Positions 1-64,000 are shown, counted from the first letter of the stretch. The stretch is DNA of 64,000 nt from Nitrospirota bacterium (GCA_963749655.1 CAVVOB010000022.1:1-64000); one strand, 5' to 3'. The notes: generated from the sequence alone by a model not told the origin. Made by a program: numbers and translations.

Positions 1-2821
1 ATTCCCCAGGGCCTGAGATCTCAACACCACAGAACGACTTTTGTCACTTAAGGAAACAGCCTGTGCATGCTTTTCCAATGCAAGCGGAAATCGACCGAAT
101 GCTTGCCAAAATGATTCCGAGCATTGAATATGCAGAGCAGGCCAAATAGGATTCCTCTGAACGAGACAGGATCTCGGCAGCTTTTTCGCTTGCCTTCCGG
201 GCTGCGCGCAAGTTACAGGCGATGCGATGCATGGATGCGGCCAGGCTCTCGATGCGGCCTTCCAGCGCAGCTGCATTTTCGGTGGGGCAGGATTTGCGCG
301 CTTTTTCCAAAAAGATCAAGCCTCGCCTGGAACGGGACTGCAGGATTGAGGCAAATGCCATTTCCGCCCAAAGCATGGCTTTGGTCATATTGACTTCCCC
401 GGGCGGCCGGTTCCGGAAGAAGCTCAGTCCTTTCCTGCAGCACACTTCCTGCATGTGCAGATCGCCCAGGTGCTGATAGGACAATGCCAGCTGCATGTAC
501 ATGCGCGCTTTGAGTTCCGCGCTCACGGTCCTGCCTTTGGATATTTCCGTTTTCAGGAGGCGGATGGACTGTTTCGGGAGTCCCAGGGCAAACATCGTAT
601 CGCTGGCCTCGATTGCGGCTGCACAGATCTGGGAATCTGTCAAACCGTGCCTGTTTTTGAAGACATACTCAAAGCAATGAAGCGCCTTTTCGTGAGCGAA
701 TTCCGCGCGCGCCTGGATGGCAGCGTTCCGTGCATATTGAACCGCGATATCCCCTGCATGCCCCTCCATATAATGCATAGCCAATTCCTGGATATGACCT
801 TCTGCTCCTGTTTCCCTCCCAAGAACCTCGGCTATTTTTTGATGCATTTTCCGGCGGAACTTTTTCGGCAGATTTCCCCGGATCACCTCCGGGATGAGAG
901 AATGTACGAATTCCACGGTTTCCTCGGCGCTCTTCATTTCCGTTCGTGTCAGCTGCCGGCGGCTTAGCTCCTGCAATGCCTCCACTGTGAGGGAATCGCT
1001 CTGCGCCATCACTGAATTCAGAAGCGGTATGGGAACGCCGCCGTGAAACAAAGCCAGCCAGTTTGCCAAATCCCTGGCATGGGGAGACAATTGTTCAAAC
1101 CGCCTCAGCAGGACGGCGCTCACGCTCGCGGGTATTTCCAGCTTTTTCAGGTCCGATTCCGCAAATCTCCATCTGCCAAACTCACGGCACAGGAGCTTTT
1201 GTTCGACCAGGTGTTTCAGCATCTCCTCGAGAAAGAAGGGATTCCCGCCGACGCTCCTAAAGATCCAGTCTCCAAGCGTTGCCTTGAGTCTGCCGTCACC
1301 CGTCATTCCCTCGACCAGTTGTTCGACGCTTTCCTTTTCCAGGGGATCCAATGGAAGTACCTCGCCGCGTTCCTGACGGATCACCGAATCGAGCACTCTT
1401 CCCATGTTCCCCTTGATATCGTCACCTGAACGAAGGCTCACGCACATCAACACGGAATGCGATTGAATATCGGAGCTCAAATAGTCGAGAACTGTGCTGG
1501 TGGCCTCATCTGCGAGATGGAAATTATGCAACAGCAGCAGCGTCGGCCGCGACTTCATACGGCGGATCAATTCCCGCGTCAAAAGATCGCGGTATTGACC
1601 GGCTGCATATTCGGAGGAAACATCGAATAGTTCCGGCTCTTCCGTGCGCGGAGCATCCTGAAAGCGAAACAGCTCCTCTCCTTCATCGGGATCGCTATTG
1701 GCCAGAATCTGTCGATAAGGAGCATAGGAACCGGCTTCGCGGGCTCCACAAGAACCTTCCGCGATCCGCCAGCCTTCAAGAAGCGCCCAGCTTCTTAATT
1801 CTTCCATGCACCTGGTTTTTCCGGATCCAGCTTCGCCTGTAATAAACACGGTCCACCCGCGCCCGTTTTCCCGCACCCGCCTCGCGGATTCCTGAAGATG
1901 TGACATTTCTCTATCGCGGCCGACAAATTGCGGGGTGAAGAAATGGTTATCAAATTCCTTCGCGTCGATATTCAGCCAGTTGCGTCCCAGGGCATCGATA
2001 ATCAGCCGGATCACATCTTCCCCGGACGAGGGTCTTTTGTCCGGATCCTTGTCAAGCAGACCCTGCACCAGCGGGGATATGCGGCTTCCGCCTCGCATGC
2101 GTTCTATCGGGCGCAGATCCACGCTGCTCTGCAAATGCTTCTGTATTAAAAACTCGGGGTCTTCATCTTCAAATGGAAGCCGCCGCGTCAAAAGCTGATA
2201 CGTTAAGATCCCAAGAGAATACCAATCCGAGCTTTTGTTCGCCTGACTTCCCAAAAAGATTTCCGGAGCCGTATACGCCAGCGTTCCCATGCTTCTGCCC
2301 CGATACCCATTTCCTATTCCGTGGCTTAAACCGAAATCCATTAATTTGAGTTTTCCGATTCCCGCCGCACCGTTTGAAAGAATGACGTTGAAAGGATTCA
2401 GATGCCCGTGAGCGATGCCGCTCGAATGCAGGTATTGAAGCGCCCCGGAGAGATCCATCAAAATATGCAGTATGGTTTCAGCATCCAGATCCCCTGTCGC
2501 TGCGTACAGGTCTCTTCCCTGAATCCATTCGCGCGCCAGGAACAGGTCTCCTGAAGTATCCACAACTCCAAAATCCGTTATGCGCGCCAGGTTCGGATGG
2601 CTGAGACGGTGCAGAAGCGAGAACTCGCGGCTCGATGCGTTCTCCTGTCCGGGAGTGGACGCGGGCAGCCGCAGAATCCTCAATGCGATTCTTGTTCTCC
2701 CTCCCACGAGATCCGTGCAGAGATAGGCAGATCCCTCATCACTCGAGCTCAAGGGCCGTTCGATCTGGTACCGGTTGCCCACAATCAGGCCATTGCTGAG
2801 TTGTTTTCTTTCTTTGTTCAT
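1..2821 (-). CDS. Ser/Thr kinase-like + AAA (STAND-like) ATPase + TPR multidomain signalling protein; 3' end runs off the window
   Basis: Kinase motifs (HPNLARITD, DFG, GTLAYTAPE, SDWYSLG), Walker A GEAGSGKT, GGNPFFLEE and TPR-like helices. Start MNKERK follows a GGAG RBS. The stop at 44 is probably a frameshift, since another frame (GRFPLALEKHAQAVSL...QALGN) stays open to position 1. Confidence 0.85.
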
Positions 2822-3090
2822 GGCGGCTCCACTGAATGACAGGCTATAAGAAACAGGATGAGGCGCACCGGGCACTTAGAGCCCACCAGCATACGTTACC
2901 GTAATTGCGAAAGGCAGTACCCAGCCTTGCACCCTCCGCTCTGAGGGGATATTTGAAGAGAGAGGGATCTCCGATCTTTTCCCATTATAAAAAAATGTCC
3001 GCGTCATATACAACAAAACTCTGCAAGACACCTAAGTTTATAAATGCGAATTTCTTGACAGTCCGGTCGAATTCAATGAAACTGCCATCC

Positions 3091-4856
3091 ATGCCAAGGC
3101 TGTCGCGCGGATATCTTCTGCTTTGTCTGGTTCTATGCAATTCTCTCCTGCAATCCGTTTTTTGCACAGGAGCCTGAGACGAACCGATTTCCTTCGGATC
3201 AGAAACCTGACCGGCGTTCGCGGGGGGAACATTGTACTGGCCGTGAGTTCGGATCCGTCCAGTTTCAATCGAATGCTGGCATCGGGTTTGGCCAATACTC
3301 TCATCACGGACAGGCTTTCGGCGGATCTCGTGCATATCAACCGGAGCACTTTGCAGCTTGAACCTTCCCTGGCCACACGATGGGAAGCGGACAAAACCGG
3401 CCGGATCTACACAATCCATCTGCGGCGCGGCGTGCGGTTTTCAGACAACACTCCCTTCACTGCAGATGATGTCCTTTTTGCTTTTCAGACGCTGACGGAT
3501 CCCAAAATCGCATGCCCCCTGGCCGAGCAAATAGAAATCGACGGCGCAGTTCCCTTCCATGACAAAGATCGACGACTTCACCGTGCGGCTGTCGTTTCAG
3601 CGTCCCATTGGCATGGGGCTGAGGATGCTCGACTCCGTGCCGATTCTCCCGAAAAGGCGGCTGCTGAAGGCCTACCGGGAAGGCCGGTTCTCAGCAGCCT
3701 GGGGCCCCACGGTAAATCCGCAGGATGTTGCGGGCCTGGGGCCGTTTCGATTAAAGGAATATCAGCGAGGCATAAAAATCGTCCTGGAACGGAATCCTTT
3801 TTACTGGAAAAAGGATCGTGCAGGGATCACGCTCCCCTACCTGGACACGATCACGCTGCTGATCATTCCCGATTTTAATTCCGAAGCGCTCCGGTTCCGG
3901 CAGGGGGAACTCGACCTGATGAGCTCTCCATCGCTCAGTCCCGAAAACTATGCCATGCTCCGCCGCACGCAGCGAAACTATGTTCTGCGCGACCTGGGCC
4001 CCGGACTGACGATGGATTACTCTATGGTTCAATCTCAACCGCGGCGTCAACCGCCTGGGAAAACCGCACGTCGATCCGGAAAAACTGGCAATTTTTGAAA
4101 AACCGGAATTTCGCCGTGCCGTTTCTTATGCTCTCGACCGGAACGGGATGACTCGCTCCATCCTTCTCGGGCTCGGAGCTCCTCAATATGGACCGGTGAG
4201 TTCGGGAAATTCGCAATGGTATTATGTCGGGAATTTCAAGGACCGAATACAGCCTTGCGCGCGCCCGGGAATTGCTGGCACAATGCGGGCTAAAGGATAC
4301 GAACCGGGATGGGATTCTGGAATATGGCGGAAAGCGGCGCCCCTGGAATTGAGCCTGTTCACTTCGCGCGGGAACAACATACGCGAAAAAGCAGCCCAGA
4401 TTATTCAGGACAATCTTTCAAAAGTGGGGATTCGGGCCGGTATCCAGCATCTTCTTCCCAATGAGATTGCTTCACGTTTTCTTGAGCACGCTCGATTATG
4501 AAGCTATTTTGTTCGGATTCACGCCTACGGACGTCACACCGGATTTGCAGACGAACCTGTGGTACAGCAGCGGAAACATTCATTTCTGGCAGCCAAATCA
4601 GAACAAGCCGGAGCGGGCATGGGAAGCGACGATGGACATGCTGATCTCAAGGCTTGTCAACAGCACGAGCGCTGCCGAGCGGAAAGCCAGTTTCGACCAG
4701 GCGCAGGACATTTGGGCAAAGCAAATGCCGGCAATCCCAATCATCGCGCCCAACATCCTGGCCGGATGGAGCAACAAGCTGGATAACGTGCGCCCGTCGA
4801 TATTGGCGCCGCATCTTATCTGGAATGCCGAGGAAATCACAAAGCGGAGTCCCTAG
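3091..4856 (+). CDS. Peptide/nickel ABC transporter substrate-binding protein (SBP family 5), frameshifted
   Basis: Pieces 3123, 3559, 4148 and 4461 contain DPSSFN, LRRGVRFSDNTPFTADDV, GPFRLKEY and LERNPFYW; signal peptide from 3091. Confidence 0.9.
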
Positions 4857-4961
4857 CCCGCATCGTTCGCGAGGACCCGTGGTGCGGAGGGGACACGCCG
4901 GAGATTTTGAAAGTAGACGCGGACCCATTGAATCTTAAAACTATGCGAATAGCGGTTTTTC

Positions 4962-5932
4962 TTGCTGAAACGTGCGGCGCAACTCGTCCTGCTCTCGCTT
5001 CTCGTCGCGTTTGTAACATTCCTGCTGTCTTCCCTCATTCCGGGCGATTTTTTCAGCACGCACATTCTGGATTCATCGGTTCGCACGGAAACCGTGGAAC
5101 AACTGCGCCACGAATATGGGCTGGACGCACCTTTTTATATCCAGTACCTGCGCTGGCTGAAGAATCTGTTCCGGCTGGACCTGGGCTATTCCATGTTTTA
5201 TCAGAGACCGGTCTTGCAGGTTGTAGCCGATGCGCTGGCAAAGACGCTGTGGATGGGAATTCCTGCACTGGTTCTCGGTTTCGGACTGGGAATAATCATC
5301 GGGTCCGTGCATGGGATTTTCGGGCAACGTCTGACGGGGCGCCTGCTGGATTTTCTCTCTTCGATCACATTGTCTCTGCCATCGCTTTTGTTGGGATTGG
5401 CTGCTTTGCTTTTCGCCGCTCACACGCATTGGTTCCCGCTGGGAGGCATGAATTCCCTGGCAAACCCGAACGCCGGCTTCTGGCAGTGGACGATCGACCG
5501 CATCCATCACCTCATTCTCCCGGTTGTCTGCCTCACGATCCCGATTTTCGCTTATGTGGAACGCATCCAATATTCGGCGACAAGAAACGGCAGCGACGCG
5601 CTCTCATGTGCGCTTCGCCCGGTCTCGCGGATTGAGCCGTTCTCGCATCTTCTTTCAATATATCCTGCGTCCCGGGCTGAATCCGGTTCTTTCCATATCG
5701 GGACCGATGCTCGGGGGAATCCTCAGCGGCAGTCTTGTTCTCGAAGTAATTTTTGCGTGGCCCGGTCTTGGCCAGATCACATATGACGCTTTGTTCAACA
5801 GCGATCTATTCCTGTTGGCCGGCTGCGTACTTGGGCAGCAGCTTCCTTCTGGTCGTGGGAAATCTGCTGGCTGATTTTGCGCTGATGGCGTTCGATCCAA
5901 GGACGCGGTCTCATACATGGAAGGACTTGTGA
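4962..5932 (+). CDS. Peptide ABC permease (DppB/OppB-like), frameshifted
   Basis: GLDAPFYIQYLRWL, DLGYS, HLILP, ARSRGL and LEVIFAWPGLG motifs across two to three frames. Confidence 0.9.
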
Positions 5933-6972
5933 TGAGAAAACTGCGAGGCGTACATCTTGCGGCAGGATTCTTCGCTGTGTTGCTGCTGATATCCCTGTTC
6001 GCGGATTTTCTGTCTTCCAATCCACCCGCGATGCAGGACCTCGATACAGTTCTATCACCCGCCCGCGCGCATCCATTTTTTCGACGGGCAGGGGCAATTC
6101 CAAGAAACCGTTTATCTACAAGACGGAACTGAGTGATCCGCTGGATGCCTCCTATGAGGAAAACACCGCGGAAGCCTATCCCCTGGAATTTTTCTTCAAA
6201 GGATACCGATACACCATTTTAGGACTGTTCTCTTCAGACCGCCATCTGATAGGGCAGAGCCCAGTATCCCCGCTATTATCCTTTGGGCAGCGACGATTTG
6301 GGGCGCGATGTCCTGGCTCGCGTGCTGGCAGGAACCCGGACATCATTGTTGGTTGTCGGGCTCGGCATCATCCTTTATTCGGCCATCGGGCTTGCAGTGG
6401 GAGTATTTGCGGGTTTGTTCGGCGGATGGGTGGATTCTCTCCTCATGCGCTTTTCGGAATTTGTCCTGGCGCTCCCGGCTCTTTATCTGGTGCTGGCCTT
6501 GAGATCGATCTTGCCCATGCGCATTCCTTTTTTGCAGACCCTGATCTGGGTAGTCGCAGCCATCGCGGCGGTTGCGTGGCCTCCGATGGCTCGAGGAGTT
6601 CGTGGATTGATACTGCAGGTCAGAAACTCCGCTTATGTCGAAGCCGCCCGTTCGCTGGGCGGCACTCCGGCGCATATTTTCCTGCGCCACATGCTTCCCT
6701 CTCTGATGCCGTTTGTTCTAGCGCAACTGGCGGTTGCCGCTCCCGTTTTTCTTCTGGGCGAAATCGTCCTCTCATTCCTGAACGTAGGATTTCAGGATTC
6801 GGGAGAATCGTGGGGTTCCATGCTGCGAAGCCTGAAAGACACGCGCATCATCACGGACTTCTGGTGGAACCTTATGCCTCTTTGTATGGTATTTCTGACA
6901 CTGCTGAGCTTGAATGTTCTCAGCAGCTGCGTGCGCAAACGGGATCCTGAGGATCAGGTCATGCGGATCTGA
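5932..6972 (+). CDS. Peptide ABC permease (DppC/OppC-like), frameshifted
   Basis: LGSDDLGRDVLAR, EAA loop YVEAARSLG, LSFL, SWG; start overlaps the previous stop (TGATG). Confidence 0.9.
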
Positions 6973-7074
6973 TAGAATCAGGCTCCCAGAATCTATGATT
7001 GGCACAGAGCTACCTTGCCCCAACCAGACAGATTCTGAGGGCCTGATCCCATCGATGCTTCCAAGGGCAGCAGC

Positions 7075-7374
7075 TTATTTCTTTCCAGGGACAACTGCAT
7101 CCTTGCAGGCTTTGGCCACTCTGAACTTCACAACCGTTTTTGCCGGTATCTTGATAGTGGCGCCCGTCTGCGGATTGCGGCCCATTCTGGCCTTGCGCTG
7201 TGATTTTACCAGCTTGCCAATCCCCGGGATAATAAACTGGCCATTCTTCTTCGTCTCGACTACCGCGGTGGTCGCGATAATTTCGAGAATTCCGTTAGCC
7301 GCAGCTTTTGTAAGTTCGCACTTTTCTGCGATCAGCGTAACCAATTGTGCTTTCGTCATCACTTTACCAGCCAT
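7075..7374 (-). CDS. hup: HU family DNA-binding protein
   Basis: 99 aa basic protein with RKARMGRNPQTGATIKIPAK; GGAGG RBS. Confidence 0.95.
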   Translation of the reverse strand: MAGKVMTKAQLVTLIAEKCELTKAAANGILEIIATTAVVETKKNGQFIIPGIGKLVKSQRKARMGRNPQTGATIKIPAKTVVKFRVAKACKDAVVPGKK

Positions 7375-7665
7375 TCAGTTCCTCCAATGAAAGACGGTTA
7401 GGAATCTACTGGAAAACAGCAAACAAGCTAAAGACATTTTGCGGATATTCTGGAAAAAAGCAATGATGTTTTTTAAAAAAGCCCTTATTTATCAATATCC
7501 GCCAGCGATTTATGGGGCCGCAGCCAGAACTCACGCACGCCAAACGCCTCGATTTTCATCGGCAAACGGGCAACTTTTGATCACGATAGAACGAAAACGC
7601 AGCCGCTCGACCGATTCGAGGAATATCTCTTCCAGCTTCGCGCAGGATACAGGACTGACGCGCCT

Positions 7666-8256
7666 TTACGGCTGATAATACGGATTGCGGCCAGCCGCAT
7701 GATCCGTGGTATCGAGGACTTCCCCGACTTCCGGAATTCGTTCCCGGATCACTCTTTCTATTCCCATCTTGAGTGTCATCTTTGCCGATCCGCAGCCCTG
7801 GCAGCCGCCGCCGAGCTTGAGATAAACGGAGTTCTTCCTCACGTCGATCAGCTCCACAAAGCCTCCGTGATTTCCCAAAGCAGGATTGATTTCTGCTTCC
7901 AGAAGATTTTGCACCTTTGCGCGAATCTCGGCTTCGGACGGCATCGTCGTATCGAATTGAGCATCAACTGCGGGCTCGTTGGAACGAATGTGCTCCCTGA
8001 TTTTTGCTCCGATCTGCTTGCCGATCGCGGGCCATGGATCGAATCCGGCTTTCGTCACGGTCACCTGGTTTTCGGCAATCAGAATATTTTCGACTTCCGG
8101 GATTTCAAAAATCCGCTTTGCCAGAGGGGAATGCTCCGCCGTTTCCCGGTTTTTAAAATACGCGGAACCGCCCGCGTATACGGGACGGTCAATTGTGAAA
8201 CTGCATGCGGCCGGATTTACGGTCGGTTCGCCAACAATGGATATTTCTTTGTCCAC
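7666..8256 (-). CDS. NifU/NfuA-like Fe-S carrier (Nfu_N + NifU C-terminal domain)
   Basis: SPLAKRIF Nfu_N domain and INPALGNHGG...GGCQGC. GTG start after an AAGGAG RBS is preferred over the track start at 8319. Confidence 0.9.
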   Translation of the reverse strand: MDKEISIVGEPTVNPAACSFTIDRPVYAGGSAYFKNRETAEHSPLAKRIFEIPEVENILIAENQVTVTKAGFDPWPAIGKQIGAKIREHIRSNEPAVDAQFDTTMPSEAEIRAKVQNLLEAEINPALGNHGGFVELIDVRKNSVYLKLGGGCQGCGSAKMTLKMGIERVIRERIPEVGEVLDTTDHAAGRNPYYQP

Positions 8257-8420
8257 ACCTTTCTCCTTATATAATTCCAACAAATCAAGGTACCCGACAT
8301 GCGGCTCCCGTGTCAACACGCCCGAACAGCCTACGCAGGCCGCCGTGTCCTGAACTGGCGGTATTTCCTGCGACCGGAGAAATATTGCACCATAAAACCG
8401 GATTCCGATATGATAAGCGC

Positions 8421-10484
8421 ATGCCGATCAGAATTCATCGCACTGTCGTTTTAATTATTGCGGGTTTGTTTTCAAGTTATGCAATCGGGATCGGAGAACC
8501 GGAGCAACCGGCGCTGCACCTGATGCCCATGCCGAAGAGCCTTGTTCAGGCTCAGGGCCGCTTATCCATCGATAGCACATTTGATGTATGCCTGACTGGA
8601 CACGGAGATCCGCGAGTGCCGGCAGCCGCGGTCCGATTGCTGCAACGTCTTCAAAGGAAAACCGGCATCCCGCTATCCATGGCCCCCGTTGCGGATCCGA
8701 AAAAAGCAACCCTCGAAATACACTGCGCGGGACCGGGCGAGCCGGTCCAATCGCTTCGGGCCGATGAATCCTACACGCTGGATGTAACAGAGCAAAGCGC
8801 CCGGCTGGCTGCACCGTCGCCCATCGGCATCCTGCGCGGGCTGGAGACCTTTCTGCAGCTGATAAGCGCCGATGACAAATCCTTCTTTGTCCCCGCCGTG
8901 CAAATCAAGGATGAGCCTCGTTTTTGCTGGCGAGGATTGCTCATCGACGTCTCCCGCCACTGGGAACCGGCGGAGATCATCAAACGGAATCTGGACGCAA
9001 TGGCCGCGGCGAAGATGAATGTCCTGCACTGGCATCTGTCCGACGACCAGGGATTTCGCGTGGAGTCCAGGCGATTTCCAAAACTTCAGCTGGCAGCATC
9101 GGAGGGCAACTATTACACCCAGCAGGAAGTGCGGGAAATCATTGACTACGCGCGCGACCGCGGCATCCGGATCATTCCGGAATTTGACATGCCGGGCCAC
9201 ACGACGGCGTGGCTTGCAGCCTACCCCGAACTGGCAAGCGCTCCCGGACCCTACTCCATCGAGCGCGCCTGGGGAGTCTTTGATCCCTGCATGGACCCTA
9301 CATCCAAGAAACTCTATGATTTTCTGAATTCCTTTATCGATGAGATGGCCGGGCTTTTCCCCGACGAATATTTTCACATTGGAGGAGATGAAGTTAACGG
9401 CAGGCAATGGAACGCAAGTTCGCGCATCCAGGCTTTCAAGGTGCGAAAGAAGCTGCCGGATAATGCGGCGCTACAGGCCTATTTCAATCAGCGCCTGCAG
9501 CAAATTCTTGAGAAGCACCGCAAGAAAATGATCGGTTGGGATGAGATCCTCCATCCGGACCTGCCAAAAACCGTGGTAGTGCAGTCATGGCGAGGGCATT
9601 CCTATCTGGCAAGAAGCGCACGCCAGGGCTATGCCGGAGTTCTATCCTATGGCTACTATCTGGATCACATGCGGCCCGCCTCTTTTCACTATGACAACGA
9701 TCCCCTGGGCAAAGAGGCCGCAAGCCTGACAGATCAGGAAAAGTCGCTGGTCCTCGGAGGGGAAGCCTGCATGTGGAGCGAATTTGTCAATCCCGACAAC
9801 ATCGAGTCCAGGATCTGGCCGAGAACGGCCGCGATCGCGGAAAGGCTCTGGTCTCCCCGGGAAATCAGCGACGTACAGGACATGTACCGGCGTCTCGATT
9901 TCGTAAATGGAGAACTGGATGCATTGGGCCTGATGCACCGGGCCAACCCCATGAAGATGCTGCAGCGCATGTCCGGAGTCGAAAACATCGCATCGCTGAA
10001 AATGCTCGCAGACCTGCTCACAGCCCGCCAGGCTCGGCGTTCGCGTAAAAACCCGCACATACTCCAGTCTTGTGCCTTTGAATCGGATGGTGGACGCGGT
10101 TTTGCCGGAAAGCGAGATTGCCCGAAAGTTTGGCGATACCGTAGCCCGGGCGGTCGCAAACCCAGCCGGATCGACAGAGGATTTTCAGCAGATCCGCAGA
10201 TTGCTCTCTGCCTGGAAAGACAACTCGACCGGTTTGAAGCCGGTTATCGGAGCAGTCGTTTCTTCTCAAAGAGATCGAGCCTCTAACGGAGACGCTCTCC
10301 GAATCGACCGAGACGGGATTGCAGGCTCTGGATTATCTTGAATCGCGCCAGAGACCGCCTGAGGACTGGAAGGAAAAAGCGGCACTGACGCTTGAGCGCG
10401 CCGAAAAAACGCACTGCAGAAATGCTCATCGCAATCGCTCCCGCCCTGAAAGCACTCATCAAAGCGGCAAACGCGATTCCCTAG
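8421..10484 (+). CDS. Beta-N-acetylhexosaminidase (GH20), secreted; C-terminus frameshifted
   Basis: WRGLLIDVSRH, LHWHLSDDQ, PEFDMPGH, catalytic HIGGDE, GGEACMWSE and WPR; signal peptide. Confidence 0.95.
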
Positions 10485-10667
10485 CCCGGATTATTCACGA
10501 GATTTCATATGAGGCAGCGCAGGCGGGCATGGATACAATGCGCGCGACCAAGGGCTCCGCCGCAGTAGAACGCTGGCGAGAAATTCTGGCCAGGATTCAG
10601 GGGCATGCTCCTGCTGCCGCAATATAAGCAGGGAGAAAGAATTCAGGATCCGCTCTCTGCTGCCGAA

Positions 10668-12615
10668 ATGAACAATATGGAAATGGGAAGAGAGAGTTTG
10701 ATGAGCTTAAGGCGACGGGACAGTTGCCTTCGCCCACCGGCATCGCGATGCAGATCCTCAAGATGGCGCAGAGTGATGACGTCAGCGTAGCAGAAGTGTC
10801 GCGGCTCGTCCAGGGGGATCCGGCGCTGGCCGGACGCATTCTCAAACTGGTGAACTCGGCTCTCTACGCGGGATCGCGCCAAATCACGGCCATCTCCGAT
10901 GCCGTCGCCCGGCTTGGCCTGCAAAACGGTGTGGCAGGTTGCGCTGGGATTCTCCGTTATTTCAAATTATCGACGCGGCCGCTGCAGGAAATTCAATTAT
11001 GACGATTACTGGTCGCACTCGCTTGCCTCGGCAGTGGCGGCCCGGCGGATGGCAGAGAGCTCAGGGATTGCCCAGCCCGAAGAGGCTTTCACTTGTGGTC
11101 TGCTTTGCCAGACGGGACGTCTGGCTCTTACGTGCATCTTCCCGGAAGCATACTCCAATGTAATTGACGCAGCGCGTGGCGATGAGGCGGATTTGTTGAA
11201 CCTCGAGCAAAAGACATTTGCGCTGGACCATCGGGAGCTGCACGGCTGCAATCCTTCAGGACTGGGGACTGCCCAAATATCTGGGTGACCGCCGCCCGGT
11301 TCCAGGAAGATCCGGATGATCCGAATTTCCCCGTGGAAGCTGCCAGCACGGAAACTTGCGCTTCTCATGAATACATCGCAGATTTTCGGAACACTCTGCA
11401 TTGCGCATCCCGGCAAGCGCTACGCGTGGCGCCGAGAAGCTGATCGAGCAGGCGGAGCGGATCAAGATCAGCAAGGAAGACCTATTTGCCTTGTGCGACG
11501 GCAGTGTGCGCGACTGGACGAACTGGGGCGGGATGTTGGACGTAAAAACGTTCAATGTGCCTTCGCTTGGGAGCATCACGAAAGAGACACATCCGGATTG
11601 AGGCCAAAGAACCGACGGACGGTGAAGCAGTCTCGCGGCGAAAGCGCCAGGCTCCGCGTTCTGGTGATTGATCCGGACCCCAAGACCGTCGAAGCCGTTC
11701 GCGCTTGCCTGCCGCCGGAAGCCAGCATCCAGACGGCAGGATGCGGCACCGATGCTCTCCGGCTCACGCTCGAGTTCGATCCGCAAATAATTCTGACTGA
11801 GTGGGAAGTGCCCGGATTGAGCGGCGTAGGAGCTTTGCCGATCGCTTCGCCAGACAAAGACAGGGCAGCAGATCTATATTCTGGTTTTAACGCGAATGTT
11901 TAACGACGAACAGCTGACGGCAGCTCTCGAAGCCGGAGCCAATGAGTATGTCATGAAAACCCATCATTCCGAGAGTGCTTGAGGCAAGAATCAAGGGCGC
12001 CTTGCGCATGATCGGATTGCAGCAGGAAGTTCTCCGCGACAAGGAACAGATCCGACAAAACCTCGCGGACATGGCCGTGTTGAACCGCACACTGGAGCAG
12101 GCGGCGCTGACCGACTCCCTGACCGGTTTGCCGAACCATCGCTATGCGCAGGACCGGTTGAACGAAGAGTGGGCGGCATCCATGAGCGAATGGCAATCCG
12201 TTAACGCTGATGATTCTGGACCTGGATCATTTCAAGAGAATCAACGACACATACGGCCATGACGTCGGCGATGTTGTGCTGAAGGAGGTCGCGGCGATGC
12301 TGCGGAAGTCGCTCAGGGCGATGGACATTGTCTGCCGGATCGGAGGAGAGGAATTCCTGGTCATTTGCCGCGATACGGACTCAAACAATGCATGCCGTTG
12401 TCGCGGAGCGGCTGCGGCAATCCGTCGAAGCAGGCTGCATTACGGCTGGCGGCAGCCGACATCAAAGATCACCATCAGCATCGGCGTCGCCTCAAAGGAC
12501 GCCGGTACCCAGGATGTCCAGACGCCTCATGAAAAACGCAGACCTCGCCACCTACCAATCCAAGACATCCGGAAGAAACCGGGTCACTATCAGGCGCGGC
12601 TCAGTCCCGCCTTAG
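10668..12615 (+). CDS. HDOD + receiver-like + GGDEF diguanylate cyclase, multiply frameshifted
   Basis: LPSP...DPALAGRILKLVNS (HDOD); LRVLVIDPD receiver-like segment; TDSLTGLPN, DLDHFKRINDTYGH and RAMD..GGEEF (I-site present). Confidence 0.85.
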
Positions 12616-12638
12616 GGCCTGGCAATGAATAAAGGTTA

Positions 12639-12899
12639 CTACCAGGCCCTTAGCATAGCTACCGTGGAGCCGTGATCCATTTCATCGCGGTAGGCAACCA
12701 CGCTCGTATGCTTTTGCAAAACAGAGTGGACAATACTGCGCTGCACTCCGATGCCCCGGCCGTGAATGATGCGGACTTCCCGGTAGCCTTTGAGCACCGC
12801 CTGATACAGATATTCCTCGACCAGATCTGCGATTTCCCTTGGCAGGAATGTGTGCAGGTCTATTGTATCTTCAATAGGCAAATCCACGGATTCATCCAT
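12639..12899 (-). CDS. Smr/MutS2 C-terminal domain protein
   Basis: IDLH and IIHGRGIG motifs, GSTV; 86 aa stand-alone Smr domain. Confidence 0.9.
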   Translation of the reverse strand: MDESVDLPIEDTIDLHTFLPREIADLVEEYLYQAVLKGYREVRIIHGRGIGVQRSIVHSVLQKHTSVVAYRDEMDHGSTVAMLRAW

Positions 12900-12972
12900 C
12901 TTTGATCCTTCCGGAATTAACTCCTTGATTTTAGCCGGCCTCTCTGCTCATTTTTAATCAGGGGGAAACACA

Positions 12973-14366
12973 ATGCAAACACGATTAGAGAAGGATTCTT
13001 TGGGCGAGCGGCCGATCCCGGCGGATGCGTATTACGGCATACAGACGGATCGCGCAATTGAGAATTTCCCGATCAGCGGTTTGAAACCAAAGCCTTCCTA
13101 CGTCGATGCGACAGTCCGCATCAAAAAAGCTGCCGCCAGGGTTAACAAGACCCTGGGTCTGCTCGATGGCCGAAGAGCCGATGCCATTGTCGGAGCCTGC
13201 GACGAAATTCTGAGCGGCAAATTACGGGAATGGTTTGTCGTCGATGTCTATCAGGCGGGTGCCGGCACATCCCACAACATGAACGCCAACGAGGTAATCG
13301 CCAACAGGGCCATCGAACTCCTGGGCGGGACAAAGGGGGATTACTCCGTCATCCATCCCAACGATCACGTAAACATGGCGCAATCGACCAACGACGTCTG
13401 TCCGACAGCCATCCGAATCAGCGCCATCCTCGGCACCCGGTTTTTATTGTCGTCTCTGCAGGAGGCAGAGAGCGCTTTTTCCGCAAAAGCGGAAGAATTC
13501 GACGGGATTGTCAAATCAGGCCGCACGCACCTGCAGGACGCCGTTCCAGTGCGCCTGGGTCAGGAATTCGGGGCATATGCGGTTTGCCTGCGCAAACATC
13601 GGGGAGTCAATCCGCAGAGCTTCAGAATCCAGCAAGGAACTTGGAATTGGCGGAACCGCAGTTGGAACGGGCGTCAACGCACATCCTCAATACCGTTCCA
13701 TGATGGTCCAGGAGCTGAGCCTGGATCTCGGGATCGACTTCCGTATGGCGGATGATTACTTCGAGGCCATGCAATCGCTGAGGCCTTTTGTGGAGCTTTC
13801 GGGCGCCGTCCGGTGCCTGGCTCAGGACCTGATCCGTATCGCAAATGATCTGAGACTTATGAGTTCCGGTCCTAAGACCGGATTTGCAGAAATCTCCTTG
13901 CCTGCCGTCCAGCCAGGGTCTTCGATAATGCCCGGCAAAGTGAATCCGGTCATGGCGGAGATGCTCGAACATGGTCTGTTTTCAGGCTATTGGCTGTGAC
14001 ACGACGATTCTTCTGGCCGCTCAGGCCGGGCAACTGGAGTTGAATGTCATGATGCCGGTAGTTGCATTCAACCTGCTCCACGAAATCGAGATTCTCAGCA
14101 ACGCCGTCGGCGCATTCGCGAAATTCTGCCTGACAGGCATCCAGGCCGATGCCAAGCGGTGCGAAGCGCTTGCCGAATCCAGCATGAGCATCGTAACGCT
14201 TTTGAATCCTCATATCGGATATGCGGCCGCCGCAGAAGTGGCTAAGGAATATCTCGCTTCCGGCAGGTCCATTGCCCAGATTGTTGAGGAAAAAGGCCTC
14301 CTGTCCAGGGAAAGGCTCAATGAAATCTTCGATTTGCGGAATATGACGGAGCCGGGCATCAAGTAG
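12973..14366 (+). CDS. aspA: Aspartate ammonia-lyase / class II fumarase family, frameshifted
   Basis: YYGIQT, GAGTSHNMNANE, HPNDHVN, GRTHLQDA and signature GSSIMPGKVNP. Confidence 0.85.
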
Positions 14367-14498
14367 TCGGTAGTCGCGCAGTCGATAGTCGCAGAACCTG
14401 ACAGCTATCGGCGGCTCAGCTGTCAGTCTACAGCTTGGAAGACAAAATATCGGGGATCGGGGTCGGCATCAGGATTTAGGCTTTGTTTTAGGCGGAAC

Positions 14499-14535
14499 CG
14501 GCGCCGGAGGCAATGCCCCCGGCGCCGATCTTTTC
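14499..14535. terminator. GC-rich hairpin between convergent aspA and fhs
   Basis: CGGCGCCGG...CCGGCGCCG followed by ATCTTTT. Confidence 0.6.
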
Positions 14536-14543
14536 AAAAGGAA

Positions 14544-16315
14544 CTAGAACACACCGGTAACCTTTCCGGTCTCCACATCTACGTCAACTCTTCTGTATGC
14601 AGGATCCGATGCGGTGCCCGGCATAAGGGTGATGTCCCCGGAAACCGGAACAACAAAGCCCGCACCCTTGTAGGTCAGGATGTCGCGGATCGGCAGCGTC
14701 CAGCCTTTGGGAGCTCCCTTGATGTTGGGATCATGGGAAAGGCTGAGATGAGTCTTAACCATGCACGTGCCAAGCTTGGCAAGCTCAGGATCTTTTTCCA
14801 TCTTGTTGAGCTTTGTCTTGGCCGCCGGCGTGTAGCTTACGCCATCTGCGCCATAGATTTCCTTGGCGATGGTTTCAATTCTCTTGCCGAGCGGCATATC
14901 GAGCTCATAGAGGAACTTGAAGTTGTTCGGCTCGTTGCAGGCGTCGATGACGGCATCGGTGAGTTCGAGTGCGCCGTCGCCGCCCTTCAGCCAGTGTTCG
15001 GAAACCGCGCAACTCTGGCGCCAATGGCTTCGACATTCTTCTTGATGCATGTCGATTTCGGCCTTGGTGTCCGTGTAGAACGAGTTGATGCAGACAACCG
15101 GGTTGATGCCGGCTTTCTTGACGTTCTCGATGTGTTTGAGAAGGTTGGCGCAGCCTTTTTCGACCAGTTCAACATTTTCCTGTTTGTAAACAGGATCCAG
15201 CGGTTTGCCCGGAGGAACGGGAGGGCCGCCGCCATGGCTCTTGAGAGCGCGAACGGTGGCAACCACAACGGCGCAATTCGGCTGTCAGTCCGGAGAAGCG
15301 GCATTTGAGGTTCCAGAATTTCTCGAAGCCGATGTCGGCGCCGAATCCGCTTTCGGTGAGGTGATAATCCGCAAGCTTAAGAGCCAGCTTGTCCGCCACG
15401 ATGGAGGATTGACCGATGGCGATGTTGGCAAACGGTCCGGCGTGAACAAAGATCGGCTGTCCTTCAATCGTCTGCAGCAGGTTCGGATTGATCGTATTGA
15501 CCATCCATGCGCACATGGCGCCATCCACTTCAAGGTCGGCGGTGGTGACGGGATCGCCCTTTTTGTTATACGCGACCACCATTTTGCCGATTCTTTCGCG
15601 CATGTCTTTGAGGCTGGTGGCAACGGCGAGAATCGCCATCAATTCGGAGCTTACGGCAATGGCGAATCCGGACTGCATCATGAAGCCGTCCATTCTTGCC
15701 GCCCTGGCCGATGGTGATGTTGCGCAGCGCCTGGGCACAGAAATCAATGACCCATTTCATTTCAACGTTTCTGTGATCGATATCCAGCCGTTTCAGGTTC
15801 TTGGATGCCAGGAAGGCATCGTCATTGATGTATTCATGCTGCATTCTGGAGGTGAGAGCTATCATTCCCAGGTTGTGCGCATTGATGATGTCGTTGATGT
15901 CGCCGGTCAATCCCAGGGAGAACGGGGTAAGAGGAATGCACTGAGCCAGTCCGCCGCCCGCTGCGCTTCCCTTGATATTCATGGTTGGTCCGCCCGAAGG
16001 CTGCCGGATTGCGCCGGTTACTTTCTTTCCGCGTTTTCCCAGGCCTTGAACCAAGCCCATGGTGGAAGTGCTTTTGCCTTCTCCGAGAGGAGTCGGGGTG
16101 ATAGCCGTAACGTCAATGTATTTGCCGTTCGGTTTGTCCTTTACTCTCTCCATTGCGGCTCGATAATCAACCTTGCCGTAATAATGTCCATAAGGAATCA
16201 ATTCCTTGTCTTTGATTCCAAGTCCTTCCGCAAGCTGCTGGACTGTCTTCATGTCTTTTTCGCATTCAAATGCGATCTGCCAGTCAGCAAGTTTAGTTGG
16301 ATCAAGCTTTGCCAT
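14544..16315 (-). CDS. fhs: Formate--tetrahydrofolate ligase, frameshifted
   Basis: [54 protein letters not shown] and MVKTHLSLS. Confidence 0.95.
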
Positions 16316-16607
16316 GTGCCATCCTCCGTAAGTTCTATTGGTCTTTCTTTTTTATGGTTTCTATGATGATACCGAGCCTCATGTCTTCCCGTCCATCCAG
16401 ATTGTTTCCCGTCCGGACGCTCCGGCATGATCGCAGCGAACGGCCCCGATATCCTCAAGGATACCGAGGCTGCCAGCCGGGCCATTATAATGGAAAATAA
16501 AACAAAGTCCATTTTTTGCTGGAAATAAAATTACCGCCGCCCTGGCGCGGATCTCTGCAGTGGAAATGGAACGAGCCTGTCATTTCATAGGCTGGTTCCG
16601 GCTCGAT

Positions 16608-17962
16608 TCAGAAACCGGTTTGCAGGAAATCCGGACTCACCTGGAGATTCAGAATCATCGGGAGTCCGGATCGAACTTCGGGCAGAAAACTGCAGTCCCC
16701 GCAGCCGGGAGGCAAACAGCCCGGCTCCCGCCAGACATAGAAGCGCTCCCACAAACATCGTCGCCGGCGCCCCTGCGTGCGTCGCAATTGCTCCGGCCAA
16801 GAAAAGAACCGAACGGCGTCATCCCCAAAAACATCCACACGTGCGTCGCCATGACGCGGCCGCGCAGGTGATCCGGGACCATGGTCTGGATCAGCGTATT
16901 TGTGCAAGTCATGGTCATCATGAAGGACATACCGACCAGGACAAGAAAGATTGCGGACAGCCAGAAATGGCGCGAAATGGAGAATAAAAAAAGCCCGGCG
17001 CCGAATCCTGTGCTCGCGTAGGCAACCAGTTTCCCGAGCCCTCGCGTACCGGACTTGGCAGCCAGCAGAGATCGAGCCGATTAGGGCGCCCAAATCCAGT
17101 CGCGCCCATCAGGATGCCGAGACCGCGCGGCCCGCCGTGAAGTATCTTGTCGGCGAAAATCGGCATGAGCACCGAGTACGGCATCCCGACGATGCTGAGC
17201 AACCCAAGCAACAGCAACAGCGCACGTAATGGGGCGAGTGCGACGCACAAAGTGGAATCCTTCCAGGACGTTGCTGATGGCGGATTCCTTGCGGTTGGTT
17301 CCCTCTTGCGCCTTCAGCTTCATAAGCAGCAGCCCGGCGATGACCGCCACATAGCTAATGCCATTGGCGAAGAAACACCACCCTTCCCCGATACCGGCAA
17401 TCACGATGCCCGCGACCGCCGGTCCCATAACCCGAGCTCCGTTGAAGATGGAAGAGTTGAGAGCGATCGCGTTCATGAGATCTTCTCTCTCCACCAGCTC
17501 AACAATAAATGCCTGTCGCGTCGGCATGTCGAAAGCGTTCACGACGCCCAACAGAGCCGAGAGGACGAAGATATGCCATATGCGCACCGTTCCCGTCAGC
17601 GTCAGAACGGACAAGGTCAGAGCAAGAATCATCGATGCCACCTGGGTTGCGATCACAACCCGATGGCGATTGTACCGGTCCGCTATGGTTCCGCCGACGA
17701 AGGCCAGGAGAAAAATCGGGATCTGGGATGCAAAACCGATGGCACCGAGCAGGAAGGAGGAACCTGTCAGGCGGTATACCAGCCAGGATTGAGCGATCAT
17801 CTGCATCCAGGTCCCGATGAGAGAAATAAGCTGGCCGGCGAAGAACAGGCGATAATTCCGATGGCGCAGGGCACGCAGGGCAGTTTTGAATTTCGACAGT
17901 CCTCCTCTCTGAGGAAGCTGCTTTCAGTACCGGCCGGAATCCAATGGTGTTATCTGTGTCAT
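16608..17962 (-). CDS. MFS transporter (MFS_3/DUF894-like), frameshifted; ends approximate
   Basis: RALRHRNYRLFFAGQ, WLVYRLTGS, GTIADRYNR, NAFDMPTRQ, NAIALNS and LRGRVM. Confidence 0.85.
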
Positions 17963-18044
17963 TCTGCGTGCAGTGTATCTCGCAATGCGTCTGATGGCCA
18001 GATGGAACTGACGGCCTCATCAATGCCAAAACCAAAATGTTCGG

Positions 18045-18150
18045 AATCGCTATCGGTATCGGATCGGATATCGCAATCGGGATTCGGATGGCAGATTTGT
18101 CGGTTTTTGATATAAAAGCCGATATCCGATAGCGATACCGATAGCGAACG
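18045..18150. repeat. Inverted arrays of short ATCGG/ATCGC-type repeats
   Basis: TCGCTATCGGTATCGGATCGGATATCG... mirrored by CGATATCCGATAGCGATACCGATAGCGA. Confidence 0.7.
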
Positions 18151-18200
18151 ATCTGATTTTGGAAAGTGCGGGACTTTAAATAAGGAGGGAATCTTCCGGG

Positions 18201-18242
18201 TTCTTCGAGTCTTAGAGAGAAATCACTCTAAGACTCGAAGAA
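18201..18242. terminator. Perfect 17-bp stem hairpin downstream of folD
   Basis: TTCTTCGAGTCTTAGAG-N8-CTCTAAGACTCGAAGAA. Confidence 0.6.
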
Positions 18243-18282
18243 CAGTGACGAAGCTACTGAATCAGGCCGGGTTGCCGGTTCG

Positions 18283-18871
18283 TTAAGCAATACCCAGCTT
18301 GAACTTGAGTGAATTCAGAGTGTTTTTCATGAGCATGGTGATGGTCATCGGCCCAACACCACCGGGAACCGGTGTAATCGAACCCGCGATCTCCTTGGCT
18401 TTTTCAAAATCGACGTCTCCGCGCAGGATTGCCACTTTCTTGCCGGTCTTTTCACTGATCTTTTCACCGACACGGTTGACGCCTACGTCGATGACACATG
18501 CGCCCGGCTTGATCCACTCAGGTTTCACGAGACCCGGGACTCCTGCCGCAACAATCAGGATGTCCGCACGGAGGCAATGGGAAGCCAGGTCCTTTGTGGC
18601 GGTGTGCACGATCGTCACGGTTGAATTTGCGCCGCGGGCTTTCTGGAGCATCATGTTTGCGATCGGCTTGCCTACGATATTGGACCGGCCGACAACGACC
18701 ACTTCCGCACCGTTTGTTTCGACTCCGGAACGCACGATCAGTTCCTGAATGCCGGCAGGCGTGCAAGGCGGGAATTTACACTCGCTCCCCCCGATCATGA
18801 GCTCTGCCCACATTGACAGGATGGAAACCGTCCACATCTTTGTCCGGGTCAATCGCATTGATCACCTTCTT
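18283..18871 (-). pseudogene. folD: Methylene-THF dehydrogenase/cyclohydrolase, 5'-truncated at the junction
   Basis: [20 protein letters not shown] (frameshift) [20 protein letters not shown] and [11 protein letters not shown]. Roughly the N-terminal third is absent. Confidence 0.9.
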
Positions 18872-20825
18872 GCACAGGAAAAATCACCCTATCTCCGCCA
18901 CGCTGCCGGCCAAAATGTCGACTGGTATCCGTGGTCCGAAGAAGCCTTTGAACGCGCGCGAAGGGAGCAGAAGCCCGTCTTCCTGAGCACCGGCGCCATG
19001 TGGTGCCATTGGTGCCACGTCATGGCCGCGGAATCCTTCGAGAGCGAGGAGACGACCCGCCTCATGAACGAGCTGTTCGTGAATGTCAAGCTCGATCGGG
19101 ACGAACGGCCGGACATCGACCGCAGGTACCAGCAGGCAGTCGCGGCCATGGGCGGCGGGAGCGGGTGGCCGCTTTCTGTTTTCCTGACCCCGGACAAGCA
19201 GCCCTTTTACGGGGGCACGTATTTCCCGCCCGGGCCGCGGCAGGGCAGGCCAGGCTTCCCGGACGTGCTCCGATCGGTCAGTAATTTCTACGGGACCAGG
19301 CGCGGCGATGCCGAGGGCTTCTCGCAGCGTGTCATGGAAGCCCTGCAGCAGGAAGCGTTCTCCCCCCGCGAACGTGACGGAAGAGCTTCTCGACGGGGCC
19401 GAGCGTGCAATGCTCGGCGCTGTTGACGAGGCACACGGCGGTTTCGGCGCTGCCCCCAAATTTCCCATGAGCAGCGCCCTGGATTTTCTGCTGCGCCGCT
19501 CCCTTTCGGACGGCGGCGGTCAGGCCCGCGACGCCGCACGCAGGATGCTCGACGCCATGGCGCGAGGCGGATTTCACGACCAGCTGGGCGGGGGATTCCA
19601 CCGCTATTCCGTCGATGAGGCCTGGATCATTCCGCATTTCGAAAAAATGGCCGACGATAATGCAGGCCTGCTCAGGAATTATGTGAACGGGTATGCATTG
19701 TTCGGCGATGAAGAGTATCGCCGTGCGGCAGAGGGCATCATCGGCTTCACCCGCGAGGTCCTTTCCGACCCGGCTGGTGGATTTTATTCAAGTCAGGACG
19801 CAGACGTGACGCCTGCTGACGAGGGAGGCTACTTTACCTGGACGGAAGAGGAGTTCCGCGATGCAGTTGACCCTGATGAATATAGTGTCCTCTCTGCTTA
19901 TTACCGCCATGACCCGGGAAGCATGCATCATGACCCGGAAAAGAAAGTGCTGTACCTGACGAATACCATGCAGCAGCTTGCCGACAGCCTCGGTAAGGAC
20001 GCAGGGGTCGTTCAACAAATGATCTCCCGCGGCAGGAAAAAACTTCTGGAATCGCGTTCGCGGCGCCAGGCGCCTTACGTCGATCGGACGCTCTATACCT
20101 CCCTGAACAGCATGCTCATCAGCTCCTATTTTCATGCCTATGCCGTGCTGGGCGACGATCAGGTCAGGGATTTCGCCGTCAGAAGCCTGGAGCGCATCCT
20201 GCGGGAGCGGTACGCGGGCCCCGCGCTGATGCATTCGGAGGACGTTCCCGCCGTGCTTGACGACTATGCCCATCTCATCGACGCCCTGCTGGCGGGGTAC
20301 GAGGCAGCGGCGGAGCCGCGCTATCTGTCCCTGGCCAAGGACCTGATGGGGGATTGTCTTGAAAAATTTTTCGACCGCGACCACGGGGGCTTCTTCGACA
20401 CCGCAGGCGAGGTTCTGGGAACGAGGCTCAAGAAGATCGAGGACATGCCGCAGCCGTCCGCAGGCGCCGTGGCGATCATGGGGCTCCTGAAACTTTCGCT
20501 GTTGACCGGGAAGGAAGAGTACCGCGGTCTTGCCGAACAATCGCTCAGGCTTTTTGCCGACTTTGCCCGTGAGATCGGCGTGCATGCAGGCGCTTATTTC
20601 TGCGCTCTCGATGCGTTGTTCCGCATGCTCAAGCTTACGATCGAGGCACTGCCCGACAGCGAGCTCGCCCGGGCCGCACGTTCCCTGTCCGGGAAAGCAT
20701 ACACGGCGATCACCTACGGCGAGGACAAGGGCCGGGTGATACCGTGCAAAGGTACGGCTTGCTTCGAGCCCGTAAGCGATCCGGCTGCGCTCCACAGTAT
20801 CAGCCTGGCTCTTCAGCAATCGTGA
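18869..20825 (+). CDS. Thioredoxin-domain protein YyaL/SPATA20 (DUF255); start codon missing, one frameshift
   Basis: [47 protein letters not shown] and PHFEKM. Confidence 0.9.
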
Positions 20826-21035
20826 TAAAGCAGATACATTTTAGGGCGATCGTTGCCCTCTCATCGGTCCTGAAAGCGCAAGATGCAGAGCATCCCTCAG
20901 GATCAAGGTCGCTTGCGTCAAAGCTTGCTGAAAAAGTAAAAGCCAAAAGCCGTCATTATCGCAGAGAAATTCCCTCTGCATCCTCTGTGGTGAAATGTTT
21001 TGATAGTTCCTCGGTAACGGAAAGGGCCATTCGAC

Positions 21036-21671
21036 ATGGTGACAAAAGATGAGTTTGTTAAACGGTTCCCTTCCTTCCGCCGCAGTCCGGACAGCCTGGT
21101 CAGCGACATCCTGGCATCGGGGACAACGGCCGTCTTCCCGGCGGGGAAACAGGTCTATGCGGAAGGCGACGTCTGTTCGGTCATTGCCTTTGTGCTGGGC
21201 GGCGAGGTCCGGGTGTACAAGGCGGCCCAGAGCGGCCGGGAGATCACCTTGTACGAGATCGGGGCAGGAGAGACCTGCATCCTGAACGCATCGTGCGTGC
21301 TCTCGGGGACCTCTTACCCCGCCTATGCCGTGACGGTCTCGGAAAGCAGCCTTCTGCTCGTTCCCACGCCCGTCTTCCGAAGACTGGTCGCCGAGCACGA
21401 GGACATGAGGAATTTTGTGTACGAGCTTTTGAGCCAGCGACTGTCCGCGGTCATGGAACTGGTCGAAGAGGTCGCCTTCGGCAGGATGGACGAGCGGCTC
21501 ATGGACTACCTCGTTGAAAAATCGGAGAACGATATTCTCGACACCACCCACCAGAAGATCGCCAACGACCTCGGCACCTCCCGGGAGGTCGTGAGCAGGC
21601 TGCTCAAGGACCTTGAGCGAAAGAGCATCGTCAGACTTTCCCGCAACTCGATCACCCTCCTTGGACGCTGA
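21036..21671 (+). CDS. Crp/Fnr family transcriptional regulator
   Basis: cNMP-binding fold (GREITLY..GETC) and HTH THQKIANDLGTSREVVSRLLK. Confidence 0.92.
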   Translation: MVTKDEFVKRFPSFRRSPDSLVSDILASGTTAVFPAGKQVYAEGDVCSVIAFVLGGEVRVYKAAQSGREITLYEIGAGETCILNASCVLSGTSYPAYAVTVSESSLLLVPTPVFRRLVAEHEDMRNFVYELLSQRLSAVMELVEEVAFGRMDERLMDYLVEKSENDILDTTHQKIANDLGTSREVVSRLLKDLERKSIVRLSRNSITLLGR

Positions 21672-21730
21672 TCCTCTTCTTCGTAATGCGTGAAGGGGCC
21701 GCGTCCCCCATTCGGACCGGCAAGCCCGTT

Positions 21731-21745
21731 TGTGACTAAGTCACA
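21731..21745. promoter_or_regulatory. Crp-like operator palindrome
   Basis: Perfect TGTGAC-TAA-GTCACA between the Crp gene and DUF2892. Confidence 0.6.
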
Positions 21746-21833
21746 GACGTCCGTATCCTGTTCTGGTATTGTTAGATCAGAGAACGGCGCAGCAATGCAG
21801 CCCATCATAACGATAGAATCGGAGGACGGTATC

Positions 21834-22025
21834 ATGAAAAAGAATGTCGGCGGTTTTGAACGGATGGTAAGAATTATCGGAGGAGCGGCGATTCTTTCAC
21901 TCGCTTTTGTAGGACCCCATACCCCCTGGGCTTATCTCGGGATTGTGCCGCTTGCCACGGGCTTTATCGGCTGGTGCCCGCCCTACGCGCTCCTCGGTTT
22001 TTCGACCTGCAGGAACTGCAAGTAG
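21834..22025 (+). CDS. DUF2892 (YgaP-like) small membrane protein
   Basis: MKKNVG..ER..R and GWCPPYALLGFSTC; GGAGG RBS. Confidence 0.9.
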   Translation: MKKNVGGFERMVRIIGGAAILSLAFVGPHTPWAYLGIVPLATGFIGWCPPYALLGFSTCRNCK

Positions 22026-22098
22026 CATCGGAGATGCGTTCAGATGATCTTCGATGAGTTCGGCAGTATACTATAAGAAAAAAGCAAGGAGGGGCCCC

Positions 22099-22275
22099 AT
22101 GGTGCTGAAAGAATGTATGACCTGCGAAACGGGCCTGGCTGAACTGTTCCGGGAGATCCGGCGTTTTTCAGCCGGCGCCTGTTTCAGCCCCGGATTGCGT
22201 CTGCGAAATTTCGAACGCGACTCGGGCGAAGCGGAGCGTGAATCGAGCGGGTCCGATCGCAGCAAAAACCAGTAA
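22099..22275 (+). CDS. Small hypothetical protein
   Basis: Strong AGGAGG RBS and a CxxC (CMTC); no family recognised. Confidence 0.35.
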   Translation: MVLKECMTCETGLAELFREIRRFSAGACFSPGLRLRNFERDSGEAERESSGSDRSKNQ

Positions 22276-22463
22276 TCCAATCCAGGGCGGCGCCAAACTG
22301 CCGCCTGGCGACCAAACTGTACCCCTGACAGGGCGCGTGGAACGAACAGCGCCCTGTTTTTTTGTCGTCTTCTGTGCCCGCCTTTCCGGAAGAGAATCCC
22401 CTTGACAGAAACCTGCAAAAAGGCAACAATAGTGCCTCGGCAATCTTTTGCCTAGCAGGACCC

Positions 22464-23744
22464 ATGACGAACGGCAGTCTCTTACCGAAGAATTACATAT
22501 CCTCTGGCGTGGCCGGGCTCGACAGCCTGATCGACGGGTTCTCCATCGGAGACAACGTCGTGTGGGAAGTGGAAGCCGGAACGGCCTACAGCGCCTTCAT
22601 CAGGAATTTTATCTCCCGGTCCTATCAGGACAGCCAGAAGGTCATTTACGTGAGCTTCAACCGTTCGCCCCAGACCGTTTTGAACGATCTTGCGGCGATC
22701 GTATCGGCGGAGCACTTTACGCTCGTCGACTGCTTCACCTCGGGCAAGGGAAAGAACGACAACACCTTTCTCAAGTTCTACGAAAAGGCGGTCCCCGGCG
22801 TGGTCCGCATCGAGGCGCCCCGGGACATCGACGGGTTCACCCTGACCCTGAACGCCATCGAGGACCGTCTGCCGCCGGGCGCGCGGTATGTGTTCGACAG
22901 CCTGACGGGCATGCAGGACCTCTGGGGCGACGAGAACGTCACGCACCGGTTCTTCACCTACATGTGCCCCCGGCTCTACGATCTGGGCACGGTCGCCTAC
23001 TGGATCGTGGAGAAGGAAGCCCACAGCCCGCGGTTCAAGGCAAACCTGCGGCACATCACGCAGGTCGTGTTCGACCTGTCGAAGCGGAAGAACAGCCTGT
23101 TCCTGAAGGCCCTGAAACTGGAGGGCAGGCAGGACCGGGAGGTGTTCAAACCCCATCAGTACGACATCCGCGACGAATCGGTGACGCTCACGTCGCCCAA
23201 GAAAGAACCTGCCACGGACATCGGCGGGAAGCTGAAGGAAGAGCGGATGCGGCTCGGCATGAGCCAGAAGGAGCTTGCCGACAAGGTCAGTTTAACGCCG
23301 AGCTTTCTTTCCCAGCTCGAGAACAACCAGGTAAGTCCGTCGCTCGGCACCTATCTCCAGCTGTGCCGGGCGCTCGGCATCAGTCCCGGCCAGTTCCTCG
23401 AGGGAGGCGGCGAAAGGCAGGAGACACCGTGGCTCCTGAGGCGGGAAGCAATGCTCTCCCGTCCTCCCGTGCGGGAGGATTACGCGCGGGTCTTCGAGGC
23501 GGCTTCGGGCAACAAGCTTTCCGCCCGGATCGTAACGCTGCCGCCGGGCGCGGCCATGAACCGGCATTTTTTTTACCACAAGGACGAAGAACTGGTTTAC
23601 ATCGTGGATGGAGATTTTTCCGTAACCATCGGGGGGAGGGAAGAGCGGGTCGGCAGCGGCGACATGATCTACCTCAAGGACAGCTTTCCCTCGCACTGGA
23701 AGAACGAAGGAGGTGATGAAGGGCACATTCTCGTAGTTTGGTAG
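22464..23744 (+). CDS. KaiC/RAD55-like ATPase-fold + XRE HTH + cupin regulator
   Basis: ISSGVAGLDSLIDG and YVFDSL (RecA-like); IGGKLKEER..MSQKELA..SFLSQLEN (XRE); EELVYIVDG..GDMIY..HW (cupin). Confidence 0.85.
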   Translation: MTNGSLLPKNYISSGVAGLDSLIDGFSIGDNVVWEVEAGTAYSAFIRNFISRSYQDSQKVIYVSFNRSPQTVLNDLAAIVSAEHFTLVDCFTSGKGKNDNTFLKFYEKAVPGVVRIEAPRDIDGFTLTLNAIEDRLPPGARYVFDSLTGMQDLWGDENVTHRFFTYMCPRLYDLGTVAYWIVEKEAHSPRFKANLRHITQVVFDLSKRKNSLFLKALKLEGRQDREVFKPHQYDIRDESVTLTSPKKEPATDIGGKLKEERMRLGMSQKELADKVSLTPSFLSQLENNQVSPSLGTYLQLCRALGISPGQFLEGGGERQETPWLLRREAMLSRPPVREDYARVFEAASGNKLSARIVTLPPGAAMNRHFFYHKDEELVYIVDGDFSVTIGGREERVGSGDMIYLKDSFPSHWKNEGGDEGHILVVW

Positions 23745-23885
23745 CAGGAAGCAATCGCAGGTCGTGCATCTGGGGAACGAGTGTTGAAATATGAACACGA
23801 GGGAAGCGCATTTTTTTTGCCTGATTGGTTAATCATCACTGAATTTCAGCGTGAAAAAATTACAATCACTTAATCGGAGGATGCC

Positions 23886-25473
23886 ATGGGTAATGGTAAC
23901 GGATCGCCAAATGCAAGCTCAGCAACAGGAACAAGGAACAGGGTTCAGGACGTTGCGCCGCAGTCAGGTATCTGCGCAGTATGCCTGGACGGATGTCCGG
24001 GGTCCTGCGAAGTCGGGAGATCGTCTTTTCGCGGCAGGGAGGTCATGTATCCCGCGCCCTTCGGCAAGGTTACGGCAGGAGCAACCAAGCAGTATCCGGT
24101 GGATTATTCCCATCTCAACATCCAGGGGACCTGTGTCGGTGCCGTGGGCATGGCCGCTGATTCCGACAAGGCCATCTTTCCCGCCGTATCCACGCAGGTG
24201 GAACTGGGCCACAAGCACAAGGTAAAGCTGAACATCCCCGTCTTCACCGGCGCCCTGGGATCGACGGACATTGCCAAGGACAACTGGGACGGTCTCGCCA
24301 TCGGCGCGGCCATCTCGGGCATCATGGTCGTGATCGGCGAGAACGTGGTGGGCATGGACCCCCAGGCCGAGATCAAGGCCGGCGCGGTCGTGAAATCGCC
24401 GGAGCTCGAGCGCAGGGTGAAGTGTTTCAAGGAATGGTACAACGGCGCCGGCGAGATCATCCTGCAGCAGAACGTCGAGGACACGCGGCTCCGCTCCGCT
24501 GAATACGCAGTCGAGAAGCTCGGCGTGAACTGCATCGAGCTGAAGTGGGGCCAGGGCGCCAAGGACATCGGCGGCGAGGTGAAGCTCAAGACCATGGAGC
24601 GGGCCGACGAGCTCAAGAAGCGCGGCTACATCGTGCTGCCCGATCCGACCGACGCCTCGGTGCGCAAGGGGTTCGAGGAGGAGGAGTTCAAGGAGTTCGA
24701 GCGCCACTCTCGGCTCGGCATGGTGGAGCAGGAAGGGTTCATGAAGGCGGTCCAGCACTACCGCAAGGTCGGCGCGAAGTTCGTGTCCCTCAAGACGGGC
24801 GCCTACCGGATTTCCGACCTCGCGCGCGCCATTCGCTTCGCTTCGGACGCCGAGATCGACCTCTTGACGATCGACGGAGCCGGCGGCGGCACGGGCATGA
24901 GCCCCTGGCGCATGATGAACGAGTGGGGCATCCCCACGATCTATCTCCAGTCCCTCGCCTACAAGTTCGCGTCCCAGCTCAAGGCAAAAGGCAAATACGT
25001 TCCCGATATGGCTATCGCCGGCGGGTTCTCGCTCGAAGACCACATCTTCAAGGGTCTGGCCCTCGGCGCGCCCTATTTCAAGGCCGTCTGCATGGGCAGG
25101 GCGCTCATGATCCCCGCCTTCGTGGGCAAGAACATCAAGAAGTGGATCGAAGAGGACAAGCTGCCCGTGGACATCAAGAAGTACGGCGACGTGCCGGAGC
25201 GCATCTTCATCACCACGGAGATCCTGAAGACACAAGTTCGGAAAGGACTTCGCCCGGATCCCCTGGGGCGCCGTGGCCATGTACACCTTTGCCGACCGGC
25301 TGAAACTGGGTCTCCAGCAGCTCATGGCCGGGGCCAGGAAGTTCTCGCTCCAGTACATCGACCGGAACGACCTCGTTTCCCTGACCAGGGAAGGCGCGGA
25401 TGTCACGGGCATTCCCTATGTCATGGAGTCGGACATGAAGGAAGCGGAGCGCATCCTGACCAACGGCGTCTAG
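23886..25473 (+). CDS. FMN-binding glutamate synthase family protein (stand-alone GltB2 type); frameshift near 25235
   Basis: CAVCLDGC..C, GALGST, ELKWGQGAKDIGGE, DGAGGGTGMSP and AGGF; C-terminus in ORF 25273..25473. Confidence 0.9.
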
Positions 25474-25556
25474 GAGGCCTTGCTCCATCCGATGCGTACA
25501 ACTCACCCCGCTCCGCCCCGATGGGCGGAGCGGGACAATATCCGGGAGCCCAGGAA

Positions 25557-26573
25557 ATGAACAGGACCCTTCACGCCATTCTTTCCATCCTCGACAAGTA
25601 TTCCACCGTCGTCGGTTCGCGGGAGCTCTCCCGCCAGCTCACGCGGCACGGGGTGGAGCTGACGGAACGGACGGTGCGGTATTATCTGAAGATGCTCGAC
25701 CAACAGGGATACACGGAGGTCCACGGCAAGGAAGGGCGGAAGATCACCACGCGGGGCAGGGAAGAGCTTCGGCTTTCACTCGTCTCGGACAAGATCGGGT
25801 TCGTGATCAGCAGGATCGAGACGCTCTCCTATCTGACGACGCTGGATATGGCGACCATGGAAGGCGACGTCATCCTGAACGTCTCCTACTTCCCCCGGAA
25901 GAGCCTGCGAAAGGCCCTTGATCTGCTCAAGCCGGTGTTCGCTTCCCCTTTCGTAATGAGCGACCGCGTCATCCTTGCCCCGGAAGGGGAAGCGATCGGC
26001 GAGGCCGTGGTCCCCGCAGGCATGATGGGGCTCGGCACGATCTGCAGCGTGACCATCAACGGCATCTTTCTGAAGGCGGGAATCCCTGTTGCATCCCGGT
26101 TCGGAGGGGTCGTCGAAACAGCGGACAGCAAGCCCCAGCGGTTCCTGTCGCTGATCAGCTACGCGGGATCGTCCCTTGATCCGCTCGAAGTATTCATTAA
26201 AAGCAAAATGACCGCCGTCTCGAGCGCCGTGATGGGCCGCAACGGAAGGATCCTGGCCAGTTTCCGCGAGATCCCGGTCGTCTGTCTCGACAAGGCTGCC
26301 AAGCTGGCGCGGACGCTCGAAGACCGGGGCATCCGCGGCATCCTGATGATCGGGGGTCCGAACAAGCCCCTTCTGGAAGTGCCCGTGGGGATCGACAAGG
26401 TCGGGATCGTGATCATCGGAGGGCTCAACCCCGTGGCCGTCCTGGAAGAAGCGGGAATCGCAACGGAAAGCAAGGCCATGTCTACGCTCTTCGACTATAC
26501 CGGCCTCGATTCCTTCAAGGATGTTCTGCGCAGTTACCAGCCGGCCCTCAAGACCCGTACCCTCTCCGCCTGA
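25557..26573 (+). CDS. nrpR: NrpR family nitrogen regulator (wHTH + DUF128/NRD)
   Basis: MNRTLHAIL..ERTVRYYLK..GRKIT..GREEL, TICSVTING, ISYAGSSLDPLE, ASFREIP and GGLNP. Confidence 0.88.
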   Translation: MNRTLHAILSILDKYSTVVGSRELSRQLTRHGVELTERTVRYYLKMLDQQGYTEVHGKEGRKITTRGREELRLSLVSDKIGFVISRIETLSYLTTLDMATMEGDVILNVSYFPRKSLRKALDLLKPVFASPFVMSDRVILAPEGEAIGEAVVPAGMMGLGTICSVTINGIFLKAGIPVASRFGGVVETADSKPQRFLSLISYAGSSLDPLEVFIKSKMTAVSSAVMGRNGRILASFREIPVVCLDKAAKLARTLEDRGIRGILMIGGPNKPLLEVPVGIDKVGIVIIGGLNPVAVLEEAGIATESKAMSTLFDYTGLDSFKDVLRSYQPALKTRTLSA

Positions 26574-26629
26574 AGCGTGCAACCGGCGCCCGCCAGCCCT
26601 CCATCACACGGCAAACACACAGTTTTCCC

Positions 26630-26657
26630 TTGACAGCAGAGCTCGACCGGGTGTAAT
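26630..26657 (+). promoter_or_regulatory. Sigma70-like promoter
   Basis: TTGACA-16 nt-TGTAAT. Confidence 0.5.
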
Positions 26658-26691
26658 GTACGTCGTTACTCGGCAATGTATTGCCGTCTGG

Positions 26692-26718
26692 AAGCCCCTC
26701 GCGGAGGGGCTTTTTTTT
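26692..26718 (+). terminator. Intrinsic terminator
   Basis: AAGCCCCTC-GCG-GAGGGGCTT, with the stem ending in an 8-nt T run. Confidence 0.85.
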
Positions 26719-26953
26719 CCGCTCACCGATCGCATGCTTCACCGCGGCCCATGGCCGTTCGCGGGCTCCGTTCCCGGGTACAGCCGGGGCCGGAGAAGCG
26801 GAAGACATTCTAAGACAGCATCCCAATTCCAGCACTCCCGGTCTATAATAAGACAACAGGACATTTCAGTGTTGGCGGTTGAACGATGCATTTCGGTTCT
26901 CCCCGTCTGCATCTCGGCTCCGGCGGGGGGGCTGCAGGAAGAGGAGTGAGGGT

Positions 26954-28063
26954 ATGTGCCGTTTGAGCGCAATCACCTCGGGCGACTATATTTCCCCCAT
27001 GGAGAACATCCATGCGCTCGAGACCATGAAGGAAGGGCATGACGGGTCCGGACTCGGACTCATGCTCAAGGACCTGGGCGGGCCTTTTGCGGAGCTGAAG
27101 CAGTACCCCATCCTTTCGGCAATTTGTTCGAACAAGGGGCTCCGGAACCTCGAAGAATACATGAAGGCCCACGGGTTCAAGGAACAGTTCACCTGGGCCC
27201 CCTCCATCAAGAACGTTCCGGGCATCGAACGCCGGGAGCACTACATCGCCAAGGTGTACGACTACCCCGAGTCGTACCGGGACCAGCCCCTGCGCGTAAA
27301 GGAAGACCTGCTCATGAACACGCGGCTGGCGCTCCGGAAAATGGGAGAGCCCGACGAATCGCTCTTCGTGTTCTCCTTCTATCCCGACGTGCTCACGCTC
27401 AAGGAGGTCGGTGACCCGCTCCAACTGGGCGAGTTCTTCGGCCTCGAAAAGTCCGACATCAAATCGAAGATCGTGCTGGCCCAGGGACGGCAGAACACCA
27501 ACTACGCAATCTATCTCTATGCCTGCCATCCCTTCTTCATCCAGGGCTACGGCACGATGACGAACGGCGAGAACACGGCCTTCGTGCCCATTCGTGAATT
27601 TCTCACGGGCCGCGGCAACCCGGGGTACATGGGATACAACTCCGATTCCGAGGTCTTCACCCATATCCTGCATTATACGAACCGGTCGCTGGGGTATCCG
27701 CTCCATTACTACAAGGACGTGATCACGCCGCTGAAGGACGCCGAGATCGAGAAGCGTTCGGACGGCGCGGCGCTCCGGCTTCTCAAGAAGTCGCTCCGGC
27801 CGCTCTGCATCGACGGCCCGAACTGCGTGATCGGGTTCACGCCCGACGGCTCGGTCTTCATGGTGCAGGATTCGAAGAAACTGCGGCCCGGCGTCGTGGG
27901 CGGCAAGCCCGGAAAGTACGCGCTCATGTCCGAGGTCTGCGGCGTTGACAGCGCAATTCCCGGCAGGGACAAGGCAACGGACATCTTCCCCATGAAGTAC
28001 GACATGGTGATCATCGCGCCCGGGGCGCGGGAGGTTAAGGTATGGAATCAGCTGCACGGTTAG
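26954..28063 (+). CDS. Class II glutamine amidotransferase (split glutamate synthase GltB1-type subunit)
   Basis: N-terminal nucleophile MCR, GHDGSG, QGRQNTN, CHPF, NGEN, DSE and DSKKLRP. Confidence 0.9.
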   Translation: MCRLSAITSGDYISPMENIHALETMKEGHDGSGLGLMLKDLGGPFAELKQYPILSAICSNKGLRNLEEYMKAHGFKEQFTWAPSIKNVPGIERREHYIAKVYDYPESYRDQPLRVKEDLLMNTRLALRKMGEPDESLFVFSFYPDVLTLKEVGDPLQLGEFFGLEKSDIKSKIVLAQGRQNTNYAIYLYACHPFFIQGYGTMTNGENTAFVPIREFLTGRGNPGYMGYNSDSEVFTHILHYTNRSLGYPLHYYKDVITPLKDAEIEKRSDGAALRLLKKSLRPLCIDGPNCVIGFTPDGSVFMVQDSKKLRPGVVGGKPGKYALMSEVCGVDSAIPGRDKATDIFPMKYDMVIIAPGAREVKVWNQLHG

Positions 28064-29698
28064 ACAAGAACCACCAGCTCTCGATAAAAGAGCTTCCTTA
28101 TATTATCCAGTGGCGCGAGGACCGCTGCACGCGGTGCGGACGCTGCACCGCCGTCTGCCCCATGAAGGCCATCGAGGCGACGGTCTACACGCAGCGCGTG
28201 GTTTCTTCAGAAGGCTCGAATCCGGAGCCCAGGGTCACGCGGCGGCTGAGCCAGGTCGTGCGCCAGGTCACGGACATCGACCGCTACTGCATCGGCTGCG
28301 GCACCTGTTCGCTCGTCTGCCCCACGGACGCCATCTTCCCGGAATACAATTTCCAGCACAAGCTCTACCATTTCAGGAACAAGGGCGGCATCCCGTTCAT
28401 GCGCGGCGGCAGACGGAACGATCCGTCGCAGTCGACCCTCGACAAGCTCAAGTTCACGCGCATCTCGATGCTGACCGATCCGGCGCTCGATGCCGGCAGG
28501 CACGAGTTCCGCGTCAGGACGCTTCTGGGCAGGAACCTTCCGGCCGAACAGCTTCCCCTGAAGGTGGTGGGCGACAACCTGACGATCACCGATCATACGT
28601 TCATCCCGCCGGTGCGCGAGATCTTCCCGATCCGCATCGGCTCCATGTCCATCGGCGCTCTTTCTCCCCACATGTGGGAGGGGCTTGCCATGGGCATCAC
28701 GTACCTGAACGAGGTGGAAGGCATCCCGGTGGTCATGTGCTCGGGCGAGGGCGGCATGCCGCCGTCGATCCTCAAGTCGCGCTACATCAAGTATTTCATT
28801 CTCCAGATCGCGTCGGGCTACTTCGGCTGGGACGAGATCATCCGCGCTCTTCCCGACATGATCGAGGACCCCGCGGCCATCGAGATCAAGTACGGCCAGG
28901 GCGCAAAGCCCGGCGACGGCGGGACTGCTCCAGGCCTACAAGGTGCTGGGCCTCATCGCCAAGATCCGCGGCGTTCCGCAGTTCGTGGACCTGGCCTCGC
29001 CGCCCACGCACCAGACGAAATATTCCATCGAAGAAGCGGTCGCGAAGATGATCCAGTCCATGTCCATGGCCTGGGGCTTCCGCGTGCCGGTCTATCCCAA
29101 GATCTCCGGCACCAAGACGGCACGGGCGGTGCTGAACAACCTGGCGCGCAATCCCTATGCCGCGGCGCTCTGCATCGACGGCGAGGACGGCGGCACGGGC
29201 GCGGCCTACAACGTTTCCATGGACAAGATGGGCCATCCCATCGCGTCGAACATCCGCGACTGCTACCTCGATCTCGTGAAGCAGGGCAAACAGAACGAGC
29301 TTCCGCTGATCGCCGCGGGCGGCGTGGGCAAGGGCGGCAACCTGGCGGCCAACGCGGCCGCGCTCATCATGCTCGGCGCATCGGCCGTGGACATCGGCAA
29401 GTACATCATGCAGGCCGCAGCCGGCTGCTTCGGCGACGAGTACAACCGCTGCAACGTCTGCAACCTCGGCAAGTGCCCGCGGGGCATCACGACCCAGGAC
29501 CCGAAGCTGTACCGCAGGCTCGATCCCGACAAAGTCGCGGAGCGGGTCGTCGAGGTGTTCAAGGCCGCTGACGTGGAGCTCAAGAAGATCTTCGCGCCCC
29601 TGGGCAGGAGCACCGAGCTTCCCATCGGCATGTCCGACGCCCTGGGCGTCAATGACAAGGAGATCGCGGACCGGCTTTCGATCAGCTACGTTTGTTAA
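28042..29698 (+). CDS. Glutamate synthase FMN subunit with N-terminal 2x[4Fe-4S]; frameshift near 28925
   Basis: CTRCGRC..CP, CIGCGTC..CP, MSIGALS, EIKYGQGAKPGDGG, DGEDGGTG and C..CN.C..CPRGITTQDP. Confidence 0.92.
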
Positions 29699-29890
29699 AT
29701 GCGGCAATGTGCGGAATTACGGAATTGCAGAATCAAAGCGGATTTTCGGCAAACGAAAGATGCATTATGATCAACGTGAAAGTATAAATTCTGACCGATT
29801 GAATCAGTGATACAGACGATAAATAAGAAATTTGACGTTAACTCTGAATGCATCTGTGGTTCCTAGTATATTCTGGCTTAGAGGAAAGAT

Positions 29891-32227
29891 ATGATAATCA
29901 AGGGCAATATCGACGGAAAACGGGTCTCTTCCAAGGACCTCGAAGAGCAGCTCCAGAAGGCCATCAAGGACGGGGCCAGGGAGCTCACGGTCGTGGCCGA
30001 CGGCCAGCACGGCATCGGCGGACGCATCTGGCCGCAGACCGAGAAGATCAAGGTCATCATCGAGGGCACGGCAGGCCAGCGCGTCGGCAGCATGGGCATG
30101 GACAACACCGAGATCGTGGTCAAAGGATCGTCATCCGACGATACGGGCTGGCTCAACTGCGGGGCCGTCATCACGGTACTGGGCGACGTGGCGAACGGGG
30201 CGCATAACGCGGCAGCCCAGGGCAAGCTCTACGTCCAGGGCGGCGGCGGTGCGCGCTGCGATACGATGACCAAGAAGAACCCGAGGTTCCCGAACCTCGA
30301 GTCCTGGTACTTCCGGGGCGTGGGCGATTCCTTTGCCGAGTTCAAGGCAGGCGGCATCGCCGTGGTCTGCGGTGTGAATCCCCGCGACCCCGAGAACATC
30401 CTGGGCTACCGCCCCTGCGTGGGCATGGTCGGCGGCACGATCTATTTCCGCGGCCCGATCAAGGAATACAGCAAGAGCGGATGTGCAGCTCGCGGAACTG
30501 ACGCCCCAGGACTGGGAGTGGCTCAACGAGAACATGAAGCCCTATCTCACGGCCATCGACCGCATGTCCCACTATGAGGAGCTGACGAAGGACATCAGCG
30601 CCTGGAAGAAGCTCATCGCCTTTACGCCTGCGGAGAAAGCACAAGGCCAAGGGCAAGCTCAAGATGGGACTCACCGAGTTCCGTCTGAACGTGTGGGAAA
30701 AGGAAGTGGGCAAGGGCGGCATGTTCGGCGCCTACCTGACCCATGACCGCTCGCGTGCTTCCCTATATAACCACCGGCGAAGAGCGACGCTGGAAGCCGC
30801 AGTGGAAGAACGACAAGTATCTTCCGCCCTGCGCCTATGCCTGCCCGTCGCGCATCCCGTCGCACAAGCGCGCGACCCTGATCAGGCAGGGGAGGACCGC
30901 CGAAGCGCTGGCGCTCGTGCTCCAGTACAGCCCGCTGCCGGCAACGGTCTGCGGCACGGTCTGCCCCAACCTCTGCATGACCGACTGCACCCGCGGCCGC
31001 GTGGACGAGCCGCTCAATATCAAGGAATACGGCTCAGCAGCGCTGAACCTGAAGGCTCCGAAGAAGGCAAAAGCGACCGGCCAGAAGCGTCGCGATCATC
31101 GGCGGCGGGCCGGGCGGCCTTTCGGCTGCCTGGCAGCTCGGCCTCAAAGGCCATACCGTGGATCTCTACGAAGCATCGCGAAAGATCGGCGGCAAGCTCG
31201 AGATGTGCATCCCCCGCGAGCGCCTGCCCAAGAAGATCCTGGACAAGGAACTTTCGCGCTTTGCCGAGATCGGCGTGAACGTCCAGGTGAAGTCTCCCGT
31301 GGACAAGAAGAAGTTCGAGAAGATCTACAAGGACCACGATGTGGTGATCATTGCCGTGGGCGCCCAGGAAGGCCGCGTGATCCCGTTCCCGGGGCATGAG
31401 GACGTGGTCAAGGGCATCGATTATCTCAAGGAGATCAACTTCGGCAAGCCCCGGAACATCAAGGGCAGGAAGGTCGTCGTGATCGGCGCGGGCAACGTGG
31501 GCATGGACATCGCGTGCCAGGCCTGGGACCACGGCGCATCGTCCGTGACCGCCGTCGACGTGCAGAAGCCGGCGGCCTTCGGCAAGGAGATGGAGCTTGC
31601 TTCGTCAAAGGGGACGCAGATCCTGTTCCCGAAGCTGACCGAGAAGTACGATGCGAAGGCAAAGAAGATCTATTTCAAGGACGGCACGTCAGCCTCGACG
31701 CGGACGCTGGTGATCATCTCCATCGGCGACAAGCCGGTGCTCGATTTCCTGCCGCCGTCGATCAACACCGAGCGCGGGCTACATCACGGTGAACGAACTG
31801 GGCCAGACCTCGGACGTGAAGGTCTTCGCCATCGGCGACGCGACCAAGCCCGGCCTCGTGACCCATGCCATCGGCGCGGGCAAGGTCGCCGCGGACAAGA
31901 TCCATGCGCTGCTCATGAACACCGACTACGTGCCCGAAGAGCGGCGCGTGATCCCGTACGAGAGGATCAAGACCGAGTATTACGAGGTCTGCAGGCTCTC
32001 GGACATCAAGTTCTCCGCCGAAGAAGGAAGCCGACCGCTGCATGTCCTGCGGCTCCTGCCGCGACTGCGGCATGTGCGAACAGTCGTGCTACTACGGCGC
32101 CATCACGCGGAAGAAGCTTCCGAACAAGTCCTTCGAGTACGTGGTGGATGAATCGAAGTGCATCGGCTGCGGCTTCTGCGCGGGCATCTGCCCCTGCGGC
32201 GTGTGGGAGATGGTGGAGAACGTGTAG
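29891..32227 (+). CDS. GltB3 (GXGXG) + GltD-like FAD oxidoreductase + ferredoxin fusion, frameshifted
   Basis: GQHGIGGR, GVGDSFAEF, CVGMVGG; PPCAYACP, CGTVCPNLC; IGAGNVGMD; CGSCRDCGMC and CIGCGFCAGICP. Confidence 0.88.
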
Positions 32228-32313
32228 AATTCATCAACCGCGACGGGAAATGAATTCGCACGATCGGAATGAAAACGAAGCATTCAGAACATGCGGAAAA
32301 ATGATTCTGATCG

Positions 32314-32564
32314 GCCACGAATTTCACGAATTGAATTCTTAGGCCAGGTTTAATTCGTTAATGCTTGTTTCTAATTCGTGTCAATCCGTGTTAATTCGTG
32401 GTAAAAACTGTTTTTGATTTAGCGTCTGTAAACTGATTAAAATCAGCCACGAATTTCACGAATTTTCACGAGTTGAATTCTTAAACCAGGTTTAATTCGT
32501 TAATGCTTCGTTTCTAATTCGTGCCAATCCGTGTTAATTCGTGGCAAAAGCTGCTTTTGATTTA
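32314..32564. repeat. Two tandem ~110-120 bp palindromic units
   Basis: 32314-32421 and 32446-32564 are near identical; each runs GCCACGAATT...AATTCGTGG. Confidence 0.9.
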
Positions 32565-32596
32565 AAAGCCCGCCAAAAATCCGGCGGGCTTCTTTA
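32565..32596 (+). terminator. Intrinsic terminator
   Basis: AAGCCCGCC...GGCGGGCTT followed by CTTTA. Confidence 0.7.
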
Positions 32597-32704
32597 TTCC
32601 TCCCTTTACATCTCTCCAAATCTGTTGTACTGTTTCCTTAAAGTAAAATAGATAATGGCCGGCATATGCCGGACCGGATTTGTTATGATATAAGGAGAGA
32701 CCAT

Positions 32705-33043
32705 ATGTCGGATTTTTTCGGGAAAATGAAAATCAAGGCCATCCTTATTGCAGTCGTTGCTTGTATCCTGACGATCCTGTACAGCTACTTCGTCGCGGAC
32801 ACGGTGCAGACGAGGATCACCGACGCCCAGATGACGAAGGTCGACGGGAGATTCATGATCGCCACCGAGTATCGTCCCTTCGTCAATGAAGACGCCCGGT
32901 ACCGGTTCAAGTTCGATTCCGGCACGGTCCAGAATGAGGCGATCCGGCTGAAGGGCAAGGAAGTCAGGATCAAGAAATACGGTTGGAGAATACCGATTTT
33001 GTCGATGTATGAGAACGTGGTGAAGATCGAAGAAGCAAAGTAG
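32705..33043 (+). CDS. DUF1523-like membrane-anchored protein
   Basis: N-terminal TM segment, FVNED...KFDS and YGWRIPILSMYENVV; AGGAG RBS. Confidence 0.7.
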   Translation: MSDFFGKMKIKAILIAVVACILTILYSYFVADTVQTRITDAQMTKVDGRFMIATEYRPFVNEDARYRFKFDSGTVQNEAIRLKGKEVRIKKYGWRIPILSMYENVVKIEEAK

Positions 33044-33189
33044 CAAAGCCAGGGAGCCCGTGGTCCGAAAAAAGTCACGTCTCTTCCTTTAATCTGAAAG
33101 TCGTCGCGGCTCACTCCGCCCTCCCCGTTGTCTTGACTCCTGCGGCATGATGAAGTACAATCACGCATTCTCGGGGACGTATTTTTTAC

Positions 33190-33984
33190 ATGGATCATAA
33201 CGAACTTCTTGCGCTCAAGCAGTGGTTTGACGACTACTGCAGCTCCTTTTCGACGCCTGTCGAGGAAGACCAGCGAAATTTCGCGATCAAGCAGTATCAT
33301 ACGCGGCAGGTCTGCCTGAACGCCCTGCGAATCGCCGGCGATTTGGGGCTCGGTGCGAACGAAACGCTTCTTGCCGAGGCGATCGCCCTGTTCCACGACG
33401 TGGGGAGGTTCCCGCAATACCGCCGGTTCAAGACGTTCGACGACGGCATCTCGGTTAATCACGCAGCGATCGGAGCAAAGGTCCTCCTGGACGAAAACGT
33501 ACTCCACCGGCTGCCGGACCAGGAGCGCACCATCATACTTCGGGCCGTCACCCTTCACAACGTCTTCATGCTTCCCCCGGATCTCGACCAGGCAACCCTC
33601 CTGCTTTCCCGGCTGATCCGCGACGCCGACAAACTCGATATCCTGCGGGTGGTCATTGAGTATTTTTATCAGGACGAGCATTCCCGGGCCGAGGCGGTGG
33701 CATTGGGGCTGAAGGACACGACGGGATATTCAGAAAAGGTCCTGGCCTCGCTGAAACGGGGCGAAATGGCCCGCAAGTCGGATCTGACGAACCTGAACGA
33801 TTTCAAGCTGCTGCAGCTTGCGTGGCTGTATGACCTCAATTTTTCCGGCTCGCTGCGGATTGCCCTGGAACGGGATTATATCGATGAACTCGTGCGCCTG
33901 CTGCCCGCCACGGACGCCGTCAGGGAAGCGGCGGACCTCGTCCGGTCCTTTGTCTCCAAGAAGCTGCGCGCCGTGGAAGTGTGA
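33190..33984 (+). CDS. HD-domain phosphohydrolase
   Basis: K..HT, LFHDVGRF.Q, NHA, HN and IRDADKLD. Confidence 0.9.
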   Translation: MDHNELLALKQWFDDYCSSFSTPVEEDQRNFAIKQYHTRQVCLNALRIAGDLGLGANETLLAEAIALFHDVGRFPQYRRFKTFDDGISVNHAAIGAKVLLDENVLHRLPDQERTIILRAVTLHNVFMLPPDLDQATLLLSRLIRDADKLDILRVVIEYFYQDEHSRAEAVALGLKDTTGYSEKVLASLKRGEMARKSDLTNLNDFKLLQLAWLYDLNFSGSLRIALERDYIDELVRLLPATDAVREAADLVRSFVSKKLRAVEV

Positions 33985-34123
33985 GGCGGAGTCCGAACCA
34001 GTCTAAGAATTGGCTTTACTCCGTGCGGTCTTATTTGGTATGATAACGGTTATCCGCATTCCAACCGGGTGGAACCTCTTCACGAGGCGTATCCCGGAAT
34101 GATGCATTTTGGTGAGGAGTTTC

Positions 34124-35425
34124 ATGAGAAACAATATCGTTTCACTCGGGGCTGAAGAACTCAAGTATGAGATCCGCGAGATCGTCGCCGTGGCCAAGGA
34201 ATTCGCGGGCCTGGGCCTTGAGATCAACTGGGAGAACATAGGCGATCCGGTCCAGAAAGGTGAGAAGGTCCCGGAATGGATCAAGGAAATCATCATTGCG
34301 ACCATGAAGGAGGATATGACCTACGCATACTCGCCTACCAAAGGCCTGGATGCGACGAGGGAATATCTGGCCCGGAAAACCAACGGACACCGGGAGGTCA
34401 AGATCACCAAAGAGGACATTATCTTCTTCAACGGTCTGGGCGACGCCATCAGCAAGGTCTACGGCCAGCTGCGGAAGGAATACCGCGTCATCGGTCCCAG
34501 CCCGGCTTACAGCACCCATTCATCGGCCGAGGCGTCCCATGCCGGGTCGGAATACGTTTCCTACCGCCTCGACCCGAACAATTTGTGGTACCCCGATCTG
34601 ACCGATCTACGGATGAAGGTGAAGTACAATCCTTCCATCTCGGGCATCCTGGTCATCAATCCCGACAACCCCACCGGCGCGGTGTACCCGAGGGAGATCC
34701 TGCAGGAGATCACGGCCATTGCGAAGGAGTACGATCTGTTCGTGGTCTGCGACGAGATCTATATCAATCTGACGTACAACGGCAGGAAGGCAGTCCCCCT
34801 GGCCGACGTGATCAACGGTGTGTGCGGCATATCGATGAAGGGGATCTCCAAGGAGCTGCCCTGGCCGGGCGCGCGCTGCGGCTGGATCGAAGTTTACAAC
34901 GCGGACAAGGACCCCATTTTTGCGAAGTACATCAAGAGCATCGTCGACGACAAGATGCTGGAGGTCTGCTCCACGACGCTTCCCCAGAAGGTGATTCCGG
35001 CCATCATGGACGATGCGCGGTACGAGAGCCACATCGCCCATCGCAACGCAGTGTACGAGAAGAGGTCGCGCATTGCCTACGATCAGTTGAAAGACATCGC
35101 GGGAGTCATCGTGAACCGGACAAACGGCGCATTCTATATGACCGTCATGTTCAAGGAAGGCGCGCTGACCGCGAACCAGAAGCTCGAGGTGACGAACTCC
35201 GCGGCTCGGGAGAGGGTCGAACAGCTTGTTAAAAATGTAGCGCTCGACAAGCGGTTCGTCTACTACCTGTTGGCCGCGACCGGCATCTGCGTCGTGCCGC
35301 TGACGGGATTCAACTGCGACCTGCAGGGGTTCCGCGTCACGCTCCTTGAATCGGACGACGCCAAGTTTGCGTGGATCTTCAAGACCCTGCGCGATAAGAT
35401 AGAAGAATATCTCCGGAGCGCCTGA
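34124..35425 (+). CDS. PLP-dependent aminotransferase class I/II (AlaA/AspC-like)
   Basis: ENIGDP, INPDNPTG, DEIY, GISKELPWPGARCGW and GAFY. Confidence 0.92.
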   Translation: MRNNIVSLGAEELKYEIREIVAVAKEFAGLGLEINWENIGDPVQKGEKVPEWIKEIIIATMKEDMTYAYSPTKGLDATREYLARKTNGHREVKITKEDIIFFNGLGDAISKVYGQLRKEYRVIGPSPAYSTHSSAEASHAGSEYVSYRLDPNNLWYPDLTDLRMKVKYNPSISGILVINPDNPTGAVYPREILQEITAIAKEYDLFVVCDEIYINLTYNGRKAVPLADVINGVCGISMKGISKELPWPGARCGWIEVYNADKDPIFAKYIKSIVDDKMLEVCSTTLPQKVIPAIMDDARYESHIAHRNAVYEKRSRIAYDQLKDIAGVIVNRTNGAFYMTVMFKEGALTANQKLEVTNSAARERVEQLVKNVALDKRFVYYLLAATGICVVPLTGFNCDLQGFRVTLLESDDAKFAWIFKTLRDKIEEYLRSA

Positions 35426-35469
35426 GAACGCCGGCGGAAGCAAACCGTATGTACAAAGAAATTTCGAAG

Positions 35470-35500
35470 AAGGCCGTCCCCGAGCAGGATGGCCTTTTTT
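35470..35500 (+). terminator. Intrinsic terminator
   Basis: AAGGCCGTCC...GGATGGCC followed by a T run. Confidence 0.8.
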
Positions 35501-35586
35501 ATTGAGAAGCGCCGGCTCCGACGTCATGGTTCCTGTCGAATATTTCCGCAGCGTTCCTGCGCCGGCTCGCCTTCAAGGCATCGCTC

Positions 35587-35615
35587 TTGACAAGAAACAG
35601 GTGAAATGCTAGAGT
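35587..35615 (+). promoter_or_regulatory. Sigma70 promoter upstream of the riboswitch
   Basis: TTGACA-17 nt-TAGAGT with an extended -10 TGn. Confidence 0.7.
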
Positions 35616-35649
35616 AACATCCATCGATTTCCATACCACACGAGTATTC

Positions 35650-35783
35650 CTTTGCTCAGAGCAAACTCCGGGAAACCGGAGGACGCAGAGCCACGAAGCT
35701 ACGTAAGACAACCCGGACTTCCCGGAAACCACACTGCCGGCGCAAAGTCTTTGTCGTTTTATACGCTAGTCGAGCCGCCAAAG
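35650..35783 (+). ncRNA. GEMM-I (c-di-GMP-I family) riboswitch aptamer, A20 / c-AMP-GMP-type variant
   Basis: CAG-A-GCAAAC-TCCG-GGAAAC-CGGA-GGACGCAGAGCCACGAAGCTA...CGCTAGTCGAGCCGCC follows the Vc2 pattern GGGCAAACC..GAAA..GGGACGCAAAGCC..UAG..GUUACC; P1 is CTTTG/CAAAG. Confidence 0.85.
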
Positions 35784-35822
35784 AACCGGCAGTGATCTGT
35801 TGACTTTGGCGGCATTTTTTTT
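35774..35822 (+). terminator. Riboswitch expression-platform terminator
   Basis: GCCGCCAAAG...CTTTGGCGGC then A and a T run; the 5' arm overlaps the aptamer 3' strand. Confidence 0.85.
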
Positions 35823-35885
35823 GCGCTGACGCCCTGCCGTGCAGTCCGAGTCCACAGCAACCATTCTATCCTTCAGGAGGAAACC

Positions 35886-36344
35886 ATGACCTACTCGAAA
35901 AATATTCTGCTTCCCGTTCTGGCGCTTCTGGCGCTCGCGCTGGGCGCCTGTTCGCCGAAGATATACGGAACGGTCCAGCTCGTCGATGCGAACATGCAGC
36001 CGATCCCCCCTGCCGCGGATAATCCCCAGGGCACGGTGGTGAATATGATCAACACGAGCGTCGCGATCGAGAAAGCCTCCCAGTCCGTGTCGGTGAATGC
36101 CGAAGGCAAATACGAGTCCCTGAAGGATCAGGTGACGCCGGGTATCTACAAAGTGGAGGCGAGCAGGATCGGATACCTCACCGAGACCCTTTCCGTCGAG
36201 GTCACACGATTCGGCGGGAAAAAGGCGGACTTCAAGCTCAAGAAGATCCAGGAAGGGAAACGTAAGAGCATTGAAGGGTCCACCACCGATGAGAACAAGA
36301 TCGTGAACCCCGGCGAAGTCAACATCCAGCCGCCGACGATGTAG
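35886..36344 (+). CDS. Lipoprotein with carboxypeptidase-regulatory-like (Ig/prealbumin) domain
   Basis: Lipobox LGAC; IYGTV...GKY...PGIYKVEASRIGY; AGGAGG RBS. Confidence 0.8.
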   Translation: MTYSKNILLPVLALLALALGACSPKIYGTVQLVDANMQPIPPAADNPQGTVVNMINTSVAIEKASQSVSVNAEGKYESLKDQVTPGIYKVEASRIGYLTETLSVEVTRFGGKKADFKLKKIQEGKRKSIEGSTTDENKIVNPGEVNIQPPTM

Positions 36345-36450
36345 GCCTTTTCAAGGCATCGCCCGGAATCCGCAAGAACCCGGTTCGTTCTTGCGGGGAA
36401 ACGGTTCCATGCAATACTATGGTTGCGTTTAACGACCAGGAGGCAGAGAT

Positions 36451-39026
36451 ATGATGAAGCGCATGATCCAGACGGCCCTGTTACTTTCGGCATCAATGCT
36501 TCTGTTCGCCTGTGGAGGCGAGAAATTCGAGCTCAAGGTCAAAGCGAATATGAACGGACAGCCTGCGGCCCTGGCAAAGGTTTCCGTGGACGGCCAGGAG
36601 CTGGGGCTCACCGATAACAACGGCGACTTTTCAAAGAATCTTGAAAGAAAGGCCGGTACCGAAGTCGCGATCACCGTGGCCAAGGAGCAGCCGGGCCATC
36701 ATACGAATCCCTGGAAAGGTTCCTTTGTCGTGAAGGCCTCGCGCAACGCTGCCGAGGTGTATTCCTTTACGGCGGATCTTTCCTCGGCCCCCTTTGTGAC
36801 GATCAAGGCTACCTCGAAAAACGAGCCTCTTTCCGATGCCGTAGTCAAGGTCGGGGGAAGGAAGCGGGCCGGACCAACGAGAAGGGCGAACTCCTTTACG
36901 AATACAAAGAAGCACCCGCCAAGGGCTTTGACATCTCCGTGAGCAAGGCCGGTTACGGAACATGGCACAAGACCGCAGCCGTCGAGCCCGGGCAGCAGAT
37001 CGAGGCGGCACTCAACAGACGGGTGACCGTGACGATCAATGCCCTTTCGGATGAATACGGAGAGCAGCGCGGCGTTCCGGGAATCAGTGTGAGCATCAAC
37101 CACACGACGGTCGGCAAGACGGATGCCAAGGGCACATTCGCCTGGACGTCCGACAAGGACCTGGGCAAAAAAGTTCCCATCGCGCTGTCCGCCTCCGGTT
37201 ACCTGCCGGAGAGCTGGCAGGGTTCGATCACCCTGGACGGCGAGGTCAGGGTCCAGCGCTATTTTTATCCCGTCACACCCCGGCCCATCAGGACCGGCAT
37301 CTACCGGTTTGCCGGCAATACGCCCAACGTGGATCTGAGGGACGTCCTTACGCAGACCGAGGATGCGATCGCGGCGCAGCTTTTCAAGAATGTCTGCTTC
37401 AGCAAAGTTCCGTCCCAGACCCTTCAGAGCGATATGAAACGCGCGAAGGTGAGCATCGAAAAGGTCACCACCAAGGGGTGGCGGACGACACCGCTCAAAA
37501 AGACGGTGGACATGATCGTCGTCGGAAGCGTGGCCAAGGACGACAAGGGCTATCTGATCGAAGCGAAGTTTTATGCGCCGGGCGGGACCCAGATCATCAG
37601 CCAGATCGCCCGGGCCAAGAGCGCTTCGGACATTGACGGCGCGGCGAAGGAAATCGTGAACGCGGTGATAGAGCGCTTTCCCTTCGAAGGGACGGTGGTC
37701 GGGACCGAGGAGGAGCGCTATCGCATCAATCTCGGCAAGTCCGGACTACCGGATTATCGAGGGGCACCGACTTCCAGGTCATGACGCCGCGCATGGATGA
37801 TGCCGGCAAGATCACGGCATATCGGGAAGCCGGCAAATTGCGGGTCAGGAAAGCGGAGGACAGCGGCTCCTGGACCGAAGTGGAGGAACTGAAAAAGGAC
37901 GAGAAGATCTCCATCGGAGACCGTGTCGTGCGTCGTGTCTACCGGGAAGGAGAGGAAGAAGGCGCCCGCAACTATTTCATTCTGTCCAGCAAAAGGCGGC
38001 ATTGCCTCCCGATGTGACTCCGCTGTCCGGCGTGAACATCTATGTGAACAACGAGTGGCTCGGCTCGACCGGCCCCGACGGCAAGGCGGAGGTCCCGGCG
38101 CGGATCAACAAGAGCGTCACCCTGCTCCTTGTACCGGCACGGATACCAGCAGGTGACCGAGAAGATCACGATCGAGAAGAACAAGGAAACGAAGGAGTTC
38201 GTCCTGGCAGTGAACAACGCAGTGTTCAGGGTCGATTCGCGTCCGCAGGGGGCTGAAGTTTTCGTGGACGACGAGCAGATCGGCAAGACCCCGCTCCTGG
38301 CCGGCAAGGCCGTGCCCCTGGGATTCCACACGATCAAAGTCACCATCGGCGGGGACTACCGCGACTGGGAAGAGGTCGTGGAGTTCGCCAAGAAAGAAGA
38401 AGACCGCACCGGTGAACGGTCGATCGTCCTTCCGAAGGACTGTCTGAAGATCGGCGAGCGCGCAGAGCAGAAGGGCGACGTCGACGGCGCGATCGCAGCG
38501 TACCAGAGCACCGAGAAGGGGCACCCCGATTATTCCGTGGCCCATCACCGGCTGGCGCAGCTGTATCTGGACGACAAGGCCGACTTTGACGGGGCCATCC
38601 GCGAGTTCGAGAACGTGCTGTCCCTCCCCGAGAACCAGCAGCTGGTGTACAAGCAGTTCTCCGTGGCCTTTATGAACCTCGGCCATGCCTATTACGAGAA
38701 GGGCAGCGCGCTCGTGCAGAAGGACACGCGAGGCGGCGGCGCAGAACTTCGGCAAGGCGATCCAGAACCTTCAGATTGCGAAGCAGAACACGCGGTTCTT
38801 CCCGAACGACCGTTATGACGAGGCGGTGCACGATACGTACTACTACACCGCACTCTCGTATCATAAGCTCTACCAGTTGACCAAAAAAGGCAATATCCTG
38901 AACAGCGCCAACCAGGCGTGGCGGGATTACTTCGACTTCTTCCCGAAAAAGCTCGAGGGGAACAGCACCTTTGAGCAGAGCCGGGAAGCGGCGCAGAAAT
39001 ACTGGGACCAGATCAAGAACCTGTAG
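36451..39026 (+). CDS. Large lipoprotein: Ig-like repeats + CsgG/FlgT-like domain + PEGA + TPR, frameshifted
   Basis: Lipobox LFAC; repeated VDGQELG.TD..G units; VDMIVVGSV..FPFEGTVV..INLG..GDRV; PEGA VDSRPQGAEVFVDDEQIGKTPL; TPR AFMNLGHAYY. Confidence 0.75.
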
Positions 39027-39047
39027 CGCCTGTCGGAGGACGGTATT

Positions 39048-40344
39048 GTGATAGTCGGGAAGGGACGTTCCATACTGGCATGCGCCGCGATCGTCGTTAC
39101 GCTGCAATCTTCAGCAACGGCGGGCGAGGTCCTGTCGGGGCCTGCGGGGACAACCGATTGCCAGTGCAGCGCGGGCGGGACAGTCAACGGGAGCGCCGGT
39201 TTCGGCGCCGTCCGCCACCCTGCAGAGCGTTATGAGCAGCGCCACGGGAACGTGCCCGTGCCCGGAAGAAAAAAAGCCCGCGCCGCTCGAGCCGCTGTCC
39301 CTTCGTCCCCTGGTCCCCATCGAAGCCGGCCGTAACGACTCGAATCCGGTCGTGGTCTCCCCGCGGCACCTTCATCGCCTTTGAGCGGAGCGTCGGGGAT
39401 ACGAAGGAGATCCGCATCGCACTGCCGGACGGCACGCCGGTTCAGACCATTTACTTCCTGCTGTCCGGCGGGCAGCAGGGACATGAAGTTCTTTTTCCCC
39501 GGGGTATCCGAGGAAACCAGCTATAACGCGGGCATCACCTGGTCGCCCGACGAGTACCGGTTCGTGTTCATGAGCAACGGCGGCGAGGGCAACTATGACC
39601 TGTATCTGCAGGACCTCGGCGCGGCAGCGCCGAAGCGGCTGACGGACCATAAGGAAAAGGACGGCCAGGCGCACTGGTCGCCGTTCCGGGGACCGCATCG
39701 TCTTCGTGTCGGGCAGGTCGGGCAACGGCGATGTGTACAGTCATGGACCTCGCGACGCGCGCCCTCACGCGCCTGACGCGGGGAGGCAAGGCATAGCTCT
39801 ATCCCCGGTGGTCGCCGGACGGCGAAGAAGATGGCCGTGATGCACGGCAGCAACGAGAACCATGATATCGTTCTGATCAATGACGCGGCCAGGCCGGCGG
39901 AGTCGCAGAGAGCGCTTACGACGTGGACCTCGGACGATCTGAGGCCTGTCTGGTCGCCGGACGGAAGGAAGATCGCCTTTTATTCCAATTATAATGCCGC
40001 AGGTGATCCCCGGGCCTGGTCGCTTGCGGTGATTGCCGCAGACGGTTCGGATCCCGCGGAGGGAGACGGGCTTGCCGCATGCGTCGTGGCGACGGACATC
40101 ATCCCCGATGTGGAGGCGGGTCCTGCGTGGATGCCCGACAGCAACCGGATCGTTTTCGTCAAGAACGACCGGCAGGAGTACAATCCGCTCTATGTTGCCG
40201 ATGTCGGTCCGGAAGACGGCCATTCCGATCAGGACGGACACGAAGATGAACCACGATGTCGCCGGTTCGGCCGACGGGACGATCGCGTTCCGCGCCCAGG
40301 TCAATCAGTGGGACCAGATCTATATCATGAAGCTGAAGGAGTGA
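39048..40344 (+). CDS. TolB-like PD40 beta-propeller protein, frameshifted
   Basis: Repeated WSPD motifs (ITWSPDE, PVWSPDGRKIAF, PAWMPDS) and GNYDLY; N-terminal signal-like segment. Confidence 0.82.
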
Positions 40345-40350
40345 TTTAAG

Positions 40351-40380
40351 TGCGGAATGCGGAATGCGGAATGCGGATTG
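40351..40380 (+). repeat. (TGCGGAA)n heptamer array
   Basis: TGCGGAATGCGGAATGCGGAATGCGGATTG. Confidence 0.85.
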
Positions 40381-41880
40381 GGAAAATCGTTATCACGGGC
40401 ATTGTTGTCGGTTTCAGCGTCTGTTCATCATGCCCTGACGACGGGGACCGGCTTCCTGCTGCCGGATGATCGCCGTTGCCAAGGCGATGAAGCTCTATGA
40501 AAAGCGGCATTACGACGAAGCTGCCGGCGTGCTTCGCTCCGGCGCCGTCGATCCGTCCCGGCAGGGCGCGGCGAACCTTGCGCTCGGCATGGTCTATTTC
40601 AAGAATGCGGTGCTGCACCGCGAACTGTACCGGACCTCGGAACTGGTGTTCCAGGACTATCTGAAAAAGCTGTCCGCTGCCCAGGGCAGGGACCGGAGCC
40701 GCTTCGTCGATCTGTACTTCGGCGAGACCCTGCTCGAAGCGGGCAAGCCCGACGTGGCCGCGATCTATCTCGAAAAGTTCGCCAACACGGCGGGAATCGA
40801 TCAGAAATACCAGGCGATCGCGAACGTCAGTCTCGGCCTCAGCTACTACCGGAGCAAGGAAAGCCAGAAGGCCGCGGACCTGTGGGCGGCCATCGATGCC
40901 ACGGACCCCGAGGTGAAGGCCGAGCTGGCGGCGGCCTACAGCAAGGCGGGCATCACGGACAAGAACGCCGAGGCGCTCATCGACGAGGCCCTGGGTGCAG
41001 CGAAAAAATCGGGCAAGCCGGTCACGGTACGGATGGTGAAGAACATGCTGGCCGTCTATGTCCGGGCCGGACAGACCGAGAAAGGCCTGGACCTGCTCAA
41101 GCGCGCGGACCTGAAGGCGTTTTCGTACCGGGAGACGCTGGGAAAGTCCAAGGTCATCAATTTCTACGACTTGTCCCTGCTGGGCGACATGGCCGACATC
41201 TACGGACGAGCGGCAATAACGTACCTCGATAAGGCCGCAGCGGACGGGAAGACGAAGAGCATCGCCGAATTCTATCTCGCTCAGGCCCAGGCGCTGTTCG
41301 GCTCCCTCGATCAGTCCTCGAAGGTCGCCGCTTCGTTCATGGCGACAGCGCAGCTGCCGCAGCAGTACAAGGACCTTATGCAGGTGTGGCAGACCGCCAA
41401 CGTATACCAGCGAAGCCGCAAGGCAGAGGCAACCGCCCTCTGGAATGAGTTTTCCCAGAAGCAGGCCGCGGATCCGGACGTGCTCGCCGAGATTTTGTTC
41501 ACCTGCGGCAGGCTGAAGATCGATTGTCCGAAGGTCGTTCAAAAGGCCTCGATTGCGGCCGAAGCCGGGGAAGGGAAAAAGTTCGCGAACCTGAACATCG
41601 CCGTCGGAACCTACTATCTCGGCCGTCTGGACACTGCAAGGGCGTCGCCTACCTGGAGGCCGGCCGCGACAAGGGCAACAAGAACAAGATCGAGTCGAAT
41701 GATCCGGTGATGCTCGTGAGCCTTGCCGATGCCTACTTCCGGACCAAGAAATTTTCCGAAGCCCTTGAGATCTATTTCGAGATGAGCAAACAGTTCCCCG
41801 AGGTGCGCCAGATCCAGGACGCCCTGCAGGGGGTCTATGCCATGGAGCACAAAAGCGCGGGAGACGTGAAGATCAATTAA
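40371..41880 (+). CDS. Exported TPR-repeat protein, frameshifted; start approximate
   Basis: All-helical TPR-like units (LYFGETLLEAGK..A..YL, LGLSYY, LADAYFRTKKFSEAL); signal-like MRIGKIVITGIVV. Confidence 0.75.
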
Positions 41881-41886
41881 GGTAAT

Positions 41887-42038
41887 CCGCGCCTTGGCAT
41901 CCCCCGGCTCCTGCGGGGGTGGAAAGCGCTCACTCGCGCGTGACACAAACGTGTCACGCTCCGCGAGTGAGCAGTTCCGGGAGGTCGCGTCAGTTTTAGT
42001 CCCGACAGATCGGGATGCCGGAGGGGGCTCCACTGCGG
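41887..42038. repeat. Dispersed multi-hairpin REP/MITE-like element, copy 1
   Basis: First ~70 nt near identical to 55851ff; nested palindrome GCTCACTCGCG-CGTGACAC-AAAC-GTGTCACG-CTC-CGCGAGTGAGC. Confidence 0.85.
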
Positions 42039-42191
42039 AATTCAGAATGTGGAATGAGAAGGAAAATATCCATGGTGTGCGAGCCGGGAGTGAAACGGCA
42101 TGCCGGACTGCGCAACGGAAGAAGACGATTTGATTCGATCGAAATAAAAAGTACAGCGGTGTCGGAGACAAAAAGTGCGACCTTGGTCTTT

Positions 42192-42222
42192 ATTCCGCAT
42201 TCCGCATTCCGAATTCCGAAAT
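42192..42222 (-). repeat. Inverted heptamer array (ATTCCGC)n
   Basis: ATTCCGCATTCCGCATTCCGAATTCCGAAAT. Confidence 0.8.
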
Positions 42223-42239
42223 TCGTTGAGGAGGACACT

Positions 42240-43856
42240 ATGAAACGGACACTGGTGATGCTGCTGCTGATCGCGCCTTCATTACGGCGGGGGCCGATGC
42301 CTGGGCGGGCCGCAAGAACGACAACCGGCCCGACGGCGGGACCCTCAGCTACGGCGAGTACGGCCGGCCGGCGACGCTCGACCCGATCACGAGCAACGAG
42401 ATGATCTCGCTGCGGCTCACGGAGCTGATCTTCAACGGGCTCGTGGGCATCAACGAGAAGCAGGAGATCGTGCCCGAGCTGGCGGAGAAGTGGGAGACGC
42501 TCCCGGACCGGCGCACCTACACGTTCTTCCTCTGCGCAAGGACGTGACCTGGCACCCGAACGAAGGCGAGGAAGCCAAACCGTTCACGGCCGATGATGTG
42601 GTCTTCACCTACAACATCATGATGCACCCCAAGACCATCACGCCGCTCAAGGTGCGGTACGAGTTCATCGCCGCGTCGAGAAGATCGATGACTAGACGGT
42701 GAAATTCACGCTCAAGCGGCCGATCCTGAACGCGCTGGCCAAGTTCAGCTTCAAGATCATCCCGAAGCACGGCCCGGCCAACTCCGCTGTACCTCACGCG
42801 GGACGATCCCTTTGTCCAGAACCCCATCGGCACCGGCCCCTATATGCTGAAGAACGTTACCGCCGAGCGCGAGATCGTGCTGGTGGCGAACGAAAATTAT
42901 TTCAAGGGCAGGCCGCATATCGACAAGTTGGTGGCCAAACCCTTTGCGGACCAGAACATCATGACGCAGGCGCTCATGTTCAACGCCATCGACATGATCG
43001 TGCTGGTGAACCCGCGCGACATTCCCGAGATCCAGGGCGACAAGCGCTTCATCCTGCAGCCCTACAACGCGCTGTCGTACTCGTTCTTCGGCTACAACTC
43101 TGCGGAACCCGCTGCTTGCGGACAAGCGCGTGCGCAAGGCCTTCACCTATGCCGTGAACCGGCAGGAGATGCTCGACTCCTTCTTCAACGGACAGGGCAC
43201 CATCATCTCCGGGCCCTTTTGCGCCCGGGAGCTGGGCCTACAACCTCGATGTGCAGCCCCTTGCCTTTGATCCCGAAAAGGCGAAGGCGCTGCTGCAGGA
43301 GGCGGGCTTCACCCGCGGCGCGGACGGCATCATGCAGAAGGACGGCAAGAGGCTGTCGCTGACCCTCAAGGTGCCGATCGAGAAGGAGAGCGAGGCGGTG
43401 AAGCGCGTGGTGCTCGCGTTCAAGAACTATCTCAAGAACGTCGGCGTCGACGTCAAGGTGGAGTTCAAGGAGTGGCAGGCCTGGAAGGAAGACGTGTTCC
43501 TGGAGCACGATTTCGACATCGTTTTCGCCTCCTGGGTGTTCGACGATTCGGCGGACATCTCGTCGCTGTTCCATTCCGCCGAGATCGGAGCATGGAAAAA
43601 CAATTTCGGCGGCTATTCGAATCCCGAGGTGGACGGTCTGATCAACGAAAGCAAGCTCACGCTGGACCATGAGAAGCGGCGGACCATCAACCGCAAGCTG
43701 CACGCGATCCTGGCCGACGAGAACCCCTATACGTTCCTCTGGACGCTCACGAACTACGCGGGATACCACAAGAAGGTCCGGCACGTGGCGATCCATCCCT
43801 ACAAGTTCTTCTCCTATGCCGATGACTGGTTCATGGAAGGGAAAGACCAGAAGTAA
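42240..43856 (+). CDS. Peptide ABC substrate-binding protein (OppA/DppA-like), frameshifted
   Basis: TLDP, IFNGLV, PELAEKWE, FTADDVVFT, PIGTGPY and YSNPEVD; GAGGAGG RBS. Confidence 0.9.
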
Positions 43857-43862
43857 CCTTCA

Positions 43863-43894
43863 ATGCGGATTGCGGAATGCGGAATGCGGAATGT
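43863..43894 (+). repeat. (TGCGGAA)n heptamer array
   Basis: ATGCGGATTGCGGAATGCGGAATGCGGAATGT. Confidence 0.85.
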
Positions 43895-43914
43895 AAAAAA
43901 AGGCTGAGTGGCTC

Positions 43915-44883
43915 ATGAAGCTCTCAGCCATCCGGCCCATAGCCCTGGTGCTGTCCAGGGAGCTGGCGATCACCGGGCTCCTGCTCCTCGGCGTGAGCTT
44001 CGTGGTCTTCACCATCCTCTACGTTTCGCCCGGCGATCCCTTCAGCGTGCTGCTGGAAGGACAGCTTGTCCACGGCAGATGCACGGAGCGGCGTGCGCGA
44101 AGCCCTGGGCGTTCCGACGTCCTGGTATGGCCAGTATCTCTCCTGGCTTGCCGGCATGCTGCAGGGGAATTTCGGCACCTCGATCCGCACCGGCTTGCCG
44201 GTCCTGGGCGAGGTCTTCCGCGTCGGACTCAACACGCTCATCCTTACCCTCGGATCGATGCTGGTCACGCTCCTGATCGCCGTGCCGATCGCCCTGTATT
44301 CCGCGGTGCGCGGCGTCAACGCAGTGATCCTGGCCGCTCACCATGTTCGCCTACGTGGTCTCGGCGCTTCCGGTCTTCTGGCTCGGCTATATCGTCATCT
44401 ATTTCTTCACGCATAAACTCGGGCTTTTCCCGCTTGCCTTCGGCTTCTCGGGCAGCGATCAGAAGTACGCGCTGGCTCTACGAGCTCCTGCCGATCTTGG
44501 TGCTCGGCGTGGGCAACGGCACCATCAGCGAAGTGATCCGCTACCTGCGCGAGGAAATGGGCAGGGTCATGGCCGAGGATTACATCCGCACGGCACGGGC
44601 CAAGGGAGCCTCGGTCTGGAAGCACTCGTTCAAGGAAGGGCTCCTTATTCCGGTGACCGAGATCATCGCTGCCAAGATCCCCTTCATCCTCGGCGGGGCC
44701 GTCATCGTCGAGCAGGTGTTCAACTGGCCGGGCATGGGCAGGATGGCCTGGCAGGCGGCGCAGGACCGCGACTATCCCGTGATCATGGGCATCGCGATCC
44801 TGGCCGCCGTGTTCGTGCGCATGGGAAGCCTGTTCCAGAGCATCGTGTACGTGGCGGTGAATCCGAGGGCGTCGAAGGAATAA
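43915..44883 (+). CDS. Peptide ABC permease (OppB/DppB-like), internal frameshifts
   Basis: SPGDP, GNFGTS, DYIRTARAKG, IVEQVFNWPGMG and RDYPVIMG. Confidence 0.92.
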   Translation: MKLSAIRPIALVLSRELAITGLLLLGVSFVVFTILYVSPGDPFSVLLEGQLVHGRCTERRARSPGRSDVLVWPVSLLACRHAAGEFRHLDPHRLAGPGRGLPRRTQHAHPYPRIDAGHAPDRRADRPVFRGARRQRSDPGRSPCSPTWSRRFRSSGSAISSSISSRINSGFSRLPSASRAAIRSTRWLYELLPILVLGVGNGTISEVIRYLREEMGRVMAEDYIRTARAKGASVWKHSFKEGLLIPVTEIIAAKIPFILGGAVIVEQVFNWPGMGRMAWQAAQDRDYPVIMGIAILAAVFVRMGSLFQSIVYVAVNPRASKE

Positions 44884-44891
44884 CTTGATTT

Positions 44892-44919
44892 CGGAATGCG
44901 GATTGCGGAATGCGGAATT
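44892..44919 (+). repeat. (TGCGGAA)n heptamer array
   Basis: CGGAATGCGGATTGCGGAATGCGGAATT. Confidence 0.8.
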
Positions 44920-45019
44920 AAAAAGATGCAATGACAGAAGCCGGGGCTGGTTCCGGCCAGCAGTCGGCAATTCTTAAGGCTCGGTTGATCTGTGGGATTG
45001 GAACAGCTAAAGAAGACAC

Positions 45020-45978
45020 ATGGAAAAGGTCTGGGTAGTACAGGATCCTGATGAGGAGCGCACGCAGGTTCGGAAGACGAAGCTCCTCAAGAATGAAGAG
45101 CCCAAACCCGAAAAGAGTCCCGCTGTTGCCTACTCGCTTTCGATGGTCTGCTGGGGTGCAGGGCAGCTGTTCAATCGTCGGCAAACCAAGGGCGCGGCGT
45201 TCATGGTTCTGATGTTCCTCGCGGGGTCCGGAGCGTATCTTGTACACTTTTACCTGCAGGACCTGATTTCGTTTGCAGCCGGCCGTGGAATATCCGGGGC
45301 AAGCCTGTTCCTGTTCGCGGAAGCTACGTTCATGGGCATTCTGCTTTTTGGGGCCTATAATGCCGGCGATGCATATCACTGCACCAGAAGGGGACGGACA
45401 AATCCTTTCCCCGGGGTATCGAGCCGCGTGTATCCCGTTCTCTGTTCTCTGCTCGTCCCGGGATGGGGGCAGTTTATGAACGGCCAAGCAGTCAAGGGAA
45501 GCATCTTCACGGGATTTTCGGTCATCAGTTTCTTTTCGCTGGCAACGCTTCCCGCGGTCTTTCTGGCCTGGCCGGTCCTTGAGCCTTCCGGCGCCCGGTT
45601 CATCGTGGAAGCGCTTTTTACAGGGTCGGTTCTGTTTGCCCCCCTTATTCCGCTTATCTGGTTATTCGGCGCCTATGATGCGCTTCAGGTAAGCCTCGAC
45701 GACTACAGAAAGGAACCGCTCTGGGAACGGATCAAGGCGGCCAACAACCGCCGGCGTGTGCAGGGGTGGGTGCGCGGAGTTTTCCCGCAGATAAAAGCGA
45801 CCGTTGCGCTCGGCTTGTTCCTGCTGCTGTTCGCCATCATTGCGTATCGATATTTTCCGGCTGGCTATTACGACGACGTATTCCTTTCGGTCCAGTCGCT
45901 TCTGAAGAAACGGGAATGACCTTGGTGCCGGAGCTCATCGACAGGCTGCACGTCTTGATGACGACAGTGGGGAAGTGA
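45020..45978 (+). CDS. Hypothetical polytopic membrane protein with duplicated S..(P/W)G.GQ module; end 45919 or 45978
   Basis: SLSMVCWGAGQLFN..KG and SLLVPGWGQFMNG..KG, each followed by TM segments and a Y.A/DA motif. Confidence 0.7.
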
Positions 45979-46107
45979 TGCAATTGCGGAATTCCTGCGC
46001 ACTCCGTGCATCCGCACTCGTAAACGCTGGGGACAGGTCGGAATGCGGAATTAAAAGCAGTCCACCGCGAAGGTGCACAAAGGACGTACGCCGCTTCATT
46101 AAACGAT

Positions 46108-47001
46108 ATGAAGACTTATACGCAAATATCCGGTGAGATCGGCGAGTTTTCAGACCTGCCGTTCTGGAAAAAGGCCGATGCAATCGATCTTGCCTATGTT
46201 GCCTACGGCCTGCTGATAGCGACGCTCGTGGTGGTGTCCTACATCCTCGGGTCCTTCCACCTGTTGAGCCATGATCCCCAGGATATCGACCTCGAGCTCA
46301 TGCTGGCCCCTCCGGGGACGGCGGGGCACCTTCTCGGCACGGACTATATGGGAAGGGACATGCTCTCGCGCCTCATCATGGGCATCCAGGCATATTTTCT
46401 GCCGGGGCTCCTCGCCATCACCATTTCGCTTCTCGTGGGGACGGTGCTCGGTGTGCTGGCCGGATACCGGGGAGGCGCCTACGACAGGATTATCACCTAC
46501 TTTAATAATCTGGTGGACTCCTTTCCCCGCCTCGTCCTGATCCTGCTGGTGGTTGCGGCATTCAAGCCCGACATCTATTACATCATGCTCGTCGTGGGCG
46601 TCACGAACGTGCCTGTCGTGGCGTCGCTCATCAGGGGCAAGATCCTGTTCCTCAAGCAGAAGAACTTCATCGAGGCTGATATCGCGCTGGGAGTGCCCAC
46701 CGGTACGATCATCCTGAAGCACATCCTGTGGCACAATTGCCGCTCCCTTCTCATCATCCAGGCGACCCTCGGCATGGCGGAGGCGATCCTGATGGAAACC
46801 TCGCTCAGCTATCTCGGGTTCGGCGTGCAGGAGCCGGCGCCTTCGTGGGGCAACATGGTCCAGTCCGGGTCCAATTACTTCATGCGGGGCACCTTCTGGC
46901 CTTCCACGGCGCCTGCGCTTGCGATCCTCTTCACCATCCTCGGGTTTCACCTGCTCGGCGACGGACTGAACAACATTCTCGAAGGCAAGAGGAGCACATG
47001 A
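46108..47001 (+). CDS. Peptide ABC permease (OppC/DppC-like)
   Basis: HLLGTDYMGRDMLSR, FIEADIALG, LSYLGFG, PSWG and LLGDGL. Confidence 0.93.
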   Translation: MKTYTQISGEIGEFSDLPFWKKADAIDLAYVAYGLLIATLVVVSYILGSFHLLSHDPQDIDLELMLAPPGTAGHLLGTDYMGRDMLSRLIMGIQAYFLPGLLAITISLLVGTVLGVLAGYRGGAYDRIITYFNNLVDSFPRLVLILLVVAAFKPDIYYIMLVVGVTNVPVVASLIRGKILFLKQKNFIEADIALGVPTGTIILKHILWHNCRSLLIIQATLGMAEAILMETSLSYLGFGVQEPAPSWGNMVQSGSNYFMRGTFWPSTAPALAILFTILGFHLLGDGLNNILEGKRST

Positions 47002-48098
47002 CCGCGGCGCCGCTTCTGAAGATCGAGAACCTCCGCACCTACTTCCATTCGCGCAGCAAGCGGGCCTTTATCCGCTCCGTGGACGGCGTGAGCCTCGATG
47101 TGGCCCGCGGCGAAACCCTCGGCATCGTGGGCGAGAGCGGAAGCGGCAAGAGCATCACGGCGCTGTCGACAGTCGGCCTCGTGAGCGCCGGACCGGGCGT
47201 CATCAGCGGAAGGATCGAGTTCACGCTGGGCGATGCCACCCGCGATCTGCTTCAGGGCCTGGAAGATTACGTCACGCTCACGAAGAACGACGGAAGGATC
47301 ATGACGGTGCGCAAGGATGTTGCCGGCTGGATGCGGAACACCGAGCGGATTATGGACGGCGTGCGCGGCAGGCAGATCGCCATGATCTTCCAAAACCCCA
47401 AGTCATCGCTCAATCCCTTCACCACCGTGGGCAAACAGATAACGGAAGCGGTCAGGCTCCACACGTCCGTCCGCAGCGAGGCAGAAGCGCGGGAACGTGC
47501 CATTGCCTGGCTCGACCGGGTCAAGATCGACTCACCGCGTCTCCGGTACAACAACCATCCCTACGGACTGTCGGGCGGCATGTGCCAGCGCGCCATGATC
47601 GCCATGGCGCTGGCCTGCGAGCCCGCGCTGCTCATTGCCGACGAACCCACGACAGGTCTTGACGCCACGATCCAGACGAAGATCGTCGATCTCCTTGCCG
47701 AGCTCAAGTCCGAGCTCGGCACCACGACCATGCTGATCAGCCATGATATCGGCATCATCTCGCGCCTCGCCGACCGTGTTGCCGTCATGTACGGCGGGAC
47801 GGTCGTGGAGTACGGCAGCGCCCCGGACATCCTGTCTCCCGGTGAGGGCACGAAGCATCCCTATACGGCCGCGCTCATGGCGTCGGTCCCGAGCAGGCGG
47901 AACGTGCGGGAGAAGGGCTATCTTCAGGCCATTGAGGGCGATGTGCTCGACACCATCAACATCCCGGCGGGGTGCAGGTTCTACGGCCGGTGCAGCCGCG
48001 TGACCGATGCCATCCGGGAAAAATGTGAACACTGCGAGCCGGACCTGAGGGAAATTGCGGCGGGTCATAAGGTACGGTGCTGGCTGTATTTTGATTAA
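46998..48098 (+). CDS. Peptide ABC ATP-binding protein (OppD/DppD-like)
   Basis: GESGSGKS, MIFQNP, LSGGMCQR, IADEPTT, HPYT and GCRFYGRC; ATGA overlap with the previous gene. Confidence 0.95.
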   Translation: MTAAPLLKIENLRTYFHSRSKRAFIRSVDGVSLDVARGETLGIVGESGSGKSITALSTVGLVSAGPGVISGRIEFTLGDATRDLLQGLEDYVTLTKNDGRIMTVRKDVAGWMRNTERIMDGVRGRQIAMIFQNPKSSLNPFTTVGKQITEAVRLHTSVRSEAEARERAIAWLDRVKIDSPRLRYNNHPYGLSGGMCQRAMIAMALACEPALLIADEPTTGLDATIQTKIVDLLAELKSELGTTTMLISHDIGIISRLADRVAVMYGGTVVEYGSAPDILSPGEGTKHPYTAALMASVPSRRNVREKGYLQAIEGDVLDTINIPAGCRFYGRCSRVTDAIREKCEHCEPDLREIAAGHKVRCWLYFD

Positions 48099-48128
48099 TT
48101 TGAAAAGAAATGTTAACGTAAGGTTGTT

Positions 48129-49142
48129 ATGCCCAAGACGATCCTCGAAGTCATAGATCTCAAGAAGCATTTCGCCCCCCCCAGAGGGATTTTTTCTTCC
48201 TTCCGTACGGGACGGGCCGTGCCCGCGGTGGACGGAGTGAGCTTCTATCTCAAAGAGCATGAGACCGTCGGCCTCGTCGGCGAATCGGGATGCGGGAAGA
48301 CCACCATCGGCAGGACCATCCTGCGGCTCGAAAAACCCACGTCAGGAAGCATCATTTTCGACGGCAGGGACATTACAACGGTCCCGACAGCGGAGCTGCG
48401 CCAGCTCCGCGGCCAGATGCAGATGATCTTCCAGGACCTGGACGCGGCGCTCAATCCGAAGATGCGCATCCGGGACATCCTGAAGGAAGCCATTACGGTA
48501 CACCATCAGGTAAGCGGCGAAGAGGCGGACAAACGCATCGGCGACCTGCTTGAACAGGTGAACCTGAAAAAGAGCAAGCTTCAGAATTTTCCCCATGAGC
48601 TGTCAGGCGGCGAGAAACGCAGGGTCGGCGTGGCGCGCGTTCTGTCCGTCGGCGCCCGGTTCATCGTGGCCGACGAGCCCACGAGCGCGCTCGACGTGTC
48701 CATCCAGGCGCAGGTCGTGAACCTGCTGCGGGATCTCCAGGAGAAGCTCGGCCTTTCCTATCTGTTCATTTCCCATGATCTGCGGGTCGTGGAACTGGTC
48801 AGCCACAAAGTGGCGGTCATGTATCTGGGCAAGATCGTGGAAATGGGTCTTGCCGACAGGATCGCCCATGCCGCCCTTCACCCGTACACCCATATCCTCT
48901 GGTCGTCGCTCGTGGAGAAGCGGAGCATGGAGCTGGCCCGCACGGCGAAAAGCGTCCACGCGGGAAGTTGGGGCGTGTTCGACTTCGAACGTCCGCCCGT
49001 AGGATGCCGCTTCGCCCCGCGCTGTCCTGTATATGAATCCAAGAACAGGCCCGCAATCTGCACTGATCCCCAATCCGAACCACAGCTGACGGATGTCGGA
49101 AACGGCCACCGGGTGGCTTGCCATTTTCCGATCGGCTCCTGA
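48129..49142 (+). CDS. Peptide ABC ATP-binding protein (OppF/DppF-like)
   Basis: GESGCGKT, LSGGEKRR, ADEPTSALDVS, HPYT, GCRFAPRC and VACH. Confidence 0.95.
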   Translation: MPKTILEVIDLKKHFAPPRGIFSSFRTGRAVPAVDGVSFYLKEHETVGLVGESGCGKTTIGRTILRLEKPTSGSIIFDGRDITTVPTAELRQLRGQMQMIFQDLDAALNPKMRIRDILKEAITVHHQVSGEEADKRIGDLLEQVNLKKSKLQNFPHELSGGEKRRVGVARVLSVGARFIVADEPTSALDVSIQAQVVNLLRDLQEKLGLSYLFISHDLRVVELVSHKVAVMYLGKIVEMGLADRIAHAALHPYTHILWSSLVEKRSMELARTAKSVHAGSWGVFDFERPPVGCRFAPRCPVYESKNRPAICTDPQSEPQLTDVGNGHRVACHFPIGS

Positions 49143-49299
49143 TCCTCTTCCCGCAATTCCGCCTTTCCTGTGATGAGCCCGGATCATCGTTGCTCCAACC
49201 GAAGTACTCCGCTAGTTGCATACCTTCTTGACAATCAACATTGTTGTGCTAGGCTTAGGACAAGATGTGGAAGATTTAAAAAGAAAAGAGGCGATCACA

Positions 49300-49629
49300 A
49301 TGAAAAAAATTCTTTACATAGTTATGGCAATGGCCTTTGCCCTTCCTGTGGGACTGGCCTTGGCTGATGAAAATATGCCGAAGGGCCCCGAAAAAGGCCT
49401 GTACACACCGAACGGCATCACCTATATGGACAGAGAAGGAGCCGCCTGCTCCCATGCAAGCGATATGAGCGTGGAAGGTTCGGCTGCAGGCGGGCTAAGC
49501 TCGGGCGCAGTTGTCGAGGTGGGCAACGGAATCACTGCTTTTGAACTGGGCAAGGCCGTATGCGCCAGCGGACCGGCAGAACGAGAATCGGGCAAGAAAA
49601 TCGAGAACGGCATTACTTATTTTGACTGA
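49300..49629 (+). CDS. Small secreted hypothetical protein with three NGIT repeats
   Basis: Signal peptide MKKILY..ALA; NGITY, NGITAF, NGITYF; EGSAAGG. Confidence 0.7.
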   Translation: MKKILYIVMAMAFALPVGLALADENMPKGPEKGLYTPNGITYMDREGAACSHASDMSVEGSAAGGLSSGAVVEVGNGITAFELGKAVCASGPAERESGKKIENGITYFD

Positions 49630-49747
49630 GGGCTGATCCGGGCGGGACCTTTTGCACATGCGGGCGACGCCATCGATACCAAGCAGGCTGAAATCAGCCT
49701 GCTTGTTTTTTGTTTTAAGGAGTGACGGCGGAGCAAAATGCGTGCTC

Positions 49748-50383
49748 CTATTGGAAGTACGCGCCTTGCTTGATGCCATGACAGGTATCGGCATCATATT
49801 GTTTTTCAGCTGTGCTCAGTTGCTGCATGCGTTGACTGCAGAGTGCCAATACCCGCCGGTCGATCTCGGCGCAGCTGGAGGCAGGGGGGAGTTCGGCCAC
49901 AGCGCGGCTCAGCTCCGTAACTGCCTGAACCGCCCTGTCGCGATGGCCGTTTTCGTGGGTGCTGAGGTTTTTCATGTAGGCATTCCATTTATCTGAGAGC
50001 TGGCGGGGCGCGCCGGCCGTCTGCACCCATTTGGGGTAGCGGAATACGATATCAATGGTTGCTCTGAAAGAATCAGCCGTACACGACCTCGGAGCCCGTC
50101 CATAATTATAATCCCACGTGACATACCACTTTGTCAGGGAATCATACTGCCGCCCGTCGCTTAACGTGGGGCCTTTCAGGCGCATCTCGCTCACAAGGTC
50201 CTTTTCGCAGTTGCCTCTTACTTCGTAATACTCGGTTTTTTCCGTTATCCGGGGCGGAAGGTGTCCGTTCCTGCCCGCCATGCCGTTCGCAGGGTCGATG
50301 TTTGCAATTTCCATCCCTCTTTCTGCGGCTGATGCGGACACGACAGCAGTAAGCACGATGGTGATGATAAATCCCCGTGTCAT
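49748..50383 (-). CDS. DUF922-like secreted Zn-dependent protease
   Basis: Signal peptide; YYEVRG, T.W, YPKW, HENGH (HExxH) and YDADTCHG..QGA. Confidence 0.85.
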   Translation of the reverse strand: MTRGFIITIVLTAVVSASAAERGMEIANIDPANGMAGRNGHLPPRITEKTEYYEVRGNCEKDLVSEMRLKGPTLSDGRQYDSLTKWYVTWDYNYGRAPRSCTADSFRATIDIVFRYPKWVQTAGAPRQLSDKWNAYMKNLSTHENGHRDRAVQAVTELSRAVAELPPASSCAEIDRRVLALCSQRMQQLSTAEKQYDADTCHGIKQGAYFQ

Positions 50384-50739
50384 CGCGGTACTCTTCTGAG
50401 AAAGGTTGGCGCCGGAAGCCCCTGTAATGAAACCGCCTGCAAAAAATAGTGAAAACTTCGGCCTCCGTCGGAAGCTGCCGGATCAAGTTCCCCGGCTCCC
50501 TGTTGTATCGTCAGAGTTCTTCCCGGCCATATGAGATATAGTTTACTTCGAGTCTCGGCTGAATTCAAGGTAGGGAGAACAGTAATGAAGAAGGCACGCA
50601 GCACCCGTGAACGGCAGACAAAAAGCATCCTCTGTGCTATAGTTTATGAACGCTCCATATTTTTCTTCAATACCGTCCGTGGGCCAGGTGCGGCCAAGGC
50701 CGTATATAAACGGCCCCGCGGAACTTGTCTGAGGTGTAC

Positions 50740-51805
50740 GTGAAAGACGACAGGAGCACTGCGTCGGGCATCGGGGAATCAATCCTGCGGGAGCAGGTGC
50801 GCCTTGCCGTCGACCAGCTGCCGACGATGCAGATTGCCTCCTTTCTCGTGGCGGTTGTTCTGTCCTTTGTTGTTCGCGAGTTCGTTCCGGACGAGAACAT
50901 TGCCATATGGCTTTCCCTGGTTGCGCTTGTCGCTGTCAGCAGGATCATATTTTATTACCGGTTTGTCGGAGTGAGCAAGGGGCCTTTCGACGGCAGGTTA
51001 TGGAGAAAGGCATACCTCCTCCTGGCGCTGGCTTCGGGCGTCATCTGGGGTCTTTCGGCTTTTCTCATTTTTCCCGTTCAGAATATTGCTTTCATCTCTT
51101 TGTTCGTCCTCGTCATTGCCAGTTTGTCGGCAGCCACAACCATATCCCATTCGTCACTGCGGCTCGGTCCCGCAGCATGGGCTTTCCCGGCCATGCTGCT
51201 CTATGCCACGCGCTGTTTCATCGAACGCGGAGCGGCGGAATATACCATAGGGCTGCTTATCGTGCTGTATCTCATCGCGACCGTGATCCATTCATTCAAG
51301 CACAACAAGCTCATTACCTCCGCTATCTCCCTGAAGTTCGAGAACATTGAACGAGAGTCTGGACCGCGAGTGGCGTCGAGCGGCGCGAGAGGGCAAGTCG
51401 ATTTCCCTGGTCATGGTGGACATCGATCATTTCAAGGCATTCAATGATACCTACGGCCATCAGGCAGGAGACGAATGTCTCAAAAAGGTGGCTCTTGAAA
51501 TAGCCCGCTCCGCCAAACGTCCGGCCGATCTGGCTGCCAGGTACGGCGGCGAGGAGTTCATAATACTGCTCCCCGACACCGATATCCAAGGCGCGACCGA
51601 GATCGCGGAAAAGCTGCGCATTGCGATCGAAGTCCTCGGCACGCCCCATGCTCATTCCTCCGCCGCAAGTGTCGTGACCGTCAGCGTGGGAGCAACCGCT
51701 CTCGTCCCCGAGCAGGGAACGGAACCGACCCGGCTCGTCAGGCTGGTGGATAAGGGGTTATATGCCGCCAAACATGACGGACGCAACCGAGTGAGAGCGC
51801 TCTGA
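50740..51805 (+). pseudogene. Membrane sensor + GGDEF diguanylate cyclase with out-of-frame junction near 51347
   Basis: About six TM segments ending LKFEN, then in another frame DIDHFKAFNDTYGH and RPAD..RYGGEEF; the DxLT segment is absent. Confidence 0.75.
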
Positions 51806-51950
51806 GACCGGCCGATCGGGTCGAACCCTGGCCTTCAACCGAGGCAGTCCATCCGAAGCCGCACACAGACCGGTCTCTCGTTGTTCCGCTGACCTCTTAC
51901 TTCTCCCGGGTATGGACCGGAGTCCACTGCTTTCGGCATTCACGCGCTTA

Positions 51951-52295
51951 CTATTTCCACGAATCCGGCTCTTTTGCCGGGGCACGGGCACCCGATCCTT
52001 CCTCGCCTGATCCCGCTGATCCTTTGTCAACCGGCTGTCTATTCTGGTCGCTGTCGCTCTTCAGCGTGTCTGGTTCTTTGCTTGCGCCGCCGGCAGCGGA
52101 GCCTTCGCTTCCTGATCCTGCAGGCATCTGGTTGACCGTCGCCCGGTCCTGATCCATCTCGCTGTGAGAGATATCGTCATTGGTGATCATCTTGTCGTCC
52201 GGGTAGTCCGTTCCGGCATGGCTGACTTTTGCATATGCCAGGCCCAAGGCGGCTATCAAAGAAATCCCTGCCGCCACTGTAAGGAGCTTTTTCAT
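51951..52295 (-). CDS. Small secreted low-complexity hypothetical protein
   Basis: Signal peptide MKKLL..AYA; EGSAAGG; internal repeat GS(G)..EGS..KEPD. Confidence 0.7.
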   Translation of the reverse strand: MKKLLTVAAGISLIAALGLAYAKVSHAGTDYPDDKMITNDDISHSEMDQDRATVNQMPAGSGSEGSAAGGASKEPDTLKSDSDQNRQPVDKGSAGSGEEGSGARAPAKEPDSWK

Positions 52296-52466
52296 TCTGA
52301 TCGCCTCTTTTCTTCGTCAAAATTTATTTGTTATATAGTCACTATATCGCCGCTGGTTTCTTTGTCAAGGAACGTGCGCAATTCGTGCGGCACCGTCATA
52401 CTAGGTTATTACACGGAAGGAGTGCCCTGGAGGAAGTAAGAATATTGACGTATATTCCAGATCGTA

Positions 52467-52922
52467 CTAGAACATTCCGTTCGCATTGGCCGGTTTCTCG
52501 ACGATGTCCTCGTGCACGTCCCAATGCTCCACGATCTTTCCGCCCTGAAGCCGGAAGATGTCAACGACGGCAATACCGCGCGTCCCGGGCACCCGGACGG
52601 CATGAACGTGGAGTATCACGTAGTCGCCGTCGGCAAAGACCTTCTTGATCTCACTGCGTGAATCAGGGAACTTTTCGCGCAGGAAAGCCAGAAATTTCCG
52701 AATGCCCTCGATTCCGTCAGCAGCCATCTGATTGTGCTGTATGTAGCGCGGCCCCAGATACTTCGCTGCGGCCGCGAAGTCCTTCTGATTGATTGCTTTT
52801 TCGTAAAACTCGAGGACGATCTTTTTGTTTTGCTCCTGCATTGATTCCGATGCCTTTACTACGCCGTCTCCCGCAAAGGTTACAACGCCAAGAGCTAATG
52901 CAATGATGGATAATTGTGACAT
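52467..52922 (-). CDS. SnoaL-like (NTF2 fold) protein
   Basis: NKKIVLEFY, YIQHN, ADGDYV, VDIFRL..GKIVEHWD; GAGGAG RBS. Confidence 0.9.
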   Translation of the reverse strand: MSQLSIIALALGVVTFAGDGVVKASESMQEQNKKIVLEFYEKAINQKDFAAAAKYLGPRYIQHNQMAADGIEGIRKFLAFLREKFPDSRSEIKKVFADGDYVILHVHAVRVPGTRGIAVVDIFRLQGGKIVEHWDVHEDIVEKPANANGMF

Positions 52923-53280
52923 GGTGTCTACGCTCCTCAACAGTCTGCTGTTCGTACGTGTTCATAATTCATACATAGCGCCGGGCTGTCACGCTGTCAA
53001 GACACGCCTGATTTGAATAGGGCTTCAGGGTAAACCCGGTTTCGTCAGGATAGGCATGTTTAGTGCTATTAAAGTCGTAGTGCCGGCCCCGGCCATGACC
53101 TCAAGCTTCACTTCCTCTGTCGGCACGACGGGCAAACCCGCTTACTTGACACCGTTAGGATGCGGTGATACCGTTTAAGAAAAGAAACCATCCCGAGAAC
53201 GCTGAACCTGCAGCAAGACAGGGAAACGATGGGTCTTCGATCAGGGCATCAGGCATGCCGTAGTGGCCAGGAGAAATGGT

Positions 53281-54243
53281 ATGAACAGCACACAACATGA
53301 TTTAATGCATCCGTCCGCTTTTCCTTTCCCGAGCCGTTTTGTGAATGTCGAGGGGTACAACATTCACTACGTGGAGCAAGGGGCGGGCTCACCGGTCATC
53401 TTTGTCCACGGAAATCCCACGTCATCCTATATCTGGCGGAACATCCTGCCCAAGGTCGCAGAGGACGGGAGGACACGGGGCATCGCTCTGGATCTGCTGG
53501 GATTCGGCAAGTCAGACAAACCGGATGATTTGCATTATTCCCTGCGATTCCATGCCGATGTCCTCGAGGGGTTCATTGAAAAACTCGGCTTGCGGGACAT
53601 CGTGCTCGTTCTGCACGACTGGGGAGGGCCGATCGGCATGTGGTATGCCGTTCATCATCCCGGCAATATCCGCGGCATTGCTCTCATGGAGACCTTTTTG
53701 TGGGAGCTCTCGTGGAAAGACTTCGGACCGGCCAAATTCCTGTTCAAGCTTTTTCGATCCCCCTTCGGGTTCTTCGCAATCCAGGTGCTGAACATGTTCG
53801 TAAACCGCGTGCTTCCCGCAGCGGTCCTGAAGAAGGAAAACATCACCGCCGATGTCCTTTATCGCTATCAGGAACCCTTCCCGACGATCCGTTCGCGCAG
53901 AGCGGTCCGGATATTTCCGCAGCTGCTGCCTATCGAGGGGGAACCGGCGGACAGCTGGCTCTTCATCAAAAGGCTGGAGGAGAAGATTTTCTCCATCACC
54001 TCGCCGGTCCTCTGGCTCAGGGCCGCACCGGGTGTGATCGTTTCGAAGCAGACGGAGTATCATCTCGAACAGCTGGGCCGCAGACTGCCCGGGCTGGAGG
54101 TTGAGGAGTTCGGTCCCGGCCTTCACTATCTCCAGGAAGACGATCCCGGCAGGATCGCCGATATGCTTTTGTCCTGGATGAGAAAACACAGAATGATCAG
54201 CGGCGCACGCCCGGTGGAGCAACAGTATCGACGCGTGGCATGA
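53281..54243 (+). CDS. Haloalkane dehalogenase-like alpha/beta hydrolase
   Basis: HGNPTSSYIWR, DLLGFGKSDKP, HDWGG, LMET and GLHYLQED. Confidence 0.88.
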   Translation: MNSTQHDLMHPSAFPFPSRFVNVEGYNIHYVEQGAGSPVIFVHGNPTSSYIWRNILPKVAEDGRTRGIALDLLGFGKSDKPDDLHYSLRFHADVLEGFIEKLGLRDIVLVLHDWGGPIGMWYAVHHPGNIRGIALMETFLWELSWKDFGPAKFLFKLFRSPFGFFAIQVLNMFVNRVLPAAVLKKENITADVLYRYQEPFPTIRSRRAVRIFPQLLPIEGEPADSWLFIKRLEEKIFSITSPVLWLRAAPGVIVSKQTEYHLEQLGRRLPGLEVEEFGPGLHYLQEDDPGRIADMLLSWMRKHRMISGARPVEQQYRRVA

Positions 54244-54707
54244 CGGGCTTGTCAGCGGAGATTCTCACAGGCCGGGAAGGATTTGTACCCGTGACAACGC
54301 CAGGCTGGCTCATACCTGCCCTCCTCGCCATGGTTTTGTGGGGGGTATGGGGGGTATTTCAGAAATTCGCCACGAACACGATGGCGCCGCAGAACGTCTA
54401 TTTCATCTCCGCTGTCGGGGCCTTTGCAGTGGTTCTGATGTTCCTGTCCACAGGGAGGTTCACGTTCCGCGCCGGCAATTTTGAAGGGGCGGTGTATGCT
54501 CTTATCGCGGGCATGTGCAGTTCCCTCGGCGGCATGCTCTTCCTCAGGTCGTTGAGCAGGGGGGAAGCCGCCATCGTGATCACGTTCACGGCACTCTATC
54601 CCGTTGTGACCATTATCCTCTCGTTCATTCTGCTCAGCGAAACGATCACCGTGAAGCAGGGCATCGGCATCGTGCTGGCCGTGCTCTCGATGGTTCTTCT
54701 GATCTGA
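54240..54707 (+). CDS. EamA/DMT family transporter (single domain)
   Basis: LWGVWGVFQK, LYPVVTIILS..LLSETIT..QGIGI; ATGA overlap with the previous gene. Confidence 0.88.
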   Translation: MTGLSAEILTGREGFVPVTTPGWLIPALLAMVLWGVWGVFQKFATNTMAPQNVYFISAVGAFAVVLMFLSTGRFTFRAGNFEGAVYALIAGMCSSLGGMLFLRSLSRGEAAIVITFTALYPVVTIILSFILLSETITVKQGIGIVLAVLSMVLLI

Positions 54708-54902
54708 AGCAGGCGGGACGCCTCCTAAAGCAGCAGTCCGCCTTTTGCCTGCCGCAGTATCGTCCCTTCCACTGTTACGTTTCTCCGCATTTTAGGTCGT
54801 TTTTGACAGCCGCATGACGCAGTGGTATGCTGATGTCCAGGATGAAACAAGTCCCGATGCAGAAAGAGGGGCTGAAGGGATAGGCCCTGAAGGAGGTACA
54901 CT

Positions 54903-55169
54903 ATGAAATTTGTGATCGAAACTCCGCATACCCCGCAGGAATGTCTAAGGGCTCTCGATGAGCAGCTGGAAAAGGGGCCGGATGTGCTGAGGAAGTTCAA
55001 CTATGGTTGCAAAGCCGGTGATCACACCGGGTACGCAATTGCAGAGGTGAAGGACGAAAAGGAAGCACGGGACCTCATTCCGGGGTTCCTGCTGAATAAG
55101 GCGCGCATTATCGCTGTCGATGTTTTCACTCCTGAAGTGATCAAGTCACTGCATGCAAAGGCGGCATAG
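54903..55169 (+). CDS. Small hypothetical protein
   Basis: AGGAGG RBS; PHTPQECL..GCKAGDHTGY. Confidence 0.7.
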   Translation: MKFVIETPHTPQECLRALDEQLEKGPDVLRKFNYGCKAGDHTGYAIAEVKDEKEARDLIPGFLLNKARIIAVDVFTPEVIKSLHAKAA

Positions 55170-55266
55170 TATTCCGTACCAGCCTATAGCAGGACGACCA
55201 AAAGAAAATGACAGCACCGGACGGGATCTTTTCCCGTCCGGATTTTTGTCCCTCTTTGCCGCTGCC

Positions 55267-55806
55267 CTAGTCTCTTCCGCCCTGATCCCTGTCAGGGGAA
55301 TCGCCTTCGTCCCTCCTCCTCACATCCGGAGACAGCCTGATATAGGCGGTCACCTTTCCTTCTTTCAGCGTGTACGTGATGAGCAGAGGGTCTGTGGACC
55401 CGATGTCATAAGGCAGGTAGCCGGGCCGCATGTCGTAGCCGATAATGCCTCCGCGGTCGTCGACGATCCTGCGAACGCGCGTTTCGACGACGGTGTGAAA
55501 AGTGCACCGCAGGAACTTATTCGCCTTCGCGAGCGCCTCCTGTGCGGGTAAACCTCGTTGCACGGAGTACATGGACGGAAGGGAGAAAATATCGAGCGGA
55601 TAAGGACTGGGGTCATCGACGAGGATCGCGGCATTCTCAATGTCGTCCGGATACTTGCAGCCGTACAGCATCAGGGTGTACGAGCCTCCGATACCCGCCG
55701 GATCAGTTCCTTCCGTCACGAGCCGCTGTCCCGCAACACAGGATTGCGCGGACAGGGCCAGGAATATGAGCAGAGCAAATCCAATGCTGGCTTCCCGTTG
55801 TTTCAT
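55267..55806 (-). CDS. Hypothetical exported protein / lipoprotein
   Basis: GGAGG RBS, hydrophobic N-terminus ending AQSC; the track's upstream extension reads through the repeat. Confidence 0.65.
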   Translation of the reverse strand: MKQREASIGFALLIFLALSAQSCVAGQRLVTEGTDPAGIGGSYTLMLYGCKYPDDIENAAILVDDPSPYPLDIFSLPSMYSVQRGLPAQEALAKANKFLRCTFHTVVETRVRRIVDDRGGIIGYDMRPGYLPYDIGSTDPLLITYTLKEGKVTAYIRLSPDVRRRDEGDSPDRDQGGRD

Positions 55807-55850
55807 GTTCGGGTCCTCCCACCGCAGGGGATCATTTCCGGTCCGCAATC

Positions 55851-56044
55851 CCGCGCCTTGGCATCCCCCGGCTCCTGCCGGGGGTGGAAAGCGCTCACTC
55901 GCGCGTGACACGAACGTGTCACGCATGCGCGAGTTCGCAGTTCCACCTGGCACGTGCATCCGCACTCGTAAACGCCGGGTGCAGGCGGGAGGTCGCGTTG
56001 TTCGAGGGAGCCTCCGGCTCCTGCCGGAGGGGGCTCCACTGCGG
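55851..56044. repeat. Dispersed multi-hairpin REP/MITE-like element, copy 2
   Basis: Same ends as 41887-42038 (CCGCGCCTTGGCATCCCCCGG...GCCGGAGGGGGCTCCACTGCGG) plus an extra internal module. Confidence 0.85.
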
Positions 56045-56190
56045 TTATGCGCGACGACTACTTATTAGTATAACCCCGTCGGTAAAAAAAATCAGGCATC
56101 CTTGCCGCGAATCATTCGGAGGTTGTATAATACAACCAAGGGGTCGGCTGCTCCGAGAAAAAGCGGACAAGGGCGAGGATTGCGACCGTT

Positions 56191-56622
56191 ATGACATCAT
56201 GGGCTAAGTGGGCGAATAAACGGGTGCTCGTTGCAGACGATTCCCAGACGATGAGGATGCTGATCCTTTTTCACCTCATCAAGATGCTTCCCGGCGTGCA
56301 GATCGTGGAGGCGGTGAACGGCGCCCACGCGCTGGAAAAGCTGAAGATGCAGGAAGTGGACCTCATCCTGACCGACATGAACATGCCGGAAATGGACGGC
56401 GCCGGGCTTATCTGCGCAGTGCGTCAGGAATTGAACAGGGATACGCCGATCATCATTATCACCACGAGGGGCGAGCAGCGCGACCGGGAGCGCGGAATGG
56501 CGCTCGGCGCAAACGGCTACATCACGAAACCGATCGATATACGCCAGTTCCGTGAAACGATCCGGAGGTTCATCTTCAAGGCGGATACGGACAGCGCCGG
56601 CAGCGCAGAGGCTGGAGGGTGA
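56191..56622 (+). CDS. Single-domain response regulator (CheY-like)
   Basis: VLVADDS, LILTDMNMPEMDG, IITT and YITKP. Confidence 0.92.
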   Translation: MTSWAKWANKRVLVADDSQTMRMLILFHLIKMLPGVQIVEAVNGAHALEKLKMQEVDLILTDMNMPEMDGAGLICAVRQELNRDTPIIIITTRGEQRDRERGMALGANGYITKPIDIRQFRETIRRFIFKADTDSAGSAEAGG

Positions 56623-57035
56623 GGCGGCGTTTGCACCGGTCCGGCTGACGGCTGAAGGTCGCAGCCGATTCCCCCTCAGAACATTCCCTCAGTCAAAGAA
56701 AACTTCAATATTATCTTCTGCCCTTGCCCCCATTCCTTTGGTTCTTCTTCATGCTGTTTCCTTGCGCGACGGCCGAATAGAGGTGAAACGCACAATCGGG
56801 TCCGATCAGGCCGAGAGCGCCGCTGAGTGAAATCCGGACTTTTCCGCGCTGGATCATGCTTCGGTAGAGAAACCGGAGCCGGATTTCCTCGGATGCGCTG
56901 CCTGCCGGCACTGTGCCGGTTCTTTCCGATATGGGCAGCTTTGTTCTGCTCATGGTTATCATACTAATCCTGCCGAGGGTCTTCATCAACTGAAAATCAA
57001 TGTTTCCCGAAGAGAGCGGAAACCACGGAAATCCG

Positions 57036-57971
57036 CTATATTTTCAAAAAAGCGCTGAGCGCTGAAATGGCTTCTGTATACACGGTGTCCTGGGAGATGT
57101 CCTCCATCGATCCGGACGCGCCTGCCGAGACGACCGTGACACGGTTGCCCGCAGGCTTCCAGAGCTGCGGATCAGAGGGGCCGAAAAGGGCGATGACCGG
57201 GCGGCCAAGCGCTGCAGCCAGATGGGTCATGCCGGAATCATTCCCTACGTAGAGCGTGCAAAGAGACAAAAGAGCGGCGGCATCGATCAGCTTCATTGAG
57301 GCGGCATGGAGGGCAAGAGCATGGTCCTGCGCGAACAGGTCGAGCTCCTGCGTTGTGTCCGGGGATTCCGCGGGTCCGGAAAAGAGAATGATGAAGTTTT
57401 TTCCATCCCGGTGAATTTTGTGTGCAAGTTCGAGATAACGGTCCAGAAGCCAGCATTTTGACCGGCCGCCGCTGCCGGGATGGATGGCGAGCAGGCCTCT
57501 CCCTGTTGTCCATCCATGATGCCGAAGAAGGGCCGCTGCTGCGTCCAACCGCTCCCGTGACAGCTGCAGAGAAGAAAAGGCGGTTTCGCCAGGAAGATCG
57601 GCATTGAATTGAGTAAGCCGGTAGCGAGCCACAGGGATGCCTGCGCCGGAAGGGGGGGTCGTGCGGATCCTATGGGTGCGTGGAATTACCGACGCGATGT
57701 CGAGCTCTGCGCCTGAGGTGAAGACAAAGGCGCGGTCGAATCCTTCGAGAAATGTGCGCGCACACTCGTCGACACGGGCATAAAAGGAAGTGAAGCGGGC
57801 GCTGTCCGCAGAGGAAGCTTCATCAACAACCCCGGCATCGCGCAGAAATTCGGCCACATCACTGCGGCCGATGAAGTGGAGGTGCGAGGCATCCTCCCTG
57901 ATGATCCGAAAACAAGGCAGCGACAGGAGAACATCGCCGAGCGCCCCGGGGTGGTGGATGAGCGTTTTCAT
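57036..57971 (-). CDS. Glycosyltransferase family 9 (heptosyltransferase-like)
   Basis: GALGDVLL, IHPGSG..KCW and VGNDSGMTHLAAALG.P..LFGP. Confidence 0.9.
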   Translation of the reverse strand: MKTLIHHPGALGDVLLSLPCFRIIREDASHLHFIGRSDVAEFLRDAGVVDEASSADSARFTSFYARVDECARTFLEGFDRAFVFTSGAELDIASVIPRTHRIRTTPPSGAGIPVARYRLTQFNADLPGETAFSSLQLSRERLDAAAALLRHHGWTTGRGLLAIHPGSGGRSKCWLLDRYLELAHKIHRDGKNFIILFSGPAESPDTTQELDLFAQDHALALHAASMKLIDAAALLSLCTLYVGNDSGMTHLAAALGRPVIALFGPSDPQLWKPAGNRVTVVSAGASGSMEDISQDTVYTEAISALSAFLKI

Positions 57972-58275
57972 CGAGGCATCCTCAGATTTCGTCGGGGGCA
58001 ACGTTTACCGTTTCAATACGGAGCATGTCCGCAGACTCCGCGTGATTTGGTTTGCTTCCCGCGGCAGTGAGCGCTGCGGAACCGGTGATGCGGCTGCCAT
58101 GATATGCTCCTCTCTAAGATTGCGGTCCTCATCTTGCCGGATTATAACAGACAAGAGCACCCGTTTTCCAGTATGACAGGGTTGATGAAAGGAGGGGAAG
58201 GGGATATAATGATGAAGCATCAGCTTTATATACTACTTTATATACTACGGGATGACAGGAAGAGGAGGGTGGTTC

Positions 58276-58827
58276 ATGCCGAAAGTTGCCGTTATTCTTG
58301 CCGATGGATTTGAGGAAGTGGAGGCCGTTGCAGTCATTGATGTGCTGCGCAGGGCCGGGATCGAGACGGTCATTGCAGGGCTCCATGCCGGGCCCGTCTC
58401 AAGCGCGCGGAACGTGAAGATCGTTCCCGACGCGGTGATCGACGCGGTGAAGGTCGACGATTTCGATATGATCATCCTGCCCGGCGGCCAGCCGGGTTCA
58501 GACAACCTGAATGCCGATGAGCGCGTGAAAGACCTTATCAAGGGATTTTCTCAGAAAGGCAAACTCACCGCCGCCATATGCGCCGCTCCTTTTGTTCTTG
58601 CGAACGCGGGAGTCCTGAAGGGCAAGCGTGTGACATCCTACCCGTCATACAAGGACCGGTTGGGAGGCGCAACCTACGAGGAGAAGTCCGTGGTCGTCGA
58701 CGGCACGGTGCTTACCAGCAGGGGCGCGGGCACGGCTCTCCATTTCGGCCTTGCCATTGTCGAAAAGCTCATCAACAAGGAAAAGGCGCAGAAGATTAAA
58801 GAGGCAATGCTGATAGCCAACGACTGA
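58276..58827 (+). CDS. DJ-1/PfpI family protein (YajL/ThiJ-like)
   Basis: GFEEVEA, LPGG, AAICAAP and TSRGAGT. Confidence 0.93.
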   Translation: MPKVAVILADGFEEVEAVAVIDVLRRAGIETVIAGLHAGPVSSARNVKIVPDAVIDAVKVDDFDMIILPGGQPGSDNLNADERVKDLIKGFSQKGKLTAAICAAPFVLANAGVLKGKRVTSYPSYKDRLGGATYEEKSVVVDGTVLTSRGAGTALHFGLAIVEKLINKEKAQKIKEAMLIAND

Positions 58828-58861
58828 TTCTGACGGCAAACTTTTCTCCCGGGGGCCGAGT

Positions 58862-59975
58862 ATGAACCTAAGAACAGTGTTCGGAACCTTTATTTCGGCA
58901 GCAGCGCTGAGCTCAGTTCTTGTCATCGCACTGCACTGCATCGTCCTGGCCGGATCCGGTGAGGTCCGGTCCGGCGGGTCTTTTAACGTCGGCTATACCG
59001 TCCTCGATTTTCCCCATCACTCCGGCAAACAGAACAAGACGTTGACCGTGGCCGTTTGGTATCCGACAGAGTCAGCCCCGGCACACCATGATTACGGCGG
59101 AAAGGCCAAAGGCATTGTTGCTCTCAATGCGCCGCCCTACCAGGCCGGAGGCCCCTATCCCTTTCTCCTCTTTTCCCACGGCTTCGGAGGCAGCGGGCTT
59201 GCGCACCGGTTTTTGGCGGAAAAACTCGCAGCCCGGGGCTGGATAGTCGCCGCGCCTGACCACGGGGACAGGTATTCCGCTTTCCGCATTCGCACCGGCC
59301 CGAACAATGATCTGGACCGCCCGGGCTTCCTGATCGAGGCGAGGAAAATAGGCCTGTCGGGCCCGGACCAGCGGGGAAAGTATGAGTACCGGCTTGATGA
59401 ATTAAAAGCCGTGCTTGACGGGATGCTTGAATCGTCGCCATTCAAGATGCTGATCAACAGGAACCAGATCGCCGTGGGCGGACATTCCCTGGGCGGCTTC
59501 ACTGCGTTGGGATTGTGCGGGCCTGTCGAGGAGAGGCGGGACGCCCGCATCAAGGCGGTGCTCCTGTTCTCCACGGGAGCAGGGGGATACCTCTTCCGCG
59601 AAAACGAGCTGGACCGCCTGAAGATCCCTTACCTGTATTTTCTGGGAGAACGCGAGGAGGGGCAGAAGCGGGGAGATAGAACCATGAAGGAACTGGCCGA
59701 GAAGGTCTTCCTCCGCGCCGCACCGCCGAAGTATCTCGTGGTGCTGAAAGGCGGCGGTCATTTTTCATTCAATGAAGCGCTTATCGGACAGGCCGGGCTC
59801 GGACGTTTTTGGGGGCAGTGAACAACAGTTTGAGGTGATCCGGCGATACTCCATTGCGTTCCTGGAAAAATACGTCGCCGGTAAGGACGACCTCTCCGGG
59901 ATCCTGGAACATCAGGATCCGCTCGTGACACGCATTATCAGTGAAACCAGCAGTGGCGTTCCGGGAAAAAACTGA
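58862..59975 (+). CDS. Secreted dienelactone-hydrolase/PAF-AH-like alpha/beta hydrolase; C-terminal frameshift
   Basis: VWYP, FSHGFGG, APDH, nucleophile GHSLGG and HFSF. Confidence 0.82.
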
Positions 59976-60055
59976 AAGGGCGACACTTACTAATAAACCT
60001 TTATCCGCAGATTTCGCCGATGGACGCAGATGAAGGCTACAAGAAAACCAAACAG

Positions 60056-61430
60056 CATTGCTGTCCAAGATAATCTGATTTCCTGAAGCTCACCCCTACC
60101 AATCAAGGCTTTTAGACAGGTAATTCCATCATCTCGGATTCAGGTTCTTTGTTCTGCTGTCCAATTACCGATAGCTCATTACCAGTTGTTCTGCCGACGG
60201 TACAATCGGCGGTGTTTCAAACGGATTATCCAGCCATGTCCATAAATCTCGATACGTGAACAGGTTATACCGGAGCATGGCAACCAAATTCGACAACGAC
60301 CAGCCGAGTGTGGAACGGAACTTCAAGTACTTCAACACCAGGATTGCGATTAATGCTGTCCAAATCTGGGTCAGCAAAGCATTCCGGCTCGTTCCCACAA
60401 ACGTCTTGATCTTCAGATTCTGCTTGATCGTCTTGAAAAATATCTCAATCTGCCAACGGTCTTTATATATGCTCGCGATGGTCGTAGCGCCAAAAGTGAG
60501 ATGATTTGTCCACAGAACAATCACCCGCTCATTGTCTGCGTCCCATACTTCTACCCGCCGCAGGATATATGGGCATTTCCTGATTGAGTAATGGCCTGTC
60601 AGCTCAATGAGCTGGTCTTTAATGATGTTTCTGTTGTCGGGTACCGCTCTCTTTTCGATCACCTTGAAAGCGGCGTTATCCTTCTCTCTCGTTACAAAAA
60701 AAATTCCGGCCTCGGTCCATCGGGCAAACTGCTCATAGTCCACATAACCCCGATCAATTGCCAGGATGGAGCCTTTGGGGAACGTGAGCGTATGCGCGAT
60801 GTTCACTTCATGCACATTCCCCTCGGTCATACTGCAGAAGACCGGAAGATAGCCGTCGTGGTCCAACAGCAGGTGAAGCTTGATAGCTCCTTTTTTCTGC
60901 CGATACTTTGCCCAGTCAAACAAAGTGATGCAAAGTTCTATCAGCGTGGCATCGAGGCTGAACAGCTTGTTCTTGAACCGAAACGGCTTCTTGCCGTGTG
61001 CCAGAACCCGGCACTTGGCCAGGAGCTGATAAAAGACCTTCTGGTACAGCTGCCACGGCCGATGCTCGTTGGCATAGGCCAGTGTGGAACGTTTGGGCGC
61101 TACATCTATCCCGAGGTGCTTAAGCTTGCCTAGGCATGTCGCCAATCCGCCGCAAATCTCCCGCAGCGAGTGTGCTTGTCCCAACTGACAGAACACCATT
61201 GCAACGAACTGACCCCAGCAACTGAACCCTTTTACGCCTCTTTCTGCCCGTGTTTCCCGCACCGCTCTCACAAAATCCTGCTGCGAAAATATATCTAGAA
61301 TCTGTCCGAAAATGCTGTTAAACTTGTTCACGGGGATGTCCTCCTTCGGATATTTTGGTCTTCGACAAACCTACTTTATCCGATTGAGGCTTCCCCTGCA
61401 ATTACTCAAATCCTATCTTGGACGGGTCTG
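60056..61430 (-). mobile_element. IS4-family insertion sequence, complete
   Basis: Imperfect terminal inverted repeats CATTGCTGTCCAAGATAA / CAGACCCGTCCAAGATAG (reverse complement); 9-bp target duplication ACCAAACAG at 60047-60055 and 61431-61439. Confidence 0.92.
60165..61331 (-). CDS. IS4-family DDE transposase (DUF4372 + DDE_Tnp_1)
   Basis: SLREI, RSTLAYAN, LDAT, KLH, DRGY and YKDRWQIE.FFK (YREK signature). Confidence 0.95.
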   Translation of the reverse strand: MNKFNSIFGQILDIFSQQDFVRAVRETRAERGVKGFSCWGQFVAMVFCQLGQAHSLREICGGLATCLGKLKHLGIDVAPKRSTLAYANEHRPWQLYQKVFYQLLAKCRVLAHGKKPFRFKNKLFSLDATLIELCITLFDWAKYRQKKGAIKLHLLLDHDGYLPVFCSMTEGNVHEVNIAHTLTFPKGSILAIDRGYVDYEQFARWTEAGIFFVTREKDNAAFKVIEKRAVPDNRNIIKDQLIELTGHYSIRKCPYILRRVEVWDADNERVIVLWTNHLTFGATTIASIYKDRWQIEIFFKTIKQNLKIKTFVGTSRNALLTQIWTALIAILVLKYLKFRSTLGWSLSNLVAMLRYNLFTYRDLWTWLDNPFETPPIVPSAEQLVMSYR

Positions 61431-61572
61431 ACCAAACAGCTTCTTTGAATTTGGAGATTCCTTCCTGCTTACCCAAGTGTTGCACTTCACAATTGAACTT
61501 GCGACTTTCTGCGAAATCTGCGAATAAAGGTCCCGCTTTGCTGCTTTGGATCGGCATCAAACCGGTCAAGCG

Positions 61573-62220
61573 TCATTTCTTTTGCACAGGCAGCCGAATT
61601 TCAAACCTGCAGTTTGGATGTTCCCCATGGTCGCAATGCTCGGTGACCGGCAGTCCGGTCAGATCCTTCAGCAGCGTTTCCATCGCTATGCAGGAACGGG
61701 CGTCGGCGCTCACGGCTTCGGCGATCGGACATCCAAAGCTGCTGACGACGAGCTTCCCCTTTTCCTCGGTGACCTCAGCCGCTGACCCCAGTATCTTGAG
61801 AAACCCGAGGGCGGATTTGACCCGCTCCCGGGGATTGCCCGAGGGGCGGGGCACTGAGTTCGCGAGCCGCTGCCCCAGTTCCCGCATCACCGTGCGGAAT
61901 TCGCTCTCATCGAGCTTTTGCGACAGCACGCCGACCAGGTGCGAGAGAATGACGGGGTACGCCTTGGAGAAATGCACGTCTGCGCCGGGCCTGACGCCGT
62001 AAACCGCGGCCGGTCTGCGCGTTCCCTTCACCGCGCCGCGGACCTCCACCATCCCCTCCCGCTGAAGAAGGGCGATCTGCGCCCGCACGGCGTTTTTCGT
62101 GACGCCGAGTTTCTCCGCGAGCGATTCAACGGTGTCTCCGCCCTTGAGCAGCAGCTTGACAATCCGCTCCCGCGCCCCTGCAGGCTTTTCCGTTCCGGCA
62201 TTCAAGGAAGACAGGACCAT
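61573..62220 (-). CDS. wHTH transcriptional regulator, SufR/ArsR-like with C-terminal Cys cluster
   Basis: TVESLAEKLGVTKNAVR, RRPAAVY, CPI..C..C....C.F. Confidence 0.82.
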   Translation of the reverse strand: MVLSSLNAGTEKPAGARERIVKLLLKGGDTVESLAEKLGVTKNAVRAQIALLQREGMVEVRGAVKGTRRPAAVYGVRPGADVHFSKAYPVILSHLVGVLSQKLDESEFRTVMRELGQRLANSVPRPSGNPRERVKSALGFLKILGSAAEVTEEKGKLVVSSFGCPIAEAVSADARSCIAMETLLKDLTGLPVTEHCDHGEHPNCRFEIRLPVQKK

Positions 62221-62274
62221 AGTAATTCTCCTTTTCTATTTTCACTATACGGCACCCCGGGTAAATTGTCAAAT

Positions 62275-62318
62275 AAGTCAAATAAGAATTTGACTTGTTG
62301 TTATTATCGCGCTACACT
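62275..62318 (+). promoter_or_regulatory. Operator palindrome overlapping a sigma70 promoter
   Basis: AAGTCAAAT-AAGA-ATTTGACTT covers the -35 TTGACT, which is 17 nt from -10 TACACT. Confidence 0.7.
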
Positions 62319-62359
62319 TCTATCAGGTTACGTACTGAGCAACAAAGGAGGACACTTCC

Positions 62360-63013
62360 ATGAAGCGCACACTTTTTGTAGCAATCGCATTGATCTTCGC
62401 CGCCAGCCTGCTGTTTTTTCCGGGCCCTGCAGCAGCTGCTGGGGAACACCAGAGCATGGATAAAGCCGCATACCCGCAATCGGTAGTTGCTCTGCGGGAG
62501 GCCATGCGCCAGCTCTGGGAGGAGCACATCGTGTATACCCGGAACTTTATTATCAGCGCCCTTGCCGGTCTTGACGACACCGGCAAGATCGCCGAACGGC
62601 TTCTCAAGAACCAGGACGATATCGGCAACGCCATCAAGCCGATCTATGGAGAGGAAGCTGGCAACAAGCTTGCCGCCCTGCTCAGAGACCATATCCTGAT
62701 CGCCGCGGACATCGTAAAGGCCGCCAAGGCGGGCGACAACGAAGGCGTCGGCGCGGGAGAAAAACGGTGGGCCCGGAATGCGGACGATATTGCCGTCTTC
62801 CTGAGCAGCGCAAACCCGAATTGGCAACTCCAGTCCCTGAAGAACATGCTGTATGTCCATCTGGCCCTGACGACCACGGAGGTCGTATCGCGGATCAAGA
62901 AGGACTGGCCTTCGGACATTGAAGCCTATGACAAAGGTCACGCCCATATGCTCATGTTTTCCGATCTGCTTGCCGACGGGATCGTGAAGCAATTTCCGAA
63001 GAAGTTCCAGTAG
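62360..63013 (+). CDS. Secreted helical, His-containing hypothetical protein
   Basis: Signal peptide; LWEEHIVYTR, RLLKNQ, LLRDHI, HLALT and HAHM. Confidence 0.8.
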   Translation: MKRTLFVAIALIFAASLLFFPGPAAAAGEHQSMDKAAYPQSVVALREAMRQLWEEHIVYTRNFIISALAGLDDTGKIAERLLKNQDDIGNAIKPIYGEEAGNKLAALLRDHILIAADIVKAAKAGDNEGVGAGEKRWARNADDIAVFLSSANPNWQLQSLKNMLYVHLALTTTEVVSRIKKDWPSDIEAYDKGHAHMLMFSDLLADGIVKQFPKKFQ

Positions 63014-63158
63014 CGCAGGGAGTCATGGCCTCTCCCGCCTCCTGACGGAATGCAGGGCGATAGTGGTATCCTAGGAGAAAGGATACGCAATCGCCCTGCG
63101 GGGGAAGGGCTGCGAATCCGGGAACTTCGCATTGAAGTAAAAAGGAGTGTGACTTACC

Positions 63159-63587
63159 ATGAAGAAGAATGCAAAAGGATTATTATTCATATACAGTCTG
63201 GCTGCGATCGCAGTCGTATTGGCGAGCTGCGGCGGTGGAGGGTCGATGGGCTACGGCAGCAGTGGATCTTCTACCACCAGCGCGACGTCCACGGTCCAGC
63301 TGGTCACGTGTCCTGCGAGCGGCACCACGGACGTTTCGATCGTGAGCATGGTCGCCGGTTTCAGTCCTGCCAGCATGACGGTGCCCCTGAACACTACGGT
63401 AAAATGGACGAACATCGATACAACAACCCATACAGTCACGAGTACGACGGTGCCGACCAACGGCGCCTTCAACGCTCAGGTAAACCCCGGAACATCGGTC
63501 TGTTATAAATTTACGTCAGGAGGGACGTTTAACTATCATTGCTCGATCCATCCGACAATGCCTGCCGCGGCCCTGACAGTGCAGTGA
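63159..63587 (+). CDS. Cupredoxin (plastocyanin/amicyanin-like) lipoprotein
   Basis: Lipobox LASC, Ser/Thr/Gly linker, WTN..HTV and type-1 Cu ligands YHCSIHPTM. Confidence 0.88.
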   Translation: MKKNAKGLLFIYSLAAIAVVLASCGGGGSMGYGSSGSSTTSATSTVQLVTCPASGTTDVSIVSMVAGFSPASMTVPLNTTVKWTNIDTTTHTVTSTTVPTNGAFNAQVNPGTSVCYKFTSGGTFNYHCSIHPTMPAAALTVQ

Positions 63588-63726
63588 CAAGCTGACTCCT
63601 GCAGTAATTCGAACAACGGTGCGGGGCACGGGGACCATGCTCCGCACCTTCCTTTTTAACCGGGCTTGAATTCTGATTTCTGAGGATCAGTGATCCTATG
63701 GAATTCCGTCTGCACATGACAGTTGG

Positions 63727-63820
63727 AACCACTGATGAACACGGTAAAAACCCACTCAAGATCAGGCTGTCCGGACAGGTATCCTTTGATGGGCGGCATT
63801 AACCGTGTTCATCCGTGGTT
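63727..63820. repeat. Palindromic intergenic element
   Basis: AACCACTGATGAACACGGT ... ACCGTGTTCATCCGTGGTT (18/19 inverted match). Confidence 0.75.
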
Positions 63821-63853
63821 CCCTGTCTTTTTTCAGTCATCGACCGGTGGGCC

Positions 63854-64000
63854 ATGCGAATCGCAGTGATCGCCGACATCCATGCGAACCTGGAGGCCTT
63901 GCGCGCCGTACTCGAACGGACCCGCGAGCTCAAACCCGATGCAATGGTCTGCCTCGGAGACATCGTCGGGTACAACGCTAATCCCAACGAGTGCATCGAA
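63854..64000 (+). CDS. Metallophosphoesterase, partial
   Basis: MRIAVIADIHANLEAL..CLGDIVGY; runs off the window. Confidence 0.9.
   Translation, partial: MRIAVIADIHANLEALRAVLERTRELKPDAMVCLGDIVGYNANPNECIE

Follow-up and report, generated by a model that had tools for sequence, protein, structure and literature searches.

A GEMM-I riboswitch heads a predicted operon for an envelope complex and a peptide-type ABC importer in a Nitrospirota bacterium

The GEMM-Ib riboswitches of Geobacter, exemplified by Gs1761 and Gm0970, combine the RF01051 architecture with an A at the equivalent of Vc2 G20 and a terminator-based ON platform (PMC6456294 and PMC6140456, both in excerpt). According to the excerpt of PMC6456294, an A20G exchange switches a GEMM-Ib aptamer from cGAMP selectivity to c-di-GMP, and deletion of the cGAMP synthase lowers every gene behind a GEMM-Ib element; the excerpt of PMC6140456 describes cGAMP riboswitches as having an A in place of G20, many of them being bispecific. 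The window analyzed here, a stretch of 64,000 nucleotides from a Nitrospirota metagenome-assembled genome (MAG), harbors an element with the same architecture, contact base, and type of platform. It differs from the Geobacter elements in its host, in a 50-nt insertion in the P3 loop, in a selectivity that is predicted here from sequence, and in the operon downstream, which lies outside the described Geobacter regulon. The products of this operon resemble in part those of other described systems, namely the Opp/Dpp/App importers with the receptors AppA of B. subtilis (1xoc) and DppA of E. coli (1dpp), the Tol-Pal system (TolB-Pal, CpoB), and the proteins FlgT of the Vibrio flagellar H-ring, PelC, and CsgG.

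The locus opens with a promoter that ranks best among the nine promoter-like sites at 35000-50500 (shuffled sequences give 4.8) and that stands 3' of the terminator-like hairpin and T-run (~35470-35503) of the upstream aminotransferase gene. Behind the riboswitch follow ten co-directional genes in the order A, B, C, D, oppA, oppB, X, oppC, oppD, and oppF (Table 1). The original prediction, made from the sequence alone, had listed the promoter, the GEMM-I aptamer, the terminator, and nine of these genes, all of which were recovered where it had placed them. Gene X, between oppB and oppC, is an addition to that list and, among the loci compared, is present only in the window and in one relative, G004. 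No internal U-tailed terminator had been noticed, and a simple scan of the + strand likewise finds no terminator-like site from the riboswitch to oppF, the next one being at 49680-49705. Spacers of 60-360 nt, with repeats, lie between cistrons. We infer that the ten genes form one co-transcribed operon, within which no gene for an outer-membrane channel was found.

Table 1. Features of the riboswitch-headed locus, in coordinates of the window.
Feature	Position	Strand	Basis
Sigma-70-like promoter	35587..35615	+	TTGACA-17 nt-TAGAGT, TG extension, 10/12 matches
GEMM-I (RF01051) aptamer, A variant	35650..35782	+	52.9 bits, E 1.7e-7
Intrinsic terminator / expression platform	35773..35821	+	sequence; MFE fold
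Gene A, 152-aa lipoprotein, lipobox LGAC, CarboxypepD_reg-like Ig fold	35886..36344	+	PF13620 E 1.8e-5, below cut-off
Gene B, lipoprotein of ~860 aa, lipobox LFAC, 5 frame changes	36451..39026	+	translation, orthologue domains, fold models
Gene C, periplasmic PD40 (TolB-like) beta-propeller, at least 4 frame changes	39048..40344	+	PD40 E 4e-26 in orthologue
Gene D, periplasmic TPR protein of ~495 aa, 1 frame change	40390..41880	+	start approximate, N-terminus not resolved
oppA, family-5 solute-binding protein, at least 5 frame changes	42240..43856	+	SBP_bac_5 E 2e-88 in orthologue; ATG placed
oppB, permease, 3 frame changes	43915..44883	+	profile matches
Gene X, 299 aa, five hydrophobic segments	45020..45919	+	DUF5683 E 8.8e-6, below cut-off
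oppC, permease, intact	46108..47001	+	profile matches
oppD, ATPase, ABC_tran + oligo_HPY, intact	46998..48098	+	start overlaps oppC stop
oppF, ATPase, ABC_tran + oligo_HPY, intact	48129..49142	+	profile matches

At least 18 frame changes are crowded at ~36850-44470 (7.7 kb), in B, C, D, oppA, and oppB, and none occurs in the following 4.6 kb. They resemble errors of assembly. In one public run (X1), short-read contigs that are otherwise identical to the window carry indels at 36852 (within five consecutive G residues), 37746, 37756, and 42667, all of them frame-change sites, the contigs having a depth of 2-3.4, covering only these sites for such a check, and possibly stemming from the window's own assembly sample. 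The second contig record differs over its 187 bases by two gaps and by no other letter. When the first three indels are applied by script, the open frame from 36451 grows from 163 to 521 codons, and every gene piece of the locus aligns to orthologues at 55-90% identity. The crowding of the frame changes, in a stretch that ranks with the more fragmented parts of the genome (a fraction of 0.40 in stop-free runs of 300 codons or more; genome median 0.62), could instead be taken to mean that they are real and that the operon is a decaying string of pseudogenes in this organism; however, the indels in the X1 contigs, the reopened frame of B, and the alignment of all pieces to orthologues make this extremely unlikely.

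The aptamer scores 52.9 bits with the RF01051 covariance model (gathering score 35), which assigns it to GEMM-I, and it is the sole Rfam match in the window. Its P1 helix pairs 35650-35654 with 35778-35782. The 5' arm of the terminator, GCCGCCAAAG (35773-35782), overlaps the 3' strands of P1 and P3 and pairs with CTTTGGCGGC (35803-35812), followed by eight T; this hairpin is present in the minimum-free-energy fold. Among 33 distinct orthologous aptamers, 12 of the 25 pairs changed at both positions, and pairing is kept in 96.6% of cells, in an alignment that was fitted to our own aptamer model and hence favors the structure. None of 500 shuffles reaches this level of pairing and slid controls give 29-47%, indicating that the P1, P2, and P3 helices are kept. 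A strict pattern finds the complementary arm and T-run in 27/36 orthologues, and we read the remaining nine as probable variant terminators or another hairpin. The element is thereby predicted to be a transcriptional ON switch: without ligand, the terminator would form, using the 3' side of the aptamer as its 5' arm, and with ligand bound, P1 would hold that strand and let RNA polymerase read through. A riboswitch of this predicted ON type lies 5' of the operon in 32 of the 58 loci with enough upstream DNA, in line with the expectation that an RF01051-type match would recur in other genomes. Since our model returns no riboswitch in the other 26 testable loci (Rokubacteria 0/7, Gallionellaceae/Nitrosomonadales 0/7), riboswitch control of the operon is, as judged by these matches, lineage-specific.

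Apart from X, the genes of the operon form an uninterrupted block of constant order in 69/69 MAG loci from several phyla, 40 of which hold all nine of them, and the accessory and ABC genes show an identical arrangement in all 12 loci fetched from relatives. Loss of this synteny, named in advance as grounds against the original prediction, was seen in none of the 69. Gene A opens the block in all loci reaching that far, and in the window's clade each of the 44 loci long enough to show it continues into a complete OppBCDF, whereas the flanking genes vary between taxa. Full-length B was found in only one of 87 genomes of the Geobacteraceae-like family of one carrier, this carrier itself. A match to an already characterized locus would likewise have counted against the original prediction; the operon has no name in family libraries, solved structures, or papers, and it had not been recognized as a named system from the sequence either. 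It is conserved across several bacterial phyla yet has never been studied.

The lipoprotein B comprises three Ig-like domains, an FlgT/TolB-N-like α/β domain with a β-barrel, one further Ig-like domain, a PEGA domain, and TPR repeats. The model of its G004 orthologue has a pLDDT of 88.2 (92.2 for the central domain alone), and this central domain matches TolB (Z 12.3 over 116 residues), FlgT of the LPHT ring (8z5n_5; Z 11.7, rmsd 8.3, 203 residues aligned), CsgG (6lqh; Z 10.4), PelC (Z 10.2), and LpoB (Z 8.8). Foldseek reports FlgT 3w1e with an E-value of 5.9e-12, and FlgT matches both subdomains of the central 230 residues, so that the two-domain FlgT fold is found in B with 3w1e and 8z5n_5 alike. 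The label "CsgG/FlgT-like" given to B beforehand thus holds at the level of fold, but not at that of sequence profiles, as B residues 190-520 give no Pfam match to CsgG (PF03783) at E-values up to 0.01. This fold is used by ring-forming lipoproteins beneath the outer membrane. Ring formation is known for FlgT, PelC, and CsgG, whereas for B it is the fold that is shared; B also adds four Ig-like domains, PEGA, and TPR, and no flagellar, pel, or curli genes lie nearby, flagellar genes being absent from the operon and from the 69 loci as far as annotated. With Tol-Pal, the operon shares the joint encoding of a TolB-N-like domain (B), a PD40 propeller with a partner on one face (C), and a TPR protein of the periplasm (D). 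In contrast to Tol-Pal, the TolB-like domains are split over two proteins, the propeller is predicted to bind a solute-binding protein (SBP), the operon lacks genes for TolQ, TolR, TolA, and Pal, and C reaches 126.9 bits with the TolB equivalog TIGR02800, below the cut-off of 343.15. The lipoproteins A and B, probably of the outer membrane, the periplasmic propeller C, and the periplasmic TPR protein D would together form an envelope scaffold.

The claim of a complete peptide-type ABC importer is borne out by the genes found: as in Opp/Dpp/App systems, there are an SBP_bac_5 receptor, two permeases (BPD_transp_1), and two ATPases (ABC_tran) with an oligo_HPY tail. The nearest solved relatives of OppA are AppA (E 1e-62) and DppA (E 6e-49), and MppA is also among them (E 1.3e-28). 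OppA D450 is invariant and aligns to DppA D408, which we take to be the anchor of the peptide amino terminus, whereas the Arg aligned to DppA R355 is a Val. OppA therefore probably binds, as far as these alignments tell, a peptide with a free N-terminus and hands it to OppBCDF. Unlike in described importers, no Opp protein reaches an NCBIfam equivalog cut-off (the best being Opp4A with 214.8 bits versus 650), and therefore the substrate could be non-peptide. Also unlike in those systems, the receptor is always encoded beside four envelope proteins, is predicted to bind a propeller, and is conserved across phyla to an unusually high degree, OppA being the best conserved protein of the block (77% mean column identity). 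Since the window genes are frame-shifted, the complex of C and OppA was predicted with the G004 orthologues. It returns ipSAE values of 0.92, 0.91, and 0.92, the best control giving 0.01; the mark used was attained in 116/157 solved complexes and in 2/215 mismatched pairs, a rough calibration made with our own alignments. The models exhibit ~120 contacts, of which at least 93% are common to the runs, and a partner pLDDT of 89-90. Interface residues are better conserved than the rest, both in C (0.73 versus 0.57) and in OppA (0.89 versus 0.79). OppA is thus predicted to sit against one face of C, which would tether the receptor of the importer to the scaffold and lends computational support to the coupling of both that had been proposed.

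We consider it probable, without being certain, that the riboswitch is the ON switch of a single operon that builds an envelope complex coupled to a peptide importer. OppA would be tethered via propeller C to the A-D scaffold and would pass peptide to OppBCDF, and the purpose, originally suggested to be capture, uptake, or contact sensing, would most likely be peptide capture in a second-messenger-induced, surface-associated state. If, instead, an A-D envelope or adhesion module and an Opp nutrient importer merely shared a promoter and never made contact, this would accord with the commonness of mixed-function operons and with the repeat-bearing spacers between cistrons. However, the halves are adjacent in all 69 loci across phyla while their flanks change, the C-OppA complex is predicted with clean controls, and the SBP stays beside A-B-C even where the permease is lacking, all of which makes such independence very unlikely. 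A module coordinating cell wall and outer membrane in the manner of Tol-Pal with CpoB and LpoB and linked to murein-peptide recycling, with B, C, and the CpoB-like TPR protein D at the peptidoglycan and Opp importing released stem peptides, would explain the fold matches of B to the TolB N-domain and LpoB, the partial TolB profile match of the PD40 propeller, and the presence of MppA among the relatives of OppA; the Geobacter cGAMP regulon, moreover, includes a lipoprotein transpeptidase operon (PMC6456294, in excerpt). We give it a small chance, as OppA is far closer to AppA and DppA than to MppA, TIGR02800 is far under its cut-off, the operon encodes neither Tol-Pal partners nor a peptidoglycan enzyme, and the analogy is built on folds common to many unrelated lipoproteins.

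More bearing on the role of the SBP comes from distant relatives (B ~25% identical), which retain A-B-C and the binding protein, accompanied by a single-pass membrane protein and a cytoplasmic PilZ protein; a protein with REC-like and PilZ domains ends the cluster in 14/14 loci reaching that far. This PilZ protein is, going by its domains, a second, independent link to cyclic dinucleotides. No OppBCDF genes were found within these loci, up to 10 kb on each side, and import may not be the core role of the binding protein. The latter would then be mainly a structural or sensing subunit, forming with a B-like lipoprotein and C a core with a cyclic-dinucleotide output (adhesion, envelope remodelling, or contact sensing), to which OppBCDF would be a later addition; such a role fits with the SBP being the most conserved component and with the predicted contact to the propeller falling on its best conserved patch. 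Nevertheless, we hold this to be rather unlikely, given the complete OppBCDF in the window's clade, the invariant Asp aligned to the DppA anchor, and the limited view into the distant clade, where permeases could sit elsewhere. A peptide importer coupled to an envelope complex remains our preferred reading for the locus. Tentatively, and with somewhat less than even odds in our view, both clades may represent an undescribed class of envelope machines under cyclic dinucleotides, with B, C, and a propeller-docked family-5 SBP as built-in subunit at its core, linked to the second messenger by the riboswitch, and also to OppBCDF, in one clade, and linked by the single-pass membrane protein and a cytoplasmic PilZ receptor, without transporter, in the other. 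If true, the retention of an SBP by a TolB-like propeller would represent a novel use of this protein family.

Regarding the second messenger itself, the ligand-contacting position is A, not G, in the window aptamer and in 35/36 aptamer matches altogether (window included); the G variant occurs in one orthologous operon (L069), a difference from the Geobacter GEMM-Ib elements. If Vc2 position 20 is taken to correspond to the final unpaired base ahead of the outer P2 pair, the A replaces the G at this position as in GEMM-Ib. Because the contact position is A, the sequence suggests 3',3'-cGAMP, or cGAMP and c-di-GMP, as ligand rather than plain c-di-GMP. A cGAMP synthase of the Hypr GGDEF type would combine Ser at the specificity position with GGDEF. 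A six-frame motif scan of the assembly, which is 86.6% complete and indel-rich, reports 19 GGDEF-like sites (16 with Asp, 2 with Asn, and 1 with Ser at this position), and among these sites there is no clear cGAMP synthase. The single Ser-type site carries GGEEF, and a Ser at the specificity position together with GGEEF is called inactive in the excerpt of PMC6456294. Elsewhere in the genome, a single further A-type aptamer occurs, at the head of genes for a Big_2 repeat protein and a 735-aa multihaem cytochrome, and this sister element before a multihaem cytochrome is a further likeness to the Geobacter GEMM-Ib riboswitches.

The operon lies on the plus strand and comprises a riboswitch followed by ten genes, all co-directional (see the table). 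The promoter-like site ranks best among nine sites in a scan of positions 35000-50500, and it is separated from the upstream aminotransferase gene by the terminator-like hairpin and T-run of that gene. A simple scan returns no plus-strand terminator-like site within the operon; the first one beyond it (49680-49705) follows a small gene with a promoter-like site of its own. The anatomy put forward by the original prediction, a promoter, GEMM-I aptamer and terminator heading four envelope genes and a peptide ABC importer, is thus confirmed. No RNA run for the segment 36400-44900 is listed among public runs. The small gene (49297-49629, within the region 49238-49705) is preceded by a promoter-like TTGACA...TAGGCT and encodes a product with a signal peptide and three NGIT(Y/F/A) motifs; it returns no Pfam match, is not conserved behind oppF in relatives, and is followed by the strongest terminator of the region (11 pairs, then TTTTTTGTTT). 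The product of gene X reports a sub-threshold match with DUF5683. The inter-cistron spacers contain runs of two to four CGGAATG heptamers, of which an inverted pair between D and oppA could form a long hairpin. Clusters of this repeat number 85-91 genome-wide, and it also occurs in like spacers of orthologous operons from other Nitrospirota MAGs. In a set of 114 loci, 14 contain it, and it may represent a REP-like RNA element.

Features of the operon and its upstream flank (positions in the window)
Feature	Position	Strand	Description
Aminotransferase gene	34109-35425		upstream neighbour of the operon
Terminator-like hairpin	~35470-35503		hairpin and T-run of the aminotransferase gene
Promoter-like site	35587-35615		TTGACA-17 nt-TAGAGT, TG extension
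RF01051 aptamer	35650-35782	+	c-di-GMP-I; 52.9 bits vs gathering score 35
A	35886-36344	+	Ig-like lipoprotein
B	36451-39026	+	lipoprotein, ~860 aa
C	39048-40344	+	PD40 propeller
CGGAATG run	40353-40384		operon spacer
D	~40390-41880	+	TPR protein
CGGAATG run	42040-42060		operon spacer
CGGAATG run	42192-42225		operon spacer, inverted
oppA	42240-43856	+	family-5 solute-binding protein
CGGAATG run	43866-43897		operon spacer
oppB	43915-44883	+	permease
CGGAATG run	44888-44923		operon spacer
X	45020-45919	+	five hydrophobic segments, between oppB and oppC
CGGAATG run	46039-46056		operon spacer
oppC	46108-47001	+	permease
oppD	46998-48098	+	ATPase
oppF	48129-49142	+	ATPase

In the window's sequence, several of these genes are interrupted. 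With the intact proteins of the relative G004 as queries, tblastn reports at least 18 frame changes between ~36850 and 44470, affecting B (5), C (at least 4), D (1), oppA (at least 5), and oppB (3), and none in A, X, oppC, oppD, and oppF. They were compared at four sites (36852, 37746, 37756, and 42667) with the contigs of X1, a public DNA run of a freshwater sediment metagenome that holds 6% of the sampled words and is possibly the sample from which the window was assembled. Relative to the window, the X1 contigs (depth 2-3.4) insert a G behind 36852, where five G stand in a row, lack one base at 37746 and another at 37756, and insert a T behind 42667; over 187 bases, one contig differs from the window by two gaps and no substituted letter. 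These positions coincide with frame-change sites, and the frame that is open from 36451 extends over 521 codons instead of 163 once a script has applied the first three indels. Since three of the four X1 indels reopen this frame, the reading of the operon as a set of pseudogenes is rejected, and the frame changes are very likely assembly errors. The fragmented stretch is among the more fragmented ones of the genome, its share in stop-free runs of ≥300 codons being 0.40, compared with 0.62 for the median and 0.37 for the 10th percentile of the genome. By the same measure, the fraction is 0.40 in 36800-44500 vs 0.95 in 44500-49142, the frame changes being confined to the first 7.7 kb of the operon with none in the following 4.6 kb; low coverage or a strain mixture are possible sources of this uneven quality. 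Intact orthologues served as references for folds and searches.

The gene block is conserved well beyond this contig. A 281-residue piece of B is matched in 18 of 41 genomes, the window's own included (same family, 15/24; a second family, 2/2; nine other families of the phylum, 0/14), within open frames of 605-920 residues, mostly ~860-880. The order A-B-C-D-oppA-B-C-D-F is retained in 12 of 12 relatives' loci, as far as the contigs reach. A scan of one genome per species identifies 69 further loci, all from MAGs, mostly labelled Nitrospirota, the other labels being Rokubacteria, Gallionellaceae or Nitrosomonadales, Desulfuromonadales or Geobacteraceae, Desulfobacterales, Thermodesulfobacteriota, Acidiferrobacterales, and Gemmatimonadetes. 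All 69 keep the genes they contain side by side and in one order; oppF is reached in 44, and 40 possess all nine genes. Gene X is restricted to the window and G004 among the 81 loci compared. The genes on either side of the block change from taxon to taxon (Rnf, K+ transporter, acyl-CoA dehydrogenase, and others), and the block therefore travels as a unit. OppA is its best conserved member: between G004 and the Gallionellaceae loci, OppA is 75-78% identical, B ~50%, and D 40-46%. In the 87-genome Geobacteraceae-like family, full-length B is found in the labelled carrier alone (1/87), and the remaining genomes return domain-level matches only (E 5e-7 or weaker). The carriers are uncultured groundwater, soil, and sediment bacteria of the Nitrospirota, Rokubacteria, Gallionellaceae, and Desulfuromonadales.

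The aptamer is the sole Rfam match of the 64-kb window and carries a 50-nt insertion in its P3 loop. Directly behind it, GCCGCCAAAG (35773-35782) pairs with CTTTGGCGGC (35803-35812), followed by eight T, and this terminator hairpin is present in the minimum-free-energy fold (-69.1 kcal/mol, z -3.66). The 5' arm of this hairpin takes in the end of P3 together with the 3' strand of P1 (CAAAG), so that the closed aptamer and the terminator should be mutually exclusive, which is, as read from the sequence, the layout of a transcriptional ON switch. A minus-strand terminator-like match within the aptamer (35681-35666) was discarded, as it is merely the P2 hairpin read backwards. Rfam reports the aptamer at the gathering threshold upstream of A in nine relatives' loci, and a covariance model built from these nine returns 36 matches (33 distinct), every one just upstream of gene A. 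In an alignment fitted to this model, and hence biased toward the structure, 12 of 25 pairs change on both sides and 96.6% of cells are paired; none of 500 shuffles reaches this level, and slid controls are 29-47% paired. A strict pattern, a terminator arm complementary to the 3' end of the aptamer and then a T-run, is found for 27 of the 36 matches, the other nine having, in our reading, arm variants or, in the locus L069, another hairpin with a T-run. Over the 69 species loci, the aptamer is present in 32 and absent from 26, 11 having too little upstream DNA. It is found in Nitrospirota-type labelled loci (27 with, 2 without) and in one of seven loci labelled Thermodesulfobacteriota or 'delta', and in none of the seven Rokubacteria and none of the seven Gallionellaceae, Gallionellales, or Nitrosomonadales loci. 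Six loci missed by our model give no Rfam match at the gathering threshold either. In the flanks of eight riboswitch-less loci, Pfam analysis of 24 ORFs reports unrelated housekeeping genes and no PilZ, GGDEF, or EAL domain.

Regarding the ligand, the last unpaired base before the outer P2 pair, which we take to be position 20 of the Vc2 riboswitch, is A in 35 of the 36 matches and G in one (L069). Accordingly, we file the riboswitch by its sequence as an RF01051 member of the A (GEMM-Ib-like) variant. The ligand-contacting G20 of Vc2 is replaced by A in cGAMP riboswitches, many of which bind cGAMP as well as c-di-GMP (passages of PMC6140456). In the Gmet_0970 aptamer, A20G switches the selectivity from cGAMP to c-di-GMP, and deletion of the synthase gene gacA lowers the transcription of all genes behind GEMM-Ib riboswitches (passages of PMC6456294). 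The window's genome (G000) has seven RF01051 matches, two A-type and five G-type. The second A-type aptamer (G000:C22:123409-123497, minus strand; 11910-11998 in the locus L094) heads a 668-residue protein with six Big_2 stretches and a 735-residue multihaem cytochrome c, genes that resemble the Geobacter cGAMP regulon; a PAS histidine kinase-receiver gene is located nearby. A motif scan of this genome finds no convincing cGAMP synthase (Hypr GGDEF): one of its 19 GGDEF-like motifs has Ser at the specificity position, paired with GGEEF, a combination described as inactive in a passage of PMC6456294. From the A variant, we predict that the ligand is cGAMP or both dinucleotides. This extends A-type, cGAMP-like GEMM-I riboswitches to the Nitrospirota. 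In L069 (an 'uncultured bacterium' MAG), an orthologous operon has a G-type GEMM-I aptamer (210-319) and a different terminator hairpin, so that the orthologous operon seems to sit under either variant.

Of the accessory proteins, A has the lipobox LGAC and B the lipobox LFAC, and the orthologous C, D, and OppA have, from our reading of their N-termini, signal peptides devoid of a lipobox. The model of the G004 B protein (pLDDT 88.2, 48-row alignment), delimited from secondary structure and Pfam, comprises three Ig-like domains (residues ~25-280), an α/β domain (282-430), a small β-barrel (442-500), an additional Ig-like domain (510-586), a PEGA domain (590-653), and a TPR domain (665-856). 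A structure search with the whole model was filled with TPR matches and did not inform on the other domains; therefore, the central 230 residues were folded alone (pLDDT 92.2). Foldseek reports hits of this central domain with FlgT (3w1e, E 5.9e-12; FlgT of the LPHT ring, E 9e-12), TolB (~1e-7), and, at lower ranks, GNA1162, PelC, and CsgG. VIA-align, run against 48,161 chains, reports TolB 1c5k (Z 12.3, rmsd 2.4, 116 residues aligned, first subdomain), FlgT 8z5n_5 (Z 11.7, rmsd 8.3, 203 residues aligned, both subdomains), CT253 (Z 10.7), CsgG (Z 10.4), PelC (Z 10.2), LpoB (Z 8.8), and LptE (Z 7.7). These matches bear out the earlier description of B as 'CsgG/FlgT-like' at the level of fold, and not as family membership, since the central part matches nothing in Pfam or NCBIfam. 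A flagellar, curli, or pel context for B is absent, and an ESM Atlas search with B returns solely its own unnamed clusters. The C protein matches PD40 repeats (E 4e-26) and, only partially, the TolB profile (126.9 bits vs a cut-off of 343).

The transporter possesses the complete Opp/Dpp-type domain set, and none of its proteins reaches an NCBIfam equivalog cut-off; from its sequence, it is filed as an Opp/Dpp-type importer with no substrate assigned. Among solved structures, B. subtilis AppA (E 1e-62) is nearest to OppA, followed by an unnamed family-5 protein (E 2.6e-58), DppA (E 6e-49), and HbpA, with MppA and NikA near 1e-28. DppA D408 aligns with Asp D450, invariant in a 41-row OppA alignment, and DppA R355 with a Val. 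If we assume that D408 anchors the amino terminus of the peptide and R355 its carboxylate, an oligopeptide with a free N-terminus would fit as the ligand. Since C and OppA are kept together even in distant relatives, their complex was predicted from the G004 proteins (C residues 75-436, OppA residues 38-553; 41-row alignments in matched order). Three runs give ipSAE values of 0.92, 0.91, and 0.92 vs 0.01 for the best control, with ~120 contacts, of which the runs share at least 93%, and partner pLDDT of 89-90. Of 157 solved complexes, 116 attain the mark of the tool, as do 2 of 215 mismatched pairs; these counts hold only roughly here because our own alignments were used. The predicted interface involves one face of the propeller and OppA segments 225-285, 322-333, and 395-424. 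It is better conserved than the remainder in both C (mean identity to the first row 0.73 vs 0.57) and OppA (0.89 vs 0.79), with one-sided rank tests giving p = 5e-4 and 7e-3, respectively, values that overstate the significance as the alignment rows are kin. C is therefore predicted, from these models, to bind OppA. We know of no solved complex between a TolB-like propeller and a family-5 binding protein; the contact is testable and, if real, would mean that ABC-importer receptors can be stationed on a scaffold anchored in the outer membrane.

The interpretation initially proposed, a second-messenger-induced trans-envelope scaffold coupled to an importer and matching no named system, stands as far as computation reaches. 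A word-indexed search finds B homologues named only 'hypothetical', 'TPR repeat protein', or 'PEGA domain-containing protein', and full-text literature searches turned up no paper on this gene cluster. The main texts of two Geobacter cGAMP regulon papers (PMC6456294, PMC8835794), whose supplements may list such genes, do not mention ABC, PEGA, peptide or oligopeptide, or transporter. On balance, the accessory module probably lies outside any named system and most resembles a split, lipoprotein-anchored TolB arrangement whose propeller would hold the solute-binding protein, which is our working model. The operon would be a defined, widely conserved cyclic-dinucleotide target beyond the usual pili, cytochromes, and exopolysaccharides.

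An exhaustive profile-free search returns 1938 proteins at E ≤0.001, among which are proteins of 950-1050 residues, 23-29% identical to B, encoded in twenty metagenome loci. In order, the loci of this distant clade encode u1, a one-pass membrane protein (found in 15); in some cases u2, a small lipoprotein (7); a CarboxypepD_reg lipoprotein resembling A (13); the B-like protein (all 20); a PD40 propeller resembling C (15); and a family-5 binding protein (12) that shares 42-44% identity with OppA. D, OppB, OppC, OppD, and OppF are absent from these loci, which report a single weak, generic ABC match (in L108); permease genes may lie elsewhere in those genomes. A cytoplasmic protein of 277-309 residues, with an N-terminal part that we read as receiver-like and a PilZ domain behind it (E 1e-9 to 1e-12), occurs in every one of the 14 loci with enough sequence to reach it, after the binding protein in 11 and directly after B in three. 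PilZ domains are c-di-GMP receptors. One lineage therefore ties the shared core to cyclic dinucleotides through an RNA, the other through a protein receptor, and these two separate ties provide independent evidence of a functional link. Upstream of five distant clusters (L098, L102, L110, L096, and L105) are two divergent ORFs of ~380 and 430-500 residues, which in L098, the one locus scanned, encode a Kdo transferase and a family-9 glycosyltransferase (heptosyltransferase family), hinting at a link between the PilZ-type clusters and lipopolysaccharide core synthesis.
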